A stretch of DNA of 64,000 nt. Origin: an uncultured Bacilli bacterium (GTDB taxonomy: Bacteria > Bacillota_I > Bacilli_A > RF39 > UBA660). The stretch covers positions 116,771 through 180,770 of the forward strand of contig CASTSB010000002.1 in the NCBI GenBank assembly GCA_949451605.1, read 5' to 3'. The notes under the pieces were generated by a model that was not told the origin of the DNA, did no database searches, and saw nothing but the letters and a program-made list of their open reading frames with translations. Shown here piece by piece: positions 1 through 64,000 of the stretch; within the stretch, counting starts at the first letter, position 1; every line of letters begins with the position of its first letter. The translations under genes were made by a program, and so were the position numbers.

Positions 1-488
1 AAGCAGTATTTGTTCAAAAATTATTAAATATTTTTGATTTAAATGCTAAAATATTAAATAGAGATAAAGGATACATGATTTATATAAAAGAGGCAGAAAA
101 AATAAGCGACTATATAAAAATATTAGGTGCTAATAATGCTGTTATGTATTTTGAAAACGTTAGAGTTTATAGAGATCAAAAAAATAAAACCAATAGATTA
201 AATAATTGCGAGCAAGCAAATATTGATAAAGTTTTTCAAACAGCTTCCAAACAATTAGAGCAAATAGAAATAATAGAAAAAAATGGTGGTCTAAACTTAT
301 TAGATGAAAAAACACAAATAGCCCTTCAATATAGAAAAAAATATCCAGAAAGTTCTATTAAAGAATTATCTGAAATAATTTCAAGTGAAACAGGAAAACC
401 CTTAACAAAATCAGGCTTAAATCATCGCTTGAGAAAAATAAAAGAATTATCCGAAAAAATTAAGAAACAAGAGCAAAAGAATAATTAA
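1..488 (+). CDS. whiA: WhiA-family regulator, C-terminal portion (gene begins upstream of window)
   Basis: Open frame from window start (frame of 75..488). Translation KILNRDKGYMIYIKEAEKISDYIKILGANNAVMYFENVRVYRDQKN...NRLNNCEQANIDK matches the conserved WhiA middle and C-terminal HTH region. Confidence 0.7.
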   Translation, partial: AVFVQKLLNIFDLNAKILNRDKGYMIYIKEAEKISDYIKILGANNAVMYFENVRVYRDQKNKTNRLNNCEQANIDKVFQTASKQLEQIEIIEKNGGLNLLDEKTQIALQYRKKYPESSIKELSEIISSETGKPLTKSGLNHRLRKIKELSEKIKKQEQKNN

Positions 489-584
489 ATTAATTATTCT
501 TTTTTTAATATTAAAAAAAATTAAACATATAATTAAGATAAAATGTATGCTATACTGATAACATAGAATAGAAAGGATGATAAA

Positions 585-2240
585 ATGATAGAAAAGGTAG
601 AAGTTAAAATAAATGGAAAAACTTACCAGTTGACAAAAGGAATCACTTTAGAAGAAGTTTCTCATGACTTTGAAAAAGATTTTAAATATCCAATCCTTTT
701 AGCTAAAGTAAATAATAGAATTAGAGAACTTACATTTGCTCTTAAAGAAGATGCTGAAATTGAATTTCTTGATTTGACTTCTAGAGAAGGAAATAGATGT
801 CATATTAGTGGACTTACATATATTTTAATAGTTGCTATAAAAAAATTATATGGAAAAAAAGCTGATATAATTGTTCAACATTCATTAGATAAAGGAATTT
901 ATATTGAGACAAATTTCAAATTAACTAAAGAAAAAATAGAAGCAATAAAGTCTACTATGAATTCCATTATTAAAGCAGACATGCCTATTACTAAAGTTAC
1001 TATTGATAGAATAGAAGCAATAAATTATTTTGATGAAATTGGAGATCATACTAAAGCTGGAGTTATGAAATATAATACTAATACATATATAAATTTATAT
1101 AGATTAGGAAATTATTATAATTATTTTTACAATTTAATGTCTATTTCAACAGAAAGAATTAAAGATTATGACTTAACTTATATTAAAGAAAATGGCTTTT
1201 TATTAAGATTTCCAACAGTTTATATTAATAATAAAATAAAAGAATATGAGCCACATCCAAATATGTTTGATGTATTTAAAGAATATAGAGACTGGGCCAA
1301 GATTATGAATATTGAAAATTCAGTTTCATTAAATGAAGTAGTTTCAAAAGGCAAAATTAATGATTTAATAAAAATAGATGAAACTCTTCAAAGTAATAGA
1401 TTATTAAATGTAGCAAAAGAAATAAGTTCAAAAAAGAATAAAATAAAAATTGTTCTTCTTGCTGGACCATCATCTTCAGGAAAAACTACTACATCTAAAA
1501 AGCTATGCATGTATCTTGAAAGTTTTGGGCTTAATCCTAAAGTGTTATCCATGGATGATTATTTTGTTGAGCGAAGTGAAAATCCTGTTGGAAAAGATGG
1601 CAAACCAGATTATGAATGCTTAGAAGCTGTAGATTTAAAACTATTTGATAAACAAATAGCAGCTTTACTAAAAGGAGAAACTGTTAAGGCTCCAACCTTT
1701 AATTTTCAAATTGGGAAAAAAGATTTTAATAAAGAACTTCAATTACAAAAGAATGATATTCTAGTTATTGAAGGAATTCATGCTTTAGATAGAAAAATTC
1801 TTACTAATATTCCAAGAGATAAGAAATATAAGATTTATATCTCAGCATTAACAGAACTTAATATGGATAATCATAATAGAATCTCAACAACAGATAATAG
1901 ACTTCTAAGAAGAATAATTAGAGATAATAGAACTAGAGGTCATAGTGTTGAACATACTTTAGCAATGTGGCCAAGTGTAAGAGCAGGTGAAGAAAAATAC
2001 ATTTTCCCTTATCAAGACGAAGCTGACTATACAGTTAATTCTGCCTTAATATATGAACTTGGAGTTTTAAAAACTTATGTAGAGCCACTATTGTATTCAG
2101 TACCAAGTACTTCTAGCTATTATGAAGAAGCCAAAAGATTAATAGACTTTTTAAGATTATTTTTACCAATTCCATCTGATGCCATTCCACAAGACTCTAT
2201 TTTAAGAGAATTTATAGGCAATAGCTATTTTAGTGATTAA
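585..2240 (+). CDS. TGS-domain / uridine kinase (PRK-type P-loop nucleoside kinase) family protein
   Basis: 551 aa. N-terminal ThrRS-like TGS region. Walker A GPSSSGKTTTSKKL followed by a phosphoribulokinase/uridine-kinase-type domain. RBS aaaggatg upstream. Confidence 0.6.
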   Translation: MIEKVEVKINGKTYQLTKGITLEEVSHDFEKDFKYPILLAKVNNRIRELTFALKEDAEIEFLDLTSREGNRCHISGLTYILIVAIKKLYGKKADIIVQHSLDKGIYIETNFKLTKEKIEAIKSTMNSIIKADMPITKVTIDRIEAINYFDEIGDHTKAGVMKYNTNTYINLYRLGNYYNYFYNLMSISTERIKDYDLTYIKENGFLLRFPTVYINNKIKEYEPHPNMFDVFKEYRDWAKIMNIENSVSLNEVVSKGKINDLIKIDETLQSNRLLNVAKEISSKKNKIKIVLLAGPSSSGKTTTSKKLCMYLESFGLNPKVLSMDDYFVERSENPVGKDGKPDYECLEAVDLKLFDKQIAALLKGETVKAPTFNFQIGKKDFNKELQLQKNDILVIEGIHALDRKILTNIPRDKKYKIYISALTELNMDNHNRISTTDNRLLRRIIRDNRTRGHSVEHTLAMWPSVRAGEEKYIFPYQDEADYTVNSALIYELGVLKTYVEPLLYSVPSTSSYYEEAKRLIDFLRLFLPIPSDAIPQDSILREFIGNSYFSD

Positions 2241-2242
2241 AA

Positions 2243-2268
2243 ATATCCACAGAAACTGTGGATATTTT
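2243..2268 (+). terminator. rho-independent terminator
   Basis: Inverted repeat atatccacag-aaa-ctgtggatat followed by a T-run. Confidence 0.6.
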
Positions 2269-2354
2269 CTTTACAATTTTTTATGTCAAAAAAAGACGAG
2301 TTTATTGAAACAAAAAATAAAAATTTATATAATAAATTTAGGAGGATAGATAAA

Positions 2355-3359
2355 ATGATAAAAGTAGCAATTAATGGTTTTGGAAGAATAGGTAGACTAG
2401 CATTCAGACTTATGGAAGAAAGTGATGAGTTTGAAGTAGTAGCTATCAATGACTTAACAGATGCTGAACAACTAGCATATTTATTAAAATATGATACTAA
2501 TCATAGAAATTATCGAATTAATGAAATAAGAAGTGAAGAAGATAACATTATAGTAGGAAATAGAAAAATTAAAGTTTATGCCGAAAAAGATCCAAGTGCC
2601 CTTCCTTGGAAGGATTTAGACATTGATGTAGTATTTGAATGTACAGGAATATTTACATCAGATGAAAAAGCATCAGCTCATATTACTGCAGGTGCTAAAA
2701 AAGTTATAATTTCTGCTCCAGCTAAAGGAGATGTTAAAACAATTGTTTATAACGTTAACCACGAAATATTAACTGGAGATGAAAAAATTATTTCAGCAGC
2801 AAGCTGTACTACAAATTGTTTAGCACCAGTAGTAGATGTTTTAGATAAAGAATTTAAAATAAATAAAGGATATATGACTACAGTACATGCTTATACAAAC
2901 GATCAAGCAACTCTAGATGTTCCTCATAAAAAAGGAATTAAAGCTCGCCGTGGAAGAGCTTGTGCAGCAAACATTGTTCCAGCTTCAACTGGAGCAGCAT
3001 CAGCAATTGGAAAAGTATGTCCTTCATTAGATGGAAAATTAGAAGGTACTGCAATGAGAGTCCCTGTTCCAACAGGTTCAGTAATTGATTTAGTTCTTGA
3101 ATTAGGAAGAAATACAACTGTTGAAGAAATTAATTCAGTTCTTAAAAACGCAACTAATGAAACATTAGAATATACAGAAGATCCTATTGTTTCAAGTGAC
3201 GTTATTGGAAGACAATGTGGTTCATTAGTAGACGGACTTTCAACATCTGTTTTAGAAGTAGATGGAAAACAACTAGTAAAAGTAGTTTCATGGTATGATA
3301 ATGAAATGAGCTATACTGTCCAAATGGTAAGAACTGCAAAATATTTAATGAATAAATAA
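2355..3359 (+). CDS. gap: glyceraldehyde-3-phosphate dehydrogenase
   Basis: MIKVAINGFGRIGR NAD-binding N-terminus and catalytic SCTTNCLAP motif. The start at ATG 2355 is chosen because it follows RBS aggagg; the track ORF begins earlier at 2283. Confidence 0.93.
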   Translation: MIKVAINGFGRIGRLAFRLMEESDEFEVVAINDLTDAEQLAYLLKYDTNHRNYRINEIRSEEDNIIVGNRKIKVYAEKDPSALPWKDLDIDVVFECTGIFTSDEKASAHITAGAKKVIISAPAKGDVKTIVYNVNHEILTGDEKIISAASCTTNCLAPVVDVLDKEFKINKGYMTTVHAYTNDQATLDVPHKKGIKARRGRACAANIVPASTGAASAIGKVCPSLDGKLEGTAMRVPVPTGSVIDLVLELGRNTTVEEINSVLKNATNETLEYTEDPIVSSDVIGRQCGSLVDGLSTSVLEVDGKQLVKVVSWYDNEMSYTVQMVRTAKYLMNK

Positions 3360-3365
3360 TTTACA

Positions 3366-3395
3366 GATAAGAGGAGAAATCCTCTTTTTTTAGAA
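3366..3395 (+). terminator. putative terminator
   Basis: agaggagaaatcctct hairpin followed by tttttt. Confidence 0.45.
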
Positions 3396-3457
3396 GAAAA
3401 ATATTTTTTAATATTAAAAAAAATGATATACTCAAAATAAGACAGGAGAAAAATCGG

Positions 3458-4636
3458 ATGAAGACAATAAAAGATTTAAATATAGAAAACAAAAAAGTTT
3501 TAATACGTTGTGATTTTAATGTTCCAATAAAAGAAGGAAAAATTGTAGATGACACAAGAATTGTTGGAGCATTAGAAACTATAAATTATGCTTTAGAAAA
3601 AAATGCTAAAGTTATTTTATTATCTCACCTTGGCAGAGTAAAAGAAAAAGCTGACTTAGAAAAAAATACTTTAGCACCAGTAGCTATCAGATTAAGTGAG
3701 TTATTAAATAAAAAAGTTAAATTTATTAAGACTACTAGAGGAGAAGAATTAGAAGTTGCCATTAACAACATGAATAATGGCGATATCATTTTAGTAGAAA
3801 ATACAAGATATGAAGATTTAGATGGTAAAAAAGAAAGTTCTAATGATGAAGAGTTAGGTGCATATTGGGCATCTCTTGGTGATGTTTATATTAATGATGC
3901 TTTTGGAACAATCCATAGAGCTCATGCTTCTAATGTGGGTATTCCTAATAATTTACGAGGAAATTCTGCTTTCGGATTTTTAATAGAAAAAGAATTCAAT
4001 GCTTTAAGTACATTAGAAAGTCCTGATAGACCATTTATTGTAATTTTAGGAGGAGCTAAAGTCTCTGATAAGATTGGAGTTATTGAAAATCTAGTTACCA
4101 AAGCAGATAACATTTTAATAGGTGGAGGTATGGCTTTTACTTTTTTAAAGGCTAAAGGTTTAAATATTGGAAAGTCTCTACTCGATGAAGATAATATAGA
4201 ATTTTGTAAAAGTATATTAGAAAAATATCCAGATAAAATAATTTTACCAATTGATACAGCCATAACTAATGAATACACTAATGATGAAGAATACAGAATT
4301 AAAGAAATAAATCAATTAGACAACAATGAAATGGGACTAGATATTGGACCAAAAACTGTAGAGTTATTTGAAAGTTATTTAATAAACGCTAAAACAGTTA
4401 TTTGGAATGGTCCACTTGGTGTTTACGAATTTGATAAATATAAAATAAATACTGACCACCTTCTAGAATACCTAGTATCTCATAATATAAAAACCATTTT
4501 AGGTGGAGGAGATATTGTTGCTGCATCTACTAAAGCTGGCTTAAAAGATAAGGTTTATCATGCTTCAACTGGTGGTGGAGCCACACTAGAATATTTAGAA
4601 GGAAAAAAATTACCAGGAATAGAAGCTATTAAATAA
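3458..4636 (+). CDS. pgk: phosphoglycerate kinase
   Basis: 392 aa with canonical PGK N-terminus (LIRCDFNVP) and C-terminal nucleotide-binding motifs. Confidence 0.93.
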   Translation: MKTIKDLNIENKKVLIRCDFNVPIKEGKIVDDTRIVGALETINYALEKNAKVILLSHLGRVKEKADLEKNTLAPVAIRLSELLNKKVKFIKTTRGEELEVAINNMNNGDIILVENTRYEDLDGKKESSNDEELGAYWASLGDVYINDAFGTIHRAHASNVGIPNNLRGNSAFGFLIEKEFNALSTLESPDRPFIVILGGAKVSDKIGVIENLVTKADNILIGGGMAFTFLKAKGLNIGKSLLDEDNIEFCKSILEKYPDKIILPIDTAITNEYTNDEEYRIKEINQLDNNEMGLDIGPKTVELFESYLINAKTVIWNGPLGVYEFDKYKINTDHLLEYLVSHNIKTILGGGDIVAASTKAGLKDKVYHASTGGGATLEYLEGKKLPGIEAIK

Positions 4637-4647
4637 AGTGGGTGAGT

Positions 4648-5148
4648 ATGTTGAATACAGAAAGACTATATATTGCAAATCCTTATGATGATGACAATAT
4701 AGAATTATATGAAGAGTTCGAAAAGAAAAATGAAATTACTACAAAGACTTCTACCTATTTAAAAGAAATAAGAGTTGCATACTCAAAAGAAATGTATGAG
4801 AGTTTAGAAAAAAGTAAAAATGAAATCAATCAAAATTTATACATTATGAAAGATTCTAAAATAATAGATAGTTGTTATATTAAAGCGGAAAAAGATAGAA
4901 AAGTCTGTGAATTATTTTTTGCGCCTTTAAAAATAGAACCTAAAAACAGAACTCTTTTATCAACCGTAAGTAATTATGTATTCAATATATTAGGCATGGA
5001 AGAAATATTTATTTCCATAGATACTCAAGATAAAAACTTAAAATCTAACCTAGAAGTTAAAGGATTTGAAAATCTAGGAGAAGTTAATGGAAAATTGACA
5101 TATTTAAAAGAAAAAGAAGAAATAAGAGAAATGAAAAGAGCAAGATAA
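4648..5148 (+). CDS. hypothetical protein, possibly a divergent GNAT-type acetyltransferase
   Basis: ATG 4648 follows RBS ggtgag; the track start at 4642 is a GTG. The N-terminus ERLYIANPYDDD resembles the RimJ/RimL-type 'ETERLILRP' start, but the match is weak. Confidence 0.35.
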   Translation: MLNTERLYIANPYDDDNIELYEEFEKKNEITTKTSTYLKEIRVAYSKEMYESLEKSKNEINQNLYIMKDSKIIDSCYIKAEKDRKVCELFFAPLKIEPKNRTLLSTVSNYVFNILGMEEIFISIDTQDKNLKSNLEVKGFENLGEVNGKLTYLKEKEEIREMKRAR

Positions 5149-6158
5149 TGAAATTAATCAAAGAAATTAAGAAAAACACAATATTTTTATTATTAATTAC
5201 GCTAGTAGTATTATTTGTAATATTTAAAGATAGCTATCATGATATTATTAATACACTTGCCTCTATGAACAAAGTATACATACTCATAGCAGTATTCTTT
5301 TTCTTTTTGTCTATTTTTATAAAATCGATAGCAAATTATATAATAATCAATGATGATAATAAGATGAGTTTAAAAGAATGCTTTAAACACGATCTTATAA
5401 TTCAATTTTTTAATGGTATAACTCCTTTTTCAACAGGAGGACAACCTATGGAAATATATATGCTTACAGAGCACAATATCAGTGGAATTAAGGCAACTAA
5501 TATTTCCATTCAAAACTTTATATTTTATCAAACAGCTTTAGTATTATATGGATTGCTAGCAGTTTTATATAATTATATCTTTAAATTATTTCCAAAATCT
5601 CCTGTGTTAAGCAAATTAGTATTATTAGGATTTCTTATAAATTCTTTTGTAGCTATTGTTTTACTTTGTATTTTAATTTCAAAAACTTTAACCAAAAGAA
5701 TAGCACATTTCTTTATAGAATTATTTAGTAAAATAAGACTTATTAAAGATAAGGAAAAAACACTTTTAAATATAGATAATAAATTAGATGAATTTCACGA
5801 AAGTGCATTAATGCTAAGAAAAAGAAAAGGTTTATTTTTAACTGGAATTATTTTACATTTTCTTAGTTTAACCTTTGCATACATTATTCCTCTTATAATT
5901 GTATATAGTATTAATGACTTTACTAGTTTAACTATTATGGAAGCAATTACTTGCTCAGCTTATGTTTTGTTAATAGGAGCTTTTGTTCCAATTCCAGGAG
6001 CAAGTGGTGGAATTGAATTTGGGTTCTTACAGTTCTATGGACATTTCTTAAGTAGCAATGTTATTTCAGGAGTATTGATCGCTTGGAGATTTATTACATA
6101 TTATTTAGGTATTATTATAGGTGCCTTAGTGTTTAATTTTGAAAAGAAGGTGGACTAA
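5148..6158 (+). CDS. multi-pass membrane protein, flippase-like / lysylphosphatidylglycerol-synthase TM-domain family (UPF0104-like)
   Basis: 336 aa with about 8 predicted TM helices. Translationally coupled to the downstream glycosyltransferase, an arrangement typical of glycolipid synthase/flippase pairs. Confidence 0.5.
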   Translation: MKLIKEIKKNTIFLLLITLVVLFVIFKDSYHDIINTLASMNKVYILIAVFFFFLSIFIKSIANYIIINDDNKMSLKECFKHDLIIQFFNGITPFSTGGQPMEIYMLTEHNISGIKATNISIQNFIFYQTALVLYGLLAVLYNYIFKLFPKSPVLSKLVLLGFLINSFVAIVLLCILISKTLTKRIAHFFIELFSKIRLIKDKEKTLLNIDNKLDEFHESALMLRKRKGLFLTGIILHFLSLTFAYIIPLIIVYSINDFTSLTIMEAITCSAYVLLIGAFVPIPGASGGIEFGFLQFYGHFLSSNVISGVLIAWRFITYYLGIIIGALVFNFEKKVD

Positions 6159-7394
6159 ATGAGAATAGGATTATTTACAGATTCTTATCCTCCATTTATT
6201 AATGGAGTTTCAACTAGTGTAGCAATGCTTAAAAAGGCATTAGAAAAAGAAGGCAATATTGTTTATGTAGTTACGGTAAGTCATAATGTCTTAAAATATG
6301 AATATGATGAAAAAGAAAGAATATTAAAGATTCCAGGCATACCAATAGGTATTTATGACTATAGACTAAGTAGAATTTATCCAGTTTCTATGATTAATAA
6401 AATGAAAAATTGGAAACTAGATGTAATTCACTCCCATACAGAATTTGGAATAGGAATACTAGCGCGACTATTTGCCAAACAATTTAATCTGCCTCTTGTT
6501 CATACTTACCATACTTTATATGAAGATTATACACATTATATAACTCATGGTTATTTTGATAAATCAAGCAAAAAGATAGTAGAGTATTTAACTAAATTCT
6601 ATTGCGATAAAACAGCCAATGAGTTAATCGTACCAACAAACAAAATATATAGACTTTTTAAAGATAAATATAATTTTGAAAAAAATATTCATATAATTCC
6701 TACAGGAATTGAAGTTGATCGTTTCTTTGTAGAAAACGTAAACAAAAAAGAAGTTGATACATTAAGAAAAAGGTTAAATTTAAAAAGAAAAGACTTTGTA
6801 ATTCTCTTTGTAGGAAGACTAGCAGAAGAAAAAAATGTTGAGTTTCTAATAAATGCCCAAAAAACAATTAATAACTATGATAAAAATATTAAATTATTAA
6901 TAGTAGGAGATGGCCCAGATAAGCCAAAATATGAAGAATTAGCAAGATCATTAGGACTAGAAGATAGTGTTATATTTAATGGAAAAGCTGCTTGGGAAGA
7001 AATTCCAATTTATTATCATGTCTGTGACATATTTGCAACAGCATCAACAACAGAAACGCAAGGATTAACTGTTATAGAAGCTATGGCTTCAGGAAAAACA
7101 CCATTATGTATTAAAGATGATTCCTTCTTAGGAACAGTGACAGATGGATTAAATGGTAGAATTTTTACTACTGACGAAGAATATATTTCTCAAGTATTTG
7201 AACTATTTAACAATCCCAATATTAGAAAAAAATATAATGATCAAGCTAGAATTCAAGCAGAACATTTTAGCTCAAAAACTTATGCACAAAGCGTGTTAGT
7301 TGTTTATAAAAGAGCATTAAAAGACAAGACTGAAGAAGATAGATTTGGATTTATTTCAAGAATTATAAAGAAAGTGAGAGAATTAAGTAAATGA
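6159..7394 (+). CDS. GT4-family glycosyltransferase (diacylglycerol glycosyltransferase-like)
   Basis: N-terminus MRIGLFTDSYPPFINGVSTSV and C-terminal GT-B region with a conserved E...E motif region. Confidence 0.75.
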   Translation: MRIGLFTDSYPPFINGVSTSVAMLKKALEKEGNIVYVVTVSHNVLKYEYDEKERILKIPGIPIGIYDYRLSRIYPVSMINKMKNWKLDVIHSHTEFGIGILARLFAKQFNLPLVHTYHTLYEDYTHYITHGYFDKSSKKIVEYLTKFYCDKTANELIVPTNKIYRLFKDKYNFEKNIHIIPTGIEVDRFFVENVNKKEVDTLRKRLNLKRKDFVILFVGRLAEEKNVEFLINAQKTINNYDKNIKLLIVGDGPDKPKYEELARSLGLEDSVIFNGKAAWEEIPIYYHVCDIFATASTTETQGLTVIEAMASGKTPLCIKDDSFLGTVTDGLNGRIFTTDEEYISQVFELFNNPNIRKKYNDQARIQAEHFSSKTYAQSVLVVYKRALKDKTEEDRFGFISRIIKKVRELSK

Positions 7395-8089
7395 TAGTAG
7401 CCTTAAATAATAAATGTAATTTAAATAAAAATGAGTTTATAAGTTATTTAAAAGAATTGGAAAATATTAATACAAATCATGAAATGATATTATGTCCTTC
7501 TTTTCTAAATATAGCTTTATTTAATAATGAATCAAATATAAAACTTGCAGCTCAAAATGTTAGTGAAAATCTAAATGGCGCTCATACAGGAGAGGTATCT
7601 GCAGAACAATTAAAATCTTTTGATGTAGAATATTGTATAATAGGGCATTCTGAAAGAAGAAAAGATCAAAAAGAAGCAAATGAAGAAATAGCTAATAAAA
7701 TGGAAAGGCTTATAGAAGAAGGTATTATTCCTATATTATGTGTAGGTGAAACTAAAGAAGAAAGAGAAAACAGTAAAGAAAAAGAAATTATAAAACAAGA
7801 GCTAGAAATTGCTTTTTCAAAAATTAATTATGAAGATACAAAAAAAGTAATTATTGCCTATGAACCTATTTGGTCAATAGGAACAGGAATTATTCCAACT
7901 AATGAACAAATTAATGATATTTTTAAATTTATAAAAGATAATTATCCAGAAAATAAAGTTTTATATGGTGGAAGTGCCAACGAAAATAATATAGAAACAT
8001 TAAAAGAATGCAAAGATATAGATGGTTATCTATTAGGTGGCTTAAGCTTAAAACCATCCAAATTAAGCGAGTTTGTAAATAAGATGTAA
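7391..8089 (+). CDS. tpiA: triosephosphate isomerase
   Basis: 232 aa with the AYEPIWSIGTG catalytic loop. The start overlaps the upstream GT4 stop (ATGA). Confidence 0.9.
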   Translation: MIVALNNKCNLNKNEFISYLKELENINTNHEMILCPSFLNIALFNNESNIKLAAQNVSENLNGAHTGEVSAEQLKSFDVEYCIIGHSERRKDQKEANEEIANKMERLIEEGIIPILCVGETKEERENSKEKEIIKQELEIAFSKINYEDTKKVIIAYEPIWSIGTGIIPTNEQINDIFKFIKDNYPENKVLYGGSANENNIETLKECKDIDGYLLGGLSLKPSKLSEFVNKM

Positions 8090-8099
8090 AATATTAAAA

Positions 8100-8106
8100 T
8101 TCGACA
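8100..8106 (-). promoter_or_regulatory. putative Spo0A '0A box' (TGTCGAA) upstream of the spo0A-like gene
   Basis: The reverse complement of ttcgaca is TGTCGAA, which matches the TGNCGAA consensus. It is a single heptamer. Confidence 0.2.
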
Positions 8107-8218
8107 AAGATAGTCTTCTTTCTCTCTTTTATTTTGTAGAAATGTGTTATACAATGATTATGCTAAGCAGTGTAGTTCAATATAAGTAGTTTTATTGCAG
8201 TTAAGATAAGGAGAGCAA

Positions 8219-8989
8219 ATGAAAACAATTAATCTATTAGTTATTGAAGATAACAAAGACTTAGTAGTAACAATGAAGAAATACTTCGAAAAGAATTCTA
8301 ATATTAAAATAAGTTTTGAAGCTAATGATGGAGAAGAAGCAGAAAGACTTATTACATCTAAACAAGATGAATATGATTTAATATTATTAGAACCTTTATT
8401 ACCTAAAAAAGATGGTCTAAGTGTATTAGAATTTATGAAAGATAAAAATATTGATAAAAAAGTTATAATATTTAGTTCTTATAAAGATACAGATATTCTT
8501 AAAAGATCTAAAGAATTAAATATTGCATATTATATGTTAAAACCTTTCGAATTAGATATCTTGGAAAGAAGAATAATTTCTATAGCACAAGATATTAAAG
8601 AAAGCGGAAGTATACTAAATCACGAATTAGTAGAGTTACAAAAACAAGTAACTAAAGTAATCCATGAACTTGGTGTTCCTTCTAACTTGAAAGGTTATAA
8701 CTATTTAAGAGAAGGTATTATGCTAGTTTATTATGATTCTAATCTAGCACATACTATAACAAAAGGCCTATATCCTAAGATTGCGGATAAGTTTTCATCA
8801 ACAGAATCTAGAGTTGAACGTTCAATGAGACATGCTATAGAAGTTAGTTGGAATAGAGGAAACTGGGATATGATGGAAGAAATATTTGGTTATAGTGTAA
8901 GTATAGATAAATCTAAGCCCACAAACTCAGAGTTTATCGTGACTATAGCTGACATGTTAAGATTAGAAAATAACATTTCAAATATATAA
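8219..8989 (+). CDS. spo0A: Spo0A-family response regulator (receiver + Spo0A_C DNA-binding domain), atypical receiver
   Basis: The C-terminal IHELGVPSNLKGYNYLREGI...SRVERSMRHAIEVSWNRGN...KSKPTNSEFI is nearly identical to the Spo0A recognition-helix region. The receiver has E at the phospho-acceptor position (DLILLEPLLPKKDG, where Bsu has DVLVLDIIMPHLDG). Confidence 0.85.
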   Translation: MKTINLLVIEDNKDLVVTMKKYFEKNSNIKISFEANDGEEAERLITSKQDEYDLILLEPLLPKKDGLSVLEFMKDKNIDKKVIIFSSYKDTDILKRSKELNIAYYMLKPFELDILERRIISIAQDIKESGSILNHELVELQKQVTKVIHELGVPSNLKGYNYLREGIMLVYYDSNLAHTITKGLYPKIADKFSSTESRVERSMRHAIEVSWNRGNWDMMEEIFGYSVSIDKSKPTNSEFIVTIADMLRLENNISNI

Positions 8990-8990
8990 A

Positions 8991-9022
8991 AATGATAGTT
9001 AGCTATCGTTTTTTTTTATACT
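8991..9022 (+). terminator. putative terminator
   Basis: atgatag-ttag-ctatcgt hairpin followed by ttttttttt. Confidence 0.5.
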
Positions 9023-9116
9023 ACATTGACGAACAAAAGTTTGTGTAATATAATAAAAAATAGATACAAACTATTTATAATTATAAAGATATAGTTTTTT
9101 TAAGAGGTGACATTAT

Positions 9117-9419
9117 ATGAAAATAATTACTATATGTGGAAGCATGAGATTTAAAAAAGAAATGATTGAAATAGCAACTAAATTAGAATTAGATGGCAAC
9201 CTTGTTATTCAATGCGTATATTTTCAAGAAGAAAAGAAATTAACTAGTTCGGATTTAGATATTTTAGGAAAAATACATTATAAAAAAATTGAAATAAGTG
9301 ATGCTATATATGTCGTAAATGTAAATGGCTATATAGGAGAGTCTACAAAAAAAGAAATTGATTATGCACATTTTTTAAACAAAGAAGTTTTATTTTTAGA
9401 ACCCTTTTCCAATATATAA
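9117..9419 (+). CDS. hypothetical small protein (possibly a nucleoside 2-deoxyribosyltransferase-like fold)
   Basis: 100 aa with RBS agaggtga upstream. No confident motif was found. Confidence 0.4.
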   Translation: MKIITICGSMRFKKEMIEIATKLELDGNLVIQCVYFQEEKKLTSSDLDILGKIHYKKIEISDAIYVVNVNGYIGESTKKEIDYAHFLNKEVLFLEPFSNI

Positions 9420-9490
9420 TGTATAAACTTGACTTTAATGCATAAAAAAACTATACTTAATTTATAAAATGTGTGAGGAGGGAACAGTTT

Positions 9491-10768
9491 ATGGAACGTA
9501 AAATAGCAGAGTTTCTTAACAAATGGAAAAAAGATCAGACAGGGAAACCCTTAATAGTATATGGAAGTAAACAAGTAGGTAAAACTTATAGTGTCTTATC
9601 ATTTGGAAAAGAGGCTTACAAAAATGTAGTCTATTTTAATACTGAAAATAATACTAATATTATAGAGTTATTTAAAAAAGAAAAATCAATTGAAAAAATA
9701 ATTATGAATCTTTCTCTATATTCAGGTGAGACTATACTAAAAGAAGATACTTTAATAATTTTAGATAATTTAACAAATAATGACATTGTAAAAGGTATAA
9801 AATTATTTGGAAGTGATCATAGTAACTATAATATTATAGGAATTACTTCCAGAAGAGATAAGCTATCAGAATTTAAGGGCGAAGAATTACAATTCAAAAG
9901 TATGAGTGAAATGGATTTTGAAGAATATTTATGGGCTCACAATGAAAAAAATCTTTCAAATCTTATAAGAGAAAGTTTTCAAAAAAGAAAAACTAATCCG
10001 TTCCATAAAGTAGCACTAGATTTGTTTCAAGAGTACATGATTACTGGAGGTTTTCCAGAGTCAGTAAAAGCTAAAATCGATGGTAAAAGCATTTTTGAGT
10101 TAGATGCAATAAAACAAAAAATACTAGATGTCTATAAAAAAGAAGTTGTTTTATGTGAAAACTTAATTGATATTCCAAGAGGGATTGACGTTATTAATTC
10201 CCTTCCCGAACAATTAAAAAAAGAAAATAAAAAATTTCAATATGGAATAATTGGTAGTGGTAAAAGAGCTAAAGAATATGAAAGCGCTATTAACTTTTTA
10301 GTAAATAATCAATTAGTATATAGAAGTTATAAAATAAAAACTGTTAAATCTCCATTAAGCAGTTGTAAAGAAAAAGAAAGCTTTAAACTTTATGTTCCAG
10401 ATGATGGATTATTGTTTTCTATGTTGCATATAAATTATAAAGAATTAATTACTAATGAAGATATTAAACAAACACTTTATGAAAATCATATAGCCAAAAC
10501 CTTAGTAGAAGCAGGTTACCCTATTTATTACTACCAGTCAGATGGAAAAGCAGAAGTTAATTTTGTAATTCAAAATAGAATGGGAAAAATTATTCCTATT
10601 GAAATAGTTACTAAATCTGCATCAAAAGCAAAATCACTTTCTGTATTTATGAAAAAGTTTACAGTAGAGGAAGCTTATAGAATAACAGAAAATAATTTTT
10701 CAACAAAAAAAGAAATAAGATATATACCAATTTATGCATTATTTTGTTTAAATACTACAAAAATTTAA
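9491..10768 (+). CDS. AAA-family ATPase with C-terminal DUF4143-like region
   Basis: Walker A GSKQVGKTY near the N-terminus. Start ATG 9491 follows RBS gaggaggga. Confidence 0.6.
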   Translation: MERKIAEFLNKWKKDQTGKPLIVYGSKQVGKTYSVLSFGKEAYKNVVYFNTENNTNIIELFKKEKSIEKIIMNLSLYSGETILKEDTLIILDNLTNNDIVKGIKLFGSDHSNYNIIGITSRRDKLSEFKGEELQFKSMSEMDFEEYLWAHNEKNLSNLIRESFQKRKTNPFHKVALDLFQEYMITGGFPESVKAKIDGKSIFELDAIKQKILDVYKKEVVLCENLIDIPRGIDVINSLPEQLKKENKKFQYGIIGSGKRAKEYESAINFLVNNQLVYRSYKIKTVKSPLSSCKEKESFKLYVPDDGLLFSMLHINYKELITNEDIKQTLYENHIAKTLVEAGYPIYYYQSDGKAEVNFVIQNRMGKIIPIEIVTKSASKAKSLSVFMKKFTVEEAYRITENNFSTKKEIRYIPIYALFCLNTTKI

Positions 10769-10781
10769 GGAGAAATACATT

Positions 10782-12284
10782 ATGAAAAAACCGATTTTAT
10801 TAACAATTTTAGATGGATATGGATTAAGAGAAGAAACACATGGTAATGCTGTTAAACTTGCAGATAACAAAGTTTTTGAAGACCTTTGGGAAAGATATCC
10901 ACATACTAAGTTAGAAGCTTCTGGCCAGCTTGTTGGTCTACCAAAAGGACAGATGGGAAATAGTGAAGTTGGACATATGAATATAGGAGCAGGAAGAGTA
11001 GTTTATCAACCTTTAGAACTTATAAATAAATCAATTGAAGAAAATACATTTTATGAAAACGAAGAGTTAAACGCAGTATTAAATCATGTAAAAACTAATT
11101 CATCTTCTCTTCATGTAATGGGTCTTTTAAGTGATGGAGGAGTTCATTCTCATATCAATCATCTTTTCGCTATTATAGATTTATGTAAAAAAAGAAATAT
11201 TGAAAAAGTTTACTACCATGTCTTTATGGATGGAAGAGACACTTTACCAGACTTACAAGAAAAATATTTAAATGAATTACAAGAAAAAATTAATACTTCT
11301 AAGATTGGTATTATTGCCACTGTATCTGGTAGATATTATGCAATGGATAGAGACAATAACTGGGATAGAATAAAACTTGCATACGATGCTATTGCAGATG
11401 CCAAGGGTCCTAAATACAGTAATTACAAAGAATTAGTTCAATATAATAAAGAAAACAAAATAACAGATGAGTTTATCGTTCCAAGTGTATTAACAACAGA
11501 AGGAACTGTACATGATAATGATGGAATAATTGTATTTAATTATAGACCTGATAGAATAAGAGAATTATTTTATGCTATTTCTAATCAAAAATTTGATGCT
11601 TTTGAGTGCAAAAAGTTTAATAATCTTAAATTAGTTACAATGATGAAGGTAAGCGATGATGTTATAACAACTAATGCTTTTAAAATAGAAAAAATAGAAA
11701 ATTCTTTAGGGGAATATATTTCTAAACTAGGTAAAGATCAATTAAGAATCGCCGAGACAGAAAAATATGCCCATGTAACTTATTTCTTTGATGGTGGAAT
11801 CGAAAAAGATTTAAATGGTTGCAAAAGAATATTAATAAATTCTCCAAAAGTAGCAACATATGATTTAAAACCAAATATGAGTGCTATTGAAGTAACAGAT
11901 GCCTTATTAAAAGAAATAGAAAATTTTGATCTAGTAATATTAAATTTTGCTAATGGAGATATGGTAGGTCATACTGGAGTTTTAGAAGCTGCTATTAATG
12001 CCGTAGAAACCGTAGATAAATGTCTAGGAAAAATATACGAAAAAATAAAAGAGTTAGATGGAATAATGATTGTAACTGCAGATCATGGAAATTGTGAAGA
12101 AATGTTAGATGAGAATAATAATATTTTGACAGCCCACACTACCAATCCAGTTCCTTTAATTATTACAAAAGAAAATTTAAAATTACACGAAGGAAAACTA
12201 GGCGATATAGCTCCAACTATTTTAGAACTAATGAACATCGAAAAACCTATAGAAATGACAGGCGAATCATTGATAGAAAAATAA
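10782..12284 (+). CDS. gpmI: 2,3-bisphosphoglycerate-independent phosphoglycerate mutase
   Basis: 500 aa. The N-terminus LTILDGYGLRE and the metalloenzyme C-terminal domain (TADHGNCE) match this family. Confidence 0.93.
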   Translation: MKKPILLTILDGYGLREETHGNAVKLADNKVFEDLWERYPHTKLEASGQLVGLPKGQMGNSEVGHMNIGAGRVVYQPLELINKSIEENTFYENEELNAVLNHVKTNSSSLHVMGLLSDGGVHSHINHLFAIIDLCKKRNIEKVYYHVFMDGRDTLPDLQEKYLNELQEKINTSKIGIIATVSGRYYAMDRDNNWDRIKLAYDAIADAKGPKYSNYKELVQYNKENKITDEFIVPSVLTTEGTVHDNDGIIVFNYRPDRIRELFYAISNQKFDAFECKKFNNLKLVTMMKVSDDVITTNAFKIEKIENSLGEYISKLGKDQLRIAETEKYAHVTYFFDGGIEKDLNGCKRILINSPKVATYDLKPNMSAIEVTDALLKEIENFDLVILNFANGDMVGHTGVLEAAINAVETVDKCLGKIYEKIKELDGIMIVTADHGNCEEMLDENNNILTAHTTNPVPLIITKENLKLHEGKLGDIAPTILELMNIEKPIEMTGESLIEK

Positions 12285-12332
12285 AGGATAGAAATAAAAT
12301 TTCTATCTTTTTAACAAACAATGGAGGAGTAA

Positions 12333-13544
12333 ATGGAAAGAATAATATTTCATGTAGATGTTAATAATGCTTTTCTTTCTTGGACTGCGGTATATTTGCT
12401 AAACAATGGTTATCAAGAAGATATAAGGCAGATACCATCAATTATAGGTGGAGATGAAAAAGAAAGAAAAGGAATAGTTCTTGCCAAATCTCCAGTTGCA
12501 AAGAAAATGGGAGTAGTTACAGCAGAGCCTATTTTTCAGGCTAAAAAGAAGTGTCCAAACTTAAAAATCTTTAAGCCTAACATGGAATGGTACAAAGAAA
12601 AATCTACTGAGTTTAAAAAATATTTACAAACTTATTCTCCAATAGTAGAACAATTTTCTATAGATGAGTGTTTTATAGATATGACAGGCACTCATTATTT
12701 ATATAAAGATTACATCGAAGTTGCTAATAAAATTAAAAATGAAATAAAAAATAATTTTGGATATACCGTAAATATTGGAATAGCTAACAACAAATTATGT
12801 GCCAAAATGGCTTCAGATTTTGAAAAGCCTAACAAAGTACATACTCTTTTTAAAGACGAAATAGTCTCAAAACTTTGGCCAATGGATGTTAAAGATTTAT
12901 TTATGGTTGGTAAAAAAACATCACAAGAGCTACATAAAATGAATATTAATACTATTGAGGAATTAGCTCATGCTAATCCAAAAAAACTATCTGCGGTTTT
13001 TAAAAGTCAAGCTAATTATTTAAAAGATGCAGCATGGGGAATAGATGATAGTGAAGTATCAGAAGAAAAAAGACATAAAAGCAATAGTATAAGTACAACT
13101 GATACACTTCCACATGATACAGAAGACATAGAAAAACTAAAAGAACGTTTATTATTTCAAACAGAAAGAGTTTGCAGAGAACTAAGAGAAAAAAATAAAT
13201 ACGCAACAACGGTTGCTGTTATTTTTAAAAATAATAATTTCACTAGTTATTCGGCTCAAGCCAAATTATCAAATCCAACTAGTGATAGCAAACTAATTTA
13301 TAAAAAAGTATTAACTATTTTTGAAAACAATTATAAAAAGGATCCAATACGTTTGATTGGAGTAAGACTTGCTGATTTAGTTGAGATAAAAAATGAGCAA
13401 ATTTCTTTATTTGATAGTAATGAAGATAATTATGATGAATCTTCTATACAAAAGACTATTGATCAGATAAATAAAAAATTTGGAAATGATTTAATAATAT
13501 CTGCTTCATTAAAAGCAATTGAAAGACACGAAACATTAAAATAA
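12333..13544 (+). CDS. dinB: DNA polymerase IV (Y-family)
   Basis: MERIIFHVDVNNAFLSW, IDECFIDMTG and the little-finger region match Y-family polymerases. Confidence 0.85.
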   Translation: MERIIFHVDVNNAFLSWTAVYLLNNGYQEDIRQIPSIIGGDEKERKGIVLAKSPVAKKMGVVTAEPIFQAKKKCPNLKIFKPNMEWYKEKSTEFKKYLQTYSPIVEQFSIDECFIDMTGTHYLYKDYIEVANKIKNEIKNNFGYTVNIGIANNKLCAKMASDFEKPNKVHTLFKDEIVSKLWPMDVKDLFMVGKKTSQELHKMNINTIEELAHANPKKLSAVFKSQANYLKDAAWGIDDSEVSEEKRHKSNSISTTDTLPHDTEDIEKLKERLLFQTERVCRELREKNKYATTVAVIFKNNNFTSYSAQAKLSNPTSDSKLIYKKVLTIFENNYKKDPIRLIGVRLADLVEIKNEQISLFDSNEDNYDESSIQKTIDQINKKFGNDLIISASLKAIERHETLK

Positions 13545-13611
13545 AGTTTAATGTTTTTTTTAATGAATTTAAAAAAACTTTGAAAAATAAAGAAAAAAAG
13601 CAAAAAAAGCC

Positions 13612-13640
13612 TTGCAAAATCATACTTTGACTGTTATAAT
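13612..13640 (+). promoter_or_regulatory. sigmaA-type promoter of the S10 operon, followed by a ~120-nt 5' leader
   Basis: TTGCAA (13612-13617), 17-nt spacer, TATAAT (13635-13640). The leader 13641-13763 is GC-richer and looks structured. Confidence 0.55.
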
Positions 13641-13763
13641 TATCTTCGTGTGACTGCTTAGATGTACGAGGTTGTCGATACACCAGGTTAAGTTGTTAAT
13701 TGGTTATTGGGGTATTCGTACGGAGCAAGTCTATACTAGATATAGGCGAAGGGAGGATTTTAA

Positions 13764-14075
13764 ATGTCAACAGAAAAAATTCGCATAAGAATCAAAGGAT
13801 ATGATCACAGAATCCTAGATAATGCAGCAAAGAAAATTGTTGAAACAATTAAAAGATCAGGTGGAGAAATTTCAGGTCCAGTACCACTACCAACTGAAAT
13901 TGAAAAATTCACAATTTTAAGAGCTGTTCATAAATATAAAGATTCACGTGAACAATTCGAAATGCGTACACACAAAAGACTTATTGATATCAAGAATCCT
14001 AGCAAGGAAACTATTGATGCGTTAGCTCATTTAGATTTACCAAGCGGTGTAGATATTGAAATCAAAACTAAATAA
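13764..14075 (+). CDS. rpsJ: 30S ribosomal protein S10
   Basis: [19 protein letters not shown]... matches S10. Confidence 0.95.
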
Positions 14076-14092
14076 TTTAGGAGGAAAACAAA

Positions 14093-14812
14093 ATGAAAGG
14101 AATCTTAGGTAAGAAAATCGGAATGACTCAAGTATTTACTAAAGAAGGTAAATTAATTCCGGTTACTGTTGTTGAGGTAGAACCAAATGTTGTAACTCAA
14201 ATTAAAACAGTTGAAAAAGATGGATATGAAGCTGTACAACTTGCAACTGAATCTATCAGAGAAAGTTTAAGCAACAAACCATCAATGGGTCATACAAACA
14301 AAGCAAATACAACACCTAAGCGCTTCTTAAGAGAAATTCGAGGAGTTAATGTTAATGAATACACTTTAGGTCAAACTATTGGTGTTGACATTTTCAGCGA
14401 AGGAGAAATGGTTGACGTAACAGGAACTAGTAAAGGTAAAGGGTTCCAAGGTGTTATTAAACGTCATAACCAATCAGTAGGTCCAATGGGACACGGATCT
14501 CAATACCATAGAGGTGTTGGATCATTAGGTACACTTTTACCAATGCACGTATTAAAAGGTAAAAAGATGCCAGGACAAATGGGTAATGTTCAAAGAACTG
14601 TTCAAAATTTAGAGATTGTTTCAGTTGATACTGAAAACAATGTAATCTTAGTTAAAGGTAATGTACCAGGTCCAAAGAAATCATTAGTTATGATTCGTAC
14701 TGCAGTTAAAAAACCTAATGTAAAAAAAGATGCTGTTGAGTTAGTTTCATATAACGAACCATCAGTAGAAGAAGTTACATCAGCTGAAGAAACTGAAGTA
14801 AATGCTGAATAA
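14093..14812 (+). CDS. rplC: 50S ribosomal protein L3 (with acidic C-terminal extension)
   Basis: [15 protein letters not shown]... matches L3. At 239 aa it is longer than the usual ~209 aa. Confidence 0.95.
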
Positions 14813-14876
14813 TAATCGTCACTATATATTATATGAAAGAAAATATTAATTAAAGTGATGAAAGGAGGAATCGTAG

Positions 14877-15503
14877 ATGAAAAAAGTAGAACTTTTAAAT
14901 CTTAAAGGTGAAAAAGTAAAGGACATTAATATAAATGAAGAAATATTTGGAATTACCCCAAACAATAATGTTTTAAATGATGCAATTATTTTATCAATGG
15001 CTTCATTAAGACAAGGAACACATAAAACTAAGAACCGTTCAGAAGTTTCTGGTGGAGGAAGAAAACCATGGAGACAAAAAGGAACAGGACGTGCTCGTCA
15101 AGGATCTATTAGAGCTGTACAATGGGTTGGTGGAGGAAATTATGGAACTCCAGTGCCAAGAGATTACAGCAAAAAACAAAACCGCAAGGAAAGAAGAATA
15201 GCTTTAAAATCTGCATTAAGTGAAAAGGTTGCAGAAAAAGCATTAATCGTTTTAGAAACTTTATCTTTAGAAAGTCCTAAAACAAAAGATATGATGAATC
15301 TTCTTGAAACATTAAAAGTAGCTGATAAAAAAGTTTTACTAGTTGTTGATAATTTTGATGATAATACAATCTTAGCATCAAGAAATATTCAAAACTTAGT
15401 ATTAATCTCAGCTGAAGAAATTAATGTTTTAGATATCGTTTCTACAGATGTTATCGTAATTACAGAAGAAGCATTAAAACAAGTTGAGGAGGTGCTTAAA
15501 TAA
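14877..15503 (+). CDS. rplD: 50S ribosomal protein L4
   Basis: The r-protein operon order and the [16 protein letters not shown] motif support L4. Confidence 0.95.
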
Positions 15504-15787
15504 TGAAAGATACTAAATATTTAGAAATAATCAAAGCACCAGTTATTACTGAAAAATCACAAATAGCACAAAGCGAAGGAAAATATACTTTTAAAGTTGA
15601 TCCAAAAGCTAACAAGATTGAAATAAAAGAAGCAATCGAAAAAATATTCAATGTTAAAGTTAAATCAATTAAAACAATGAATGTAAAAGTAAAGAAAAGA
15701 AGAGTTGGTCGTTATACAGGATTAACTAATCGTTCAAAAAAAGCAATTGTTACTCTAGAAGTTGGACAAACAATTGATCTTGGTTAG
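15503..15787 (+). CDS. rplW: 50S ribosomal protein L23
   Basis: Position in the operon and the sequence support L23. Confidence 0.93.
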
Positions 15788-15804
15788 AAGGAGGAAAATA
15801 AATT

Positions 15805-16635
15805 ATGGCAATCAGAAATTATAAACCTACTACACCAGGTCGTAGAAAAATGAGTGCATTAATTAATGATGAAATAACTAAGAGCACTCCTGAGAAATCT
15901 CTTGTTGTTACTATGAAGAAAAATGGTGGACGTAATAATCAAGGTAAGATAACTGTTCGTCATCAAGGTGGAGGAGCAAAGAGAAAATATCGTATCATTG
16001 ATTTCAAAAGAAATAAATTAAACGTACCTGGATCAGTAGCAAGTATTGAATATGATCCAAATAGAACTGCAAATATAGCTTTAGTTAGTTATGCAGATGG
16101 AGAAAAAAGATATATCATTGCACCAAAAGGTTTAGTTGTTGGACAAACAATTGAAGCTGGTGAAAATGCTGATATCAAAGTAGGTAATGCTTTACCTATA
16201 ATGAATATCCCAGTTGGTACTATGATTCATAATATCGAACTTCGTCCAGGAAAAGGTGGAGAATTAGCAAGAAGTGCTGGTTCATCTGCTCAAATCCTTG
16301 GTCGTGAAGATAACTATGTTATGATTCGTTTATCAAGTGGTGAACAAAGAAAAGTTTTAGGAACTTGTATGGCAACTGTTGGAGAAGTTGGAAATGAAGA
16401 CGCTTCATTAGTTAAAGTTGGAAAAGCAGGACGTAAACGTCACATGGGTGTTAGACCTACTGTTCGTGGTTCTGTTATGAACCCTAATGATCACCCACAT
16501 GGTGGTGGTGAAGGACGTGCTCCAGTAGGACGTAAAGCACCAATGACTCCTTGGGGTAAACCAGCATTAGGATTAAAGACACGTAAGAAAAAACAATCTG
16601 ACAAGTTCATCGTACGTCGTCGTAATAGTAAATAG
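15805..16635 (+). CDS. rplB: 50S ribosomal protein L2
   Basis: [14 protein letters not shown]...HGGGEGR matches L2. Confidence 0.95.
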
Positions 16636-16652
16636 GAAAGGATGATTAATAA

Positions 16653-16919
16653 ATGGCAAGAAGTTTAAAAAAAGGACCTTATGTTTTCGATAGATTACTA
16701 AAAAAGGTTCAAGAATTAAATAAATCAGGTAAAAAAGAAGTCATTAAAACTTGGTCACGCCGTTCCACTATTTTTCCAGATTTTATAGGACACACTTTCG
16801 CTGTTCATAATGGAAAAGAATTTATTCCAGTTTATGTTACTGAAGATATGGTTGGACATAAATTAGGTGAATTTGCATTAACACGTAAATTTGGTGGACA
16901 TGGTTCAGACAAAAAATAA
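16653..16919 (+). CDS. rpsS: 30S ribosomal protein S19
   Basis: [11 protein letters not shown]... matches S19. Confidence 0.95.
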
Positions 16920-16942
16920 AAAAATGACTAGGAGGGTATTAA

Positions 16943-17278
16943 ATGGAAGCAAAAGCAATTGCTAAAGGTCTTCGTATTTCACCTATTAGAACTCGTATAA
17001 CAATAGATCTAATTCGTGGAAAAAACGTTACAGAAGCATTAACAATTTTAAATAATGTTAATAGCAAATCTGCAAGACTAATTAAAAAAGTATTAGATTC
17101 TGCTATTGCTAACGCTGTTAATAATAATGGCGCAGATGCTGCAACTTTATTTGTTAAAGAAGCAAGAGTAGATGCAGGTCCAGTTATGAAACGTCATTTC
17201 TTTGATTCACGTTCTCATATCGGACACAGAGATCATAGAACTAGTCACATTAATATAGTAGTGGCTACAAGAAACTAA
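16943..17278 (+). CDS. rplV: 50S ribosomal protein L22
   Basis: Position in the operon and the sequence support L22. Confidence 0.93.
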   Translation: MEAKAIAKGLRISPIRTRITIDLIRGKNVTEALTILNNVNSKSARLIKKVLDSAIANAVNNNGADAATLFVKEARVDAGPVMKRHFFDSRSHIGHRDHRTSHINIVVATRN

Positions 17279-17293
17279 TAAGGAGGTTACAAA

Positions 17294-17944
17294 ATGGGAC
17301 AAAAGGTAAATCCTAATGGGCTTAGAATTGGTATCAACAAAGACTGGCAAGCAAAATGGTATGCAAACAATAAAGATTTTTCTAAAACATTAGAAAAAGA
17401 TGTTAAAATTCGTGAGTTTATCGATAAAAAATTAAAAAATGCTAGTGTTGCAAAAGTTGAAATCGAAAGAAGTACAAAAAGATGTGAAGTTGTTATTTAC
17501 TCAGCTAAGCCAGGTGTTATCATTGGACATGGTGGAGAAGGTATAGAAGAAATTAAAAAACAACTTTCAAAAATCGCTGATGAAGATATTCAAATAACAA
17601 TCAGTGACATTAAAAAAGCAGATTTAGATGCTCAATTAGTTGCAGAATCAATTGCAAATCAAATCACTAATAGAGCTTCATTCCGTATGGCTCAAAAACG
17701 TGCAATCAGAAATGCAATGAAAGCAGGAGCTAAAGGAATTAAAACATCAGTATCTGGAAGACTAGGTGGAGCTGATATGGCTCGTAGCGAAGGATACACA
17801 GAAGGAACTATTCCTCTACATACATTAAGAGCAGATGTTGATTATGGTTTCGCTGAAGCTGATACAACATTTGGAAAAATAGGAGTAAAGGTATGGATCT
17901 ATAAAGGAGAAATCCTTAATAAAAAGGCTAAGGGAGGTAATTAA
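17294..17944 (+). CDS. rpsC: 30S ribosomal protein S3
   Basis: [13 protein letters not shown]... matches S3. Confidence 0.95.
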
Positions 17945-17945
17945 T

Positions 17946-18377
17946 ATGTTAATACCGTCAAGAACAAAATATCGTCGTGTTCATAGATTACCTTACGAAG
18001 GAAAATCACGTGGAAACACTGAGTTATCATATGGTGAATACGGCCTTATGGCAAAAGAAGGAGCTTGGATTACAGCTAATCAAATCGAAGCAGCTCGTGT
18101 TGCCATGACTCGTTATATGAAACGTGGTGGAAAAGTATGGATTAATATCTTTCCACATATGCCATTAACTAAAAAACCTATCGGTACAAGACAAGGAAAA
18201 GGTAAAGGTAATGTTGAAGGATGGGTAGCAGTTGTTAAAGAAGGAAAAATAATGTTTGAAATCGCTGGTGTAGATGAAGCTACAGCACGTGAAGCATTAA
18301 GACTTGCTTCTCATAAACTACCAATTACTACTAAATTTGTAAAAAAAGAAAATGGTGGTGAAATAAATGAAGGTTAA
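17946..18377 (+). CDS. rplP: 50S ribosomal protein L16
   Basis: [11 protein letters not shown]... matches L16. Confidence 0.95.
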
Positions 18378-18561
18378 AGAAATAAGAGAATTATCAACAG
18401 AAGAAATCAACAAAAAACTATTTGAAGCTAAACAAGAATTATTTAACTTACGTTTCCAACAAGCAACAGGAAATTTAGAAAAACCTTCTAGAATTAGAGA
18501 TTTAAGACACACCGTTGCAAGATATAAAACCGTTCTAAGAGAACGTGAGATTAGCGAATAG
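18367..18561 (+). CDS. rpmC: 50S ribosomal protein L29
   Basis: 64 aa at the position expected in the operon. Confidence 0.9.
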
Positions 18562-18572
18562 GAGGGTATACA

Positions 18573-18833
18573 GTGGAAAAGAAAATTAGAAGAGAATTAG
18601 TTGGAAAAGTTGTAAATGCCACTAATAATAAAACAATAAGTGTTTTAGTAGAAACTTATAAAATCCATCCGTTATATCACAAAAGAGTTAAAAGCTCTAA
18701 GAAATATTGTGTACATGATGAAAAGAATATTGCAAAAGTTGGAGATGTTGTTCGTATAGTTGAAACTAGACCATTATCAAAGACTAAACATTTCTACTTA
18801 AAAGAAGTAGTAAAAGAAGCAGTTATTATTTAA
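18573..18833 (+). CDS. rpsQ: 30S ribosomal protein S17 (GTG start)
   Basis: RBS ggaggg followed by GTG. The sequence is S17-like. Confidence 0.9.
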
Positions 18834-18861
18834 CGCTTAGATGAAAGAGGAGGTATAATCT

Positions 18862-19230
18862 ATGTTACAACAAGAAAGTCGTTTAAAAGTTGCTGACAAC
18901 TCTGGAGCACGTGAATTATTAGTTATTCGTGTTTTAGGAGGAAGTAAGGTTAAGACTGGTAACATTGGTGATGTAGTAGTTGGAACAGTTAAAAGTGCAA
19001 TTCCTAATTCACCAGTAGCTAAAGGTAAAGTTGTAAAAGCAGTTATCGTTCGTAGTCGTCAAGGCGTTCGTCGTGAAGATGGATCATACATTAAGTTCGA
19101 TGACAATGCTTGCGTTATCATTCGTGATGACAAGAGTCCAGTAGGAACTCGTATCTTTGGACCAGTAGCAAGAGAACTTCGTGATAAAGATTACATGAAA
19201 ATTGTTTCTTTAGCAAAAGAAGTACTATAA
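18862..19230 (+). CDS. rplN: 50S ribosomal protein L14
   Basis: [16 protein letters not shown]... matches L14. Confidence 0.95.
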
Positions 19231-19243
19231 GAGGAGGATAAAT

Positions 19244-19555
19244 ATGAACTTTAAAGTTGGAGATGAAGTTGTAGTTATCACTGGTTCTGATAAAGGTAAA
19301 AAAGGAAAAATAATTAAAACATTAAAAGATGAAAACAAAGTTGTAGTTGAAGGTGTACATGTTGTTAAAAAACACGAAAGAGCAACTGCTCAATCAACTG
19401 GCGGAATTATCGAGGTTGAAGCACCAATTTCTGCATCAAATGTTATGATCATTGATCCTAAAACTAAGAAAAGAACTAGAATAGGACATACAACAGATAA
19501 TAAAACAAATAAAAAAATAAGAATCGCAAAAAAATCAAACGAGAAGCTTGATTAA
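19244..19555 (+). CDS. rplX: 50S ribosomal protein L24
   Basis: [18 protein letters not shown] matches the L24 KOW motif. Confidence 0.93.
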
Positions 19556-19572
19556 TTGGAAGGAGGGTAACT

Positions 19573-20112
19573 ATGAACCGCCTAAAAGAGAAATACTTAA
19601 ATGAAGTTGTTCCAAGTTTACAAAGTAAATACAATTATAAGTCAGTTATGGAAGTTCCAAAATTAGAAAAAATCGTAATTAATATCGGTGTTGGTGATGC
19701 AACTAGCAACTCAAAATTAATTGATGCTGCTGTAGCAGATTTAGCTAAAATTTCAGGACAAAAACCTGTAGTAACAAAAGCTAAAAAATCAATCGCTGGA
19801 TTTAAAGTAAGAGAAGGTCAAGCAATTGGATGTAAAGTTACATTAAGAGGAGAAAATATGTATAACTTTATGGATAAGTTAATATCTATTTCCCTACCTC
19901 GTGTAAGAGATTTCCGTGGAGTTAGTCCAAAAGCCTTTGATGGTAGAGGAAATTATACAATGGGACTTAAAGAACAATTAATCTTTTCTGAAATTGATTA
20001 TGATGATGTTGTAAAAGTACGTGGTATGGATATTGTATTCGTAACAACAGCAAAAACTAATGAGGAATCATTTGACTTATTAAATGGACTTGGAATTCCT
20101 TTTAGAAAGTAA
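19573..20112 (+). CDS. rplE: 50S ribosomal protein L5
   Basis: [14 protein letters not shown]... matches L5. Confidence 0.95.
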
Positions 20113-20126
20113 ATGGGAGGAATATT

Positions 20127-20312
20127 ATGGCAAAGAAAAGTATGATAATAAAGGCTAATAGACCACAAAAATTTAAAGTACGTGAATATACTAGATGTTC
20201 TCGTTGCGGTCGTCCACACGCAGTTATGAGTAAATTCGGAATATGCCGTATTTGCTTCCGTGAATTAGCTTATAAAGGACAAATACCAGGAATTAAAAAA
20301 TCAAGTTGGTAA
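20127..20312 (+). CDS. rpsN: 30S ribosomal protein S14 type Z (zinc-binding)
   Basis: 61 aa with the Cys cluster CSRCGRPH...CRIC. Confidence 0.93.
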
Positions 20313-20332
20313 TTGGAAAGGAGGAGTTTATT

Positions 20333-20734
20333 ATGGCAGTAGTAACAGATACAATTGCAGATATGTTAACAAGAATTCGTAATGCTAATCAAATGCGTTA
20401 TGAAGAAGTTACAATTCCTGCTTCAAATATAAAAAAGGATATCGCAAGAATTCTTAAAGAAGAAGGATTTATTAAAGATTATAAAGTTGTTAGTGATAAC
20501 GCTCAAGGTGAAATAGTTTTAACTTTAAAATACACTAATAAAAAAGAAAGAGTTATCACTGGATTAAAGAGAATTTCCAAACCAGGACTTAGAGTTTATG
20601 CTAAGAGTGAAGAAATTCCACAAGTTTTAAATGGTTTAGGAATTGCAATAATTTCTACATCAAACGGAATTATGACTGACAAAGAAGCTCGTAAACAAAA
20701 TATAGGTGGAGAAGTTCTAGCTTATATTTGGTAA
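20333..20734 (+). CDS. rpsH: 30S ribosomal protein S8
   Basis: [18 protein letters not shown]... matches S8. ATG 20333 follows RBS aaaggagg. Confidence 0.93.
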
Positions 20735-20803
20735 TATAGACAAAGACAGTTTGAAACCCATGAAAACATGGTAAATTTAAAATGAGATATAGGAGGTGTC
20801 AAT

Positions 20804-21334
20804 ATGAGCCGTATAGGAAATCGTATCATAACAGTTCCAACAGGAGTTACTGTTGAGAATACTGATAACGTTGTTACTGTAAAAGGACCTAAAGGAACTC
20901 TTACTCAACCAATGTTAAAAGATATAACAATGAAACAAGAAGATAATAAGATTACTTTAGAACGTAAAAATGAATCTGCAAAAGCTATGCATGGTACTAT
21001 GAATGCCTTAATCAATAATATGATTAAAGGTGTAACTGAAGGTTACGAAAAAGGATTAGAAATCATCGGTGTTGGATATCGTTTCAATGTTCAAGGAAGT
21101 AAATTAACAATCAACGCAGGATATTCACATCCAGTAATTATCGAAGTACCTGCAGGTTTAACAGTTGAATCAGTAAGTAATACTGAAATCACAGTTAAAG
21201 GAATTGATAAAGTATTAGTTGGTGAATTTGCTGCTAATATTAGAAAAGTAAGACAACCTGAACCATATAAAGGAAAAGGTATTCGTTACAAAGATGAACA
21301 TATTCGTCGTAAAGAAGGAAAGAAAGCTGCTTAA
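20804..21334 (+). CDS. rplF: 50S ribosomal protein L6
   Basis: MSRIGNRIITVPTGV... matches L6. Confidence 0.95.
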   Translation: MSRIGNRIITVPTGVTVENTDNVVTVKGPKGTLTQPMLKDITMKQEDNKITLERKNESAKAMHGTMNALINNMIKGVTEGYEKGLEIIGVGYRFNVQGSKLTINAGYSHPVIIEVPAGLTVESVSNTEITVKGIDKVLVGEFAANIRKVRQPEPYKGKGIRYKDEHIRRKEGKKAA

Positions 21335-21355
21335 TAAGTAGGAAGGAGAAAGAAA

Positions 21356-21718
21356 ATGATAAAAAAAGAATCTCGCAATAACATGCGTGTAATACGTCAT
21401 GAAAGAATCCGTGCTAACATTAGCGGAACTAGTACTACTCCTAGATTATGTGTATATCGTTCTAATAAAGAAATTTATGCACAAATTATAGATGATGAAA
21501 CTAGAACTACTCTTGTATCTGCTTCCTCATTAGATAAAGATCTAAAAATTGAAAATGGAAGTAATGTAGAAGCAGCAAAAGTTGTAGGAAAAGCAATTGC
21601 TGAAAAAGCAAAGAAAGCAAAAATTACAAAAGTAGTATTTGATAGAGGTGGATACCTTTATCATGGACGTGTAGAAGCTTTAGCAGATGCTGCACGTGAA
21701 AATGGATTAGAATTCTAA
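21356..21718 (+). CDS. rplR: 50S ribosomal protein L18
   Basis: Position in the operon and the sequence support L18. Confidence 0.9.
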
Positions 21719-21730
21719 TAGGAGGGTATT

Positions 21731-22243
21731 ATGGCAGAAAGAAAATTTAAAGAAAATAATGACAAACTATTAGAAGAATTAGTAATTGACGTTAAAAGCG
21801 TTGTTAAAGTTAACAAAGGTGGACGTCAAAGAAGATATTCTGCTATAGTAGTTGTCGGAGATCGTAAAGGTAAAGTTGGATTAGGTATCGGAAAAGCTAA
21901 TGAAGTACCTGATGCAATTAAAAAAGCAATTCAAGACGCTAACAAAAATATTATTACAATACCTCTAATTGATGGAAGAACAGTTGCTCATGAAGCAATC
22001 GGTCATGCAGGAGCTGCAAGAGTTATTATTAAACCTGCAGCAGCTGGTACTGGAGTTATCGCTGGTGGATCTGTTCGTGCAGTATTAGAATTAGCAGGTG
22101 TTCGTGATGTTGTCTCTAAATCACTAGGAGCAAGAACAAAATTAAATATGGCTACAGCTGCAATGAATGCATTAAAGTCTATTAAGACTGCTGAACAAGT
22201 TGCAGAACTTCGTGGTAAAACAGTAGAGGAGATATTAGGATAA
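21731..22243 (+). CDS. rpsE: 30S ribosomal protein S5
   Basis: The [21 protein letters not shown] region matches S5. Confidence 0.95.
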
Positions 22244-22686
22244 TGAAATTAAATGAATTACAAAGAAATATCGGTGCTACTCATGCTAAAAAGCGTGTAG
22301 GACGTGGATCAGGTAGTGGTCTTGGTAAAACAAGTGGTCGCGGACAAAAAGGACAAAAAGCACGTAGTGGTGGTAGTATAAATCCAGTATTTGAAGGTGG
22401 ACAATTACCATTATATAGAAGAATTCCAAAAAGAGGATTCTCAAATCATATGTTCAAAACAAAATATGCTGTTATTAATATTGAAGACTTAAATGTTTTT
22501 GAAGATAATACAGTTGTAACTCCTGCATTATTAAAGGATGCTGGAATTATAAAAAATCAATTAGATGGAATCAAAGTTTTAGGAAATGGTAAACTTGAAA
22601 AGAAATTAACTATTCAAGCTAACAAATTTTCAACAAGCGCTTTAGAAAAGATTAAAGAGGCAGGAAGTAAAGCTGAGGTGATCTAA
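22243..22686 (+). CDS. rplO: 50S ribosomal protein L15
   Basis: MKLNELQ...[20 protein letters not shown] matches L15. Its start overlaps the S5 stop, leaving no room for rpmD (L30). Confidence 0.93.
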
Positions 22687-22687
22687 T

Positions 22688-23962
22688 ATGTTTAAAACTA
22701 TGAAGCAATTATTTACTTCAACGAATAAAGATTTAAGACATAGAATCTACTTTACTCTTGGAGCACTAATGATCTTCATATTAGGTATCTCTATTAGAGT
22801 TCCAGGAACAAAGGATTTAACAAGTAGTTTAGGATTCTTAGAACTTCTTAACACTATGGGTGGAGGAGCGCTAAAGAACTTTTCTATATTTGCTCTTGGA
22901 ATTATGCCTTATATTACAGCATCAATTATTATGCAACTATTACAAATGGATATTATTCCATACTTTTCAGAGCTAAATAAACAAGGAGCAACAGGAAGAC
23001 GTAAGATTAACCAAATCACTAGATACATGGGTATTGCCTTTGCATTTATTGAAGGTTATGCATTCTCATTTGCTTTCTTAGGATCTAGCTCAAATCCTAT
23101 TCAATATTTGTATATCGCAACAGTTTTAACAGCTGGTACATCTTTCCTACTTTGGTTAGGTGATCAAATTACACAAAAAGGTATAGGAAACGGTGGTAGT
23201 TTAATAATTATGGCTGGTATTATTGCTACATTACCTCAAATGTTTATTGATGCATTCAATGGACTAATAGTTTTAGATACTTCTATGCAAGTTATAACTT
23301 TAGGTATTATTAAATTTGCTTTATTCGTTATAATTTATTTTGCAATTATTATTGGAATGATATTTGTTCAAGAATCTGAAAGAAGAATACCAATCCAATA
23401 TGCAAATAAATCATCAAATGCTTATGGAAGTGCAGCTCAAAGCTTTATGCCAATTAAATTAAACTCTGCTGGAGTTGTTCCAGTAATATTTGCATCAAGC
23501 TTAATTTCAATTCCAGGAATAATAGCACAAATAATAAAGAATGAAAAATATGCTTTATTCGTACAAAAATATTTAACATATACAACTCCAGTAGGATTTG
23601 TAATATATGTTTTATTCATATTCTTGTTTGCATACTTTTATACATTTATACAATTAAAACCTGAAGAGTTTGCTAAAAACTTACAAGATAATGGTGGATA
23701 CATCCCAGGTATTAGACCAGGGGATGAAACAAAAAATTATGTTTCAAAAATATTATCAAGATTAACAATCTTAGGATCTGTTTTCTTAGTAATAATAGCA
23801 GGATTACCAATTATCTTTTCACAATTAACATCTCTTCCAACATCAGTATCTATTGGTGGAACAGGGTTATTAATTGTAGTAGGAGTTGCTCTTGAAACAT
23901 ATAAACAACTTGAAGGAAGTATTTTAACAAGAAGTTATAAAAGAGGATATAGTAGAAGGTAA
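22688..23962 (+). CDS. secY: preprotein translocase subunit SecY
   Basis: 424 aa with 10 predicted TM helices, in the conserved position after rplO. Confidence 0.93.
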   Translation: MFKTMKQLFTSTNKDLRHRIYFTLGALMIFILGISIRVPGTKDLTSSLGFLELLNTMGGGALKNFSIFALGIMPYITASIIMQLLQMDIIPYFSELNKQGATGRRKINQITRYMGIAFAFIEGYAFSFAFLGSSSNPIQYLYIATVLTAGTSFLLWLGDQITQKGIGNGGSLIIMAGIIATLPQMFIDAFNGLIVLDTSMQVITLGIIKFALFVIIYFAIIIGMIFVQESERRIPIQYANKSSNAYGSAAQSFMPIKLNSAGVVPVIFASSLISIPGIIAQIIKNEKYALFVQKYLTYTTPVGFVIYVLFIFLFAYFYTFIQLKPEEFAKNLQDNGGYIPGIRPGDETKNYVSKILSRLTILGSVFLVIIAGLPIIFSQLTSLPTSVSIGGTGLLIVVGVALETYKQLEGSILTRSYKRGYSRR

Positions 23963-23965
23963 TTT

Positions 23966-24619
23966 ATGAAAAATATTATGTTCATAGCACCACCTGCCGC
24001 TGGAAAAGGCACTCAAGCAGAATTGATTGTCGAAAAATATCATATTCCGCACATATCAACTGGAGATATCCTAAGAGAAATCTCTAAAGAAGATAGTGAA
24101 CTTGGAAATTATGTACAAGAAACATTGGCAAGTGGCAAGCTTGTAAAAGATGAAATAACATTTCAATTAATAGAAGATCGTCTTGCAAGAGATGATTGTA
24201 AAAATGGTTATATTATTGATGGCTTTCCAAGAAACATTGAACAAGCTTTAGAATATGACAAAATACTTAAGAAATTAGGTTATGATATTGGACATGTTAT
24301 TTTAATTAATATTGATGAAAAAACTTTAGAAAAAAGAATTACAGGAAGAAGAGTCTGTGAAGACTGTAAATCTATATTCAATATTAATGAAGAATCAAGT
24401 GCACCAAAAATTGATTCAGTTTGTGATAATTGTGGTGGTAAACTTTATCAACGAAATGACGATAATATCGAGTCATTTCAAACAAGATATCAAATGTATA
24501 AAGAAAAAACAGAACCAATTATTGAGCACTATAAAAGTATTAATGCTTTAAACGAAGTAGATGGAAATGATTCCATTGAAAACGTATTTAAAAAAGTAGA
24601 GTCTATCATTAGAAAATAA
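23966..24619 (+). CDS. adk: adenylate kinase (zinc-lid type)
   Basis: The P-loop APPAAGKGTQA and the lid Cys pairs CEDC...CDNC are present. Confidence 0.93.
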   Translation: MKNIMFIAPPAAGKGTQAELIVEKYHIPHISTGDILREISKEDSELGNYVQETLASGKLVKDEITFQLIEDRLARDDCKNGYIIDGFPRNIEQALEYDKILKKLGYDIGHVILINIDEKTLEKRITGRRVCEDCKSIFNINEESSAPKIDSVCDNCGGKLYQRNDDNIESFQTRYQMYKEKTEPIIEHYKSINALNEVDGNDSIENVFKKVESIIRK

Positions 24620-24888
24620 TGAAGGAAGACTTATTACTATGCAAAACGTGATTAAACTTCCTAGTTAGTTAATGATATCTACTAAATATTAGAAGTATCT
24701 TAAACCATAAATAAAAGAAGGTCTTTATATAATTATTCAACAAGAATCCTTCTTTTAAGGGATACGAATGTTTCCCTACAGCTCTAAAATCAGTGTGAAA
24801 AGAGAACACTGTAGGTGAAGTAGATAATAGATTTACACTGAATCATTAATTATAATATATAATGAAGTGTTTAATAGGAGAGAAAATA

Positions 24889-25104
24889 ATGGCTAAAGAG
24901 GATACAATAGAAATTGAAGGAAAAGTTCTTGAAATTATTCCAGGAGGAAAATTTAAAGTTCAACTAGAAAATGGACACATTGTGGAAGCTCACGTTTCTG
25001 GTAAAATACGAATGAATTATATTCGTATCTTAGCAGGGGATACCGTAATGATAGAACTTTCACCTTATGATTTAACACGTGGGCGTATAACCTATCGTAA
25101 ATAA
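24889..25104 (+). CDS. infA: translation initiation factor IF-1
   Basis: [13 protein letters not shown]...ITYRK matches IF-1. ATG 24889 follows RBS aggagag. Confidence 0.9.
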
Positions 25105-25118
25105 TAGGAGGGAAATTT

Positions 25119-25232
25119 ATGAAAGTAAAAGCATCAGTTAAACCAATTTGCGAAAAATGCAAAGTTGTAAAACGTAAAGGAAAAATAAGAATTATTTGTG
25201 AAAATCCAAAACACAAACAAGTTCAAGGTTAA
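25119..25232 (+). CDS. rpmJ: 50S ribosomal protein L36
   Basis: A 37-aa [40 protein letters not shown], with RBS ggaggg. It is below the ORF-track length cutoff. Confidence 0.85.
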
Positions 25233-25253
25233 TAAAAATAGGAGGTGTGTTTA

Positions 25254-25622
25254 ATGGCACGTATTAAAGGTGTAGACATTCCAAATGACAAACATATTTG
25301 TATATCATTAACTTACATTTATGGAATTGGAAGAAGTCTTGCAAAACAAATTCTAAAAGAAGTAAATATTGAACCAACAACTAAAACTGGAGAATTATCT
25401 CAAGAAGATTTAGTTAAAATCCGTGACGAAATCAACAAACATTTAACAGAAGGAGATTTACGTCGTGAAATTAATATGAACATCAAAACAAAGATGGAAA
25501 TTAATTCATACGAAGGAAGTCGTCATAAAAAAGGATTACCTGTAAGAGGACAAAGAACTAATCGTAATGCTCGTACTCGTAAGGGTAAAGGAAAAACAGT
25601 AGCAAATAAGAAGAAAGTTTAG
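25254..25622 (+). CDS. rpsM: 30S ribosomal protein S13
   Basis: [13 protein letters not shown]... matches S13. RBS ggaggtg upstream. Confidence 0.93.
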
Positions 25623-25657
25623 TTAAAAACGAAAGTTAAAAAAAGGAGGTAAGACTT

Positions 25658-26041
25658 ATGGCATATAAGACTAGAAAGAAAAAAGTTAAAAAGAATGTAC
25701 CTGAAGGTATAGCAAATATTCATTCAACATTTAACAATACAATAACTACAATTACTGATCAAGAAGGTAATGTAATTAGTTGGGCATCATCTGGAGCAAT
25801 TGGATTCAAAGGAAGTAAGAAATCTACTCCATTTGCTGCTGGTATGGCTGCAGAAGCTGCTGGAAAAGCTGCTTATGATATGGGAATGAGAAAAGTAGAT
25901 GTACGTGTAAAAGGTTTAGGACCAGGACGTGAAACAGCTATTCGTTCATTACAAACAGCAGGATTAGAAGTTACTGCTATTTCAGACGTTACACCAATCC
26001 CACACAATGGATGTCGTCCACCAAAACGTCCTCGTGGATAG
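25658..26041 (+). CDS. rpsK: 30S ribosomal protein S11
   Basis: The [16 protein letters not shown] region matches S11. Confidence 0.93.
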
Positions 26042-26095
26042 TTTTAAAGCATGATAAACAAATTTTGTGGAAAATAATAAAGGGAGGTTAGTTCC

Positions 26096-27046
26096 ATGTT
26101 ACAATTTGAAAAACCAATTTATAAAATAACTGATTCTATAGAAAGTAATTTCTATGGAAGATTCGAATTAGAACCATTAGAAAGAGGTTTCGGTACTACT
26201 ATAGGTAATGCTCTAAGAAGAGTAATGTTATCATCATTACCAGGTAGTGCAATTAGTAGTATCAAAATAGATGGAATACTTCATGAATTCCAAACAATCG
26301 ATGGAGTATATGAAGATGTAACTACTATTATTTTAAATTTAAAAGGTGTAGTATTTAAAAATCATTCTAACGAACCAAAGGTAGTACGTATTAATGCTAC
26401 TAAAGAAGGTGAAGTTACTGCAGGAGATATCGAATGTGACGCTGATATTGAAGTAATCAATAAAGATAAAGTAATTTGTACTCTATCAAAAGGTGCTACA
26501 TTTAATATGGAAATGACAGTAACTAACGGTCGTGGATATGTTAGAAGCGAAGAAAATAAGAAAATCTATGACATCAAGAAAAAAGGTGTTATCGCTGTTG
26601 ATTCAATTTATTCTCCTATTGAAAGAGTATCATATGAAGTTGTAAGTGCTCGTGTAGGACAAGATGAAAGCTATGATAAACTAATACTAGATGTATGGAC
26701 AAACGGTTCAATTAAACCAGAAGAAGCTATTGCTTTAGCATCTCGTATCTTAATTGAACATTTCAATATTCTTACTGACTTATCAGCAATCGCAGACGTA
26801 AGTGGTATGATGATTGAAAAAACTGAAGATCCAAAAGTAAAAGCTTTAGAAACATCAATAGAAGATTTAGATTTCTCAGTAAGAGCATATAACTGCTTAA
26901 AACGAGATGGTATTCACACTTTACAAGATCTTGTTAATAAGAGTGAATCAGATATGATGAGAATTCGAAACCTAGGTAAAAAATCTCTAAAAGAAGTTTT
27001 AGACAAAATTAGAGAAATGGGTTTAGTATTACGTGATGACGATTAA
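26096..27046 (+). CDS. rpoA: DNA-directed RNA polymerase subunit alpha
   Basis: 316 aa with the N-terminal and C-terminal alpha domains. Confidence 0.93.
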   Translation: MLQFEKPIYKITDSIESNFYGRFELEPLERGFGTTIGNALRRVMLSSLPGSAISSIKIDGILHEFQTIDGVYEDVTTIILNLKGVVFKNHSNEPKVVRINATKEGEVTAGDIECDADIEVINKDKVICTLSKGATFNMEMTVTNGRGYVRSEENKKIYDIKKKGVIAVDSIYSPIERVSYEVVSARVGQDESYDKLILDVWTNGSIKPEEAIALASRILIEHFNILTDLSAIADVSGMMIEKTEDPKVKALETSIEDLDFSVRAYNCLKRDGIHTLQDLVNKSESDMMRIRNLGKKSLKEVLDKIREMGLVLRDDD

Positions 27047-27065
27047 AAGATAAGGAGGAATAACT

Positions 27066-27419
27066 ATGGCATATAGAAAATTAGGAAGAGATAATAAACA
27101 TAGAAGAAGTATGCTTGCTACTATGACTAAACAAGTAGTTTTAAACGAAAGTATTACAACTACTGAAACTAGAGCCAAAGAAGTTCGTAAATTCGTTGAA
27201 AAAATGATTACTTACGGAAAAAAAGGTGATTTAGTTTCTCGTCGTAAAGCTTTAGCATTCTTACATAATGATACTGAAGTTGTTGATAAAATTTTCAATG
27301 ATTTAGCAAAACGTTATGAAAATAGAAATGGCGGATATACTCAAATTTTAAAATTAACTGAAAGACGTGGAGATGACGCTTTAATGGTTATTTTAAAATT
27401 AGTAGATGAAGCAAACTAG
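27066..27419 (+). CDS. rplQ: 50S ribosomal protein L17
   Basis: [18 protein letters not shown]... matches L17. Confidence 0.93.
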
Positions 27420-27428
27420 TAAATAATA

Positions 27429-27458
27429 AATCAGTGTTAAAATACACTGATTTTTCTT
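27429..27458 (+). terminator. rho-independent terminator of the alpha operon
   Basis: aatcagtgt-taaaat-acactgatt hairpin followed by tttt. Confidence 0.6.
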
Positions 27459-27525
27459 TTGTTTTCTTGTAAGTACGTATTATAATATACATGAACAATT
27501 AATTATTTGAGAGGAAGTATTTATA

Positions 27526-29316
27526 ATGGATATAGTTGTTTCAATTTTAAAAATGTTAGGTGGATTAGTATTACTTATATATGGAATGAAAATATTAAGT
27601 TCAAATTTAAAAAAATTATCTGGAGGCAAATTAGAAAAGATTCTTCTAAATGTAACTAATAATGTTTTTAAGGCACTTCTAGTAGGATTTCTAATAACTG
27701 TAGTAACTCATAGTTCTGCAGCAACTACTGTTATTGTGGTGGGCCTTGTAGGAGCAAATATTTTGACTCTAAAAAATGCAATACCTATAATTATGGGAGC
27801 AAATATTGGAACTACTATGAATTCACAAATTTTAAGATTGGCAAACATCAGCAGTAATAGCCTATTAAGTCTTTTAACCCCAGAATGTTTTGCTCCAATA
27901 CTTTTAATAGTTGGATTACTGATTTTAGAAAAAGGAAAAAAGCAAAAAACAAAAGACATTGGTAGTCTGATAATGGGGTTAGGTCTTATATTTACAGGAA
28001 TGATGACTATGATGAATGTAGCATCCACATTTAGTGAATTACCTATATTAACTACTATATTACAAAAGTTATCAAATCCTTTATTAGGTGTTATTGCTGG
28101 AGCAATAGTTACAGCTATAGTTCAAAGTTCATCAGCAACTATTGGTATTTTACAAGCTCTATCAACAACAGGGCTAATTACTTATAATACTATCATTCCT
28201 ATAGTCTTAGGACAAAATATTGGAACATGTGTTACTTCAATATTTGCATCAATTGGAGGAAATATAAATTCTAAAAGAGTTGCTGCTGTTCATTTATATT
28301 TTAATTTAATTGGAACAATAATTTTTCTTATTGGTATTTACTCATATCAGTCCTTTATGGGATTTAGTTTTTGGCAAGATGCTGTAGATATGGGAAGAAT
28401 AGCAGATTTTCATACAATATTTAATGTAGTTTCAACTTTAGTATTACTTCCATTCTTGAACCAATTAGAAAAATTGACTATTCTAACTGTTAGAGAGAGC
28501 AAAAAGAATAAAGACGAAGATTTAGAAGAATCAAATCACTTAGTAGTTTTAAATACACTTGATGATAAATTTAAGACAATTCCAACAATCGCAATATCAA
28601 ATAGTAGTAAAGTAATTTCAACTATGTCAGATCTTTCTTTAAAAAACTTTTTACGAAGTATAAAACTAGTAGAAAAATATGATTATAAGTTATTAGATAA
28701 AATACAAAATTGTGAAGACAATATCGATAAAATGGAAGAAGAAGTAACAAAATACTTAGTTGGTCTTGAAAATTTAGACTTAACAATTGAAGATAATGAG
28801 ATAATAAGTTCACTATTAAATATCGAAAGCGAATTTGAAAAAGTTGGAGACTATTCATATAGACTAGCTAAAACACTTGAAAATATGAATGAAAAAGATT
28901 TGGACTTTTCAAAAATTGCTAAGCAGGAATTAAAAATAATGTTTGATATTACCGAAGAAACTATTATTAAGACACAAAAGTTATATAAAACTAAAAATAT
29001 AAAAAAAGGAATAGATATTGAAGCTTTAAAAGAATTTTATGGATTAAAAAAAGAAGAAATTAAAGCTATTCATATCAATAGATTAAAAAGAGGTTCCTGC
29101 AATGTTGAAAGCGGTATAGCATTCTTAGAAATACTAAACATTTGTGAAAGTATAATTAAACATTGTGAAAATGTTTCAGAAATATCGCTAATATATACGA
29201 AGAAGACAGACAATAACGAAAATGAATTCAAAGTAAATAATTTAACAGATAAATTTAAAAATGAAATTTCAACAAGATTAAAAAGCTATAAGAAGAAATA
29301 TAATTTTAATTATTAA
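27526..29316 (+). CDS. Na/Pi-cotransporter II-related protein with C-terminal PhoU-like domain
   Basis: 596 aa. The N-terminal membrane domain (about 8 TM, MLGGLVLLIYGMKILSSNLKKLSGGKLEKIL) and a cytoplasmic helical C-terminus fit this family. Confidence 0.7.
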   Translation: MDIVVSILKMLGGLVLLIYGMKILSSNLKKLSGGKLEKILLNVTNNVFKALLVGFLITVVTHSSAATTVIVVGLVGANILTLKNAIPIIMGANIGTTMNSQILRLANISSNSLLSLLTPECFAPILLIVGLLILEKGKKQKTKDIGSLIMGLGLIFTGMMTMMNVASTFSELPILTTILQKLSNPLLGVIAGAIVTAIVQSSSATIGILQALSTTGLITYNTIIPIVLGQNIGTCVTSIFASIGGNINSKRVAAVHLYFNLIGTIIFLIGIYSYQSFMGFSFWQDAVDMGRIADFHTIFNVVSTLVLLPFLNQLEKLTILTVRESKKNKDEDLEESNHLVVLNTLDDKFKTIPTIAISNSSKVISTMSDLSLKNFLRSIKLVEKYDYKLLDKIQNCEDNIDKMEEEVTKYLVGLENLDLTIEDNEIISSLLNIESEFEKVGDYSYRLAKTLENMNEKDLDFSKIAKQELKIMFDITEETIIKTQKLYKTKNIKKGIDIEALKEFYGLKKEEIKAIHINRLKRGSCNVESGIAFLEILNICESIIKHCENVSEISLIYTKKTDNNENEFKVNNLTDKFKNEISTRLKSYKKKYNFNY

Positions 29317-29391
29317 TACTACTTTAAAGCATTGATAAATATGACAAAAAATTAATTAAATGCTATAATTAAACTAATAGAGGTGATGAAT

Positions 29392-30144
29392 ATGAAAGCA
29401 CTTATCACAGGGGCATCATCAGGTATTGGACTAGACATGGCAAAGTATTTAGCTACAAAAAAATGTGAGCTTATATTAGTTGCTAAAAATAAAGAAAAGT
29501 TAGAAAAAGTACAAGAAAGTTTACCTACTAAAGTTACTATAATTGTTGCAGATCTTTCTAATGAACAAAAGGTAAAGGAATTATATGCATTAATAAAAAA
29601 AGAAGATATTGATATACTAATAAATAATGCAGGCTTTGGCTTATTTGGAAACTTTACAGATACAGACTTATCAACTGAATTAGATATGATAAATACAAAT
29701 ATTAGGGCTGTTCATATTTTGACTAAATTTGTGTTAAAAGATATGGAAAAGAAAAACTCTGGCTATATATTAAATGTTGCATCTTCAGCTGCTTTTCAAC
29801 CAGGTCCACTTATGAGTACATATTATGCAACTAAATCTTATGTTTATCAGTTAAGTGAAGCACTTTATTATGAACAAAAAAAGAAAAAGTCTAATGTTCA
29901 TATATCAGTCCTTTGCCCAGGTCCAGTAGATACCAACTTTAATAATGTTGCGAAAGTAAGATTTGCAGTAAAACCTCTTAATAGTGGATACGTGGCAAGA
30001 TATGCAATAGATAAAATGTTTGATAATAAAATGTTAATAATACCAGGCTTTAAAATGAAGTGTGCAAAATTCTTTAGTAGATTTGCATCTGACAAATTAT
30101 TACTTAAAATTATATATAGAATACAAAGAAGAAAAGCCAATTAA
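29392..30144 (+). CDS. SDR-family oxidoreductase
   Basis: TGASSGIG Rossmann motif, NNAG, and a Y-x3-K-like active-site region YATKSYV. Confidence 0.8.
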   Translation: MKALITGASSGIGLDMAKYLATKKCELILVAKNKEKLEKVQESLPTKVTIIVADLSNEQKVKELYALIKKEDIDILINNAGFGLFGNFTDTDLSTELDMINTNIRAVHILTKFVLKDMEKKNSGYILNVASSAAFQPGPLMSTYYATKSYVYQLSEALYYEQKKKKSNVHISVLCPGPVDTNFNNVAKVRFAVKPLNSGYVARYAIDKMFDNKMLIIPGFKMKCAKFFSRFASDKLLLKIIYRIQRRKAN

Positions 30145-30199
30145 AAGTTGGTTTTTTATTTCTATTAATATATAATATACATTGACGGGAGGTGGGCAA

Positions 30200-30994
30200 A
30201 TGGAAAATATAATAGAAATAAATAATCTTAATTATAAAAATATCTTTTCTAATTTTTCCATAAGCCTGCCTAAAAACAAATTCATATCAATCGCTGGATC
30301 AAATAATTGTGGGAAAACAACTTTAGTAAGAATTTTAGATAAAGAAATAGAAACTTCTTCAGAAATTCTTATAAATGCAAAGCCAATAAGTCAATATAAA
30401 ATAACAGAATACTATAAAACTGTCAGGACCATAATCCCAAAGGAATATATAAACACTTTTGCAACTATTGAAGAAGAGCTTAATAATAATCTTGATCAAT
30501 TATTTATTAGCAAAGAAGAGAAAAATAAAAGGATAAAAAGTATCTATAAAAACTTATCTTTAAATCGTATTAAAAAAGATAATATTACTGAACTTTCTAT
30601 AGAAGATTTCATAAGACTTCAAATAGCTGTAGCTGTTTCTTCTATGCCTAAAATTTTAATTATTGATGATATAAGTCCATATTTTTCTGAAGAAGAGATC
30701 TTAGAAGTAATATCTTATTTTAAATATTTGGTATCAAACTATGATTTATCTATTATATTGATTACTAGTAGATTAGATGACGTTATCACTTCTGACTATT
30801 TATATATAATTCATGATAGTAGTATTATCCTAGAAGGTAATCCTATTGATGTCATGAAAAAAGACAATATTTTAAATAGAATAGGTTTAAAGGTACCTTT
30901 TATGATTGACTTATCTGTAAAACTACAAGATTATGCACTGATCGATAATATCGAATTAGATATAGATAGGATGGTGGATAAATTATGGAAATAG
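30200..30994 (+). CDS. ABC-type ATPase, EcfA-like but degenerate
   Basis: The Walker A GSNNCGKTT is present. The signature (LSIEDF), Walker B (LIIDDIS, no catalytic Glu) and H-loop are divergent. Confidence 0.55.
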   Translation: MENIIEINNLNYKNIFSNFSISLPKNKFISIAGSNNCGKTTLVRILDKEIETSSEILINAKPISQYKITEYYKTVRTIIPKEYINTFATIEEELNNNLDQLFISKEEKNKRIKSIYKNLSLNRIKKDNITELSIEDFIRLQIAVAVSSMPKILIIDDISPYFSEEEILEVISYFKYLVSNYDLSIILITSRLDDVITSDYLYIIHDSSIILEGNPIDVMKKDNILNRIGLKVPFMIDLSVKLQDYALIDNIELDIDRMVDKLWK

Positions 30995-31776
30995 TTATGA
31001 TAAATCATAAATTAGAAGATGAAGAGTTAAATCTAGTTATTCCACATAATAAAATTATTGGTTTAGTTAATGATAAAAGTAATAAAATATTTGATTTAAT
31101 TAGTTTAAAAAAAATAGGTAAAGGCAAGATCCTTATAAATAATGAAAAGATTGTTAAAGAAGATATTATTATTCATAGAAAAAGAATTTCAAGAGTAGAA
31201 GATAATATAGATATTCCAAGATTTATTTTAACAGTTGAAGACTTTATGAATATGGAATTTAAAAACAATAATTTGAGTATAAAAAATCCAGACAAAAAAA
31301 TAAGAGATTCTCTTAAAATTGTTGGATTAAATGACAATTATGTAACAAGAACAATAACTTCGCTTTCTAATTCTGAAAAAAAATTAATTTTAATAGCTAA
31401 GGCTTTGTTATCTAATCCAGATACAATCATTTTAGAAGAACCATTTAAATATTTAGATCTAAATCAAGAAAAAAGACTTTTTATGCTTTTATTGAAATTA
31501 AAGGAACAATTTAATAAAACAATTGTATTAAAAAGCGGAGATACAAATAGTATCTATAATTATACAACAGAAGTAATAATTGTTAAAAATGATAATATTT
31601 TAATGCAAGGGGAAACCAAAGAATCATTTCATAGAGTAGATTTTCTAAAAAGAAATGGTATTAAAATACCTAATTGTGTAAAATTTACTTATTTGGCAAA
31701 AAAAGAAAAAGATGTTAAAATAGAATATCACAGCGATATAAGAGATATAATAAAAGATATTTATAAACATGTTTAG
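30985..31776 (+). CDS. ABC-ATPase-like protein, strongly degenerate (no Walker A)
   Basis: Signature-like LSNSEKK and Walker-B-like IILEEPFKYLD are present. The P-loop is replaced by GLVNDKSNK. Confidence 0.5.
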   Translation: MEIVMINHKLEDEELNLVIPHNKIIGLVNDKSNKIFDLISLKKIGKGKILINNEKIVKEDIIIHRKRISRVEDNIDIPRFILTVEDFMNMEFKNNNLSIKNPDKKIRDSLKIVGLNDNYVTRTITSLSNSEKKLILIAKALLSNPDTIILEEPFKYLDLNQEKRLFMLLLKLKEQFNKTIVLKSGDTNSIYNYTTEVIIVKNDNILMQGETKESFHRVDFLKRNGIKIPNCVKFTYLAKKEKDVKIEYHSDIRDIIKDIYKHV

Positions 31777-31794
31777 TTCATAGGTGGTGCTTAT

Positions 31795-32526
31795 ATGAGG
31801 TTTTTAATAAAGTTTAGTTATGATGGTTCAAATTACGGAGGTTTTCAGACTCAGCCTAATATGAAAACAGTCCAAGAAGAGCTAGAAAAAGCTTTAACTA
31901 AAGTTAATAATGGCAACAAGACTTCTATTACCGCAACGGGAAGAACTGACAAAGGAGTTCATGCTTTATGTCAGTATGGACATGCAGACTTAAATATTGA
32001 AATTACTGAATATAAGCTTAAACGAGCTTTAAATAGTAATTTGCCAGAAGATATACATGTAATTAGTACAAAAATAGTACCAGATAATTTTCATGCTAGA
32101 TACTATGTTAAAAAGAAAGAATATAAATATTATATGAACTTAGGAGAATATAATCCTTTAGAAAGGAATTATGTTTTTCAATATAATTATAAAATTAATG
32201 TAGAAGCAATGTCTAAAGCAATAAAGTATTTTGAAGGAGAACATGATTTTAAAGCTTTCGTAACAGATAACAAAGAAAGAGAAAACTGTGTTAGAAAAAT
32301 ATTTAAAGCATCAATTTATCAACAAGAAAATAAACTAGTATTTACATTTATAGGAAATGGCTTTTTAAGATATCAAGTAAGAAATATGATAGGTTATTTA
32401 ATAAAAATAGGAGAGGAAAAAGCTACTCCTGAAAGTGTAATTAAAGTACTTGAAAGTAAAGATAGAACTAAGTCTGGAAAAACTGCTCCAGCAGAAGGCT
32501 TATATCTATATAACGTAGAATACTAA
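31795..32526 (+). CDS. truA: tRNA pseudouridine(38-40) synthase
   Basis: MRFLIKFSYDGSNYGGFQTQPN...GRTDKGVHA catalytic Asp motif. Confidence 0.9.
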   Translation: MRFLIKFSYDGSNYGGFQTQPNMKTVQEELEKALTKVNNGNKTSITATGRTDKGVHALCQYGHADLNIEITEYKLKRALNSNLPEDIHVISTKIVPDNFHARYYVKKKEYKYYMNLGEYNPLERNYVFQYNYKINVEAMSKAIKYFEGEHDFKAFVTDNKERENCVRKIFKASIYQQENKLVFTFIGNGFLRYQVRNMIGYLIKIGEEKATPESVIKVLESKDRTKSGKTAPAEGLYLYNVEY

Positions 32527-32542
32527 ATAAGGAGGTAATAAT

Positions 32543-32773
32543 ATGTTAGATACACTTACATCTTCATCAACAGCACTTTCTATATTAGAGGCAGTAGATA
32601 ATGAAGATTACACAACAGCAAGCTCATTAAGTGCAAGTTTGTCAACAGCCTTATCATCAATTTCACCAATTCATATTTATATATGCGATGCTTATATAGA
32701 TTCATTATCTAATAATGAATTAGCATCTCTTGAAGAAAAGACAGAAGCTAAAGTATTGACACTTAAGAAGTAA
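32543..32773 (+). CDS. small Ser/Thr-rich protein with conserved C-terminal AY[IV][DE]SLS..EL..L motif (paralog 1)
   Basis: RBS aaggaggt upstream. Shares the C-terminal motif AYIDSLSNNELASLEE with ORFs at 33598 and 33922. Confidence 0.5.
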   Translation: MLDTLTSSSTALSILEAVDNEDYTTASSLSASLSTALSSISPIHIYICDAYIDSLSNNELASLEEKTEAKVLTLKK

Positions 32774-32843
32774 CCGTAAGGTTGCTTTTTTTATGCAATT
32801 ATGTTATAATAGGCCCGTTAAAAGTTATAAGGGGTTATGGTAA

Positions 32844-33614
32844 ATGAAAGAAGATAAATTAGCTATAAAAAAGAAAATTAAATTATATGAAAAACTAGGA
32901 GCAAGAAACTTTCAATCCTTTGTTTTCAAAATAGAAGATATTAAATGGAAAGTTATAAAAAAAGTGTTTCCTAACTATCTTAAATTTGTTGATAAAATGA
33001 TTGATAAAAAGACTATTAAATTCCTCAAACGAGCCAAAACGGAAGACATAAAAGATAAAATTAAAATGATTACTAAAATAGAAAAAATGAAGTCAAGAAA
33101 AGAATATAATAGAACTGAAAATATTAATTATCATATAAGTAAAAGTAATCCAACAGATTTTCTATATTATTTAAACTGGAACAAATCTATTCATAAAAAA
33201 GGACTAATAAAGGATTTAATCTTACTACCAATTACAATAATAGCTATAACAAATAGTGCTGCAATAGCAATACCATTAGTAATCTATAACTTAAGCAGTT
33301 TATTCATTAATTTTCAATGTATAAACTTACAAAATTATAATATTTCTAGAATTTCTTTAATAAAAGAAAAACTTGAAAAACAAGAAAAGAAAAAAATTGA
33401 GAATGACATATCCAATTATGGTGATGCTATTAATTTAGTAAGTAATACTATAAAAGATAAAGAAAATATCCCTACAATCGAAGATATAGTAAATAATATC
33501 AAAACAAAAGCGCAGGCTGAACAATTAAAGCAACTTATTTTAAGAGAAAAACTAGAAAGAGAAAATAATAAAAAAAATATAAAAGGAGGAAAACAATATG
33601 GCATTAATAGATAA
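32844..33614 (+). CDS. membrane protein, possibly glycosyl-4,4'-diaponeurosporenoate acyltransferase-like family
   Basis: 256 aa. N-terminal K.KLYEKLGARNFQSFVFKIEDIKWKVIKK resembles that family. One or two predicted TM helices. The assignment is tentative. Confidence 0.4.
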   Translation: MKEDKLAIKKKIKLYEKLGARNFQSFVFKIEDIKWKVIKKVFPNYLKFVDKMIDKKTIKFLKRAKTEDIKDKIKMITKIEKMKSRKEYNRTENINYHISKSNPTDFLYYLNWNKSIHKKGLIKDLILLPITIIAITNSAAIAIPLVIYNLSSLFINFQCINLQNYNISRISLIKEKLEKQEKKKIENDISNYGDAINLVSNTIKDKENIPTIEDIVNNIKTKAQAEQLKQLILREKLERENNKKNIKGGKQYGINR

Positions 33615-33912
33615 TATAGCATTATATTTTGCAGGAACAACACTTACAGGTAGTGCTGTAAAAGCAATATCTTATATATCAGAGGATAATGAGCCACATC
33701 CAGATAGGGTTAAGAAAGTGGGAATAACAACAACAGTAACAGGAGCAACATTAACAACAATTGCATCTCACTCATTCACAAGACATGCAAGCTATAATGA
33801 AACACATGCTTATATTGAATCATTAAGTGATGAAGAGTTGGCATCCCTATCAGAAATGTTAGAAATAAATGATAATAATATTGATACTGGCAAAAAAGTA
33901 AAAAGATTATAG
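33598..33912 (+). CDS. small protein, paralog 2 (C-terminal AYIESLSDEELASLSE motif)
   Basis: RBS aaaggagga upstream. Carries the conserved C-terminal motif. Confidence 0.5.
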   Translation: MALIDNIALYFAGTTLTGSAVKAISYISEDNEPHPDRVKKVGITTTVTGATLTTIASHSFTRHASYNETHAYIESLSDEELASLSEMLEINDNNIDTGKKVKRL

Positions 33913-33921
33913 GAGATAATT

Positions 33922-34233
33922 ATGGAAGAATTATTTACACTAGGGTTTGCATTATCAAATACATTTGCTGCAGAGGCAATTTTAATTGAACCAGATGATG
34001 AACTAAATGATCATATTCCTATGATTTCTACAATATTTACAGTTGCTAGCATAGACATTACTGTAATAGGTAAGGAATTTATTATTCCTGAAGTTCAAAA
34101 AATGAAAGCAACTTCAGCTTATGTAGAGTCTCTTAGTGATGAGCAATTAACCACTTTATCTGACGTTTTAAACTCAAAAAGCTTACAACTTGAAAATGAT
34201 AATCCTAAAATACTATCTAAAAAGTTAAAATAG
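33922..34233 (+). CDS. small protein, paralog 3 (C-terminal AYVESLSDEQLTTLSD motif)
   Basis: RBS taggag upstream. Carries the conserved C-terminal motif. Confidence 0.5.
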   Translation: MEELFTLGFALSNTFAAEAILIEPDDELNDHIPMISTIFTVASIDITVIGKEFIIPEVQKMKATSAYVESLSDEQLTTLSDVLNSKSLQLENDNPKILSKKLK

Positions 34234-34254
34234 TTGAAAATAAACAAAAAAGTA

Positions 34255-34283
34255 TTGATTTTTAAAGTAATATTTAGTATAAT
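34255..34283 (+). promoter_or_regulatory. sigmaA-type promoter for rplM-rpsI, followed by a 5' leader
   Basis: TTGATT, 17-nt spacer, TATAAT. An ~80-nt leader (34284-34363) precedes rplM. Confidence 0.55.
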
Positions 34284-34363
34284 TTAAATCGGTACATTCG
34301 AACATCCCCACATAAATTAAACCCTGGGAAAGTTTAATTTAATAGGATTAAGGAGAAAAAAAT

Positions 34364-34795
34364 ATGAATAGTTATATGCAAAAAAAAGAAACTGTAGAAC
34401 GTAAATGGTATGTTATCGATGCTGAAGGAAAATCTTTAGGTCGTGTTGCATCACTTGCAGCTACATACTTACGTGGAAAAAACAAACCAACTTATACTCC
34501 ACATATTGATTGCGGAGATAACATCATTATTATTAATGCTAAAAAAGTTAACTTAACTGGTAACAAATTAAATGATAAGATGTATTATAATCACTCAATG
34601 TATACTGGCGGATTAAGAGAAAGAAACGCTAAAACAATGAGAGAAGAATATCCAGAAGAAATGATGGAAAGAGCTGTAAAAGGTATGCTTCCACATAATA
34701 GACTTGGAAGACAAATGTACAAAAAATTATTTGTATATGCAGGAAATGAACATAAACATGAAGCACAAAAACCAGAAGTGCTTGAAGTTAAGTAG
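34364..34795 (+). CDS. rplM: 50S ribosomal protein L13
   Basis: [19 protein letters not shown] matches L13. Confidence 0.93.
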
Positions 34796-34808
34796 GAGGG
34801 TTTAAGTT

Positions 34809-35228
34809 ATGGCAAAAGAAAAAAAATATACTGGAACTGGACATAGAAAAACAAGTGTTGCTCGTGTAACATTAACTCCAGGTACTGGAAAAATTACTGT
34901 TAATGGACAAGACGTTCATGATTACTTACCTTTCGAAGTATTAGTTATGGATTTATGTCAACCATTAGATATCACTAACACTAGAGAAATGTTTGATGTT
35001 GATGCTAAAGTTAGTGGTGGTGGATTCCAAGGACAAACAGGAGCTATTAGATTAGGTATCACTAGAGCTTTATTAGCTTATGATGCTTCAACTCCTGCAG
35101 ATTCTGAAAATAGCTATAGAAAAGTTCTTAAAGCAGCTGGATTTATAACTAGAGATTCACGTAAGAAAGAACGTAAGAAACCAGGATTAAAGAAAGCACG
35201 TCGTGCTCCACAATTCTCAAAACGTTAA
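34809..35228 (+). CDS. rpsI: 30S ribosomal protein S9
   Basis: The C-terminus [12 protein letters not shown] matches S9. Confidence 0.93.
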
Positions 35229-35247
35229 TTATACAGTTTCAAAAATC

Positions 35248-35278
35248 AAAGATCGAAATTATCGATCTTTTTTTTGTT
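35248..35278 (+). terminator. rho-independent terminator
   Basis: aaagatcga-aatta-tcgatcttt hairpin followed by tttttt. Confidence 0.65.
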
Positions 35279-35344
35279 TTTAAATAGTAAAAGGTATTGT
35301 ATAATAAATATAATAAATAAATTTTGAAAGCGAAATAGAAATAT

Positions 35345-35596
35345 ATGGAAGATACTTTGATCAAGAATATTGAAAAAATACATACTACAAAAATGGGAAT
35401 AGAACGAATCAAAAGGAATCTTAACTTACAAACTAATGGCGTAGTAGAATATTGTAAAGAAAAAATACTAAATAAAAATTGTAAAATATATAAAGAAGGT
35501 AAAAATTGGTATTGTGAAATAGATAATATAAAGATAACAGTTAATTCTTATAGCTATACTATTATTACTGCACATCTATTAACAAAGGAGAATTAA
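35345..35596 (+). CDS. DUF3781-like small protein
   Basis: KIHTTKMGIERIKRNLNL...KNWYCE resembles DUF3781 family members. Confidence 0.45.
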   Translation: MEDTLIKNIEKIHTTKMGIERIKRNLNLQTNGVVEYCKEKILNKNCKIYKEGKNWYCEIDNIKITVNSYSYTIITAHLLTKEN

Positions 35597-35598
35597 AA

Positions 35599-36024
35599 AT
35601 GAAAAATGTTTTATCATCTTTAATTTTATATATAATAGCGTACACTGTTGTAACAATTATAGGAATGTTACATACTATTTTTAATATCGTAGTTTTAAAA
35701 ATGAAATCAATGAAAGATAGCACAGGAATGGGAGAAGGTTATGAAAAGACTAAACCTTGGCATCCATTGTATAATATAATAATATTTCCTCTATTTGCAT
35801 TTCTATATTTAAATGGATTAGAAGGCTTAGTCTTAGCTAATGTAATAGCATTATCACTATTATGGGGAACAATAACCATAATTATAGATTTAATTGGCTG
35901 GGTCTTAATAAAACATCCTTGGTCATTAACATTTAAAGAATTTTATGTCGATTATCAACCTTGGATAACACTAATATATCTAACAATATATGCAAGTCCA
36001 TTTATAGCTTACTTTTTTATTTAA
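35599..36024 (+). CDS. hypothetical membrane protein (about 4 TM)
   Basis: Hydrophobic segments are present. No recognisable motif. Confidence 0.45.
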   Translation: MKNVLSSLILYIIAYTVVTIIGMLHTIFNIVVLKMKSMKDSTGMGEGYEKTKPWHPLYNIIIFPLFAFLYLNGLEGLVLANVIALSLLWGTITIIIDLIGWVLIKHPWSLTFKEFYVDYQPWITLIYLTIYASPFIAYFFI

Positions 36025-36103
36025 AGATTAAATCATTGTTTAACAATGATTTTTTTTGTCTCTATTTAAGGTTATAAAGAATAAAATATTACAAGGAGGT
36101 TTT

Positions 36104-36442
36104 ATGTTAAGTTTAAGTTATTTAAAAGAATATATAATGGTTTCAATCGCATTAAGTACAGTAACATGTGCATTTATTCAAAAGACAAAAGGTTTAATTA
36201 AACCAAAATCTTTAATTATTTGGTACTCATTTTTTGTAAATATTTTATTTAGTATAATCTTTTGCCAATCATTTACCAAAATTAATTTTCCTGATAGCTT
36301 ATGGACAGGATTGTTTTCCTTCATAGGCGCAGATACTTTATATAAATCTCTTGAAGGTAAATTATCATCTTATACTGAAATAAGAAGCTCAAAAGAAGTA
36401 GGTATAAAAAAGGAAAATATTCTTAATAAAAAGGAGGGTTAA
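36104..36442 (+). CDS. small membrane protein (holin-like topology)
   Basis: 113 aa from ATG 36104, which follows RBS aaggagg. Two or three TM segments followed by a charged C-terminus. Confidence 0.4.
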   Translation: MLSLSYLKEYIMVSIALSTVTCAFIQKTKGLIKPKSLIIWYSFFVNILFSIIFCQSFTKINFPDSLWTGLFSFIGADTLYKSLEGKLSSYTEIRSSKEVGIKKENILNKKEG

Positions 36443-36443
36443 A

Positions 36444-37127
36444 ATGGAAAAGCCAATTTTTCCTAGTAAATATATGAGGATTACTCAAGGGTATGATGAA
36501 GGTACTCATAAATCATCTTTTGCAATAGACAATGCAGATAAAGATTCAGGCATTAGTGATATATACGCTCCATTTACTGGAATTATTAAAAAGATTTACC
36601 AAAATGATGCTAACGAAGTATGGCTAGAAAGTCTTGAAAAAGTTGAATATCCAGATGGAACTAAAGATTATATGACAATTTTATTTGCTCATAATAATGA
36701 CGTTTCTAACTTATTTGTAGGTAAAAAAATAAATCAAAATGAAGCATTTTATAAAGAGGGTACTAAAGGTAATGCTAGCGGAAATCATTGTCATATAGAA
36801 TGTGGACAAGGTAAATTTAATGGAACTGGCTGGCATAAGAATGCGGCAGGATATTACAGTATAAATAATAGTAAAAGACCAGAAGAATGTTTATGGTTAG
36901 ATGATTCTATAAAGATTTTAGATAGTCACAATTATAGTTGGAAAAGAATAGAAAAATCCACAGAACCTGTGGAAAAAGAAGAAAAACCACCTGTTAAAGA
37001 AGAAGATAATAAAAATCCAGAAAAAGATGAAGAAAAAGAGTATCCAAAAAAATTTAAATATGTTTGTGAAAAAGATGATCTTTATGGAATTTATTTAAAA
37101 AAAGGTGAAACTTTGTATTTAGAATAG
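36444..37127 (+). CDS. M23-like metallopeptidase-domain protein without signal peptide, with Lys/Glu-rich C-terminal tail
   Basis: GNASGNHCHIE matches the M23 motif-2 pattern (compare LytM GNSTAPHVHFQ). Upstream THKSSFAIDNAD may be a divergent HxxxD. No N-terminal hydrophobic segment. Confidence 0.4.
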   Translation: MEKPIFPSKYMRITQGYDEGTHKSSFAIDNADKDSGISDIYAPFTGIIKKIYQNDANEVWLESLEKVEYPDGTKDYMTILFAHNNDVSNLFVGKKINQNEAFYKEGTKGNASGNHCHIECGQGKFNGTGWHKNAAGYYSINNSKRPEECLWLDDSIKILDSHNYSWKRIEKSTEPVEKEEKPPVKEEDNKNPEKDEEKEYPKKFKYVCEKDDLYGIYLKKGETLYLE

Positions 37128-37200
37128 TTTAAATATATTGTAAAAAATATAAAAAAAAGATATAATTACCTTAGAATAGATAAACTGGGGTGATTTACAT

Positions 37201-40200
37201 ATGATAGTCAGGCTAATTAAAAAAAGTAAAATTATAAATTTTAATTTACCTACTACTGTATCAGGTAATTATTGGATTACCGATACTGACTATTTAGGAA
37301 ACACCAGAAATCTTATAAATGTAGAAGAATCCGATGGCAAATGGAAAATAAAAAGTGATTTTGAAACTAAAATAATGGCTGGTTCTAGAGAAATAGAATC
37401 AGCATTTCTTAGTGATTATAGTATGTTCTTTTTAAAAATAAATACAGATAACGAATATGTAATTTTATATTGCTCCCCTAATGCGGATAAAAGCATCACC
37501 ACTTTACAAGCAAGTGATAATACAGATTACATAATAGGTAATGATGGAAAGGCCTCAATCAGTTATTTAAACCCTTTAGTATCAAAACAACATGCTAAGT
37601 TAACTCTATCAAATGGTGTATGGTCCATTTTAGATTTAAGTAGCAAATATGGTACTTATGTTAATAATAATGCTGTATTACAACAAACTTTAGAGTTTGG
37701 TGATATAATTTTCATTTTAGGTTTAAGAATTATTATTATGAATAAAACTATAATAATAAATAATATAGGTAATTATGTTTCATTTGATTCAAGTGTTTTT
37801 AAGAAAATGATGCCTATTGTTCAAAAACAAACTTCACAAGATAATCCAGATGAAGAACAAATCGAATTTTTTAAAGAAGATGATTATTTTTATCGTGCAC
37901 CAAGATTTAAAACTAAGATAGAAGATGTTGATATAACTATAGATCCACCTCCAGGTAAGGAAGCAGAAGATGATACTCCAGCTATTTTATCAGTAGGTCC
38001 AATGCTTACAATGGGAATGGTTTCAGGATCAACTGCATTTACCACACTAAATAGCGTTCTAAATGGTAGTATGGATCTTAGCAATGCATATCCAAGTCTT
38101 TTAATGTCAGGTGGAATGCTTGCAACAATGCTTTTGTGGCCAATAATTAATAAAAAATATCAAGCATATAGACATAAGAAAAAAGAAGAATTAAGGCAAT
38201 CAAAATATACAGAATACATTGAGGAAAAAAGATTAAAAATACAATCAGAAATGAAGATTCAAAGACAAATTTTAATCGACAATTATCTTCCAGTTACGCA
38301 AACTAAAGAAATAATTTATAGTAAAAAAAGAAACTTATGGGAACGTGAGTTAGATCAAGATGATTTTTTAGATTTACGATTAGGAATAGGTTCTACTAAT
38401 TTAAAAGGTAAGATAAATTTTCCACAATCACATTTTGCTTTAGAAACTGATAATCTATTAGAACAAGTTTACAAATTAGGTGCAGAATCAACTATGCTTG
38501 AAAATGTACCTATATCTCTTTCCTTCTTAAAAAATAGAATCACAGCTATTATTGGGTCAGCAAGTATAAAAAATCAATTTATAGATGCTTTAGTACTACA
38601 GATGATTACATATCATAGTTACGAAGATTTAAAAATTGTAATAATGACTGATGAAAAAAACGAAAATCGTTGGGAATACTTAAAAATAGTTCCTCATTGT
38701 TGGAATAATGAGAAACAACAAAGATATTTTGTAACAAATTTAGATGAAGCAAAAGAGCTTTCACTTGCCCTAGAGCAACAGATTCAAGCAAGAAGAAATA
38801 AGGAAACAAATGGAAAAATAGAAAAATCTACATTAGATTATCATCATTACAAACCTTACTACATGATAATAACAGATAATTATAAAATGTATCGTGATGT
38901 TGAATTAATTAAAGATATTGCTGAAATGGATATAAACTATGGATTTAGTTTAATGGTGGTAAGTCCAAGATTAATAAATATTCCTAATGAATGTAAAACT
39001 TTTATTAGTATTGGAGATAAAAAGTCAGGAATATTTGAAAATGAATTAGTTTCTAATAAGCAAAAGGAATTTGCTGCTGATTATGATCCAACATTGAACA
39101 TGTATGAATGCTGTAAAATATTAGCTAATATTCCTATTGATATTGCAAAAGAAGATCAAAATTTACCAGCTAGTTTGTCATTTTTGGAAATGTATAACGT
39201 TGGAATGGTAGAACAATTAAATATTCAAAATAGATGGAAAACAAATGACCCAACTAAATCTCTTCAAGCACCTGTTGGTCTTGATAGGCAACATGAACTA
39301 TTCAAACTAGATCTTCATGAAAAATTTCATGGACCACATGGTTTAGTAGCAGGTATGACTGGTTCAGGTAAATCTGAATTTATAATTAGTTACATAGTTT
39401 CTATGGCTATAAACTATCACCCTTATGAAGTATCATTTGTTTTAATTGACTATAAAGGTGGAGGATTAGCAGGAGTATTTCAAAATAAAGAAACTGGAAT
39501 GAAACTTCCACATCTTGCAGGTACTATTACCAATTTAGATACTGTTGAAATGAATCGATCTTTAGCGTCTATTCAAAGTGAGTTAAGAAAACGTCAAAGA
39601 ATTTTTAATGAGGCAAGAGACAAATTAAATGAAAGTACAATTGATATTTATAAATATCAAGGATTATATAGAAAAGGTTTAGTAGATAAACCAGTTTCTC
39701 ATTTATTTATTATTTCTGATGAATTTGCAGAATTAAAAGCTCAAAGACCTGAGTTTATGGATCAACTTATTTCTACTGCACGTATCGGACGTTCTTTAGG
39801 TGTTCACTTAATCCTTGCCACTCAAAAACCAAATGGAGTAGTAAACGATCAAATTTGGTCTAATACTAAATTTAGAGTCTGTTTAAAAGTTCAAGATAAA
39901 TCTGACAGTATGGATATGATAAAAGTTCCAGATGCAGCTTCTTTAAAAAACCCAGGAAGATTTTATTTACAAGTAGGTTACAATGAATTATTTGCACTAG
40001 GACAAGCCGCTTGGGCTGGAGCACAATACTTTCCAACAGAAAAAAGAAAGAAAAAAATTGATCAGTCTATAAGTATCTTAGATAATATAGGTAATACAAT
40101 TAAGTCTTTAGATACTAAACAAAATGAAGTAACAGTTGAATCCAAAGGTGAAGAAATAACTAATATTGTAAAATACATTGTTAATGAAGCTAGTATTGCT

Positions 40201-41787
40201 AATATCTCTATTGACCAATTATGGCTTGATAGAATCCCAGACATCATATTTGTTGAGAATTTAAGAAAAAAATATAATTATGTAATTGAAAAGAATAATA
40301 TAAATCCAATTATAGGAGAATATGATGATCCTGATAATCAAAGACAAGCTCTATTAACATTACCTCTATCAAAAGAGGGAAATACCATCATATTTGGTTC
40401 AGCTGGTAGTGGAAAAGAACTAATGATATCAAGTATTATATATTCAACTATCACAACACATGATTCAAGTGAAGTTAATTTTTATATAATAGACTGTGGA
40501 GCAGAAACTTTATCAGTATTTAAACAAGCCCCACATGTCGGAGAAATATTACTAGTAAATGAAAAAGAAAAAATAGAAAATTTATTTAAAATGATTCTTC
40601 AAACTATTGAAGTTAGAAAAAAAATCTTAGTTGATTACAATGGTTCATATGACTTTTATGTTAATCATGGAGGAAAGGATATGCCTCTTCTTACAATAGT
40701 AATTAATAATGCAGAAGCTTTTTTTGAAAATTATAATGACTATGAAGATGCTATTTCTCAACTAACCAGAGACTGTTTAAAATATGGAGTTATCTTTATT
40801 TTAAGTACAAATGGTCCAAATACATTAAGATACAAAGTAAAACAAAACTTTAGTCAAAATGTTGTTTTACAATTCAATGATCCTTCAGACTATATTTCTG
40901 TAATACCTGGTGTAAGAAAGAAAGAGCCATCTAAAATCTTTGGTAGAGGATTAATGCTTTTAGATAATATTTATGAATTTCAAACTGCTTATCCATATAA
41001 ACAAGATTTAATGACTGATTATATAAAAATAGTTTGTAAAAAGCTTAAAAATATATGTAGTTACCAAGCTAAAAAGATTCCAGTTTTACCTGAAGTCGTA
41101 ACTCTTAATGAAGTAGAAGAATATCTTGGTAATGAAACAACTCTACCAGTTGGTATAGAAAAAGAATCTTTAGATATTTCAACTATTAACTTAAATGAAA
41201 ATATTATGTTTAATATAACAGGAGAAGACATAACTGCAGAACCTGATTTCTTATTTGGAGTAATCAAGTCTGCTTGTAAAATAGCTTCTTCAAGTGTATT
41301 TGTGCTTGACACTCAAGATATTTTAGAAGATATTGATAAAGGTAATATTGATAATTTAGTTTATCAATCAGGAGATGTAAGTCAAGCTTTAGAATCTCTT
41401 GCAGTAACTATTAATACAAACATTGATAATGGTACTTCTAATCCTATAATATGTATGTTAATAGGGCCTATGAATTTTATGAATAAAGCTGAAGAAGCAC
41501 AAAAAAATCAATTCAATTCTATAGTTGAAGTCTCAACACAACAAACAAATATCAAATTTATTATGGTTGAAACAATTAATAACATCAAGACAATAGCCTT
41601 TGAACCATGGTACAAGAATAATACAGACCTATCAGAAGGTGTTTGGATTGGAAATGGAATAGGAAACCAATTTACTCTAAAAGTTACAACAGCCGCAAGA
41701 ATTTTACGAACAGAAATAGAACCAAACTTTGGTTACACTATTCATAAAGGTAAAGCGAAATTAATTAAACTAATTTCAGGAAAATAG
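37201..41787 (+). CDS. essC: type VII secretion system FtsK/SpoIIIE-family ATPase EssC/YukB-like
   Basis: 1528 aa. Two N-terminal FHA-like modules, two TM helices (about aa 255-315), and three P-loop ATPase domains (D1 Walker A GMTGSGKSE, D2 GSAGSGKE, a degenerate D3). Confidence 0.8.
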   Translation: MIVRLIKKSKIINFNLPTTVSGNYWITDTDYLGNTRNLINVEESDGKWKIKSDFETKIMAGSREIESAFLSDYSMFFLKINTDNEYVILYCSPNADKSITTLQASDNTDYIIGNDGKASISYLNPLVSKQHAKLTLSNGVWSILDLSSKYGTYVNNNAVLQQTLEFGDIIFILGLRIIIMNKTIIINNIGNYVSFDSSVFKKMMPIVQKQTSQDNPDEEQIEFFKEDDYFYRAPRFKTKIEDVDITIDPPPGKEAEDDTPAILSVGPMLTMGMVSGSTAFTTLNSVLNGSMDLSNAYPSLLMSGGMLATMLLWPIINKKYQAYRHKKKEELRQSKYTEYIEEKRLKIQSEMKIQRQILIDNYLPVTQTKEIIYSKKRNLWERELDQDDFLDLRLGIGSTNLKGKINFPQSHFALETDNLLEQVYKLGAESTMLENVPISLSFLKNRITAIIGSASIKNQFIDALVLQMITYHSYEDLKIVIMTDEKNENRWEYLKIVPHCWNNEKQQRYFVTNLDEAKELSLALEQQIQARRNKETNGKIEKSTLDYHHYKPYYMIITDNYKMYRDVELIKDIAEMDINYGFSLMVVSPRLINIPNECKTFISIGDKKSGIFENELVSNKQKEFAADYDPTLNMYECCKILANIPIDIAKEDQNLPASLSFLEMYNVGMVEQLNIQNRWKTNDPTKSLQAPVGLDRQHELFKLDLHEKFHGPHGLVAGMTGSGKSEFIISYIVSMAINYHPYEVSFVLIDYKGGGLAGVFQNKETGMKLPHLAGTITNLDTVEMNRSLASIQSELRKRQRIFNEARDKLNESTIDIYKYQGLYRKGLVDKPVSHLFIISDEFAELKAQRPEFMDQLISTARIGRSLGVHLILATQKPNGVVNDQIWSNTKFRVCLKVQDKSDSMDMIKVPDAASLKNPGRFYLQVGYNELFALGQAAWAGAQYFPTEKRKKKIDQSISILDNIGNTIKSLDTKQNEVTVESKGEEITNIVKYIVNEASIANISIDQLWLDRIPDIIFVENLRKKYNYVIEKNNINPIIGEYDDPDNQRQALLTLPLSKEGNTIIFGSAGSGKELMISSIIYSTITTHDSSEVNFYIIDCGAETLSVFKQAPHVGEILLVNEKEKIENLFKMILQTIEVRKKILVDYNGSYDFYVNHGGKDMPLLTIVINNAEAFFENYNDYEDAISQLTRDCLKYGVIFILSTNGPNTLRYKVKQNFSQNVVLQFNDPSDYISVIPGVRKKEPSKIFGRGLMLLDNIYEFQTAYPYKQDLMTDYIKIVCKKLKNICSYQAKKIPVLPEVVTLNEVEEYLGNETTLPVGIEKESLDISTINLNENIMFNITGEDITAEPDFLFGVIKSACKIASSSVFVLDTQDILEDIDKGNIDNLVYQSGDVSQALESLAVTINTNIDNGTSNPIICMLIGPMNFMNKAEEAQKNQFNSIVEVSTQQTNIKFIMVETINNIKTIAFEPWYKNNTDLSEGVWIGNGIGNQFTLKVTTAARILRTEIEPNFGYTIHKGKAKLIKLISGK

Positions 41788-41796
41788 GAGGTATAT

Positions 41797-42051
41797 ATGA
41801 ATAATAAAATATTAATAGAACTAGATATTCCTTTAATAGAAAAGTCTTATGATTTATACATTCCTATCAATAAAAAAGTCGGAACAATAAAAAAGTTAAT
41901 TGAAGAAGAATTAGTATCTCTAACAGAGGGTGCATACATTTTATCAGATTCTACTAATCTTTATAGTAAAGAAACAGGAGATATTTATGATATAAATAAA
42001 ACTGTTAGGGATACAGATTTAAAAAATGGTTCAAGAATTATTCTACTATAG
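41797..42051 (+). CDS. esaB: EsaB/YukD-like ubiquitin-fold T7SS protein
   Basis: 84 aa immediately downstream of essC. KILIELDIPL...YDLYIP...GSRIILL is a YukD-like pattern. Confidence 0.65.
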   Translation: MNNKILIELDIPLIEKSYDLYIPINKKVGTIKKLIEEELVSLTEGAYILSDSTNLYSKETGDIYDINKTVRDTDLKNGSRIILL

Positions 42052-42060
42052 GAGGTATTT

Positions 42061-42291
42061 ATGTCAGATTATAATAAATATGTTTTAGCAATCAATAAAA
42101 TATTTGAAGTATTAAATAACTGCAAACAAAAATGGAAAGACAATGATAATTTAACTAAAATTGCTGACTTAGAAGAATATCGCAATATAGTAATTAATGC
42201 AGCAAACTCTTTTTCTAATTCAAATAAATCTGAAAATATCACAGAGCAAGACGATATGAAACAAATAAATAATTTAGAAGGTGCAAAATGA
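42061..42291 (+). CDS. small helical protein (candidate T7SS-associated)
   Basis: 76 aa with RBS taggaggt upstream. No WXG motif. Confidence 0.4.
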   Translation: MSDYNKYVLAINKIFEVLNNCKQKWKDNDNLTKIADLEEYRNIVINAANSFSNSNKSENITEQDDMKQINNLEGAK

Positions 42292-42515
42292 TAGATCAAA
42301 TAAGCTATGATGAGATGGAAAGCTATTCAAAAGAACTTGAAGCAAGTGCAGATGCATTAAAAGCTTTAATAGAAGAAAAAGATTTAAAAGAATTAGAAAA
42401 TTTTGTTGATTCCGTATACAATTATTCAGAATATCTATCATCAACTGTAGAATTACATAAGACTGCAGATGAAGCACTAAACTATTTAGAAAGCAACAAA
42501 AGAACTTCCAATTAA
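42288..42515 (+). CDS. small helical protein (candidate T7SS-associated)
   Basis: 75 aa. Overlaps the upstream ORF by 4 nt (ATGA). Confidence 0.4.
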   Translation: MIDQISYDEMESYSKELEASADALKALIEEKDLKELENFVDSVYNYSEYLSSTVELHKTADEALNYLESNKRTSN

Positions 42516-43582
42516 GGAAGTTCTTTTATATATTTATTTAATTTTAGTTTAGGAAAATAATAATTTAATATATTTTGAAAACTTATTCCATCTTTTGAAA
42601 GTTCATTTGCTCCAAATAAACTTAAGCCTAGAAAGTTTCCAAATCCAAAGCTAATTATTCTAATAAAATTATTATAAAAAATAATGTTAAAGTTTAAAGA
42701 TTTCAAGGAAAGTAGTTGCCTAAATTCTTCCCCAGCAAAATTTTTATTATTAATTACTAAATTCATTATAGAACCATTACTATCAAAATCGGTAATCAAG
42801 CATTTACTATTAGATGTAACATTAATTCCTAACATTTTAGAAATCTCTTCATAATTAAAATCTAAAACTTCTTTAGAATTTGAAGAGGAAAGATCCCATA
42901 GACTACTAACGCTAGATAAATAAGGATAAATAGTATTTTCAAATGTCCTTCCATTATTATTAAAATGGATAAATGGTAAAATAAATTCATTTTCATAACT
43001 TAAAAACATACTATCTGTCACATCTATTATTTTATTAAGTCTAGAAACTATTAAAGTATAATCATTTAACCATAAACCCTTATATAAACTTATATCTTTA
43101 TATTGAAAAAATTTATTTGTATTTTCTAAATATTTATTTTCCTTCATCATTTTATAAGCATAAGTTCTATAAAGAATTGAAATGCATTTCATAGTTTCAT
43201 CTTCCATAGTTGGATTATAAATAGATGCCAATATTCCTAATAAATATTTTTTTAAATTTACTTCAATAAAGGATCCATCTTCTAATTTTATATTTAAAAG
43301 ATAGTCTTCATTAGAATAAGAAGGATTACTTTTAGGAGTTGGTTTACTTTTACTTAAGTCTAAGGTTTTTACAGCAATCCCATCAATAATTAAAAAGACT
43401 TTATTTCCATTAAATTTTATTTCGTTATTTATTATAAAATTTTTAGTTCTTCTTGTAAGTTCATCTTGAGAATTCTTAATAGCTAATTCTTTAGAATATT
43501 CACTTCTCATATCTAAATATAGATAAAGGACATCTTCAGTACCATTATTCTTTATTTCATATCTATAAAACATTATCTTCAC
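42512..43582 (-). CDS. SpoIID/LytB-domain protein
   Basis: KKYLLGILASIY....MKCISILYRTYAYK matches the SpoIID motif E.YL.GVV..E....EALKAQAVAARTYA. No N-terminal TM helix. Confidence 0.5.
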   Translation of the reverse strand: MKIMFYRYEIKNNGTEDVLYLYLDMRSEYSKELAIKNSQDELTRRTKNFIINNEIKFNGNKVFLIIDGIAVKTLDLSKSKPTPKSNPSYSNEDYLLNIKLEDGSFIEVNLKKYLLGILASIYNPTMEDETMKCISILYRTYAYKMMKENKYLENTNKFFQYKDISLYKGLWLNDYTLIVSRLNKIIDVTDSMFLSYENEFILPFIHFNNNGRTFENTIYPYLSSVSSLWDLSSSNSKEVLDFNYEEISKMLGINVTSNSKCLITDFDSNGSIMNLVINNKNFAGEEFRQLLSLKSLNFNIIFYNNFIRIISFGFGNFLGLSLFGANELSKDGISFQNILNYYFPKLKLNKYIKELP

Positions 43583-43622
43583 CTAGTTTTATAATGGGCA
43601 AAAGAAAGAAGTTTTATACTAT

Positions 43623-44594
43623 TTAAAATTCAAAATATTTAAGTTCTTTATTTAATTCGCAATCAAGACCAGATAGATAACTAAGATTTAAGAATACTTC
43701 ATTTAAATTAACATCTTTTCCATCTAAAAAGTCAAAGCTACTACATATCAATTCTTCTGCTATTTTAATTGCCTTAATATATAATTCTATAAATGATTCA
43801 CTACTTTCCATATTATAAGTAGTAGGATTTCTCCAGACTGAGTGATTGTTATTTAAATAATTATGCATATCATTTAAAGGATAATGATAACTAACTGCTT
43901 CTAATCGAAATGTTTTGTCACTAGTAAAAGTATCAATAAATTTATAAATATTCTTTTTTATTCCATATACATCTCTTCTTAAAAAGAATAATGCACTTTT
44001 CATTTGTTTTAAAGACTTAAAATATATTGCACTAGCATTTTTTAAATTATAAGTTTCAAGAAATGATCTATTAATTAAAAAAACTAATTGCTTAGAAAAT
44101 TTACTAGTATCAAAACAATATTTATCTATTCTAAATTTATAAGGATTAATTTTCTCTCTTCTTTTAATCATATCATTATCTATAAATGTTTCCATAAATG
44201 TATGTTGATTATTATATTTATATGTGTTTTTATATTTTTTATCCATTACTCCAGTTTTATATATTATATAAGGATGTAATGTAGAATCTAATGCATAATG
44301 ACAAATGAAACCAGTTAAGAAAGATAAAGTATCTTTATCATTACTTAAATTATTTTCTTTAATTATATTCAAATTATTAATAAAAAATGCACGAGTTTTA
44401 TTAGAGTGAAAATATTCAGAAAGATTTCTAACTTTTTTTCCTGGCAAGATACTAAATAAGTTATAAAACATGAAAGGATCATATGCCTGACCAAACATTT
44501 TAAGTCTCTTTAAATTAAGTCTATTTTTAATATTTTCAGGAAGTATATCATATATATCATTTGTAAAATATGCGTGTGTTACAGTAGCTGGCAT
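43623..44594 (-). CDS. zinc-dependent phospholipase C family protein (cytoplasmic type)
   Basis: N-terminal TVTHAYFT and a later HYALDSTLHPY His cluster are typical of Zn_dep_PLPC. No signal peptide. Confidence 0.5.
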   Translation of the reverse strand: MPATVTHAYFTNDIYDILPENIKNRLNLKRLKMFGQAYDPFMFYNLFSILPGKKVRNLSEYFHSNKTRAFFINNLNIIKENNLSNDKDTLSFLTGFICHYALDSTLHPYIIYKTGVMDKKYKNTYKYNNQHTFMETFIDNDMIKRREKINPYKFRIDKYCFDTSKFSKQLVFLINRSFLETYNLKNASAIYFKSLKQMKSALFFLRRDVYGIKKNIYKFIDTFTSDKTFRLEAVSYHYPLNDMHNYLNNNHSVWRNPTTYNMESSESFIELYIKAIKIAEELICSSFDFLDGKDVNLNEVFLNLSYLSGLDCELNKELKYFEF

Positions 44595-44704
44595 AATATC
44601 CCTCCCAAAATAAAAATTATTTTAAAGTTATTATAGCATTAAACTTCACTAAAATTTCATACTTTTAGCCAAATTTTATGTTATAATCTATAATAGGTGA
44701 GATT

Positions 44705-45652
44705 ATGATAGAGAAAAAATTCAAGAATTTAGATGAGCAAATTGAAATATTTAAATCAAAAGACCTAATTATCAATGATGAAAAATATGTAAAAGAGATC
44801 TTACTAAGAGAAAATTATTTCTTTATCAATGGTTATAGGCACTTATTCATGAAATCAAAGAAGGATAGGCAATTCATTCATGGAACAACATTTGAAGAAT
44901 TATACAGCTTATTTTTATTTGATAGATCATTTAGAAATATTTTGTTTAAATACTTACTAGTAATCGAAAATAACTTAAAATCAATTACATCTTACCAATT
45001 ATCTAGAAAATATGGATATCGTGAAAGTGATTATTTGAGAGCTAAAAACTTTACACAAGCACCAGATAAACAAAGGCAAATTAATGACCTACTTAGAAAA
45101 ATGAAAAGACAAATAAGAATTAATGGTTCACAACATAGCGCAACTCACCATTATGTATCAAATTATGGATATATTCCTTTGTGGATACTAGTTAAAGTTT
45201 TATCGTTTGGAATAGTAAGTGAAATGTTTTCAATTTTAAAATCTGAAGACCAAAAAGAAATAGCAGAAGTTTATGATATTGAAGTAGATGCTTTAGAGAC
45301 TTATTTACCAATTCTTGCAAATTATAGAAACTTATGTGCACATGAAGATATTTTATATGAAAATAGAACTCAAAAGGAAATAAATAATACTGTATATCAT
45401 CAATTATTAAAAATACCAAAAGAAAATGATGAATATATTCAAGGTAAAAACGATGTTTTTGCTTTAATTATCATTTTAAAACAAATGTTAACTCATGAAG
45501 ATTTTAAAAATATGACATTGGAGCTAGATAATGTTATTCAAACGCTTAATTATAATTTAAATACTATTAAAATAGATATAATTTTAGAAAGAATGGGCTT
45601 CCCATTAAATTGGAAGGAATTAGCAAAAATCGAAAGGAGTGTTGATGAATAA
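44705..45652 (+). CDS. abortive-infection protein, Abi_2 (AbiD/AbiF) family, HEPN-type
   Basis: The N-terminus FKNLDEQIEIFKSKDLIINDEKYVKEILLRENYFFINGY matches Abi_2. HEPN Rx4H motif YRNLCAHED. Confidence 0.7.
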   Translation: MIEKKFKNLDEQIEIFKSKDLIINDEKYVKEILLRENYFFINGYRHLFMKSKKDRQFIHGTTFEELYSLFLFDRSFRNILFKYLLVIENNLKSITSYQLSRKYGYRESDYLRAKNFTQAPDKQRQINDLLRKMKRQIRINGSQHSATHHYVSNYGYIPLWILVKVLSFGIVSEMFSILKSEDQKEIAEVYDIEVDALETYLPILANYRNLCAHEDILYENRTQKEINNTVYHQLLKIPKENDEYIQGKNDVFALIIILKQMLTHEDFKNMTLELDNVIQTLNYNLNTIKIDIILERMGFPLNWKELAKIERSVDE

Positions 45653-47010
45653 TGCCAGCAAGAAAAAAAATAGAAGAAGCTGAAGAAAAAGAAATTAAAG
45701 TTAGTGAAGTAACAGAAGAATTTAAAAAAGAACTAATAGAAGAAATAAAAAAGGAAATGCAAGAAGATACAAATGTAGAAGAAACTGAATCTAAAAAAGT
45801 CGAAGTTATTGAAGATGATGAAGACGATTTCTACAATGATTATAGAAATTATAAAGAAATGAGAGAAGAATTTAATAATAAAAGAAATTATAAAAGAGAA
45901 AAAAATCCTTCAAGTTTTAGATTAGGATTTATTATGGTATTTTCATTTATAGTTGGTGCAATGGTAATGATAGGACTAATTAAATATACACCTCTTTTAC
46001 AAGAAGTTATTGGTTCAACTGATAATACTGTAATCACAAAAAATAAAACACAAGTCTATGAAAAAGGTTCTCTTGCTCCATCTGTTGAAAAAATTTATGA
46101 TGCAGTAGTAGTTATTCAATGTTATAAGAATGACCAATTAGCAAGTACAGGAACAGGTTTTGTATATAAAACAGATAATAAATATGGATATATTTTAACT
46201 AATGCCCATGTTGTTTCAGAAATGGAAAAAGTAAATGTAACTTTTACAAATGATGAAGAAGCAGAAGTAAAAGTTTTAGGAAGTGACTCTTATTTAGATT
46301 TAGCAGTTCTTAGAGTTGACAAAAAATATGTTTCTCTTGTTGCTAATATTGGTTCATCTGAAGATGTTAAAATAGGAGATTCTGTATTTACTGTTGGTTC
46401 TCCAATGGGATATGATTATCGTGGTAGTGTAACATCAGGAATTTTATCAGGAAAAGATAGAATGGTTGCAGTAAGTGTTTCTAACTCTCAAATGAATGAT
46501 TGGGTTATGAGAGTATTACAAATAGATGCATCAATCAATCCTGGAAATAGTGGTGGTCCTCTTCTAAATATTAACGGGGAAGTAATTGGAGTATGCTCAA
46601 TGAAACTTGTTGATGATGAAATAGAAGGTATGGGATTTGCAATTCCAATAGAATATGCCATGTCACATGTTGAGCAATTAGAAAAAGGTGAAGATATAGA
46701 ATGGCCAGTTTTAGGCGTTTCTATGGCAAATATTACTGATACAGGTACTTTATATAGAAATAATATAAGAGTAGATGATAACATCAAAGAAGGTGTAGTT
46801 GTAATTAGTACAACAGATAATAGTGCAGCAAAAGAAGCAGGTTTAAAAGCTGGAGATGTTATTACTAAGTTAGGTGGAAATAGTACTAAAAATATTGCTT
46901 ATCTAAGATATGAATTATATCAACATTCTGCAGGTGATGAAGTAGAAATTGAATATATTCGTGATGGAAAAACTCATAGTGTTAAAGTAAAACTTGGAAA
47001 AAGCTCTTAA
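45652..47010 (+). CDS. htrA: HtrA/DegP-family serine protease (trypsin-like + PDZ), membrane-anchored
   Basis: Acidic N-terminus, one TM helix, catalytic His (TNAHVV), GNSGGPL Ser motif, and a C-terminal PDZ domain. Confidence 0.85.
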   Translation: MPARKKIEEAEEKEIKVSEVTEEFKKELIEEIKKEMQEDTNVEETESKKVEVIEDDEDDFYNDYRNYKEMREEFNNKRNYKREKNPSSFRLGFIMVFSFIVGAMVMIGLIKYTPLLQEVIGSTDNTVITKNKTQVYEKGSLAPSVEKIYDAVVVIQCYKNDQLASTGTGFVYKTDNKYGYILTNAHVVSEMEKVNVTFTNDEEAEVKVLGSDSYLDLAVLRVDKKYVSLVANIGSSEDVKIGDSVFTVGSPMGYDYRGSVTSGILSGKDRMVAVSVSNSQMNDWVMRVLQIDASINPGNSGGPLLNINGEVIGVCSMKLVDDEIEGMGFAIPIEYAMSHVEQLEKGEDIEWPVLGVSMANITDTGTLYRNNIRVDDNIKEGVVVISTTDNSAAKEAGLKAGDVITKLGGNSTKNIAYLRYELYQHSAGDEVEIEYIRDGKTHSVKVKLGKSS

Positions 47011-47111
47011 AAGGGCTTTTTTTATTGAAAAAATTGAAGAAAAATGATATAATATGCCTAGAAATTTAGAATGCCTCCAAAATAAATAAGAGGCAAATGA
47101 GGGGTGATATT

Positions 47112-48056
47112 ATGTTAAGAGTTTTTAAAACTGATACTGCAACAAAGCAAGTTAAGAAAATAAAAAAAATAACAGTTGATTCGTGGATAGAATTAACCTC
47201 CCCAACCAAAGATGAGATAGAAAAAGTAGTTGCTAAAACTAATGTTGATATAGATCTTATTACAAAAATGCTAGATACTGAAGAATTACCACGTGTAGAA
47301 CAAAGTAATAATGCAATATTAATTGTTATAGATACACCTTATCTAGAAGGTGAACAAGAAGAGCATAAGTATACTACTTATCCATTAGGAATCATTATAA
47401 GCTCTAATAATTATGTAATAACTGTTTCTCCAAAGAAAATAAAAATTTTAGATGATTTCAAATTAAATAAAATTCAAGATTTTAGATCTGCCAAGAAAAC
47501 TCGCTTTTTAATCCAAATATTATTAAAGACTTCTTCTTATTATTTAAGAGCTTTAAAAGAAGTTAATGCAGATATTGAAGCTAAAGAACAAGTATTAAAA
47601 AAATCTACAAAAAATGATGATTTAATTGATCTTCTAGATATTGAAAAGACTTTAGTATACTTTATTACATCATTAAAGGCTAATGAAGCAGTTCTTGAAA
47701 AATTAAATAAAGGTACTATGGTAACTTTATATGAAAATGATAAAGACTTATTAGAAGATGCTGTTATTGAAAATAAACAAGCAATAGAAATGACAGGTAT
47801 TTATAAAAATATTTTAAATTCAATAAGTAATACTTATGAAACAATTGCATCAAACAATCTGAATAATGCAATGAAATTTTTAGCTGGCATTACAATTGTC
47901 TTATCAATTCCTACTATGATATCTTCATTTTTAGGAATGAATATTCCTCTAGGGTCTATTACAAACGATAATAATGCCTTTGTAATTATTACTTCTATTT
48001 CATTGGTAATTTCTATAATAATTGCACTTTTATTAAAGCACAAAGATATGCTGTAA
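47112..48056 (+). CDS. corA: CorA-family Mg2+/Co2+ transporter
   Basis: The C-terminus has two TM helices and the GMN motif (FLGMNIPLG). Confidence 0.8.
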   Translation: MLRVFKTDTATKQVKKIKKITVDSWIELTSPTKDEIEKVVAKTNVDIDLITKMLDTEELPRVEQSNNAILIVIDTPYLEGEQEEHKYTTYPLGIIISSNNYVITVSPKKIKILDDFKLNKIQDFRSAKKTRFLIQILLKTSSYYLRALKEVNADIEAKEQVLKKSTKNDDLIDLLDIEKTLVYFITSLKANEAVLEKLNKGTMVTLYENDKDLLEDAVIENKQAIEMTGIYKNILNSISNTYETIASNNLNNAMKFLAGITIVLSIPTMISSFLGMNIPLGSITNDNNAFVIITSISLVISIIIALLLKHKDML

Positions 48057-48057
48057 T

Positions 48058-48086
48058 TTGCAAAAATCACCAATTTATGGTATAAT
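48058..48086 (+). promoter_or_regulatory. consensus sigmaA promoter for the tandem-HEPN gene
   Basis: TTGCAA, 17-nt spacer, TATAAT. Confidence 0.6.
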
Positions 48087-48119
48087 ATGCACTATCGATC
48101 AGTAAAAGGGGTACGGTCT

Positions 48120-49943
48120 ATGTATAAAGAAACTGAAGAAGAAAGAGAGTTAAGAAGAAAAAAGATTCTTAATGAATTAAATACTTTTATAATCTCTAAC
48201 ATTTCTTATACAAAATACTTAGAAACTCTAGGAAATATTAATGACCTAGACTCTTTTTGCAATGTAGAAAAACTACAAGTAATTTATGCATCATTTATGA
48301 TGATGTTGTGGAAAGATGAATATATAAAAAAAGATAAAAGTAGACTTATATCAACATTATCTGATGAATTATTAGATGATATTGTTTCAATTGTCGCAGA
48401 ACAAAGAAATGATAATTCATGGAAAATTGGTGACTTAATATTTGAAAATAATTATGATGTCATAGATGTTATAAAAAATAAGCTTGCTCATGGTGATTAT
48501 ATAATTAATGAGAATTATTTAGAATTAGACATTGATAAGAAAAAAGGCTATATTTTAATTGACAACTTAGTAGATTTTACAAATGAATTAGCAGTTAAAT
48601 GGGAAAAAATTAAATCTAAAGGAGAAAATATTCAAAACTTTGTAACTGTAAAAATACCTAGTAAAGATTTAAAAGGTAAAATAAATAATTTTAAAGATGT
48701 TAATAAATATTTAAAATATTTAGGTTATCTAGAATTATCAGATAAACCATATCCAGGTTATGAAAGAAATAGAGAATATACTGAAACTATTGAAGAATTT
48801 ACCTCATCACTTATAAGTAATATGAATGGTAAAAATCCTAATTATATAGACGTCCTTAAAATGTATTTATTATCTATGCAGAAATTAGGTATAGATTTAA
48901 ATATTAAGTCCACTCCTGCTAATATGCTACCTAATTATGAAAAAGTTTTAGAATGTTTTAGAAAAAATAAAACTTTTTATAGAGAAGAAAACTTAGAAAA
49001 GCAAATTAACTATCTTGCCTATACTTTATATGAAAAAAACAATAACATTGCACCAAAGAAAAATATTACCGAAGGAATAATTTCTAATCAAAAGTTTTTA
49101 ATTGAATTAGCCAAAGATAATCAAACATCTTTAGTAGATTTACTAAACGCAAAGGACAAGGTTTCTCTTCCAGAAAAGAGTAAGTTAGATAAAAGTATTT
49201 TAACTTCATATCTAGTAGGTTTTTATGTAGTTTATATTTATGGATTAGATGAAATTTATACTGCTGATGAAAGAGACCATATAGATAAGATTTATAATCA
49301 TAAAATGTTTGATTTTTCTAAATTAGATTTATCCAGTATAAAACCAAATATTTTAAGTATAGATAAAGATTTTAGTTGTTTTAATGCTCAATTAAATAAG
49401 AATATCCAAACCAATAAAATAAATTTAGATAAGTATTATAAGTTAAGAAGAGATGCGATTTCTATTCGAAAAAAGATAGATGAATATAAAAATAGTCCAG
49501 AAAAAGATTTATCTAAATTAAAAAATGCTTTAAAAAAGCAAAATGAAATGATTAGTAAAGCACTTTATGAATACTCGGCTAATAAAATGAAAATTCATTT
49601 TGAAGAGGAATTTATAAAGAATGACTTTGAAAAATATAAGGAAAATAGATCGATAATTGAGCATATTAGAAATAGTATTTCACATGGAAATGTTAAAATA
49701 AACTACATTGGTGGATATGGTAGTAGAGAAGACTCAACTATTTACTTTCAAGATAGAGATAACGAAAGAATAACTTTTGAAGCAGAATTGTCAACAAAGG
49801 AATTCACAACACTTATTACAGGTAAAAATATAAAAGAAGTTTGTGGATATCTTGATACTAATACCCAAAATTATAATAAAGAAATTATGAATGAGGAAAA
49901 AGAAATTAATATAATTCCTAAACAAAAATATAAAAGATTATAA
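48120..49943 (+). CDS. hypothetical 607-aa protein with two HEPN-like motifs (tandem HEPN candidate)
   Basis: Internal duplicated motif: IKNKLAHGDYIIN (N-terminal third) and IRNSISHGNVKIN (C-terminal), that is [KR]N..[AS]HG[DN]..IN. The second copy is a canonical HEPN Rx4H. ATG 48120 follows RBS aaagggg. Confidence 0.55.
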   Translation: MYKETEEERELRRKKILNELNTFIISNISYTKYLETLGNINDLDSFCNVEKLQVIYASFMMMLWKDEYIKKDKSRLISTLSDELLDDIVSIVAEQRNDNSWKIGDLIFENNYDVIDVIKNKLAHGDYIINENYLELDIDKKKGYILIDNLVDFTNELAVKWEKIKSKGENIQNFVTVKIPSKDLKGKINNFKDVNKYLKYLGYLELSDKPYPGYERNREYTETIEEFTSSLISNMNGKNPNYIDVLKMYLLSMQKLGIDLNIKSTPANMLPNYEKVLECFRKNKTFYREENLEKQINYLAYTLYEKNNNIAPKKNITEGIISNQKFLIELAKDNQTSLVDLLNAKDKVSLPEKSKLDKSILTSYLVGFYVVYIYGLDEIYTADERDHIDKIYNHKMFDFSKLDLSSIKPNILSIDKDFSCFNAQLNKNIQTNKINLDKYYKLRRDAISIRKKIDEYKNSPEKDLSKLKNALKKQNEMISKALYEYSANKMKIHFEEEFIKNDFEKYKENRSIIEHIRNSISHGNVKINYIGGYGSREDSTIYFQDRDNERITFEAELSTKEFTTLITGKNIKEVCGYLDTNTQNYNKEIMNEEKEINIIPKQKYKRL

Positions 49944-49998
49944 GTTTATAAGCTTATAGTCTTTTTATTATGTTATAATTCCAATAGAAGGTGAAGAT

Positions 49999-50499
49999 AT
50001 GCACATTATAAATCATATAAGCCAAATTTACTTACTGAATAATAAATATTTTGTAATAGATTATAACAATAATGAAAAATTAGTATTAAATATAAAAAAA
50101 GGTAAAGAAGAAAACACTAATAATATAAAGGCTAATAATAAAAAAGTTATTTATCAAAATGGAAATGATTACCAGGAAAGTTTTGAATTATGTGAAATAG
50201 AAAGCATTACATTAAGAAGTAACGTAGAACTTTTAAATAATACTAATCAAAAGATAATCTCTTCTCCTTACTTAATTGAGATTAAGGATACAGAAAACAA
50301 CTCTTTCTTTATCGATGCTTGTCTAAATCAGACTTATACTAGAAAAAATCATTATATTTTAAAGTTATATTGTAACTCAAATGAAGATTATATTTTTAGT
50401 TTAAATAAGAAAATAGTTCCTTTCAATATTTTAATCAAGCTAAATATTTGTAATTTAATAAGTCCACTTCTTGCGATAGATGAAGAAGATATAGTATAA
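49999..50499 (+). CDS. hypothetical protein
   Basis: 166 aa. It is followed by two hairpin terminators (atccaca..tgtggat; aagaacc..ggttctt). Confidence 0.4.
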   Translation: MHIINHISQIYLLNNKYFVIDYNNNEKLVLNIKKGKEENTNNIKANNKKVIYQNGNDYQESFELCEIESITLRSNVELLNNTNQKIISSPYLIEIKDTENNSFFIDACLNQTYTRKNHYILKLYCNSNEDYIFSLNKKIVPFNILIKLNICNLISPLLAIDEEDIV

Positions 50500-50608
50500 A
50501 GTTTTATCCACAAATCCTGTGGATATTTTATTTTAAATAATGACATTTATTATAAACAAAAAAGAACCATTAGGTTCTTTTAATCATATCTTATAATAGG
50601 TGATTTAT

Positions 50609-50887
50609 ATGAATAATTTAGTTGGAGTAATAGTAGACGCTGGACATGGTGGAAATGACCCAGGTGCTGTAGCTGGAAATTTAAAAGAAAAAGATTTAAC
50701 CTTAAAAGCATCAAAATATATGTATGACAGATTAAGAGAATTAGGAATAGATGCAGAGCTTACAAGAGATTCAGATACTTCTCTTCCAAAATCAGAAAGA
50801 ATTAAAAAAGTATTAAGTTTATACAATAATAATCCTAATGTAATTTTAGTTGCTAATCATATTAACGCAGGTGGTCAGGACACGTAA
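50609..50887 (+). pseudogene. N-acetylmuramoyl-L-alanine amidase (Amidase_3, CwlC/endolysin-like), 5' part of a gene split by element insertion
   Basis: MNNLVGVIVDAGHGGNDPGAVAGNLKEKDLTLK...VANHINAGG, then QDT-stop read from element DNA. It continues in frame at 63873. Confidence 0.7.
50869..50874. repeat. attL core (aggtgg) of the integrated element
   Basis: The same hexamer occurs at 63872-63877. Joining the two flanks restores ...HINAGG/EGAEIVY. Confidence 0.5.
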
Positions 50888-50997
50888 TATGTGATTAAAA
50901 TATGGTAGCTGTGTATAACTTAATAAGCTTCTTGTTTTACTGGAATATATAGACAAAAAAATTATATGCTGTTAAATTATAAATAGGAGTTGTTATA

Positions 50998-51210
50998 ATG
51001 AAAATAAAATGTAAACAATGTGATAGCATTATAGAAAATAAAAATATTAATAAAGAAATATGGTGCTCTTGTAAAAATATAGGCATTTTTAATGATTATA
51101 TTTTATATGGAAATAAAAATAAATTAAAGGAAAAGAGTTATGAAGATTTAACACCTAAAAAATCATTAGAAGAAGTAGTAAATGAATTAAATAAGTTAGA
51201 AAATAATTAA
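50998..51210 (+). CDS. small Cys-rich (zinc-ribbon-like) protein
   Basis: CKQCDS...CSCKN. RBS aggag upstream. Confidence 0.45.
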   Translation: MKIKCKQCDSIIENKNINKEIWCSCKNIGIFNDYILYGNKNKLKEKSYEDLTPKKSLEEVVNELNKLENN

Positions 51211-51264
51211 ATAGAAAGTTGTGGAAACACAATTTTTTTAATGCTAGAAAAGAGGAAAAAATAT

Positions 51265-51564
51265 ATGAAAATAAAATCAATAAAAAAAGAAGAAGGATAT
51301 ACAGTGATGAGTAACTATCATTTTAAAGACAGAAGGTTAAGCTTAAAAGCAAAAGGATTACTTTCATTAATGTTATCATTACCAGATAATTGGGATTTTT
51401 CAATAATGGGATTAACTAGTATTTGTATTGAAAGCAGAGATACAATCAGAAAAATTATAAATGAATTAAAGATTAATAAGTATCTTAAAGTAGTAGAAAA
51501 TAGAGATAAGAATGGAAGATTTTATTATGAGTATATAATATATGAAAAACCATACGATGATTAA
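51265..51564 (+). CDS. mobile-element-associated helix-turn-helix protein
   Basis: NYHFKDRRLSLKAKGLLSLMLSLPDNWDFSIMGL...SRDTIRKIINELKINKYL...KNGRFYYEYIIYEKP is a pattern common in Firmicutes phage/ICE regulatory and replication proteins. Confidence 0.55.
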   Translation: MKIKSIKKEEGYTVMSNYHFKDRRLSLKAKGLLSLMLSLPDNWDFSIMGLTSICIESRDTIRKIINELKINKYLKVVENRDKNGRFYYEYIIYEKPYDD

Positions 51565-51751
51565 TCCATAGTACCTTTACGGTTATATGGATTTCCGTAT
51601 TCGGTTTTACATGTAGAATAGATAATAAAAAATAAAGTAATAAAACTAATAGTTAAAGATGTTAAAGGAAAAATGAAACAAATTAATAAGAAAAAATAAA
51701 TTTATTATGAAAAAATATGATATAATTATTATGGAAGTGTAGGTGGTAAAA

Positions 51752-52627
51752 ATGAAGAAAAAACAAAATTTATTGTTACAACCAGTTTTAAAATGGGCTG
51801 GAGGGAAAAGACAATTAATTCCTCAGTTGGAAAAATTTTTTCCAAAAAAATTTACTACCTATTATGAACCTTTTATAGGTGGAGGAGCAGTATTATTCCA
51901 TTTACAACCATCAAAGGCAGTAATTAACGATTTCAACGAGGATTTAATAAATTGCTATAGGTGTATAAAAGATAATTTGGATGAACTGATAGAAAAATTA
52001 AAATATTATGAGGCAAAAAATGATTCAGAGAGTTATTATGAAATAAGAGCTATTGATAGGACTGAAGAATATAAAAGTTGGAGTCCAGTAGAACGAGCAG
52101 CAAGGTTAATATATTTAAATAGAACATGTTATAACGGTTTGTTTAGAATGAATAGTGCTGGTCAATTTAATTCTCCATTTGGGTCTTACAAAAATCCTTG
52201 TATATGTAATGAACCTGTCTTAAGAGCAATAAATAAATATTTTAATGAAAATGAAATAGAGTTTAGATCAGGAGATTTTTATGATGCATGTATTGATGCT
52301 CCAAAGGGATCATTTATATATTTAGATCCTCCTTACGATCAATATGATGAACAAGTTAATTTTGTTGGTTATACAAAAAATGGTTTTTCAAGAACTGATC
52401 AAGAGCGTTTAAAGAATATGTGTGATGAATTAATTGAGCGTGGATGCTATATTATGGTAAGCAATTCAAAAACTCCTTTTATTGTTAATTTATATAGTGA
52501 TACAACAAAATATATAACTTATACAATTAATACGGTGAATGCAAGGAGAAATATAAATAGTAATGCTCAAAAGCGTGGTGAAGTTGAGGAGGTTTTGATT
52601 ATTGGAAAATTGGATATCAAAGAATAA
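51752..52627 (+). CDS. Dam-family N6-adenine DNA methyltransferase (D12 class)
   Basis: LKWAGGKRQL, EPFIGGGAV, DPPY and NRTCYNGL motifs. ATG 51752 follows RBS aggtgg. Confidence 0.85.
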   Translation: MKKKQNLLLQPVLKWAGGKRQLIPQLEKFFPKKFTTYYEPFIGGGAVLFHLQPSKAVINDFNEDLINCYRCIKDNLDELIEKLKYYEAKNDSESYYEIRAIDRTEEYKSWSPVERAARLIYLNRTCYNGLFRMNSAGQFNSPFGSYKNPCICNEPVLRAINKYFNENEIEFRSGDFYDACIDAPKGSFIYLDPPYDQYDEQVNFVGYTKNGFSRTDQERLKNMCDELIERGCYIMVSNSKTPFIVNLYSDTTKYITYTINTVNARRNINSNAQKRGEVEEVLIIGKLDIKE

Positions 52628-53900
52628 TAAAGCATGGAATGAACTGTTTGAAAGATTTAATATTATTAATGCAATAGAAGGAAATGGTTTTTTTGAAATT
52701 ACTGCTGATCAAATTAAAGAATCAGGAAGAGAGCCAAGATTAATGACTAAGTTTGATAGCAGTGAAAATTTACCAACAATTTTTGCAGAAAATAACCTAG
52801 CAATATTGCCAATTAAACGTGGCTCATATATTATAGGAAAATTTCAAAATTATCAAACTGTTGAATTAAATAATGATTTAGATGTTGAAACTAAATATTT
52901 ACCAGATTATATTTCAACTATTGATTACAGTAATATTCCAAGTGAAGCAATATCGTTAAATTCTGCATATATCTCTGGAATGATTGAAGATATTGTTGGA
53001 GAAGAAGTTGTACCTACTATACAAGGAAGAATGGGAACTGGTGAATTCAATTATCAAATATCATTAAAAGATAATAATAAATTTGATGTAAGTGTTCAAA
53101 ATTCTCAAATGGAAATAGACGGTAGTTATGAGGGAATAAGTAAATTTGTAATATTCGAAGCAAAAAATCATTACATGAAAGATTTCATAATAAGGCAATT
53201 ATATTATCCGTATAAAGTTTGGAAAAAAGTTACGCATAAAGAAATAATTCCAATTATGTTAATTAAGCATGATAATATATTTAATTTTTTTATCTATGAA
53301 TTTTTAGATGAAAATAATTATAATAGTATAAGATTAAAGAAAATCAAAAGATATATTTTAGATGAAATATATAATCCAATCGAAGTTGTTGACATACAAA
53401 ATATTATGAATCAAGTTGAATTTGTTAAAGAAGATAATGTCCCTTTTCCACAAGCAAATTCTTTTTATAGAGTTTTAGATTTAATCAATGAATTAAATAA
53501 TCAAGAATTATCTGCAAGTGATATTGCAGACATTTATGAATTTGATATTAGACAAGCAAATTATTATTTAGCTGCTGCACAATATTTAGGCTTAGTTGTG
53601 AAAGATAAAAACTACAAATTATCTGATCATGGAAAAAGTATAATGCAAATGAACCATAAAAATAAGAATTTAGCAATTATTAGTATTATTTTATCTCACA
53701 AACCTTTTTACTGTGCACTTGAGCAATATTTAACAAATTTTGAATTTGATTATTCAGAAATAGCAAAAGTTATTTATGAAAATAGAGATGAAATCAATTC
53801 AACTGGAACGGCAGAAAGAAGAACAAGTACTGTAATTGCTTGGGTTAAATGGATTATGGAATTAACAACTGTTTTTGAAAGAAATCCTTTTGATGAATAG
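52602..53900 (+). CDS. putative restriction endonuclease partner of the Dam-family methyltransferase
   Basis: 432 aa. Overlaps the MTase 3' end by 26 nt. No motif recognised. The assignment rests on its context. Confidence 0.4.
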   Translation: MENWISKNNKAWNELFERFNIINAIEGNGFFEITADQIKESGREPRLMTKFDSSENLPTIFAENNLAILPIKRGSYIIGKFQNYQTVELNNDLDVETKYLPDYISTIDYSNIPSEAISLNSAYISGMIEDIVGEEVVPTIQGRMGTGEFNYQISLKDNNKFDVSVQNSQMEIDGSYEGISKFVIFEAKNHYMKDFIIRQLYYPYKVWKKVTHKEIIPIMLIKHDNIFNFFIYEFLDENNYNSIRLKKIKRYILDEIYNPIEVVDIQNIMNQVEFVKEDNVPFPQANSFYRVLDLINELNNQELSASDIADIYEFDIRQANYYLAAAQYLGLVVKDKNYKLSDHGKSIMQMNHKNKNLAIISIILSHKPFYCALEQYLTNFEFDYSEIAKVIYENRDEINSTGTAERRTSTVIAWVKWIMELTTVFERNPFDE

Positions 53901-54025
53901 AATATTAAATGGAGAAAGAAACTCCATTTTTATTTTAGTTCTTTATAATAATTGCAAAATATTTTAAAAATATTTTGCAATTATTATTTATTTGTGATAT
54001 TATATAGTTGATTTTGGAGGTGTCT

Positions 54026-54244
54026 ATGGAAACTATAAAACAACAAAACTTTAAAAGGATTGCTGAAAATAGAATAAATAAAATTGTTGATTTAATTTCA
54101 AAACTTCATAATCTATCAAATTCATCATTTTATGAATATACAGATGAACAAATAGATAAAATGTTTGATATTATCCAAAAAGAATTGGATAGACAAAAAG
54201 AAGAATTTAAAAAGAAAGGAAAAAATAGAAAAATAGAATTGTAG
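54026..54244 (+). CDS. small protein, first gene of the GHKL operon
   Basis: 73 aa with RBS ggaggtg upstream. Largely helical and charged. Confidence 0.45.
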   Translation: METIKQQNFKRIAENRINKIVDLISKLHNLSNSSFYEYTDEQIDKMFDIIQKELDRQKEEFKKKGKNRKIEL

Positions 54245-54254
54245 GTGTAGTAAG

Positions 54255-56183
54255 ATGTTTAATGAATTATTTTTTAAAGATAAGCCAAAATGGAAATTTA
54301 TTGAAAACAACTATGGTAATGATAACGGTCTAGACTCTACTGACATGGAAACTTTTAAAAAAGATCCTATTGCCTCATTGGCTAGGGAATCATGTCAAAA
54401 TTCAGTAGACGCGCAAAAGAGCGAAAATGCCGTTTTAATTCAGTTTAAAGTGTTTTATATGGATACAAAAGAAATTCCCGGTATAAACGATTTGATTAAT
54501 GAAATTACAGCATGTAGAAATTCAAATGTAGAGGGTAGTAGACAATATATTCAATTTAATAATATGCTTGAATATTTAAAAAATAAAAGTATTCCTTGCT
54601 TAAGAATTAGTGACTTCAATACAAAAGGATTAGAAGGAGTACGAAATAATTCAAGAGACAAGGCCTTTTATAGATTAACTAAAGGAAATGGTCAAACAAC
54701 AAAAGAAAATGGAATTAATGGTGGTTCAAAAGGTATTGGTAAATTTGCCTCATTTGTTAATAGTCAAATCCAAACTGTTTTCTATTCTACGTTAAATATG
54801 GATAACGAGAAAGGTTTTTTGGGGATTTCTAAATTAGCTTCACGACCTTTAGATAATGAACTATTGTGTACAACAGGATATGGGTACTTTTCAAGAACTG
54901 AAAAAGTTTTACCAATATTAGATGATTTAAATCTAGATAAAAACTTTATGAGAACTGAAACGGGAACAGATATATATATTTTAGGATTTAAAATTGAAGA
55001 ATCATGGAAAAAAGACATAATAACTAAAGTTTTAGATAGTTTTATGTGTGCTATACATTTTGGTAAATTAGGTGTTGAAGTAGATGATGTATTATTAACA
55101 AAAGATACATTAAAAGATATTGTTTATAATGAAAAATATATTAATGGTGTGAAAGATAAAAGAAGAATTATAAGTCAATATATTCTTTTAAATAATGATT
55201 ATGTTCACAAAAAAGAATTTAACATTAATGGATATGGAAATTTTGAAGTTTATGTTAGGGAATTTAATAGAGAAGACGAGTATTTAGCTACAAAGAAATG
55301 TTCAATGATTAGATATCCTTATATGAAAATAAAAGATTTTAATGTGGCTTGCGCAGTACCATGTTCTGCCCTATGTATAATACCAGAAAACAAATTAAAT
55401 AAAACACTTATCGATATAGAAAATCCACAGCACACTGACTGGGAATATCTTCGTTTAAATCCTGATGACAGAAAATTAATGCGAAAATTATTGAATGAAT
55501 TAGAAAGAACTATATCCGAATATGCAAATGAATGTTTATTGAATGGTAAAAATGAAGAGATAGATATGGAAGGTGCTGGGGATTTATTACCAGATTTAGA
55601 TAATTATATTGATGTTTCATTATCTAATTCGGAAGTTGAATCTAATAAGCCGCGTATAATAAGTGTTGTACAAAATAAAGTAAAAAATACTTTTGGTGAA
55701 GTAGAAGATGAAAACGCTATTTCTAATCAGCCAGATATTGGAACACATATTGATGAAGATGTTGATGATGTTTCTCCTATACCTGAAGGTCAAAATGAAC
55801 ATTCTGGAGCAGATGTACATGATTCTCAAAATGAAACAGGATATTCTTCAGACGGAAACGATGAAATAATGAAAGAAGTTTCTTTATCTGGAATTAAATC
55901 TACCATCTTTATTTTAAATAAAGAGTTAGGTAAATATGCAATTAGTTTTAATTCAATATATGATGAAAAAAATTGCGAATTAGAAATGTATTATCTTGAT
56001 GATTCTGACAATAAGTATAAAGCTTTAATAAAGTCTTGTACTATTAATGGTGAAGATGGAAAAGTAGAAAACGGAAAAATTGTAAATATGAATCTAAAAA
56101 AAGATACAATGTATAAAATAGAAGTTCATACAAATTTAAATGATATTTATGCCTGTGAGGTGAGATTATATGCGATTAGGTAA
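54255..56183 (+). CDS. GHKL-superfamily (MutL/Hsp90/MORC-like) ATPase-domain protein
   Basis: N-box-like ASLARESCQNSVDA, a G1-like DFNTKGLEG, a G2-like GINGGSKGIGKFASF. An acidic linker (aa ~440-520) and a C-terminal domain follow. Confidence 0.6.
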   Translation: MFNELFFKDKPKWKFIENNYGNDNGLDSTDMETFKKDPIASLARESCQNSVDAQKSENAVLIQFKVFYMDTKEIPGINDLINEITACRNSNVEGSRQYIQFNNMLEYLKNKSIPCLRISDFNTKGLEGVRNNSRDKAFYRLTKGNGQTTKENGINGGSKGIGKFASFVNSQIQTVFYSTLNMDNEKGFLGISKLASRPLDNELLCTTGYGYFSRTEKVLPILDDLNLDKNFMRTETGTDIYILGFKIEESWKKDIITKVLDSFMCAIHFGKLGVEVDDVLLTKDTLKDIVYNEKYINGVKDKRRIISQYILLNNDYVHKKEFNINGYGNFEVYVREFNREDEYLATKKCSMIRYPYMKIKDFNVACAVPCSALCIIPENKLNKTLIDIENPQHTDWEYLRLNPDDRKLMRKLLNELERTISEYANECLLNGKNEEIDMEGAGDLLPDLDNYIDVSLSNSEVESNKPRIISVVQNKVKNTFGEVEDENAISNQPDIGTHIDEDVDDVSPIPEGQNEHSGADVHDSQNETGYSSDGNDEIMKEVSLSGIKSTIFILNKELGKYAISFNSIYDEKNCELEMYYLDDSDNKYKALIKSCTINGEDGKVENGKIVNMNLKKDTMYKIEVHTNLNDIYACEVRLYAIR

Positions 56184-57078
56184 AAAAGTTCCACCATATC
56201 CAATTTTGAATAAATCTCTTAATATGAGCTCATACAAAAATTCAAATTTTTCTTTTAGTTATGAATTGGAAGAAACAAAGGAATTGTTTATAATTAAAAA
56301 TGCCAAAATTGAAACGGATAGTGGAGATTTGCTGAAGTATTTTAATCTTCAAAAATTAAAAGCAGTAGTGATTGTGGAATGTTCTTCTACTGTTTATAGA
56401 AATAAATTTGAAATATCTATAAATCCTGTTGATATAGAAATTCCAATAAAAGATTTAAATGATAAAGTTGAAATATCTTGTTTTGTATATGCAATAGAAG
56501 ATATTGAAAATTATTCAAGCAAAGATATGCAAGATGTTTATCAAGGATATTCTTTTATGATAGAAAAATATAGTATGTTTGCTGTTGATGATGGTATTAC
56601 GATGAAAATAGAATATGATGATAAAGAAGATAATAAAGTAGCATCGATATTTTCTGTTATAAAAAGTTTTGATCAAAATTTAAATAATATGAAAGTTGAA
56701 CTAACTGATAGAAAGATAAAAATAATATTACCAGAAAAATCTTTTGAGTATTATGATGCACTTAAAGATAAAGAACCTTTTCAAAGTATATTTTTTTCAA
56801 TACTTGTTATTCCCTCTTTAACTTATGCATTTAGTGAGATTCAAAAGCTTCCAAATGAAACAGAAATAGATGATATTGTAGATAAATATAGCTGGTTTAA
56901 ATCAATTGTAGCTAGTTACAAAAAATTATATAAAGTTGATCTAGATTATGAAACTTTTAAGCAACTTGTACCACTAGAGTTAGCACAAGGTTTAATGAAT
57001 AATTGTACTACTAGTTCATTTGATGATTTTTATAAAGCTGTTACAAATATCATTCCTAATGAAATGGAGGATGAATAA
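56170..57078 (+). CDS. hypothetical protein (GHKL operon gene 3)
   Basis: 302 aa. Overlaps the upstream gene by 14 nt. No motif recognised. Confidence 0.45.
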   Translation: MRLGKKVPPYPILNKSLNMSSYKNSNFSFSYELEETKELFIIKNAKIETDSGDLLKYFNLQKLKAVVIVECSSTVYRNKFEISINPVDIEIPIKDLNDKVEISCFVYAIEDIENYSSKDMQDVYQGYSFMIEKYSMFAVDDGITMKIEYDDKEDNKVASIFSVIKSFDQNLNNMKVELTDRKIKIILPEKSFEYYDALKDKEPFQSIFFSILVIPSLTYAFSEIQKLPNETEIDDIVDKYSWFKSIVASYKKLYKVDLDYETFKQLVPLELAQGLMNNCTTSSFDDFYKAVTNIIPNEMEDE

Positions 57079-57079
57079 T

Positions 57080-57904
57080 ATGAATAAAACTATTAATATT
57101 TCTTTTATGACAGATGAAGCATTAGAAACTTTGAGAGAAAATAGTGATAGAGTATCAGAGTATATTAAATCAAATAAACTTGATTCTAGTTGGATCCATG
57201 AACTTTATAGTGGAAAGGTATATGATTTAAAGAAGGAAAAAATAAATGACTTTGAACTAAAAACTTCCTTAAATGATAATTATAAAGAAGTAGAACTTGA
57301 TAATGCTGTAATATTATATGAATCATTAAAAGATTTGCCTAGATGTATTATTACAGATGAAAGATTTTGGGCTTGGATTAATCTAAATAAATGCTATAAA
57401 GCTACAACTCAAGCAATGCCAATTAAGTCGTCATCAACTTTTAAAAACATGTGGTTATTTACGCAAGGAAAGAGAAGAGGTATTTTCTTTGGAGCAAATT
57501 CTAGATTATATTTTTGGACAGAATTAACAGTAGATGATGAATCATTAGAGGATAAATATTTATATACAAGATTTGTATTTGAAAATCATGAGAGAATAAG
57601 ACAATTAACATGGAGATCAAATTCAAACAATAAACATATTGTATTAAATGTGGTAAAAGCTGAAAAGATGCTATATGATAAATATGCGAAGAATTCTGAA
57701 TACATGGAGGCATTTAATAAATGTGAAAGAGGTGTTGGAACTCGTAATATTTATACTGCTATTTCAAAATATTTATCATTATATGGAAGTGTAAGAGTAT
57801 TAGATGTTATATCAGATGAAGATTTGCAAAATTTCATCTATAATAAACTTGAAGAAATATTATTTGAAGTACAGAAAAATAATATGGAAATTTTTAATAT
57901 GTAA
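57080..57904 (+). CDS. hypothetical protein (GHKL operon gene 4)
   Basis: 274 aa. ATG 57080 follows RBS ggagga and sits 1 nt after the upstream stop. Confidence 0.45.
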   Translation: MNKTINISFMTDEALETLRENSDRVSEYIKSNKLDSSWIHELYSGKVYDLKKEKINDFELKTSLNDNYKEVELDNAVILYESLKDLPRCIITDERFWAWINLNKCYKATTQAMPIKSSSTFKNMWLFTQGKRRGIFFGANSRLYFWTELTVDDESLEDKYLYTRFVFENHERIRQLTWRSNSNNKHIVLNVVKAEKMLYDKYAKNSEYMEAFNKCERGVGTRNIYTAISKYLSLYGSVRVLDVISDEDLQNFIYNKLEEILFEVQKNNMEIFNM

Positions 57905-57917
57905 GGAATAATTTCTA

Positions 57918-58925
57918 ATGAATAATGATTATATAAATATAATTAATATATTTGAAGAATCAGAACGACTTCCTAATGATAAGTATTGTTTATATCCTGA
58001 AAAAAAATATTGTAGAGGGAAAATTAAACGAGCACATACAATACAAAATAATAAAATTTTGATAAGTGTTTCCGATAATGGTAATCTTATTGCGTTAAAT
58101 GGTAAATCTGCCATTGGTTTTCAAGAATCAGAAAAACAAGGAAGAGGAGTAGCAACTACTTTTTGGGGATTTTGTGATTATCATGATACAGTTGTTTTCG
58201 AACCTATTGAAAATTACAATTATGATAAATCACTAAAGCAAACATTTTTATACACGTATAGAACATTTTCATGGCACTACTATTTAAAAGAAACTCAATT
58301 AAACAAAAATAATTATATACAAAATAAAGTTAATATTAATTTGAAAAATAATGATTATTTTTTAGGAATAGTATTAGGAAGTAGTGATAATAAAAAAATA
58401 AAAGAAAAAATTGATGCTGCTATTCTAAATAAAAATTATGACATTATAAAATACTATGTGTGGGAAATTCCATTTAAAGTGAATTTTTGCTGTTGTGGGA
58501 TGGTTCAATTGTTTAAAGATTTGTTAGGCAACGATATTAATAATTATGAAGAGCTATTAGATATAAATAAACCAATGAAAAATCTTTTCATAAATATATT
58601 TCCAGAAAAAAATAAATCGTATTGTATATTTTCGTGGCTTACTGATGATTTTGAATATGATAATTTTACTATTCAATTTTCTAAATTAACATTGAAAGAT
58701 AAAATAAATTATATGAATAATATGTTGCCTAAAGAAACTGATAAAATTTTTATTAATCCGAAATTATGGAATAAATGGGGAAGTAATATTCAACAATCAT
58801 TTATAGAATGGGCTAATATAAGTATATTATGTAATGCAATGCAAGCTGAAACAAAGAAAAAAATGAAATGGAAATATTCATTTGTTCCATGGAATTTATT
58901 TGATTGTTCAGAGAAATTGAAGTAG
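57918..58925 (+). CDS. hypothetical protein (GHKL operon gene 5)
   Basis: 335 aa. Cys/His-containing N-terminal region (CRGKIKRAHTIQNN). Confidence 0.45.
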   Translation: MNNDYINIINIFEESERLPNDKYCLYPEKKYCRGKIKRAHTIQNNKILISVSDNGNLIALNGKSAIGFQESEKQGRGVATTFWGFCDYHDTVVFEPIENYNYDKSLKQTFLYTYRTFSWHYYLKETQLNKNNYIQNKVNINLKNNDYFLGIVLGSSDNKKIKEKIDAAILNKNYDIIKYYVWEIPFKVNFCCCGMVQLFKDLLGNDINNYEELLDINKPMKNLFINIFPEKNKSYCIFSWLTDDFEYDNFTIQFSKLTLKDKINYMNNMLPKETDKIFINPKLWNKWGSNIQQSFIEWANISILCNAMQAETKKKMKWKYSFVPWNLFDCSEKLK

Positions 58926-58939
58926 TAAAAGGTGATAAA

Positions 58940-60505
58940 ATGGTAATAGAGAAAATGAAAATAAAAAATTTTAAAAGATTTAAGGGAGAAGTCGAGATTA
59001 ATTATAATAGTGATTTTAATGTCATTATAGGAAACAATGAATCAGGAAAAAGTTCAATCTTACAAGCAATTGATTTAGTTTTAAGTGGAAATAAAAATAA
59101 AATAGAAAATATTGGATTAGACAATTTATTTAATACAGAAATTATAGATGAATTTATGAATAGTGATAGAGATATTTCTAAGATACCTGAAATATTTGTA
59201 GAGTTATATCTTAATGATACTGGTAATATGGATTTATCGGGGAATAACAATTCAGAAAAAAGAGAATGTGACGGTCTGGTATTAAAGATTCAAATAGATG
59301 AAGAATTTGTAAAAATAATTGATGAATCATTAAGAAAAGAAAATGCCGTTTTTCCATTTGAATATTATAAGTGTATTTTTAAGACATTTGCAGATGACTC
59401 ATACAACAATTATAAAAAGCCAGTTAAGCATATTGTCATTGACGAATCAAATTTATCAAACGATTACTACATAAAGGAATATATTTCTGATCTTTATTCT
59501 TCGTATGCAGATGAAACAACAAAAAATCTTTTTAATAACGAATTTAGAAAATTAAAAAAGGGATTTGAAGAAACAACATTAGAAGAAATGAATAAAAAAG
59601 TCCCAACTGTAAATTTTGGATTAACCAATCACAGTAAGTATTCTTTAGAAAACAATTTAACACTATATGAACAAGGAATTAATATATGGAATAAAGGTTC
59701 TGGAAGTATTTGTATGTTAAAAATTAAAACTTCTGTTGATAAACAATCAGAAAACATTGATTTAGTATTAATAGAAGAACCGGAAAATCATTTGAGTGAT
59801 ATTAATATGAAAAAAATGATAAATGATATTGTTAGCACTACTCAAAAACAAACATTTATTAGTACTCATAATAGTATGATTTGTTCAAGATTAGATTTAA
59901 GAAAAATAGTTGCTTTAAGCAATAACAAAATATCAACAACTGAATTTAGAAACATTCCAAAAGATACTGCTAATTTCTTCATTAAATGCCCATCTAATAG
60001 CATTTTAAATTTTATTCTATCTGATAAAAGCATTTTAGTAGAAGGTTCTGCTGAATATGTACTCTTCGAAAAATTTTATAAAATAATCACTGGTGTAAAT
60101 CCAAGTGAAGATAATGTTAACATTATTTCAGTAAACAATTTAGGTTTTAAAAGATATCTCGAAGTAGCAACCAATTTAAATAAAAAAGTAGTAGTTATAA
60201 CTGATAACGACAAGAATTATAAATCAAACATAACTGAAAAATACAAGGATTTTAAAAATCTGGATAATATAAGTATTTTTTCAGATGAGAATGAAGAAAG
60301 ATATACTTTTGAAGTTTGTATTTATAATGATAACATTGAATATATAAATAATCACAAATTAACAACATCCGAAAATATTTTAGAATTTATGTTAAGAGAA
60401 AAAGCAGAAGTTGCCTTTAGATTATTAGAACATCTTGAAAAAGATACAACTGGATTTAAAATTCCTTCATATATTGAGGATGCAATTAAATGGATAAGAG
60501 AATAA
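58940..60505 (+). CDS. gajA: Gabija GajA-like OLD-family ATP-dependent endonuclease (AAA_15 ATPase + TOPRIM)
   Basis: N-terminus IKNFKRFKG...INY...NVIIGNNESGKSSILQAI (OLD/AAA_15 P-loop). A Toprim-like region (LVEGSAEYVLFE) lies near the C-terminus. Confidence 0.75.
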   Translation: MVIEKMKIKNFKRFKGEVEINYNSDFNVIIGNNESGKSSILQAIDLVLSGNKNKIENIGLDNLFNTEIIDEFMNSDRDISKIPEIFVELYLNDTGNMDLSGNNNSEKRECDGLVLKIQIDEEFVKIIDESLRKENAVFPFEYYKCIFKTFADDSYNNYKKPVKHIVIDESNLSNDYYIKEYISDLYSSYADETTKNLFNNEFRKLKKGFEETTLEEMNKKVPTVNFGLTNHSKYSLENNLTLYEQGINIWNKGSGSICMLKIKTSVDKQSENIDLVLIEEPENHLSDINMKKMINDIVSTTQKQTFISTHNSMICSRLDLRKIVALSNNKISTTEFRNIPKDTANFFIKCPSNSILNFILSDKSILVEGSAEYVLFEKFYKIITGVNPSEDNVNIISVNNLGFKRYLEVATNLNKKVVVITDNDKNYKSNITEKYKDFKNLDNISIFSDENEERYTFEVCIYNDNIEYINNHKLTTSENILEFMLREKAEVAFRLLEHLEKDTTGFKIPSYIEDAIKWIRE

Positions 60506-61518
60506 TTTTAGCTAAAGCTGGTTCTGGAAAGACAACTGAAATAATTAATAGATTAGATGTTAATAATAAAAATTTAATTATAACTTATACACAAAGCAAT
60601 TATAATACTTTAAAATCTAAAATAATAAAAAAATATAAAGAAATACCCAAAAATATTAAAATATATACATATTTTTCATTTTTATATAAAGTCTGTTTTG
60701 CTCCTTTAAAAAGAAACTGGAATATTAAAGGATTATACTTTCATAAAAACAGCAACAGATTTGTCAGTTCAGAAAGTGTTGACTATTATTTGAATAAAAA
60801 CAATAGAAAAATGTATCATTATAGATTAGCGAAATTTTGTAATGAAAAAATGCTTAATGAGATTAAAAAGAGACTTGAAAAATATTTTGATTATATTTAT
60901 ATAGATGAAGTTCAGGACTTTTCAGGACATGATTTTAATTTTTTAATGAAAATTCTTGAATTTGATATTAACTTTTTACTAGTAGGTGATTTTTACCAAC
61001 ATACATATGATACAAGTCAAGATGGTAATGTTAATAAAAATCTATATAACAATTATGATAATTATTTGAAAAAGTTTAAAGATAAAAAAATCTTAATAGA
61101 TACAACTAGTTTAATAAAAAGTAGAAGATGTTCGAAAAATGTTTGCCAATTCATAAAAGATGAATTAAAAATAGATATAGAATCAGAAAAAGAAGAAGTT
61201 ACTATTATAAAAGAGCTTACAACAGAAGATGAGATAGATAAGATTATAAAAGATGATAGTATTACTAAATTGTTCTATCAAAATAATACAATTTACAAAA
61301 TAAATAATAAAAATAATTGGGGAAATTCAAAAGGTGAAACATATAAAGATGTATGTGTGGTATTGAATAAAAATAGCTATTCATTTTTCGTAAATAATAG
61401 ATTAGGAGAATTGCCACCACAGACTAAAAATAAATTATATGTTGCATGTAGTAGACCATCAGGGAATCTATATTTTATAAATGAAGAATTACTAAAACAA
61501 TATAAAAATAAAAAGTAA
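60490..61518 (+). CDS. gajB: Gabija GajB-like UvrD-family helicase (short form)
   Basis: Walker A AKAGSGKTTEI, YIDEVQDF (motif II), and C-terminal VACSRPSGNLY. Overlaps gajA by 16 nt. Confidence 0.7.
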   Translation: MDKRIILAKAGSGKTTEIINRLDVNNKNLIITYTQSNYNTLKSKIIKKYKEIPKNIKIYTYFSFLYKVCFAPLKRNWNIKGLYFHKNSNRFVSSESVDYYLNKNNRKMYHYRLAKFCNEKMLNEIKKRLEKYFDYIYIDEVQDFSGHDFNFLMKILEFDINFLLVGDFYQHTYDTSQDGNVNKNLYNNYDNYLKKFKDKKILIDTTSLIKSRRCSKNVCQFIKDELKIDIESEKEEVTIIKELTTEDEIDKIIKDDSITKLFYQNNTIYKINNKNNWGNSKGETYKDVCVVLNKNSYSFFVNNRLGELPPQTKNKLYVACSRPSGNLYFINEELLKQYKNKK

Positions 61519-61616
61519 TGAACTGTTTACTTGTTAATTTTGCTCATGCTTGCCATTTACATTCCTAAAAAAATGTGTTAAAATGATAATATAGAGGAAT
61601 TATAAAAAAGTGTATT

Positions 61617-61645
61617 TAGGGAGATAATTTATCTCTCTTTTTTTA
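61617..61645 (+). terminator. terminator-like hairpin in the recombinase upstream region
   Basis: gagataa-t-ttatctc hairpin followed by ttttttt. Confidence 0.4.
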
Positions 61646-62124
61646 TGCGCTTTTTTAATTTTTTCAGTAAAAAGGAGAGTGACTTTATGATATAAATTTT
61701 AAATAATTATTAATAAAAATTATCATTTTTTAAGAAAAAAATTCTAAACTGTCGGAGACTAATAGTGGGTTTTAGGGCATAGCCCTAACAAGGTGATGGG
61801 TGTGTAAACACCATGCTTGATATATGAAATATATATACTAGGTATGGGGTTATTTTTAAATTAGTTTGAAATATAACTAATTTTTTTTATATCTCAAATT
61901 AGTAAACTAATCTTGATAAATAAAGTCTTATAGTAGTTTTTAATTCATAAAATGAATGGAGGGGTGTATCAAATGAATATAACCGAAACTTTTGATAAAG
62001 ATAAAAACTTGGCTGACTTAATTGAGGAGTATCTAAAAAAGATGTTAGAAGTTAGTAAGCAATGATAGGAATATGATATAATAATATTGCTTATTAAAGT
62101 TATACACATTGGAAGGAGTAGTAA

Positions 62125-63765
62125 GTGTATAGCAATATAATACAAGCACCAAGTTTTTATAAAGTAGGTTTATATATTAGGTTATCTGAAAGTGACGAAG
62201 ATAAGGCTTATGAATCCGAAAGTGAAAGTATAATTAATCAAAGAAATTTACTTTTGGATTATGTGAAGTCATGTGGTTTTACTTTAGTAAAAGAGTATGT
62301 AGATGATGGATTTACTGGCACAAACTTTGATAGACCAGCTTTTCAAGAAATGATTAAAGATATTGAATCTGGTTTAATCAATTGTGTCATTACAAAAGAT
62401 TTATCAAGATTAGGTAGAGATTATATTCAATGTGGATATTATGTTGAACAATATTTCCCACAAAATAAAATAAGATATATTTCGATTCTTGATCAAGTTG
62501 ATACTTTTTTGGAAACAGCTAATAATGATATTGCTCCGTTTAAAGCATTATTTAATGATATGACAAGCAAAGATACATCTAAGAAGATTCGTTCAATTTT
62601 AAAAAATAAAAAAGAGCAAGGAAAATTTATTGGTAGTAAGCCATGTTATGGATATATGAGAGATACTCTTGATAAAGGTCATTTGATTCCTGATCCAGAA
62701 GTTGCTCCAATTGTTAAAAAGATTTTTAATATGGCATATTCTGGGATAGGTGTAAGTGATATAGTTGGTTATCTAAATGATAATCATATATTAAGTCCAA
62801 GTATGTACAAAAATACTAAATCATCTTCGAGACAAAAAGTGAATGTATGGACAATATCTTCAGTTAATAAATTATTAAAAAATAGAATGTATACTGGAGA
62901 TATGGTTCAAAATGTTCAAACTAAATTGTCGTATAAGTCTCAAAAGAAAATTGCTTTAGAAAAGGAATTCTGGATTATTGTTGAAGATACTCATGAACCT
63001 TTAGTTAGTAAAGTTATATTTGATGCAATACAAAATGCTCCATCAAGAACAAGAGTAACGCATTGTAATAGAGAAAAAAGATTATTAGAAAATTTGCTTG
63101 TTTGTAAAGAGTGTGGAAATTCTTTAAGTGTGTTATATAGAAAAAATAAAAATTATAAAGATGGAAAATATTGGAGTGTTAATTGTAATAAATATGCTAG
63201 AGATCCAAGAAGGCATTTGTGCTATCCTCATTTCTTTCCTTATGATAAATTAGAAGAAAAGATAATGGAAGCAATTAAAAATACTTGCCAAAAATATTTG
63301 AATAGTTTAAATATTAAAGAGCTATCAGAAAAAGTAATATCTTCTAGGTTAACAACTAAAAATGAAAAACTAAAGGAAAGAGAAAAACTAGTTCAAGAAA
63401 TTGAAGAATTAAAACGAAAGCTAGATTCATTATATGATGATAAATTTAGTGGCATTATTTCTGTTGAATCTTATACAAGATTATCGTCTCAAACTGAAAA
63501 GCAAATATCAGCACTAAATTTACGAGTTTATGAGATTGATAATGAAGATAAACAAATAAAAGAAGATGCAAAGGAAATAATAAAGTATGAAGATCAAATT
63601 AAATCACTTTTAAATTTGGATAATCCTAATAGAGAATTAATAAAAACTTTAGTAAAAGAAATATATATTGATAAGGATAAAAACATTGAAATCAAATATA
63701 GATTTAAGGTGCTAGATGATATTAAAATAAATTACGAAGAAATAAAAACTAAAATAGAGAGGTAA
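62125..63765 (+). CDS. large serine recombinase (integrase)
   Basis: Resolvase-type catalytic N-terminus (YIRLSESDED..S..NQ), a recombinase domain, Cys-rich zinc-ribbon (CKECGNS...C..C) and a coiled-coil C-terminus. Confidence 0.85.
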   Translation: MYSNIIQAPSFYKVGLYIRLSESDEDKAYESESESIINQRNLLLDYVKSCGFTLVKEYVDDGFTGTNFDRPAFQEMIKDIESGLINCVITKDLSRLGRDYIQCGYYVEQYFPQNKIRYISILDQVDTFLETANNDIAPFKALFNDMTSKDTSKKIRSILKNKKEQGKFIGSKPCYGYMRDTLDKGHLIPDPEVAPIVKKIFNMAYSGIGVSDIVGYLNDNHILSPSMYKNTKSSSRQKVNVWTISSVNKLLKNRMYTGDMVQNVQTKLSYKSQKKIALEKEFWIIVEDTHEPLVSKVIFDAIQNAPSRTRVTHCNREKRLLENLLVCKECGNSLSVLYRKNKNYKDGKYWSVNCNKYARDPRRHLCYPHFFPYDKLEEKIMEAIKNTCQKYLNSLNIKELSEKVISSRLTTKNEKLKEREKLVQEIEELKRKLDSLYDDKFSGIISVESYTRLSSQTEKQISALNLRVYEIDNEDKQIKEDAKEIIKYEDQIKSLLNLDNPNRELIKTLVKEIYIDKDKNIEIKYRFKVLDDIKINYEEIKTKIER

Positions 63766-63871
63766 AATTATTAATCACACAATTTTACCTTCCTCTATAC
63801 AAATTTTTGAAAAAATAAATTACAGTAAAATCAAGGAAAAAATCGTACCTAATCACATATTTTCCTTCCAG

Positions 63872-63877
63872 AGGTGG
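63872..63877. repeat. attR core (aggtgg)
   Basis: Matches the hexamer at 50869-50874. Confidence 0.5.
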
Positions 63878-64000
63878 AGAAGGTGCAGAAATAGTATATG
63901 CACTTCGAAATAACTCAACTCTAGCAGATATGGCTCTATCTAATATTGAAGATGCAGGGCAAATATCTAGAGGCACATATCAAAGAGTATTACCAGAAGA
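63873..64000 (+). CDS. amidase gene, 3' continuation (partial, runs beyond window)
   Basis: GGEGAEIVYALRNNSTLADMALSNIEDAGQISRGTYQRVLPE is in frame and resumes the Amidase_3 domain directly after ...HINAGG. Confidence 0.6.

What the first reader, a model, noticed from the sequence alone, without database searches (positions are those of the whole stretch)
50609..64000. Amidase_3 (CwlC/endolysin-like) gene split by a 13-kb serine-recombinase element; in-frame halves and aggtgg att core
The amidase ORF reads normally up to ...VANHINAGG at 50874, then hits QDT-stop. At 63873 the reading frame resumes GGEGAEIVYALRNNST..., which is exactly the expected continuation of the Amidase_3 fold (CwlC has ...HVNSGGGTGFESYIY). 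Both junctions share the hexamer aggtgg, and deleting 50875-63871 restores an uninterrupted gene. The recombinase gene ends 107 bp from attR. This is the architecture of the sporulation intervening (skin-like) elements of Bacilli and Clostridia, which split sigK, spoVFB, gerE, spsM and similar genes. Those elements are excised by a large serine recombinase in the mother cell. Here the interrupted gene resembles the mother-cell lysis amidase CwlC (cytoplasmic, no signal peptide), and the genome also encodes Spo0A. The element would then be a regulated, excisable defense island.
Basis: partly seen in the sequence, partly recalled or inferred. Interest (0 to 1): 0.75.

Follow-up and report, generated by a model that had tools for sequence, protein, structure and literature searches.

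The report
Mobile defence cassette splits amidase gene
A 13,000-bp mobile DNA cassette carrying three anti-phage systems sits exactly inside a cell-wall amidase gene that looks like a late sporulation (mother-cell) gene, and precise removal by the cassette's own serine recombinase would rebuild the gene, as in the known 'skin'-type elements of spore-formers, here with a new target gene in uncultured gut bacteria.

Summary
An Amidase_3–LysM gene is cut after ...HINAGG by an element of exactly 13,000 bp (window 50875-63874). The element ends with a large serine recombinase (LSR, 62125-63765). It carries a type II restriction-modification system, PDC-M33 and Gabija, and no phage genes.

The boundaries are fixed independently. 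The same element, 99.96% identical, sits at the same codon of a different species' amidase (L117). A related strain has the uninterrupted 412-aa gene in the same neighbourhood (L114).

The true crossover is a GG dinucleotide (50873-74 / 63873-74), not the 'aggtgg' hexamer. With this register attP is perfectly symmetric and excision restores HINAGGGEGAE.

The site is used recurrently. At least 17 database proteins are truncated at the same residue, and 10 further attR junctions have open C-terminal halves. LSR relatives carry different defence cargo.

The amidase family has no signal peptide. It carries a conserved sigma-K-type promoter motif (AC-N16-CATAnnnTA), shared with neighbouring CwlJ-like genes. 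A conserved 30-aa ORF precedes the LSR and is a candidate directionality factor.

Mother-cell-timed excision is plausible (about 0.55) but untested. This is a new member of the known class of sporulation gene-intervening elements, closest to gin in gerE.

The parts
50566..50593 (+). Sigma-K-type promoter-like motif of the amidase gene: (A)CC at 50566-68, a 16-nt spacer, then CATATCTTA at 50585-93. It lies directly before the ribosome-binding site AGGTGA.
   Evidence: CATAnnnTA is at the same position in 13 of 19 orthologous upstreams, against 8 of 412 other ORFs (Fisher p = 2e-15). C is found at -17 in 12 of 14. This is a motif only; no transcript data.
50609..50874 (+). 5' half of the Amidase_3-LysM gene (codons 1-88 plus GG of codon 89). 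In the integrated state the ORF runs on to a stop at 50885-87 (tail QDT).
   Evidence: Pfam Amidase_3. 98.9% identical to residues 1-89 of the intact 412-aa P0310. The exact 92-aa product is on record in 8 contigs.
50850..50897 (.). attL: host arm B (...GCTAATCATATTAACGCAGGT), crossover GG at 50873-74, and element arm P' (TCAGGACACGT, then the 12-mer AATATGTGATTA at 50886-97).
   Evidence: The switch from about 74% to more than 99% identity falls exactly here against L097/L098 and L117.
50875..63874 (+). The integrated element, exactly 13,000 bp, with all genes on the + strand.
   Evidence: L117 carries the same 13,000 bp at 99.962% identity with 0 gaps in a different host amidase. Removing it restores HINAGGGEGAE.
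50998..51210 (+). DUF7695 small zinc-ribbon-like protein (70 aa), part of the left-end module.
   Evidence: Pfam PF24749. Conserved at the left end in L097, L098, L117 and L120.
51241..51564 (+). HTH_36 DNA-binding protein (107 aa). It resembles only the N-terminal DNA-binding part of phage replication initiators and DnaD-like loaders.
   Evidence: Pfam PF13730. PHROG 4707, 428 and 186, N-terminal part only.
51743..53900 (+). Type II restriction-modification system: D12-class N6-adenine methyltransferase (51743-52627) and restriction enzyme (52602-53900; DUF6996/6997/7226).
   Evidence: Pfam. PADLOC MTase_II 1.4e-97 and REase_II 1.5e-88.
54255..57904 (+). PDC-M33 candidate defence system: A (54255-56183), B (56170-57078) and C (57020-57904, DUF6339). 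A 78-aa ORF at 54008-54244 precedes it.
   Evidence: PADLOC PDC-M33A 3.4e-136, M33B 2.1e-61, M33C 3e-32.
57918..58925 (+). 335-aa ORF of unknown function. It is conserved next to Gabija in L090 and L117.
   Evidence: No Pfam, PADLOC, NCBIfam or PHROG match. Present in L090 and L117.
58904..61518 (+). Gabija defence system: GajA (OLD-type ATPase plus TOPRIM, 58904-60505) and GajB (UvrD-like helicase, 60490-61518).
   Evidence: PADLOC GajA 2.9e-109 and GajB 4.4e-51. Pfam AAA_15 and OLD-like_TOPRIM.
61946..62065 (+). Conserved block CATAAAATG (61946-54), a ribosome-binding site, and a 30-aa ORF (61973-62065, MNITETFDKDKNLADLIEEYLKKMLEVSKQ). The ORF is a candidate recombination directionality factor.
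   Evidence: The ORF is kept upstream of LSRs of 81-99% identity, with mostly synonymous changes. Homologous small ORFs precede LSRs of 40-58% identity in L021, L022 and L001. Function not tested.
62125..63765 (+). Large serine recombinase, 546 aa (Resolvase, Recombinase and Zn_ribbon_recom domains).
   Evidence: Pfam. PHROG 95 integrase 9e-97. Nearest solved relative is the TnpX catalytic domain, 1.4e-29. More than 120 clusters at 80% identity or above.
63850..63900 (.). attR: element arm P (12-mer TAATCACATATT at 63850-61, then TTCCTTCCAGA), crossover GG at 63873-74, and host arm B' (TGGAGAAGGTGCAGAA...).
   Evidence: Identity with L093-96, L090 and L117 ends here. The base after GG is host-specific: T, A or C.
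63875..64000 (+). 3' half of the amidase gene. It resumes at the third base of Gly codon 89, then GEGAEIVYALRNNST..., and runs off the end of the window. By homology about 320 more codons follow, including LysM repeats.
   Evidence: Full C-terminal halves are open in L117 (566 codons) and in 7 metagenome loci.

Best explanation
**What it is.** This is a 13,000-bp integrative cassette that is not a phage. It belongs to a large family of LSR-driven elements in uncultured, Spo0A-encoding gut Bacilli.

**Integration.** The LSR recombines a symmetric attP (TAATCACATATT-N11-GG-N11-AATATGTGATTA) with an attB inside the DNA that encodes the invariant NHINAGG|GEGAE motif of a chromosomal Amidase_3-LysM gene. 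The crossover is the GG of the second glycine codon. Integration separates the three zinc-ligand residues (in the N-terminal half) from the catalytic glutamate and the LysM wall-binding repeats (in the C-terminal half), so the gene is off.

**Cargo.** In growing cells the cassette supplies a type II restriction-modification system, PDC-M33 and Gabija.

**Target gene (inferred).** The amidase has no signal peptide and is preceded by a conserved sigma-K-type promoter. I therefore read it as a late mother-cell gene, a functional analogue of the mother-cell lysis amidase CwlC.

**Proposed mechanism.** During sporulation the small ORF-LSR operon is expressed in the mother cell. The 30-aa protein acts as, or contributes to, a directionality factor. 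The element is excised precisely as a circle, and the 412-aa-type amidase is rebuilt only in the terminal mother cell. The forespore keeps the cassette.

**Shown in silico:** the boundaries, the site specificity, the recurrence, recent horizontal transfer, the existence of empty sites, in-frame restoration, and the defence cargo.

**Inferred:** sigma-K dependence of the amidase, its role in the mother cell, the timing of excision, and the directionality-factor role of the 30-aa ORF.
For: **Structure of the split**
- establish the two halves and their fit to one Amidase_3 domain.
- L117 has the identical 13,000-bp element (99.962%) in another species' amidase, with 74%-identical flanks.
- Left and right boundary switches are seen in L097/98, L090 and L093.
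- Intact 412-aa alleles are found in the same 90% cluster and in the same gene neighbourhood.

**Recurrence**
- 17 proteins are truncated right after HIN[AS]GG, each with a different tail.
- 6 of 14 close loci in species-representative genomes are split there.
- 10 of 11 P-arm hits in metagenomes are attR junctions followed by open C-terminal halves from 8 different alleles.
- C-terminal halves of split genes are as conserved as those of intact genes.

**Cargo and element type**
- PADLOC identifies the three defence systems.
- PHROGs finds no phage structural genes.
- Close LSR relatives carry other defence genes.

**Link to sporulation**
- Spo0A and SpoIID are in the window.
- Intact proteins start directly with the catalytic domain, with no signal peptide.
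- AC-N16-CATAnnnTA lies about 24 nt before the start codon in 13 of 19 orthologues, against 2% of other ORFs (p = 2e-15). C is at -17 in 12 of 14.
- The same motif precedes CwlJ-like (Hydrolase_2) and CwlD-like genes.
- A second LSR lineage (40% identity) splits the same gene at another site.
- The small ORF before the LSR is conserved, with an invariant CATAAAAT block upstream.

**Precedent:** every tested LSR element in a mother-cell gene is excised during sporulation (PMC5595907, PMC4191935, PMC5025042, PMC10747680).
Against: - No excised circle or repaired junction from the same strain was found. The exact attP junction gave 0 hits in JGI metagenomes.
- The promoter assignment rests on a motif only. 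The motif sits unusually close to the ribosome-binding site, which implies a very short leader. Its last bases also overlap a TAnnnT hexamer.
- No convincing -35 element could be assigned to the small ORF-LSR operon.
- At 30 aa, the small protein is shorter than the directionality factors cited for other sporulation elements (53 and 72 aa, PMC10747680).
- The near-identity of the element in two species shows that insertions can be very recent. Intact halves therefore do not by themselves prove selection in the split state. The only unsaturated pair of split alleles (pN 0.008, pS 0.147) carries different LSR variants, so the two insertions may be independent.
- Some genomes hold a second intact paralogue (L012 alongside L020; L093), so the split copy could be dispensable.
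- Sporulation of these uncultured bacteria has not been demonstrated.
Confidence: 0.55

Rival explanations
1. Safe-harbour model. The cassette is a horizontally mobile defence island that uses the conserved amidase motif only as a widely available docking site. The amidase is redundant or dispensable, it stays off in carriers, and excision happens only sporadically for transfer, not as a developmental switch.
For: - The element is 99.96% identical in two species, so there was very recent transfer.
- Within one 90% cluster there are at least four different element ends plus intact alleles, which indicates rapid turnover.
- Paralogues or adjacent intact amidase genes exist in some carriers.
- One MAG has the attB region deleted and the gene frameshifted (L018).
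- No attP junction was found.
Against: - The target family carries a conserved mother-cell-type promoter motif.
- Two unrelated LSR lineages chose the same gene at different sites.
- No split C-terminal half of 9 alleles has a stop or frameshift over 250-566 codons.
- The -10-like block before the small ORF-LSR operon is conserved.
- All tested precedents are developmentally excised (papers cited above).
Confidence: 0.38
2. Prophage model. The amidase is the endolysin of a (defective) prophage, and the 13-kb element is a phage moron or a second phage inserted into it.
For: The Amidase_3 domain without a signal peptide resembles phage endolysins. The best phage hits are endolysins at up to 41% identity.
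Against: - The gene sits in a conserved chromosomal neighbourhood (EssC-like, SpoIID, phospholipase C-like, Abi_2, HtrA, CorA) across many species, with no phage genes.
- No holin or structural genes are nearby.
- PHROGs finds only the integrase and an HTH domain in the element.
- An LSR search of viral contigs found only one relative, at 24% identity.
Confidence: 0.03
3. Artefact model. The two amidase fragments are unrelated genes or an assembly chimera, and the shared hexamer is chance.
For: A 6-bp repeat alone is not significant in AT-rich DNA.
Against: - The alignment to intact proteins is continuous.
- The same junctions appear in independent assemblies from ENA, Logan, JGI and NCBI.
Confidence: 0.01

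Closest known systems
gin element in gerE of Bacillus cereus ATCC 10987 (Abe et al. 2017, PMC5595907)
   Same: A non-phage element that interrupts the coding sequence of a mother-cell sporulation gene. It carries restriction-modification genes and serine recombinase(s), and is excised with the help of a small extra factor (GirX).
   Different: The target gene differs (an amidase instead of gerE). This element is 13 kb with one LSR, against 28.6 kb with three. Its cargo is three defence systems. It belongs to a very large, horizontally mobile family in uncultured gut Bacilli. Excision has not been shown here.
skin elements in sigK (B. subtilis SpoIVCA/Skr; C. difficile CD1231/CD1234, PMC5025042) and SPbeta in spsM (SprA/SprB, PMC4191935, PMC5499854)
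   Same: An LSR-bounded element splits a late mother-cell gene. Precise excision restores the reading frame. Directionality is given by a small factor under the control of sporulation sigma factors. SPbeta, like this element, is still mobile.
   Different: Those are prophages or prophage remnants, and this one has no phage genes. The LSR here is only distantly related; its best NCBIfam hits are XisF and CcrB, far below their cut-offs. The candidate factor is only 30 aa.
yin element in yabG of Clostridium botulinum (PMC10747680)
   Same: An intervening element in a sigma-K-regulon gene. It is polymorphic between close strains, and its attB is conserved in strains with an empty site.
   Different: yin is prophage-like and unique to one strain. 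This family is found in many species, with many cargo variants.
CwlC, the mother-cell lysis amidase of B. subtilis (own knowledge; not tested against its sequence here)
   Same: An N-terminal Amidase_3 domain, no signal peptide, C-terminal wall-binding repeats, and a sigma-K-type promoter.
   Different: The wall-binding repeats here are LysM (3-7 copies), not the CwlC-type repeats. It matches no NCBIfam equivalog; the best hit is CwlD at 66 bits against a cut-off of 221. Orthology is not claimed.
Tn4451/Tn4453 (TnpX) and SCCmec (CcrAB) cassettes
   Same: Small LSR-mobilised cassettes without their own conjugation or packaging genes, which excise as circles. TnpX is the nearest solved relative of the catalytic domain, and CcrB is an NCBIfam hit.
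   Different: No Mob or relaxase gene was found. The insertion is strictly site-specific and lies inside a coding sequence. The cargo is anti-phage defence, not antibiotic resistance.

Membership tests
Large serine recombinase (LSR) integrative element | Recombinase with a Resolvase catalytic domain, a Recombinase domain and a zinc-ribbon/coiled-coil domain | tested here: met
   Pfam PF00239, PF07508 and PF13408 in order. PHROG 95 integrase, 9e-97.
Large serine recombinase (LSR) integrative element | attP of about 50 bp with inverted half-sites around a 2-bp crossover, and attL/attR as B-P' and P-B' hybrids with no target duplication beyond the core | tested here: met
   The reconstructed attP is a 12-mer, 11 nt, GG, 11 nt and the inverted 12-mer. 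The hybrid structure is shown by comparison with L097, L090, L113, L117 and the empty site in L114.
Large serine recombinase (LSR) integrative element | Recombinase-catalysed integration and excision | not testable with these tools
   Needs an in vitro or in vivo assay. Indirect support: the identical element sits at the homologous site in two species.
Sporulation gene-intervening (skin-like) elements | Interrupts the coding sequence of a sporulation gene expressed in the mother cell | tested here: inconclusive
   The interruption of a coding sequence is shown. The mother-cell character of the gene is inferred from a conserved AC-N16-CATAnnnTA motif, the absence of a signal peptide and sharing of the motif with CwlJ-like and CwlD-like genes. 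There are no expression data.
Sporulation gene-intervening (skin-like) elements | Precise excision restores an intact, functional reading frame | tested here: met
   In silico: removing 50875-63874 gives HINAGGGEGAE, collinear with the intact 412-aa alleles. The function of the product was not tested.
Sporulation gene-intervening (skin-like) elements | Excision is specific to sporulation and the mother cell | not testable with these tools
   No culture or time-course data. The attP junction search in metagenome contigs found nothing.
Sporulation gene-intervening (skin-like) elements | A recombination directionality factor is encoded in the element and controlled by a sporulation sigma factor | tested here: inconclusive
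   There is a conserved 30-aa ORF with an upstream CATAAAAT block. It matches no family and no -35 element could be assigned.
Sporulation gene-intervening (skin-like) elements | The host is an endospore former | tested here: inconclusive
   Spo0A (8219-8989) and SpoIID are in the window, and CwlJ-like and CwlD-like genes are in relatives. sigE and sigK were not examined. The organism is uncultured ('Bacilli bacterium').
CwlC-type mother-cell lysis amidase | Amidase_3 catalytic domain at the N-terminus without a signal peptide | tested here: met
   Pfam. Intact proteins start MNN..VIVDAGHGG.
CwlC-type mother-cell lysis amidase | CwlC-type C-terminal repeats, or orthology to CwlC | tested here: not met
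   The C-terminus consists of LysM repeats. It matches no NCBIfam equivalog. It is an analogue, not a member.
Gabija defence system | Adjacent GajA (ATPase plus TOPRIM) and GajB (UvrD-like helicase) genes | tested here: met
   PADLOC GajA 2.9e-109 over the full length, GajB 4.4e-51; the genes overlap by 16 nt.
Type II restriction-modification system | Adjacent methyltransferase and restriction endonuclease genes | tested here: met
   PF02086 at 1e-64; PADLOC MTase_II 1.4e-97 and REase_II 1.5e-88. Enzyme activity not tested.
Prophage or defective prophage | Phage structural, packaging or lysis genes within the element | tested here: not met
   PHROGs matches only the integrase and an HTH/replication-initiator-like domain. 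Cargo genes of 8 related elements have no such Pfam families.

The most novel reading that the evidence does not exclude
A very large family of horizontally mobile defence cassettes in gut spore-formers has specialised on a gene needed only in the terminal mother cell, a sigma-K-driven lysis amidase. Carrying the cassette would then cost the germ line nothing. Excision is timed by a conserved 30-aa microprotein that acts as the smallest known directionality factor for a large serine recombinase. Two independent recombinase lineages have converged on the same gene at different sites.
Probability: 0.3. Interest if true: 0.8.

Novelty: new member of a known kind. Interest (0 to 1): 0.6.

Why it matters
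- **New target gene.** It would add a mother-cell cell-wall amidase to the short list of sporulation genes known to be split by excisable elements (sigK, spsM, spoVFB, gerE, yabG and others). It would also extend the phenomenon to abundant, uncultured gut Bacilli.
- **Anti-phage defence linked to development.** The interchangeable cargo consists of defence systems. This connects the spread of anti-phage immunity with developmental gene rearrangement.
- **A precisely defined recombinase system.** The attP and attB sites are defined to the base, there are many natural attB variants, and there is a candidate 30-aa cofactor. This is directly usable for recombinase biochemistry and genome engineering.
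- **An open question about transfer.** A 13-kb cassette with no visible transfer genes is 99.96% identical in two species whose flanks are only 74% identical, so its route of transfer is unexplained.

Tried and rejected
- **Excised circle.** An exact search for the reconstructed attP junction in JGI metagenome contigs gave 0 hits. There is therefore no direct evidence of the excised circle.
- **RNA elements.** Rfam scans of the whole window, and a permissive scan of the 600-nt region before the LSR, found nothing. The GC-richer hairpins at 61750-61820 remain unassigned.
- **LSR in viral contigs.** The search found only one relative, at 24% identity, so a phage origin is not supported.
- **Selection on the halves.** Comparison of non-synonymous and synonymous differences (pN and pS) between C-terminal halves is mostly saturated (pS about 0.6). 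It shows only that split and intact alleles are equally constrained. The first attempt timed out.
- **The window's own C-terminal half.** An exact look-up of the window's LSR found no record. This half could therefore not be read beyond base 64000. It is inferred from P0307/P0310 and from L117.
- **Promoter of the small ORF-LSR operon.** I tried to assign a sigma-A or sigma-E -35 element and found no convincing match (reading).
- **Crossover register.** I first took 'aggtgg' in register, with GG at 50870-71. I rejected this because it leaves two glycines and an asymmetric attP.
- **Rejected readings.** CwlD identity, prophage endolysin and two unrelated genes.

Full report
**1. Observation**

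The ORF that starts at ATG 50609 reads MNNLVGVIVDAGHGG...VANHINAGG. It then runs into QDT-stop (stop codon 50885-87). From 63873 the frame GGEGAEIVYALRNNST... is open to the end of the window.

A 546-aa protein with Resolvase, Recombinase and Zn_ribbon_recom domains is encoded at 62125-63765. Its gene ends 107 nt before the right junction.

The two halves belong to one gene:
- Joined, they match Pfam Amidase_3 positions 1-126 of 174 as a single stretch.
- They align without a gap across the junction to intact homologues.
- They map to residues 1-89 (98.9% identity) and about 90-130 of an intact 412-aa protein.

The described observation is therefore real.

**2. Exact boundaries and crossover**

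Three independent comparisons fix the ends.

*Left end.* L097 and L098 share the left end of the element. Identity to the window switches from about 74% to near 100% at GGTGG 50870-74.

*Right end.* Loci with LSRs of 97-99% identity share the right end. Identity stops within GGTG 63873-76.

*Whole element.* L117 contains the whole element. 13,000 of 13,000 bases align at 99.962% with no gap. Its left flank is only 74% identical and encodes a clearly different amidase.

The base that follows GG in attR is host-specific: T in the window, A in L090 and C in L113. The codon before GG in attL is also host-specific: GGT in the window and GGA in L117.

The crossover is therefore the GG at 50873-74 and 63873-74, which are positions 1-2 of the second glycine codon. 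With this register:
- attP is perfectly symmetric: TAATCACATATT, 11 nt, GG, 11 nt, AATATGTGATTA.
- Excision of 50875-63874 gives HINAGGGEGAE, the sequence of every intact homologue and of the empty site in L114.

The stated deletion gives four glycines. An in-register hexamer gives two glycines and an asymmetric attP.

The host arm also carries TAATCATATT, encoded by the residues A-N-H-I-N. It lies about four bases closer to the core than the matching 12-mer in attP. By my own knowledge of LSR structures, this offset is what is expected between attB and attP half-sites. That last point is a reading, not a test.

**3. What the element carries**

All genes are on the + strand:
- a DUF7695 protein;
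- a 107-aa HTH_36 protein that resembles only the DNA-binding end of phage replication initiators;
- a D12 adenine methyltransferase with a type II restriction enzyme;
- the three-gene candidate system PDC-M33;
- a 335-aa protein of unknown function;
- Gabija (GajA and GajB);
- a 30-aa ORF;
- the LSR.

PHROGs finds no structural, packaging or lysis genes. No relaxase was seen.

The catalytic domain of the LSR is nearest to TnpX of Tn4451 among solved structures. Phage integrases reach at most 36% identity.

**4. Recurrence and mobility**

*The split point recurs.*
- Seventeen database proteins of 91-111 aa are N-terminal halves that end right after HIN[AS]GG, each with a different short tail.
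- Among the close relatives in species-representative genomes, six are split there, seven are intact and one has the site deleted.
- A search for the P arm in JGI metagenomes gave 11 hits. Ten are attR junctions followed in frame by C-terminal halves from eight different alleles. All of these are open through the LysM repeats wherever the contig allows (250-369 codons). L117's C-terminal half is open for 566 codons.

*The LSR family is large and its cargo varies.* The LSR has more than 120 clusters at 80% identity or above. Relatives carry other cargo:
- Eco57I-like enzymes;
- MutH-type and NgoPII restriction systems;
- an nSTAND NTPase;
- SNF2, ParB and PIN proteins;
- TIR proteins nearby.

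The family is thus a conserved recombination module with interchangeable defence cargo.

*The site is polymorphic within one cluster.* Within the 90% identity cluster of the window's own N-terminal half there are two intact 412-aa alleles and three further split variants with different tails. L114-L116 show the intact gene in the same neighbourhood: SpoIID, a phospholipase C-like gene, Abi_2, HtrA, CorA, and genes of 607 and 167 aa. These flanks are 84-89% identical to the window.

Uninterrupted alleles therefore exist, and the element is recently and horizontally mobile.

**5. What the target gene is**

Intact genes encode Amidase_3 followed by 3-7 LysM repeats, 336-510 aa in total. They start directly with the catalytic domain and have no signal peptide.

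The gene is chromosomal and syntenic across species. It is not in a prophage.

It is not CwlD (66 bits against a cut-off of 221). It is at most 41% identical to phage endolysins.

By my own knowledge of Amidase_3 enzymes, the N-terminal half holds the three zinc ligands (the H of DAGHGG, the E of EKD and the H of NHIN). The catalytic glutamate (EYGF) lies in the C-terminal half. On that reading neither fragment should be active.

**6. Link to sporulation**

The window encodes Spo0A (8219-8989) and a SpoIID-like protein.

*Promoter motif on the amidase family.*
- In 13 of 19 distinct orthologous upstream regions, CATAnnnTA lies about 24 nt before the start codon. Most of the rest are near-matches.
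- Among 412 other ORF upstream regions from the same loci, the motif occurs in 8 (Fisher p = 2e-15).
- Seventeen bases upstream of the motif there is a C in 12 of 14 sequences, usually preceded by A.
- AC, a 16-17-nt spacer and CATAnnnTA is the sigma-K promoter consensus of Bacillus (own knowledge).

*The motif marks other sporulation-type wall hydrolases.* It stands at the same position before 140-142-aa Hydrolase_2 (CwlJ/SleB-type) genes, two of which lie directly next to the amidase. It also precedes a CwlD-like Amidase_3 gene.

*Caveats.* The motif lies only 3-5 nt from the ribosome-binding site, so the leader would be very short. Its last bases also form TAnnnT. No transcript data exist.

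*A second recombinase lineage hits the same gene.* An LSR only 40% identical interrupts the gene at the start of the first LysM repeat (L001). Many database proteins end with the corresponding tail, GDTIFMGNNE. Convergence of two recombinase lineages on one gene is what is seen for sigK.

**7. Candidate directionality factor**

The 30-aa ORF at 61973-62065 is called as a gene in independent assemblies.

It is conserved before LSRs of 81-99% identity. In its first 22 codons there are about eight synonymous changes against two or three replacements.

Homologous small ORFs stand before LSRs of 53-58% identity (L021, L022) and 40% identity (L001).

An invariant CATAAAAT(G) block and a ribosome-binding site precede it, in the same layout as at the amidase gene. 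No -35 element could be assigned.

The protein matches no family. Its role is a hypothesis.

**8. Interpretation**

*Certain in silico.* This is an LSR cassette with defence cargo. It is inserted site-specifically in the catalytic-motif codons of an Amidase_3-LysM gene. It is reversible in principle, widespread, and recently transferred between species.

*Likely (about 0.55).* The gene is a late mother-cell gene and the cassette is excised in the mother cell, as with skin, SPbeta, vfbin, gin and yin (PMC5595907, PMC4191935, PMC5025042, PMC10747680).

*Main rival (about 0.38).* The gene is merely a tolerated docking site and there is no developmental excision. In its favour: insertions are recent, some carriers have an intact paralogue, one genome has the site deleted, and no attP junction was found.

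*Excluded.* Prophage endolysin and artefact readings are excluded.

**9. Novelty**

None of four full-text searches, nor the two reference papers I searched directly, turned up an amidase among the sporulation genes known to be split by such elements.

The closest precedent is gin in gerE, which is non-phage, carries restriction-modification cargo, and uses an LSR plus a small factor.

This is a new member of that kind, with a new target and a defence-cassette family of unusual breadth.

Noticed in passing
L001 10600-10660 and 20180-20260 (also the tails of P0001, P0008, P0012, P0018, P0051 and P0067): There is a second split site in the same amidase gene. The ORF ends ...YTVQRGDT|IFMGNNE*. 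An element of about 9.5 kb follows (CmpB-like, TetR, MMPL, a 59-aa ORF, an LSR only 40% identical, and Bro-N). The LysM part then resumes with its own ribosome-binding site and GTG start (GAGGTGAAATTGTG), which mimics the amidase start region. In that state the catalytic domain and the LysM repeats could be made as two separate proteins.
   Followed up: partly
L093-L096, about 11731-11840: An LSR 97% identical to the window's, with the same P arm, is followed after GG by non-amidase DNA (TGCGGATAATGTGTG...). Seventy-five bp further on lies a complete, intact 336-aa Amidase_3-LysM gene. This could be a secondary site, a rearranged attR or a tandem arrangement. The left end was out of reach.
   Followed up: partly
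L018 10205-10225: In one MAG the amidase has a deletion of about 31-34 nt that removes exactly the codons for ILISNHINAGGG (the B arm plus the core) and shifts the frame. This could be a scar of imprecise excision, an 'immunising' deletion or an assembly error.
   Followed up: partly
window 48087-50499, and the equivalent slot in L001, L097 and L114: The stretch between CorA/HtrA and the amidase start is itself variable between relatives. The window has ORFs of 618 and 166 aa with no family. L114 has MazG-like and SLFN-type helicase genes. L097 has a type III restriction-modification system. L001 has metabolic genes. This is a second variable, defence-prone slot directly upstream of the docking gene.
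   Followed up: partly
L013 11244-11663 (-), L014 11258-11677 (-), L099 16624-17052 (-), L108 2009-2428 (+), L109 6010-6435 (-): CwlJ/SleB-type Hydrolase_2 genes of 140-142 aa, without a signal peptide, lie next to or near the amidase gene. They carry the same CATAnnnTA motif at the same distance from the ribosome-binding site. This suggests a small co-regulated set of sporulation wall hydrolases.
   Followed up: yes
window 61740-61830: A GC-richer segment with two hairpin-like inverted repeats (tagggcatagcccta and ggtgtgtaaacacc) lies between Gabija and the small ORF. It is conserved in L090 and L093 but absent from L099 and L100. It has no Rfam match.
   Followed up: partly
window 44705-45652: An Abi_2 (abortive-infection-like) gene is a conserved, syntenic neighbour of HtrA in all relatives. 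It is not variable cargo, which is unusual for an Abi-type gene.
   Followed up: no
window 9473-10768: A DUF4143/AAA_14 ATPase gene lies just downstream of spo0A, ahead of the phosphoglycerate mutase gene at 10782. It was not examined further.
   Followed up: no
L107, about 3300-3550: A C-terminal half identical to that of L103 and L108 diverges after the second LysM repeat into an unrelated sequence (…NNLIQISPNGIISLTDEGYQ…). This is a probable assembly chimera or a local rearrangement.
   Followed up: no
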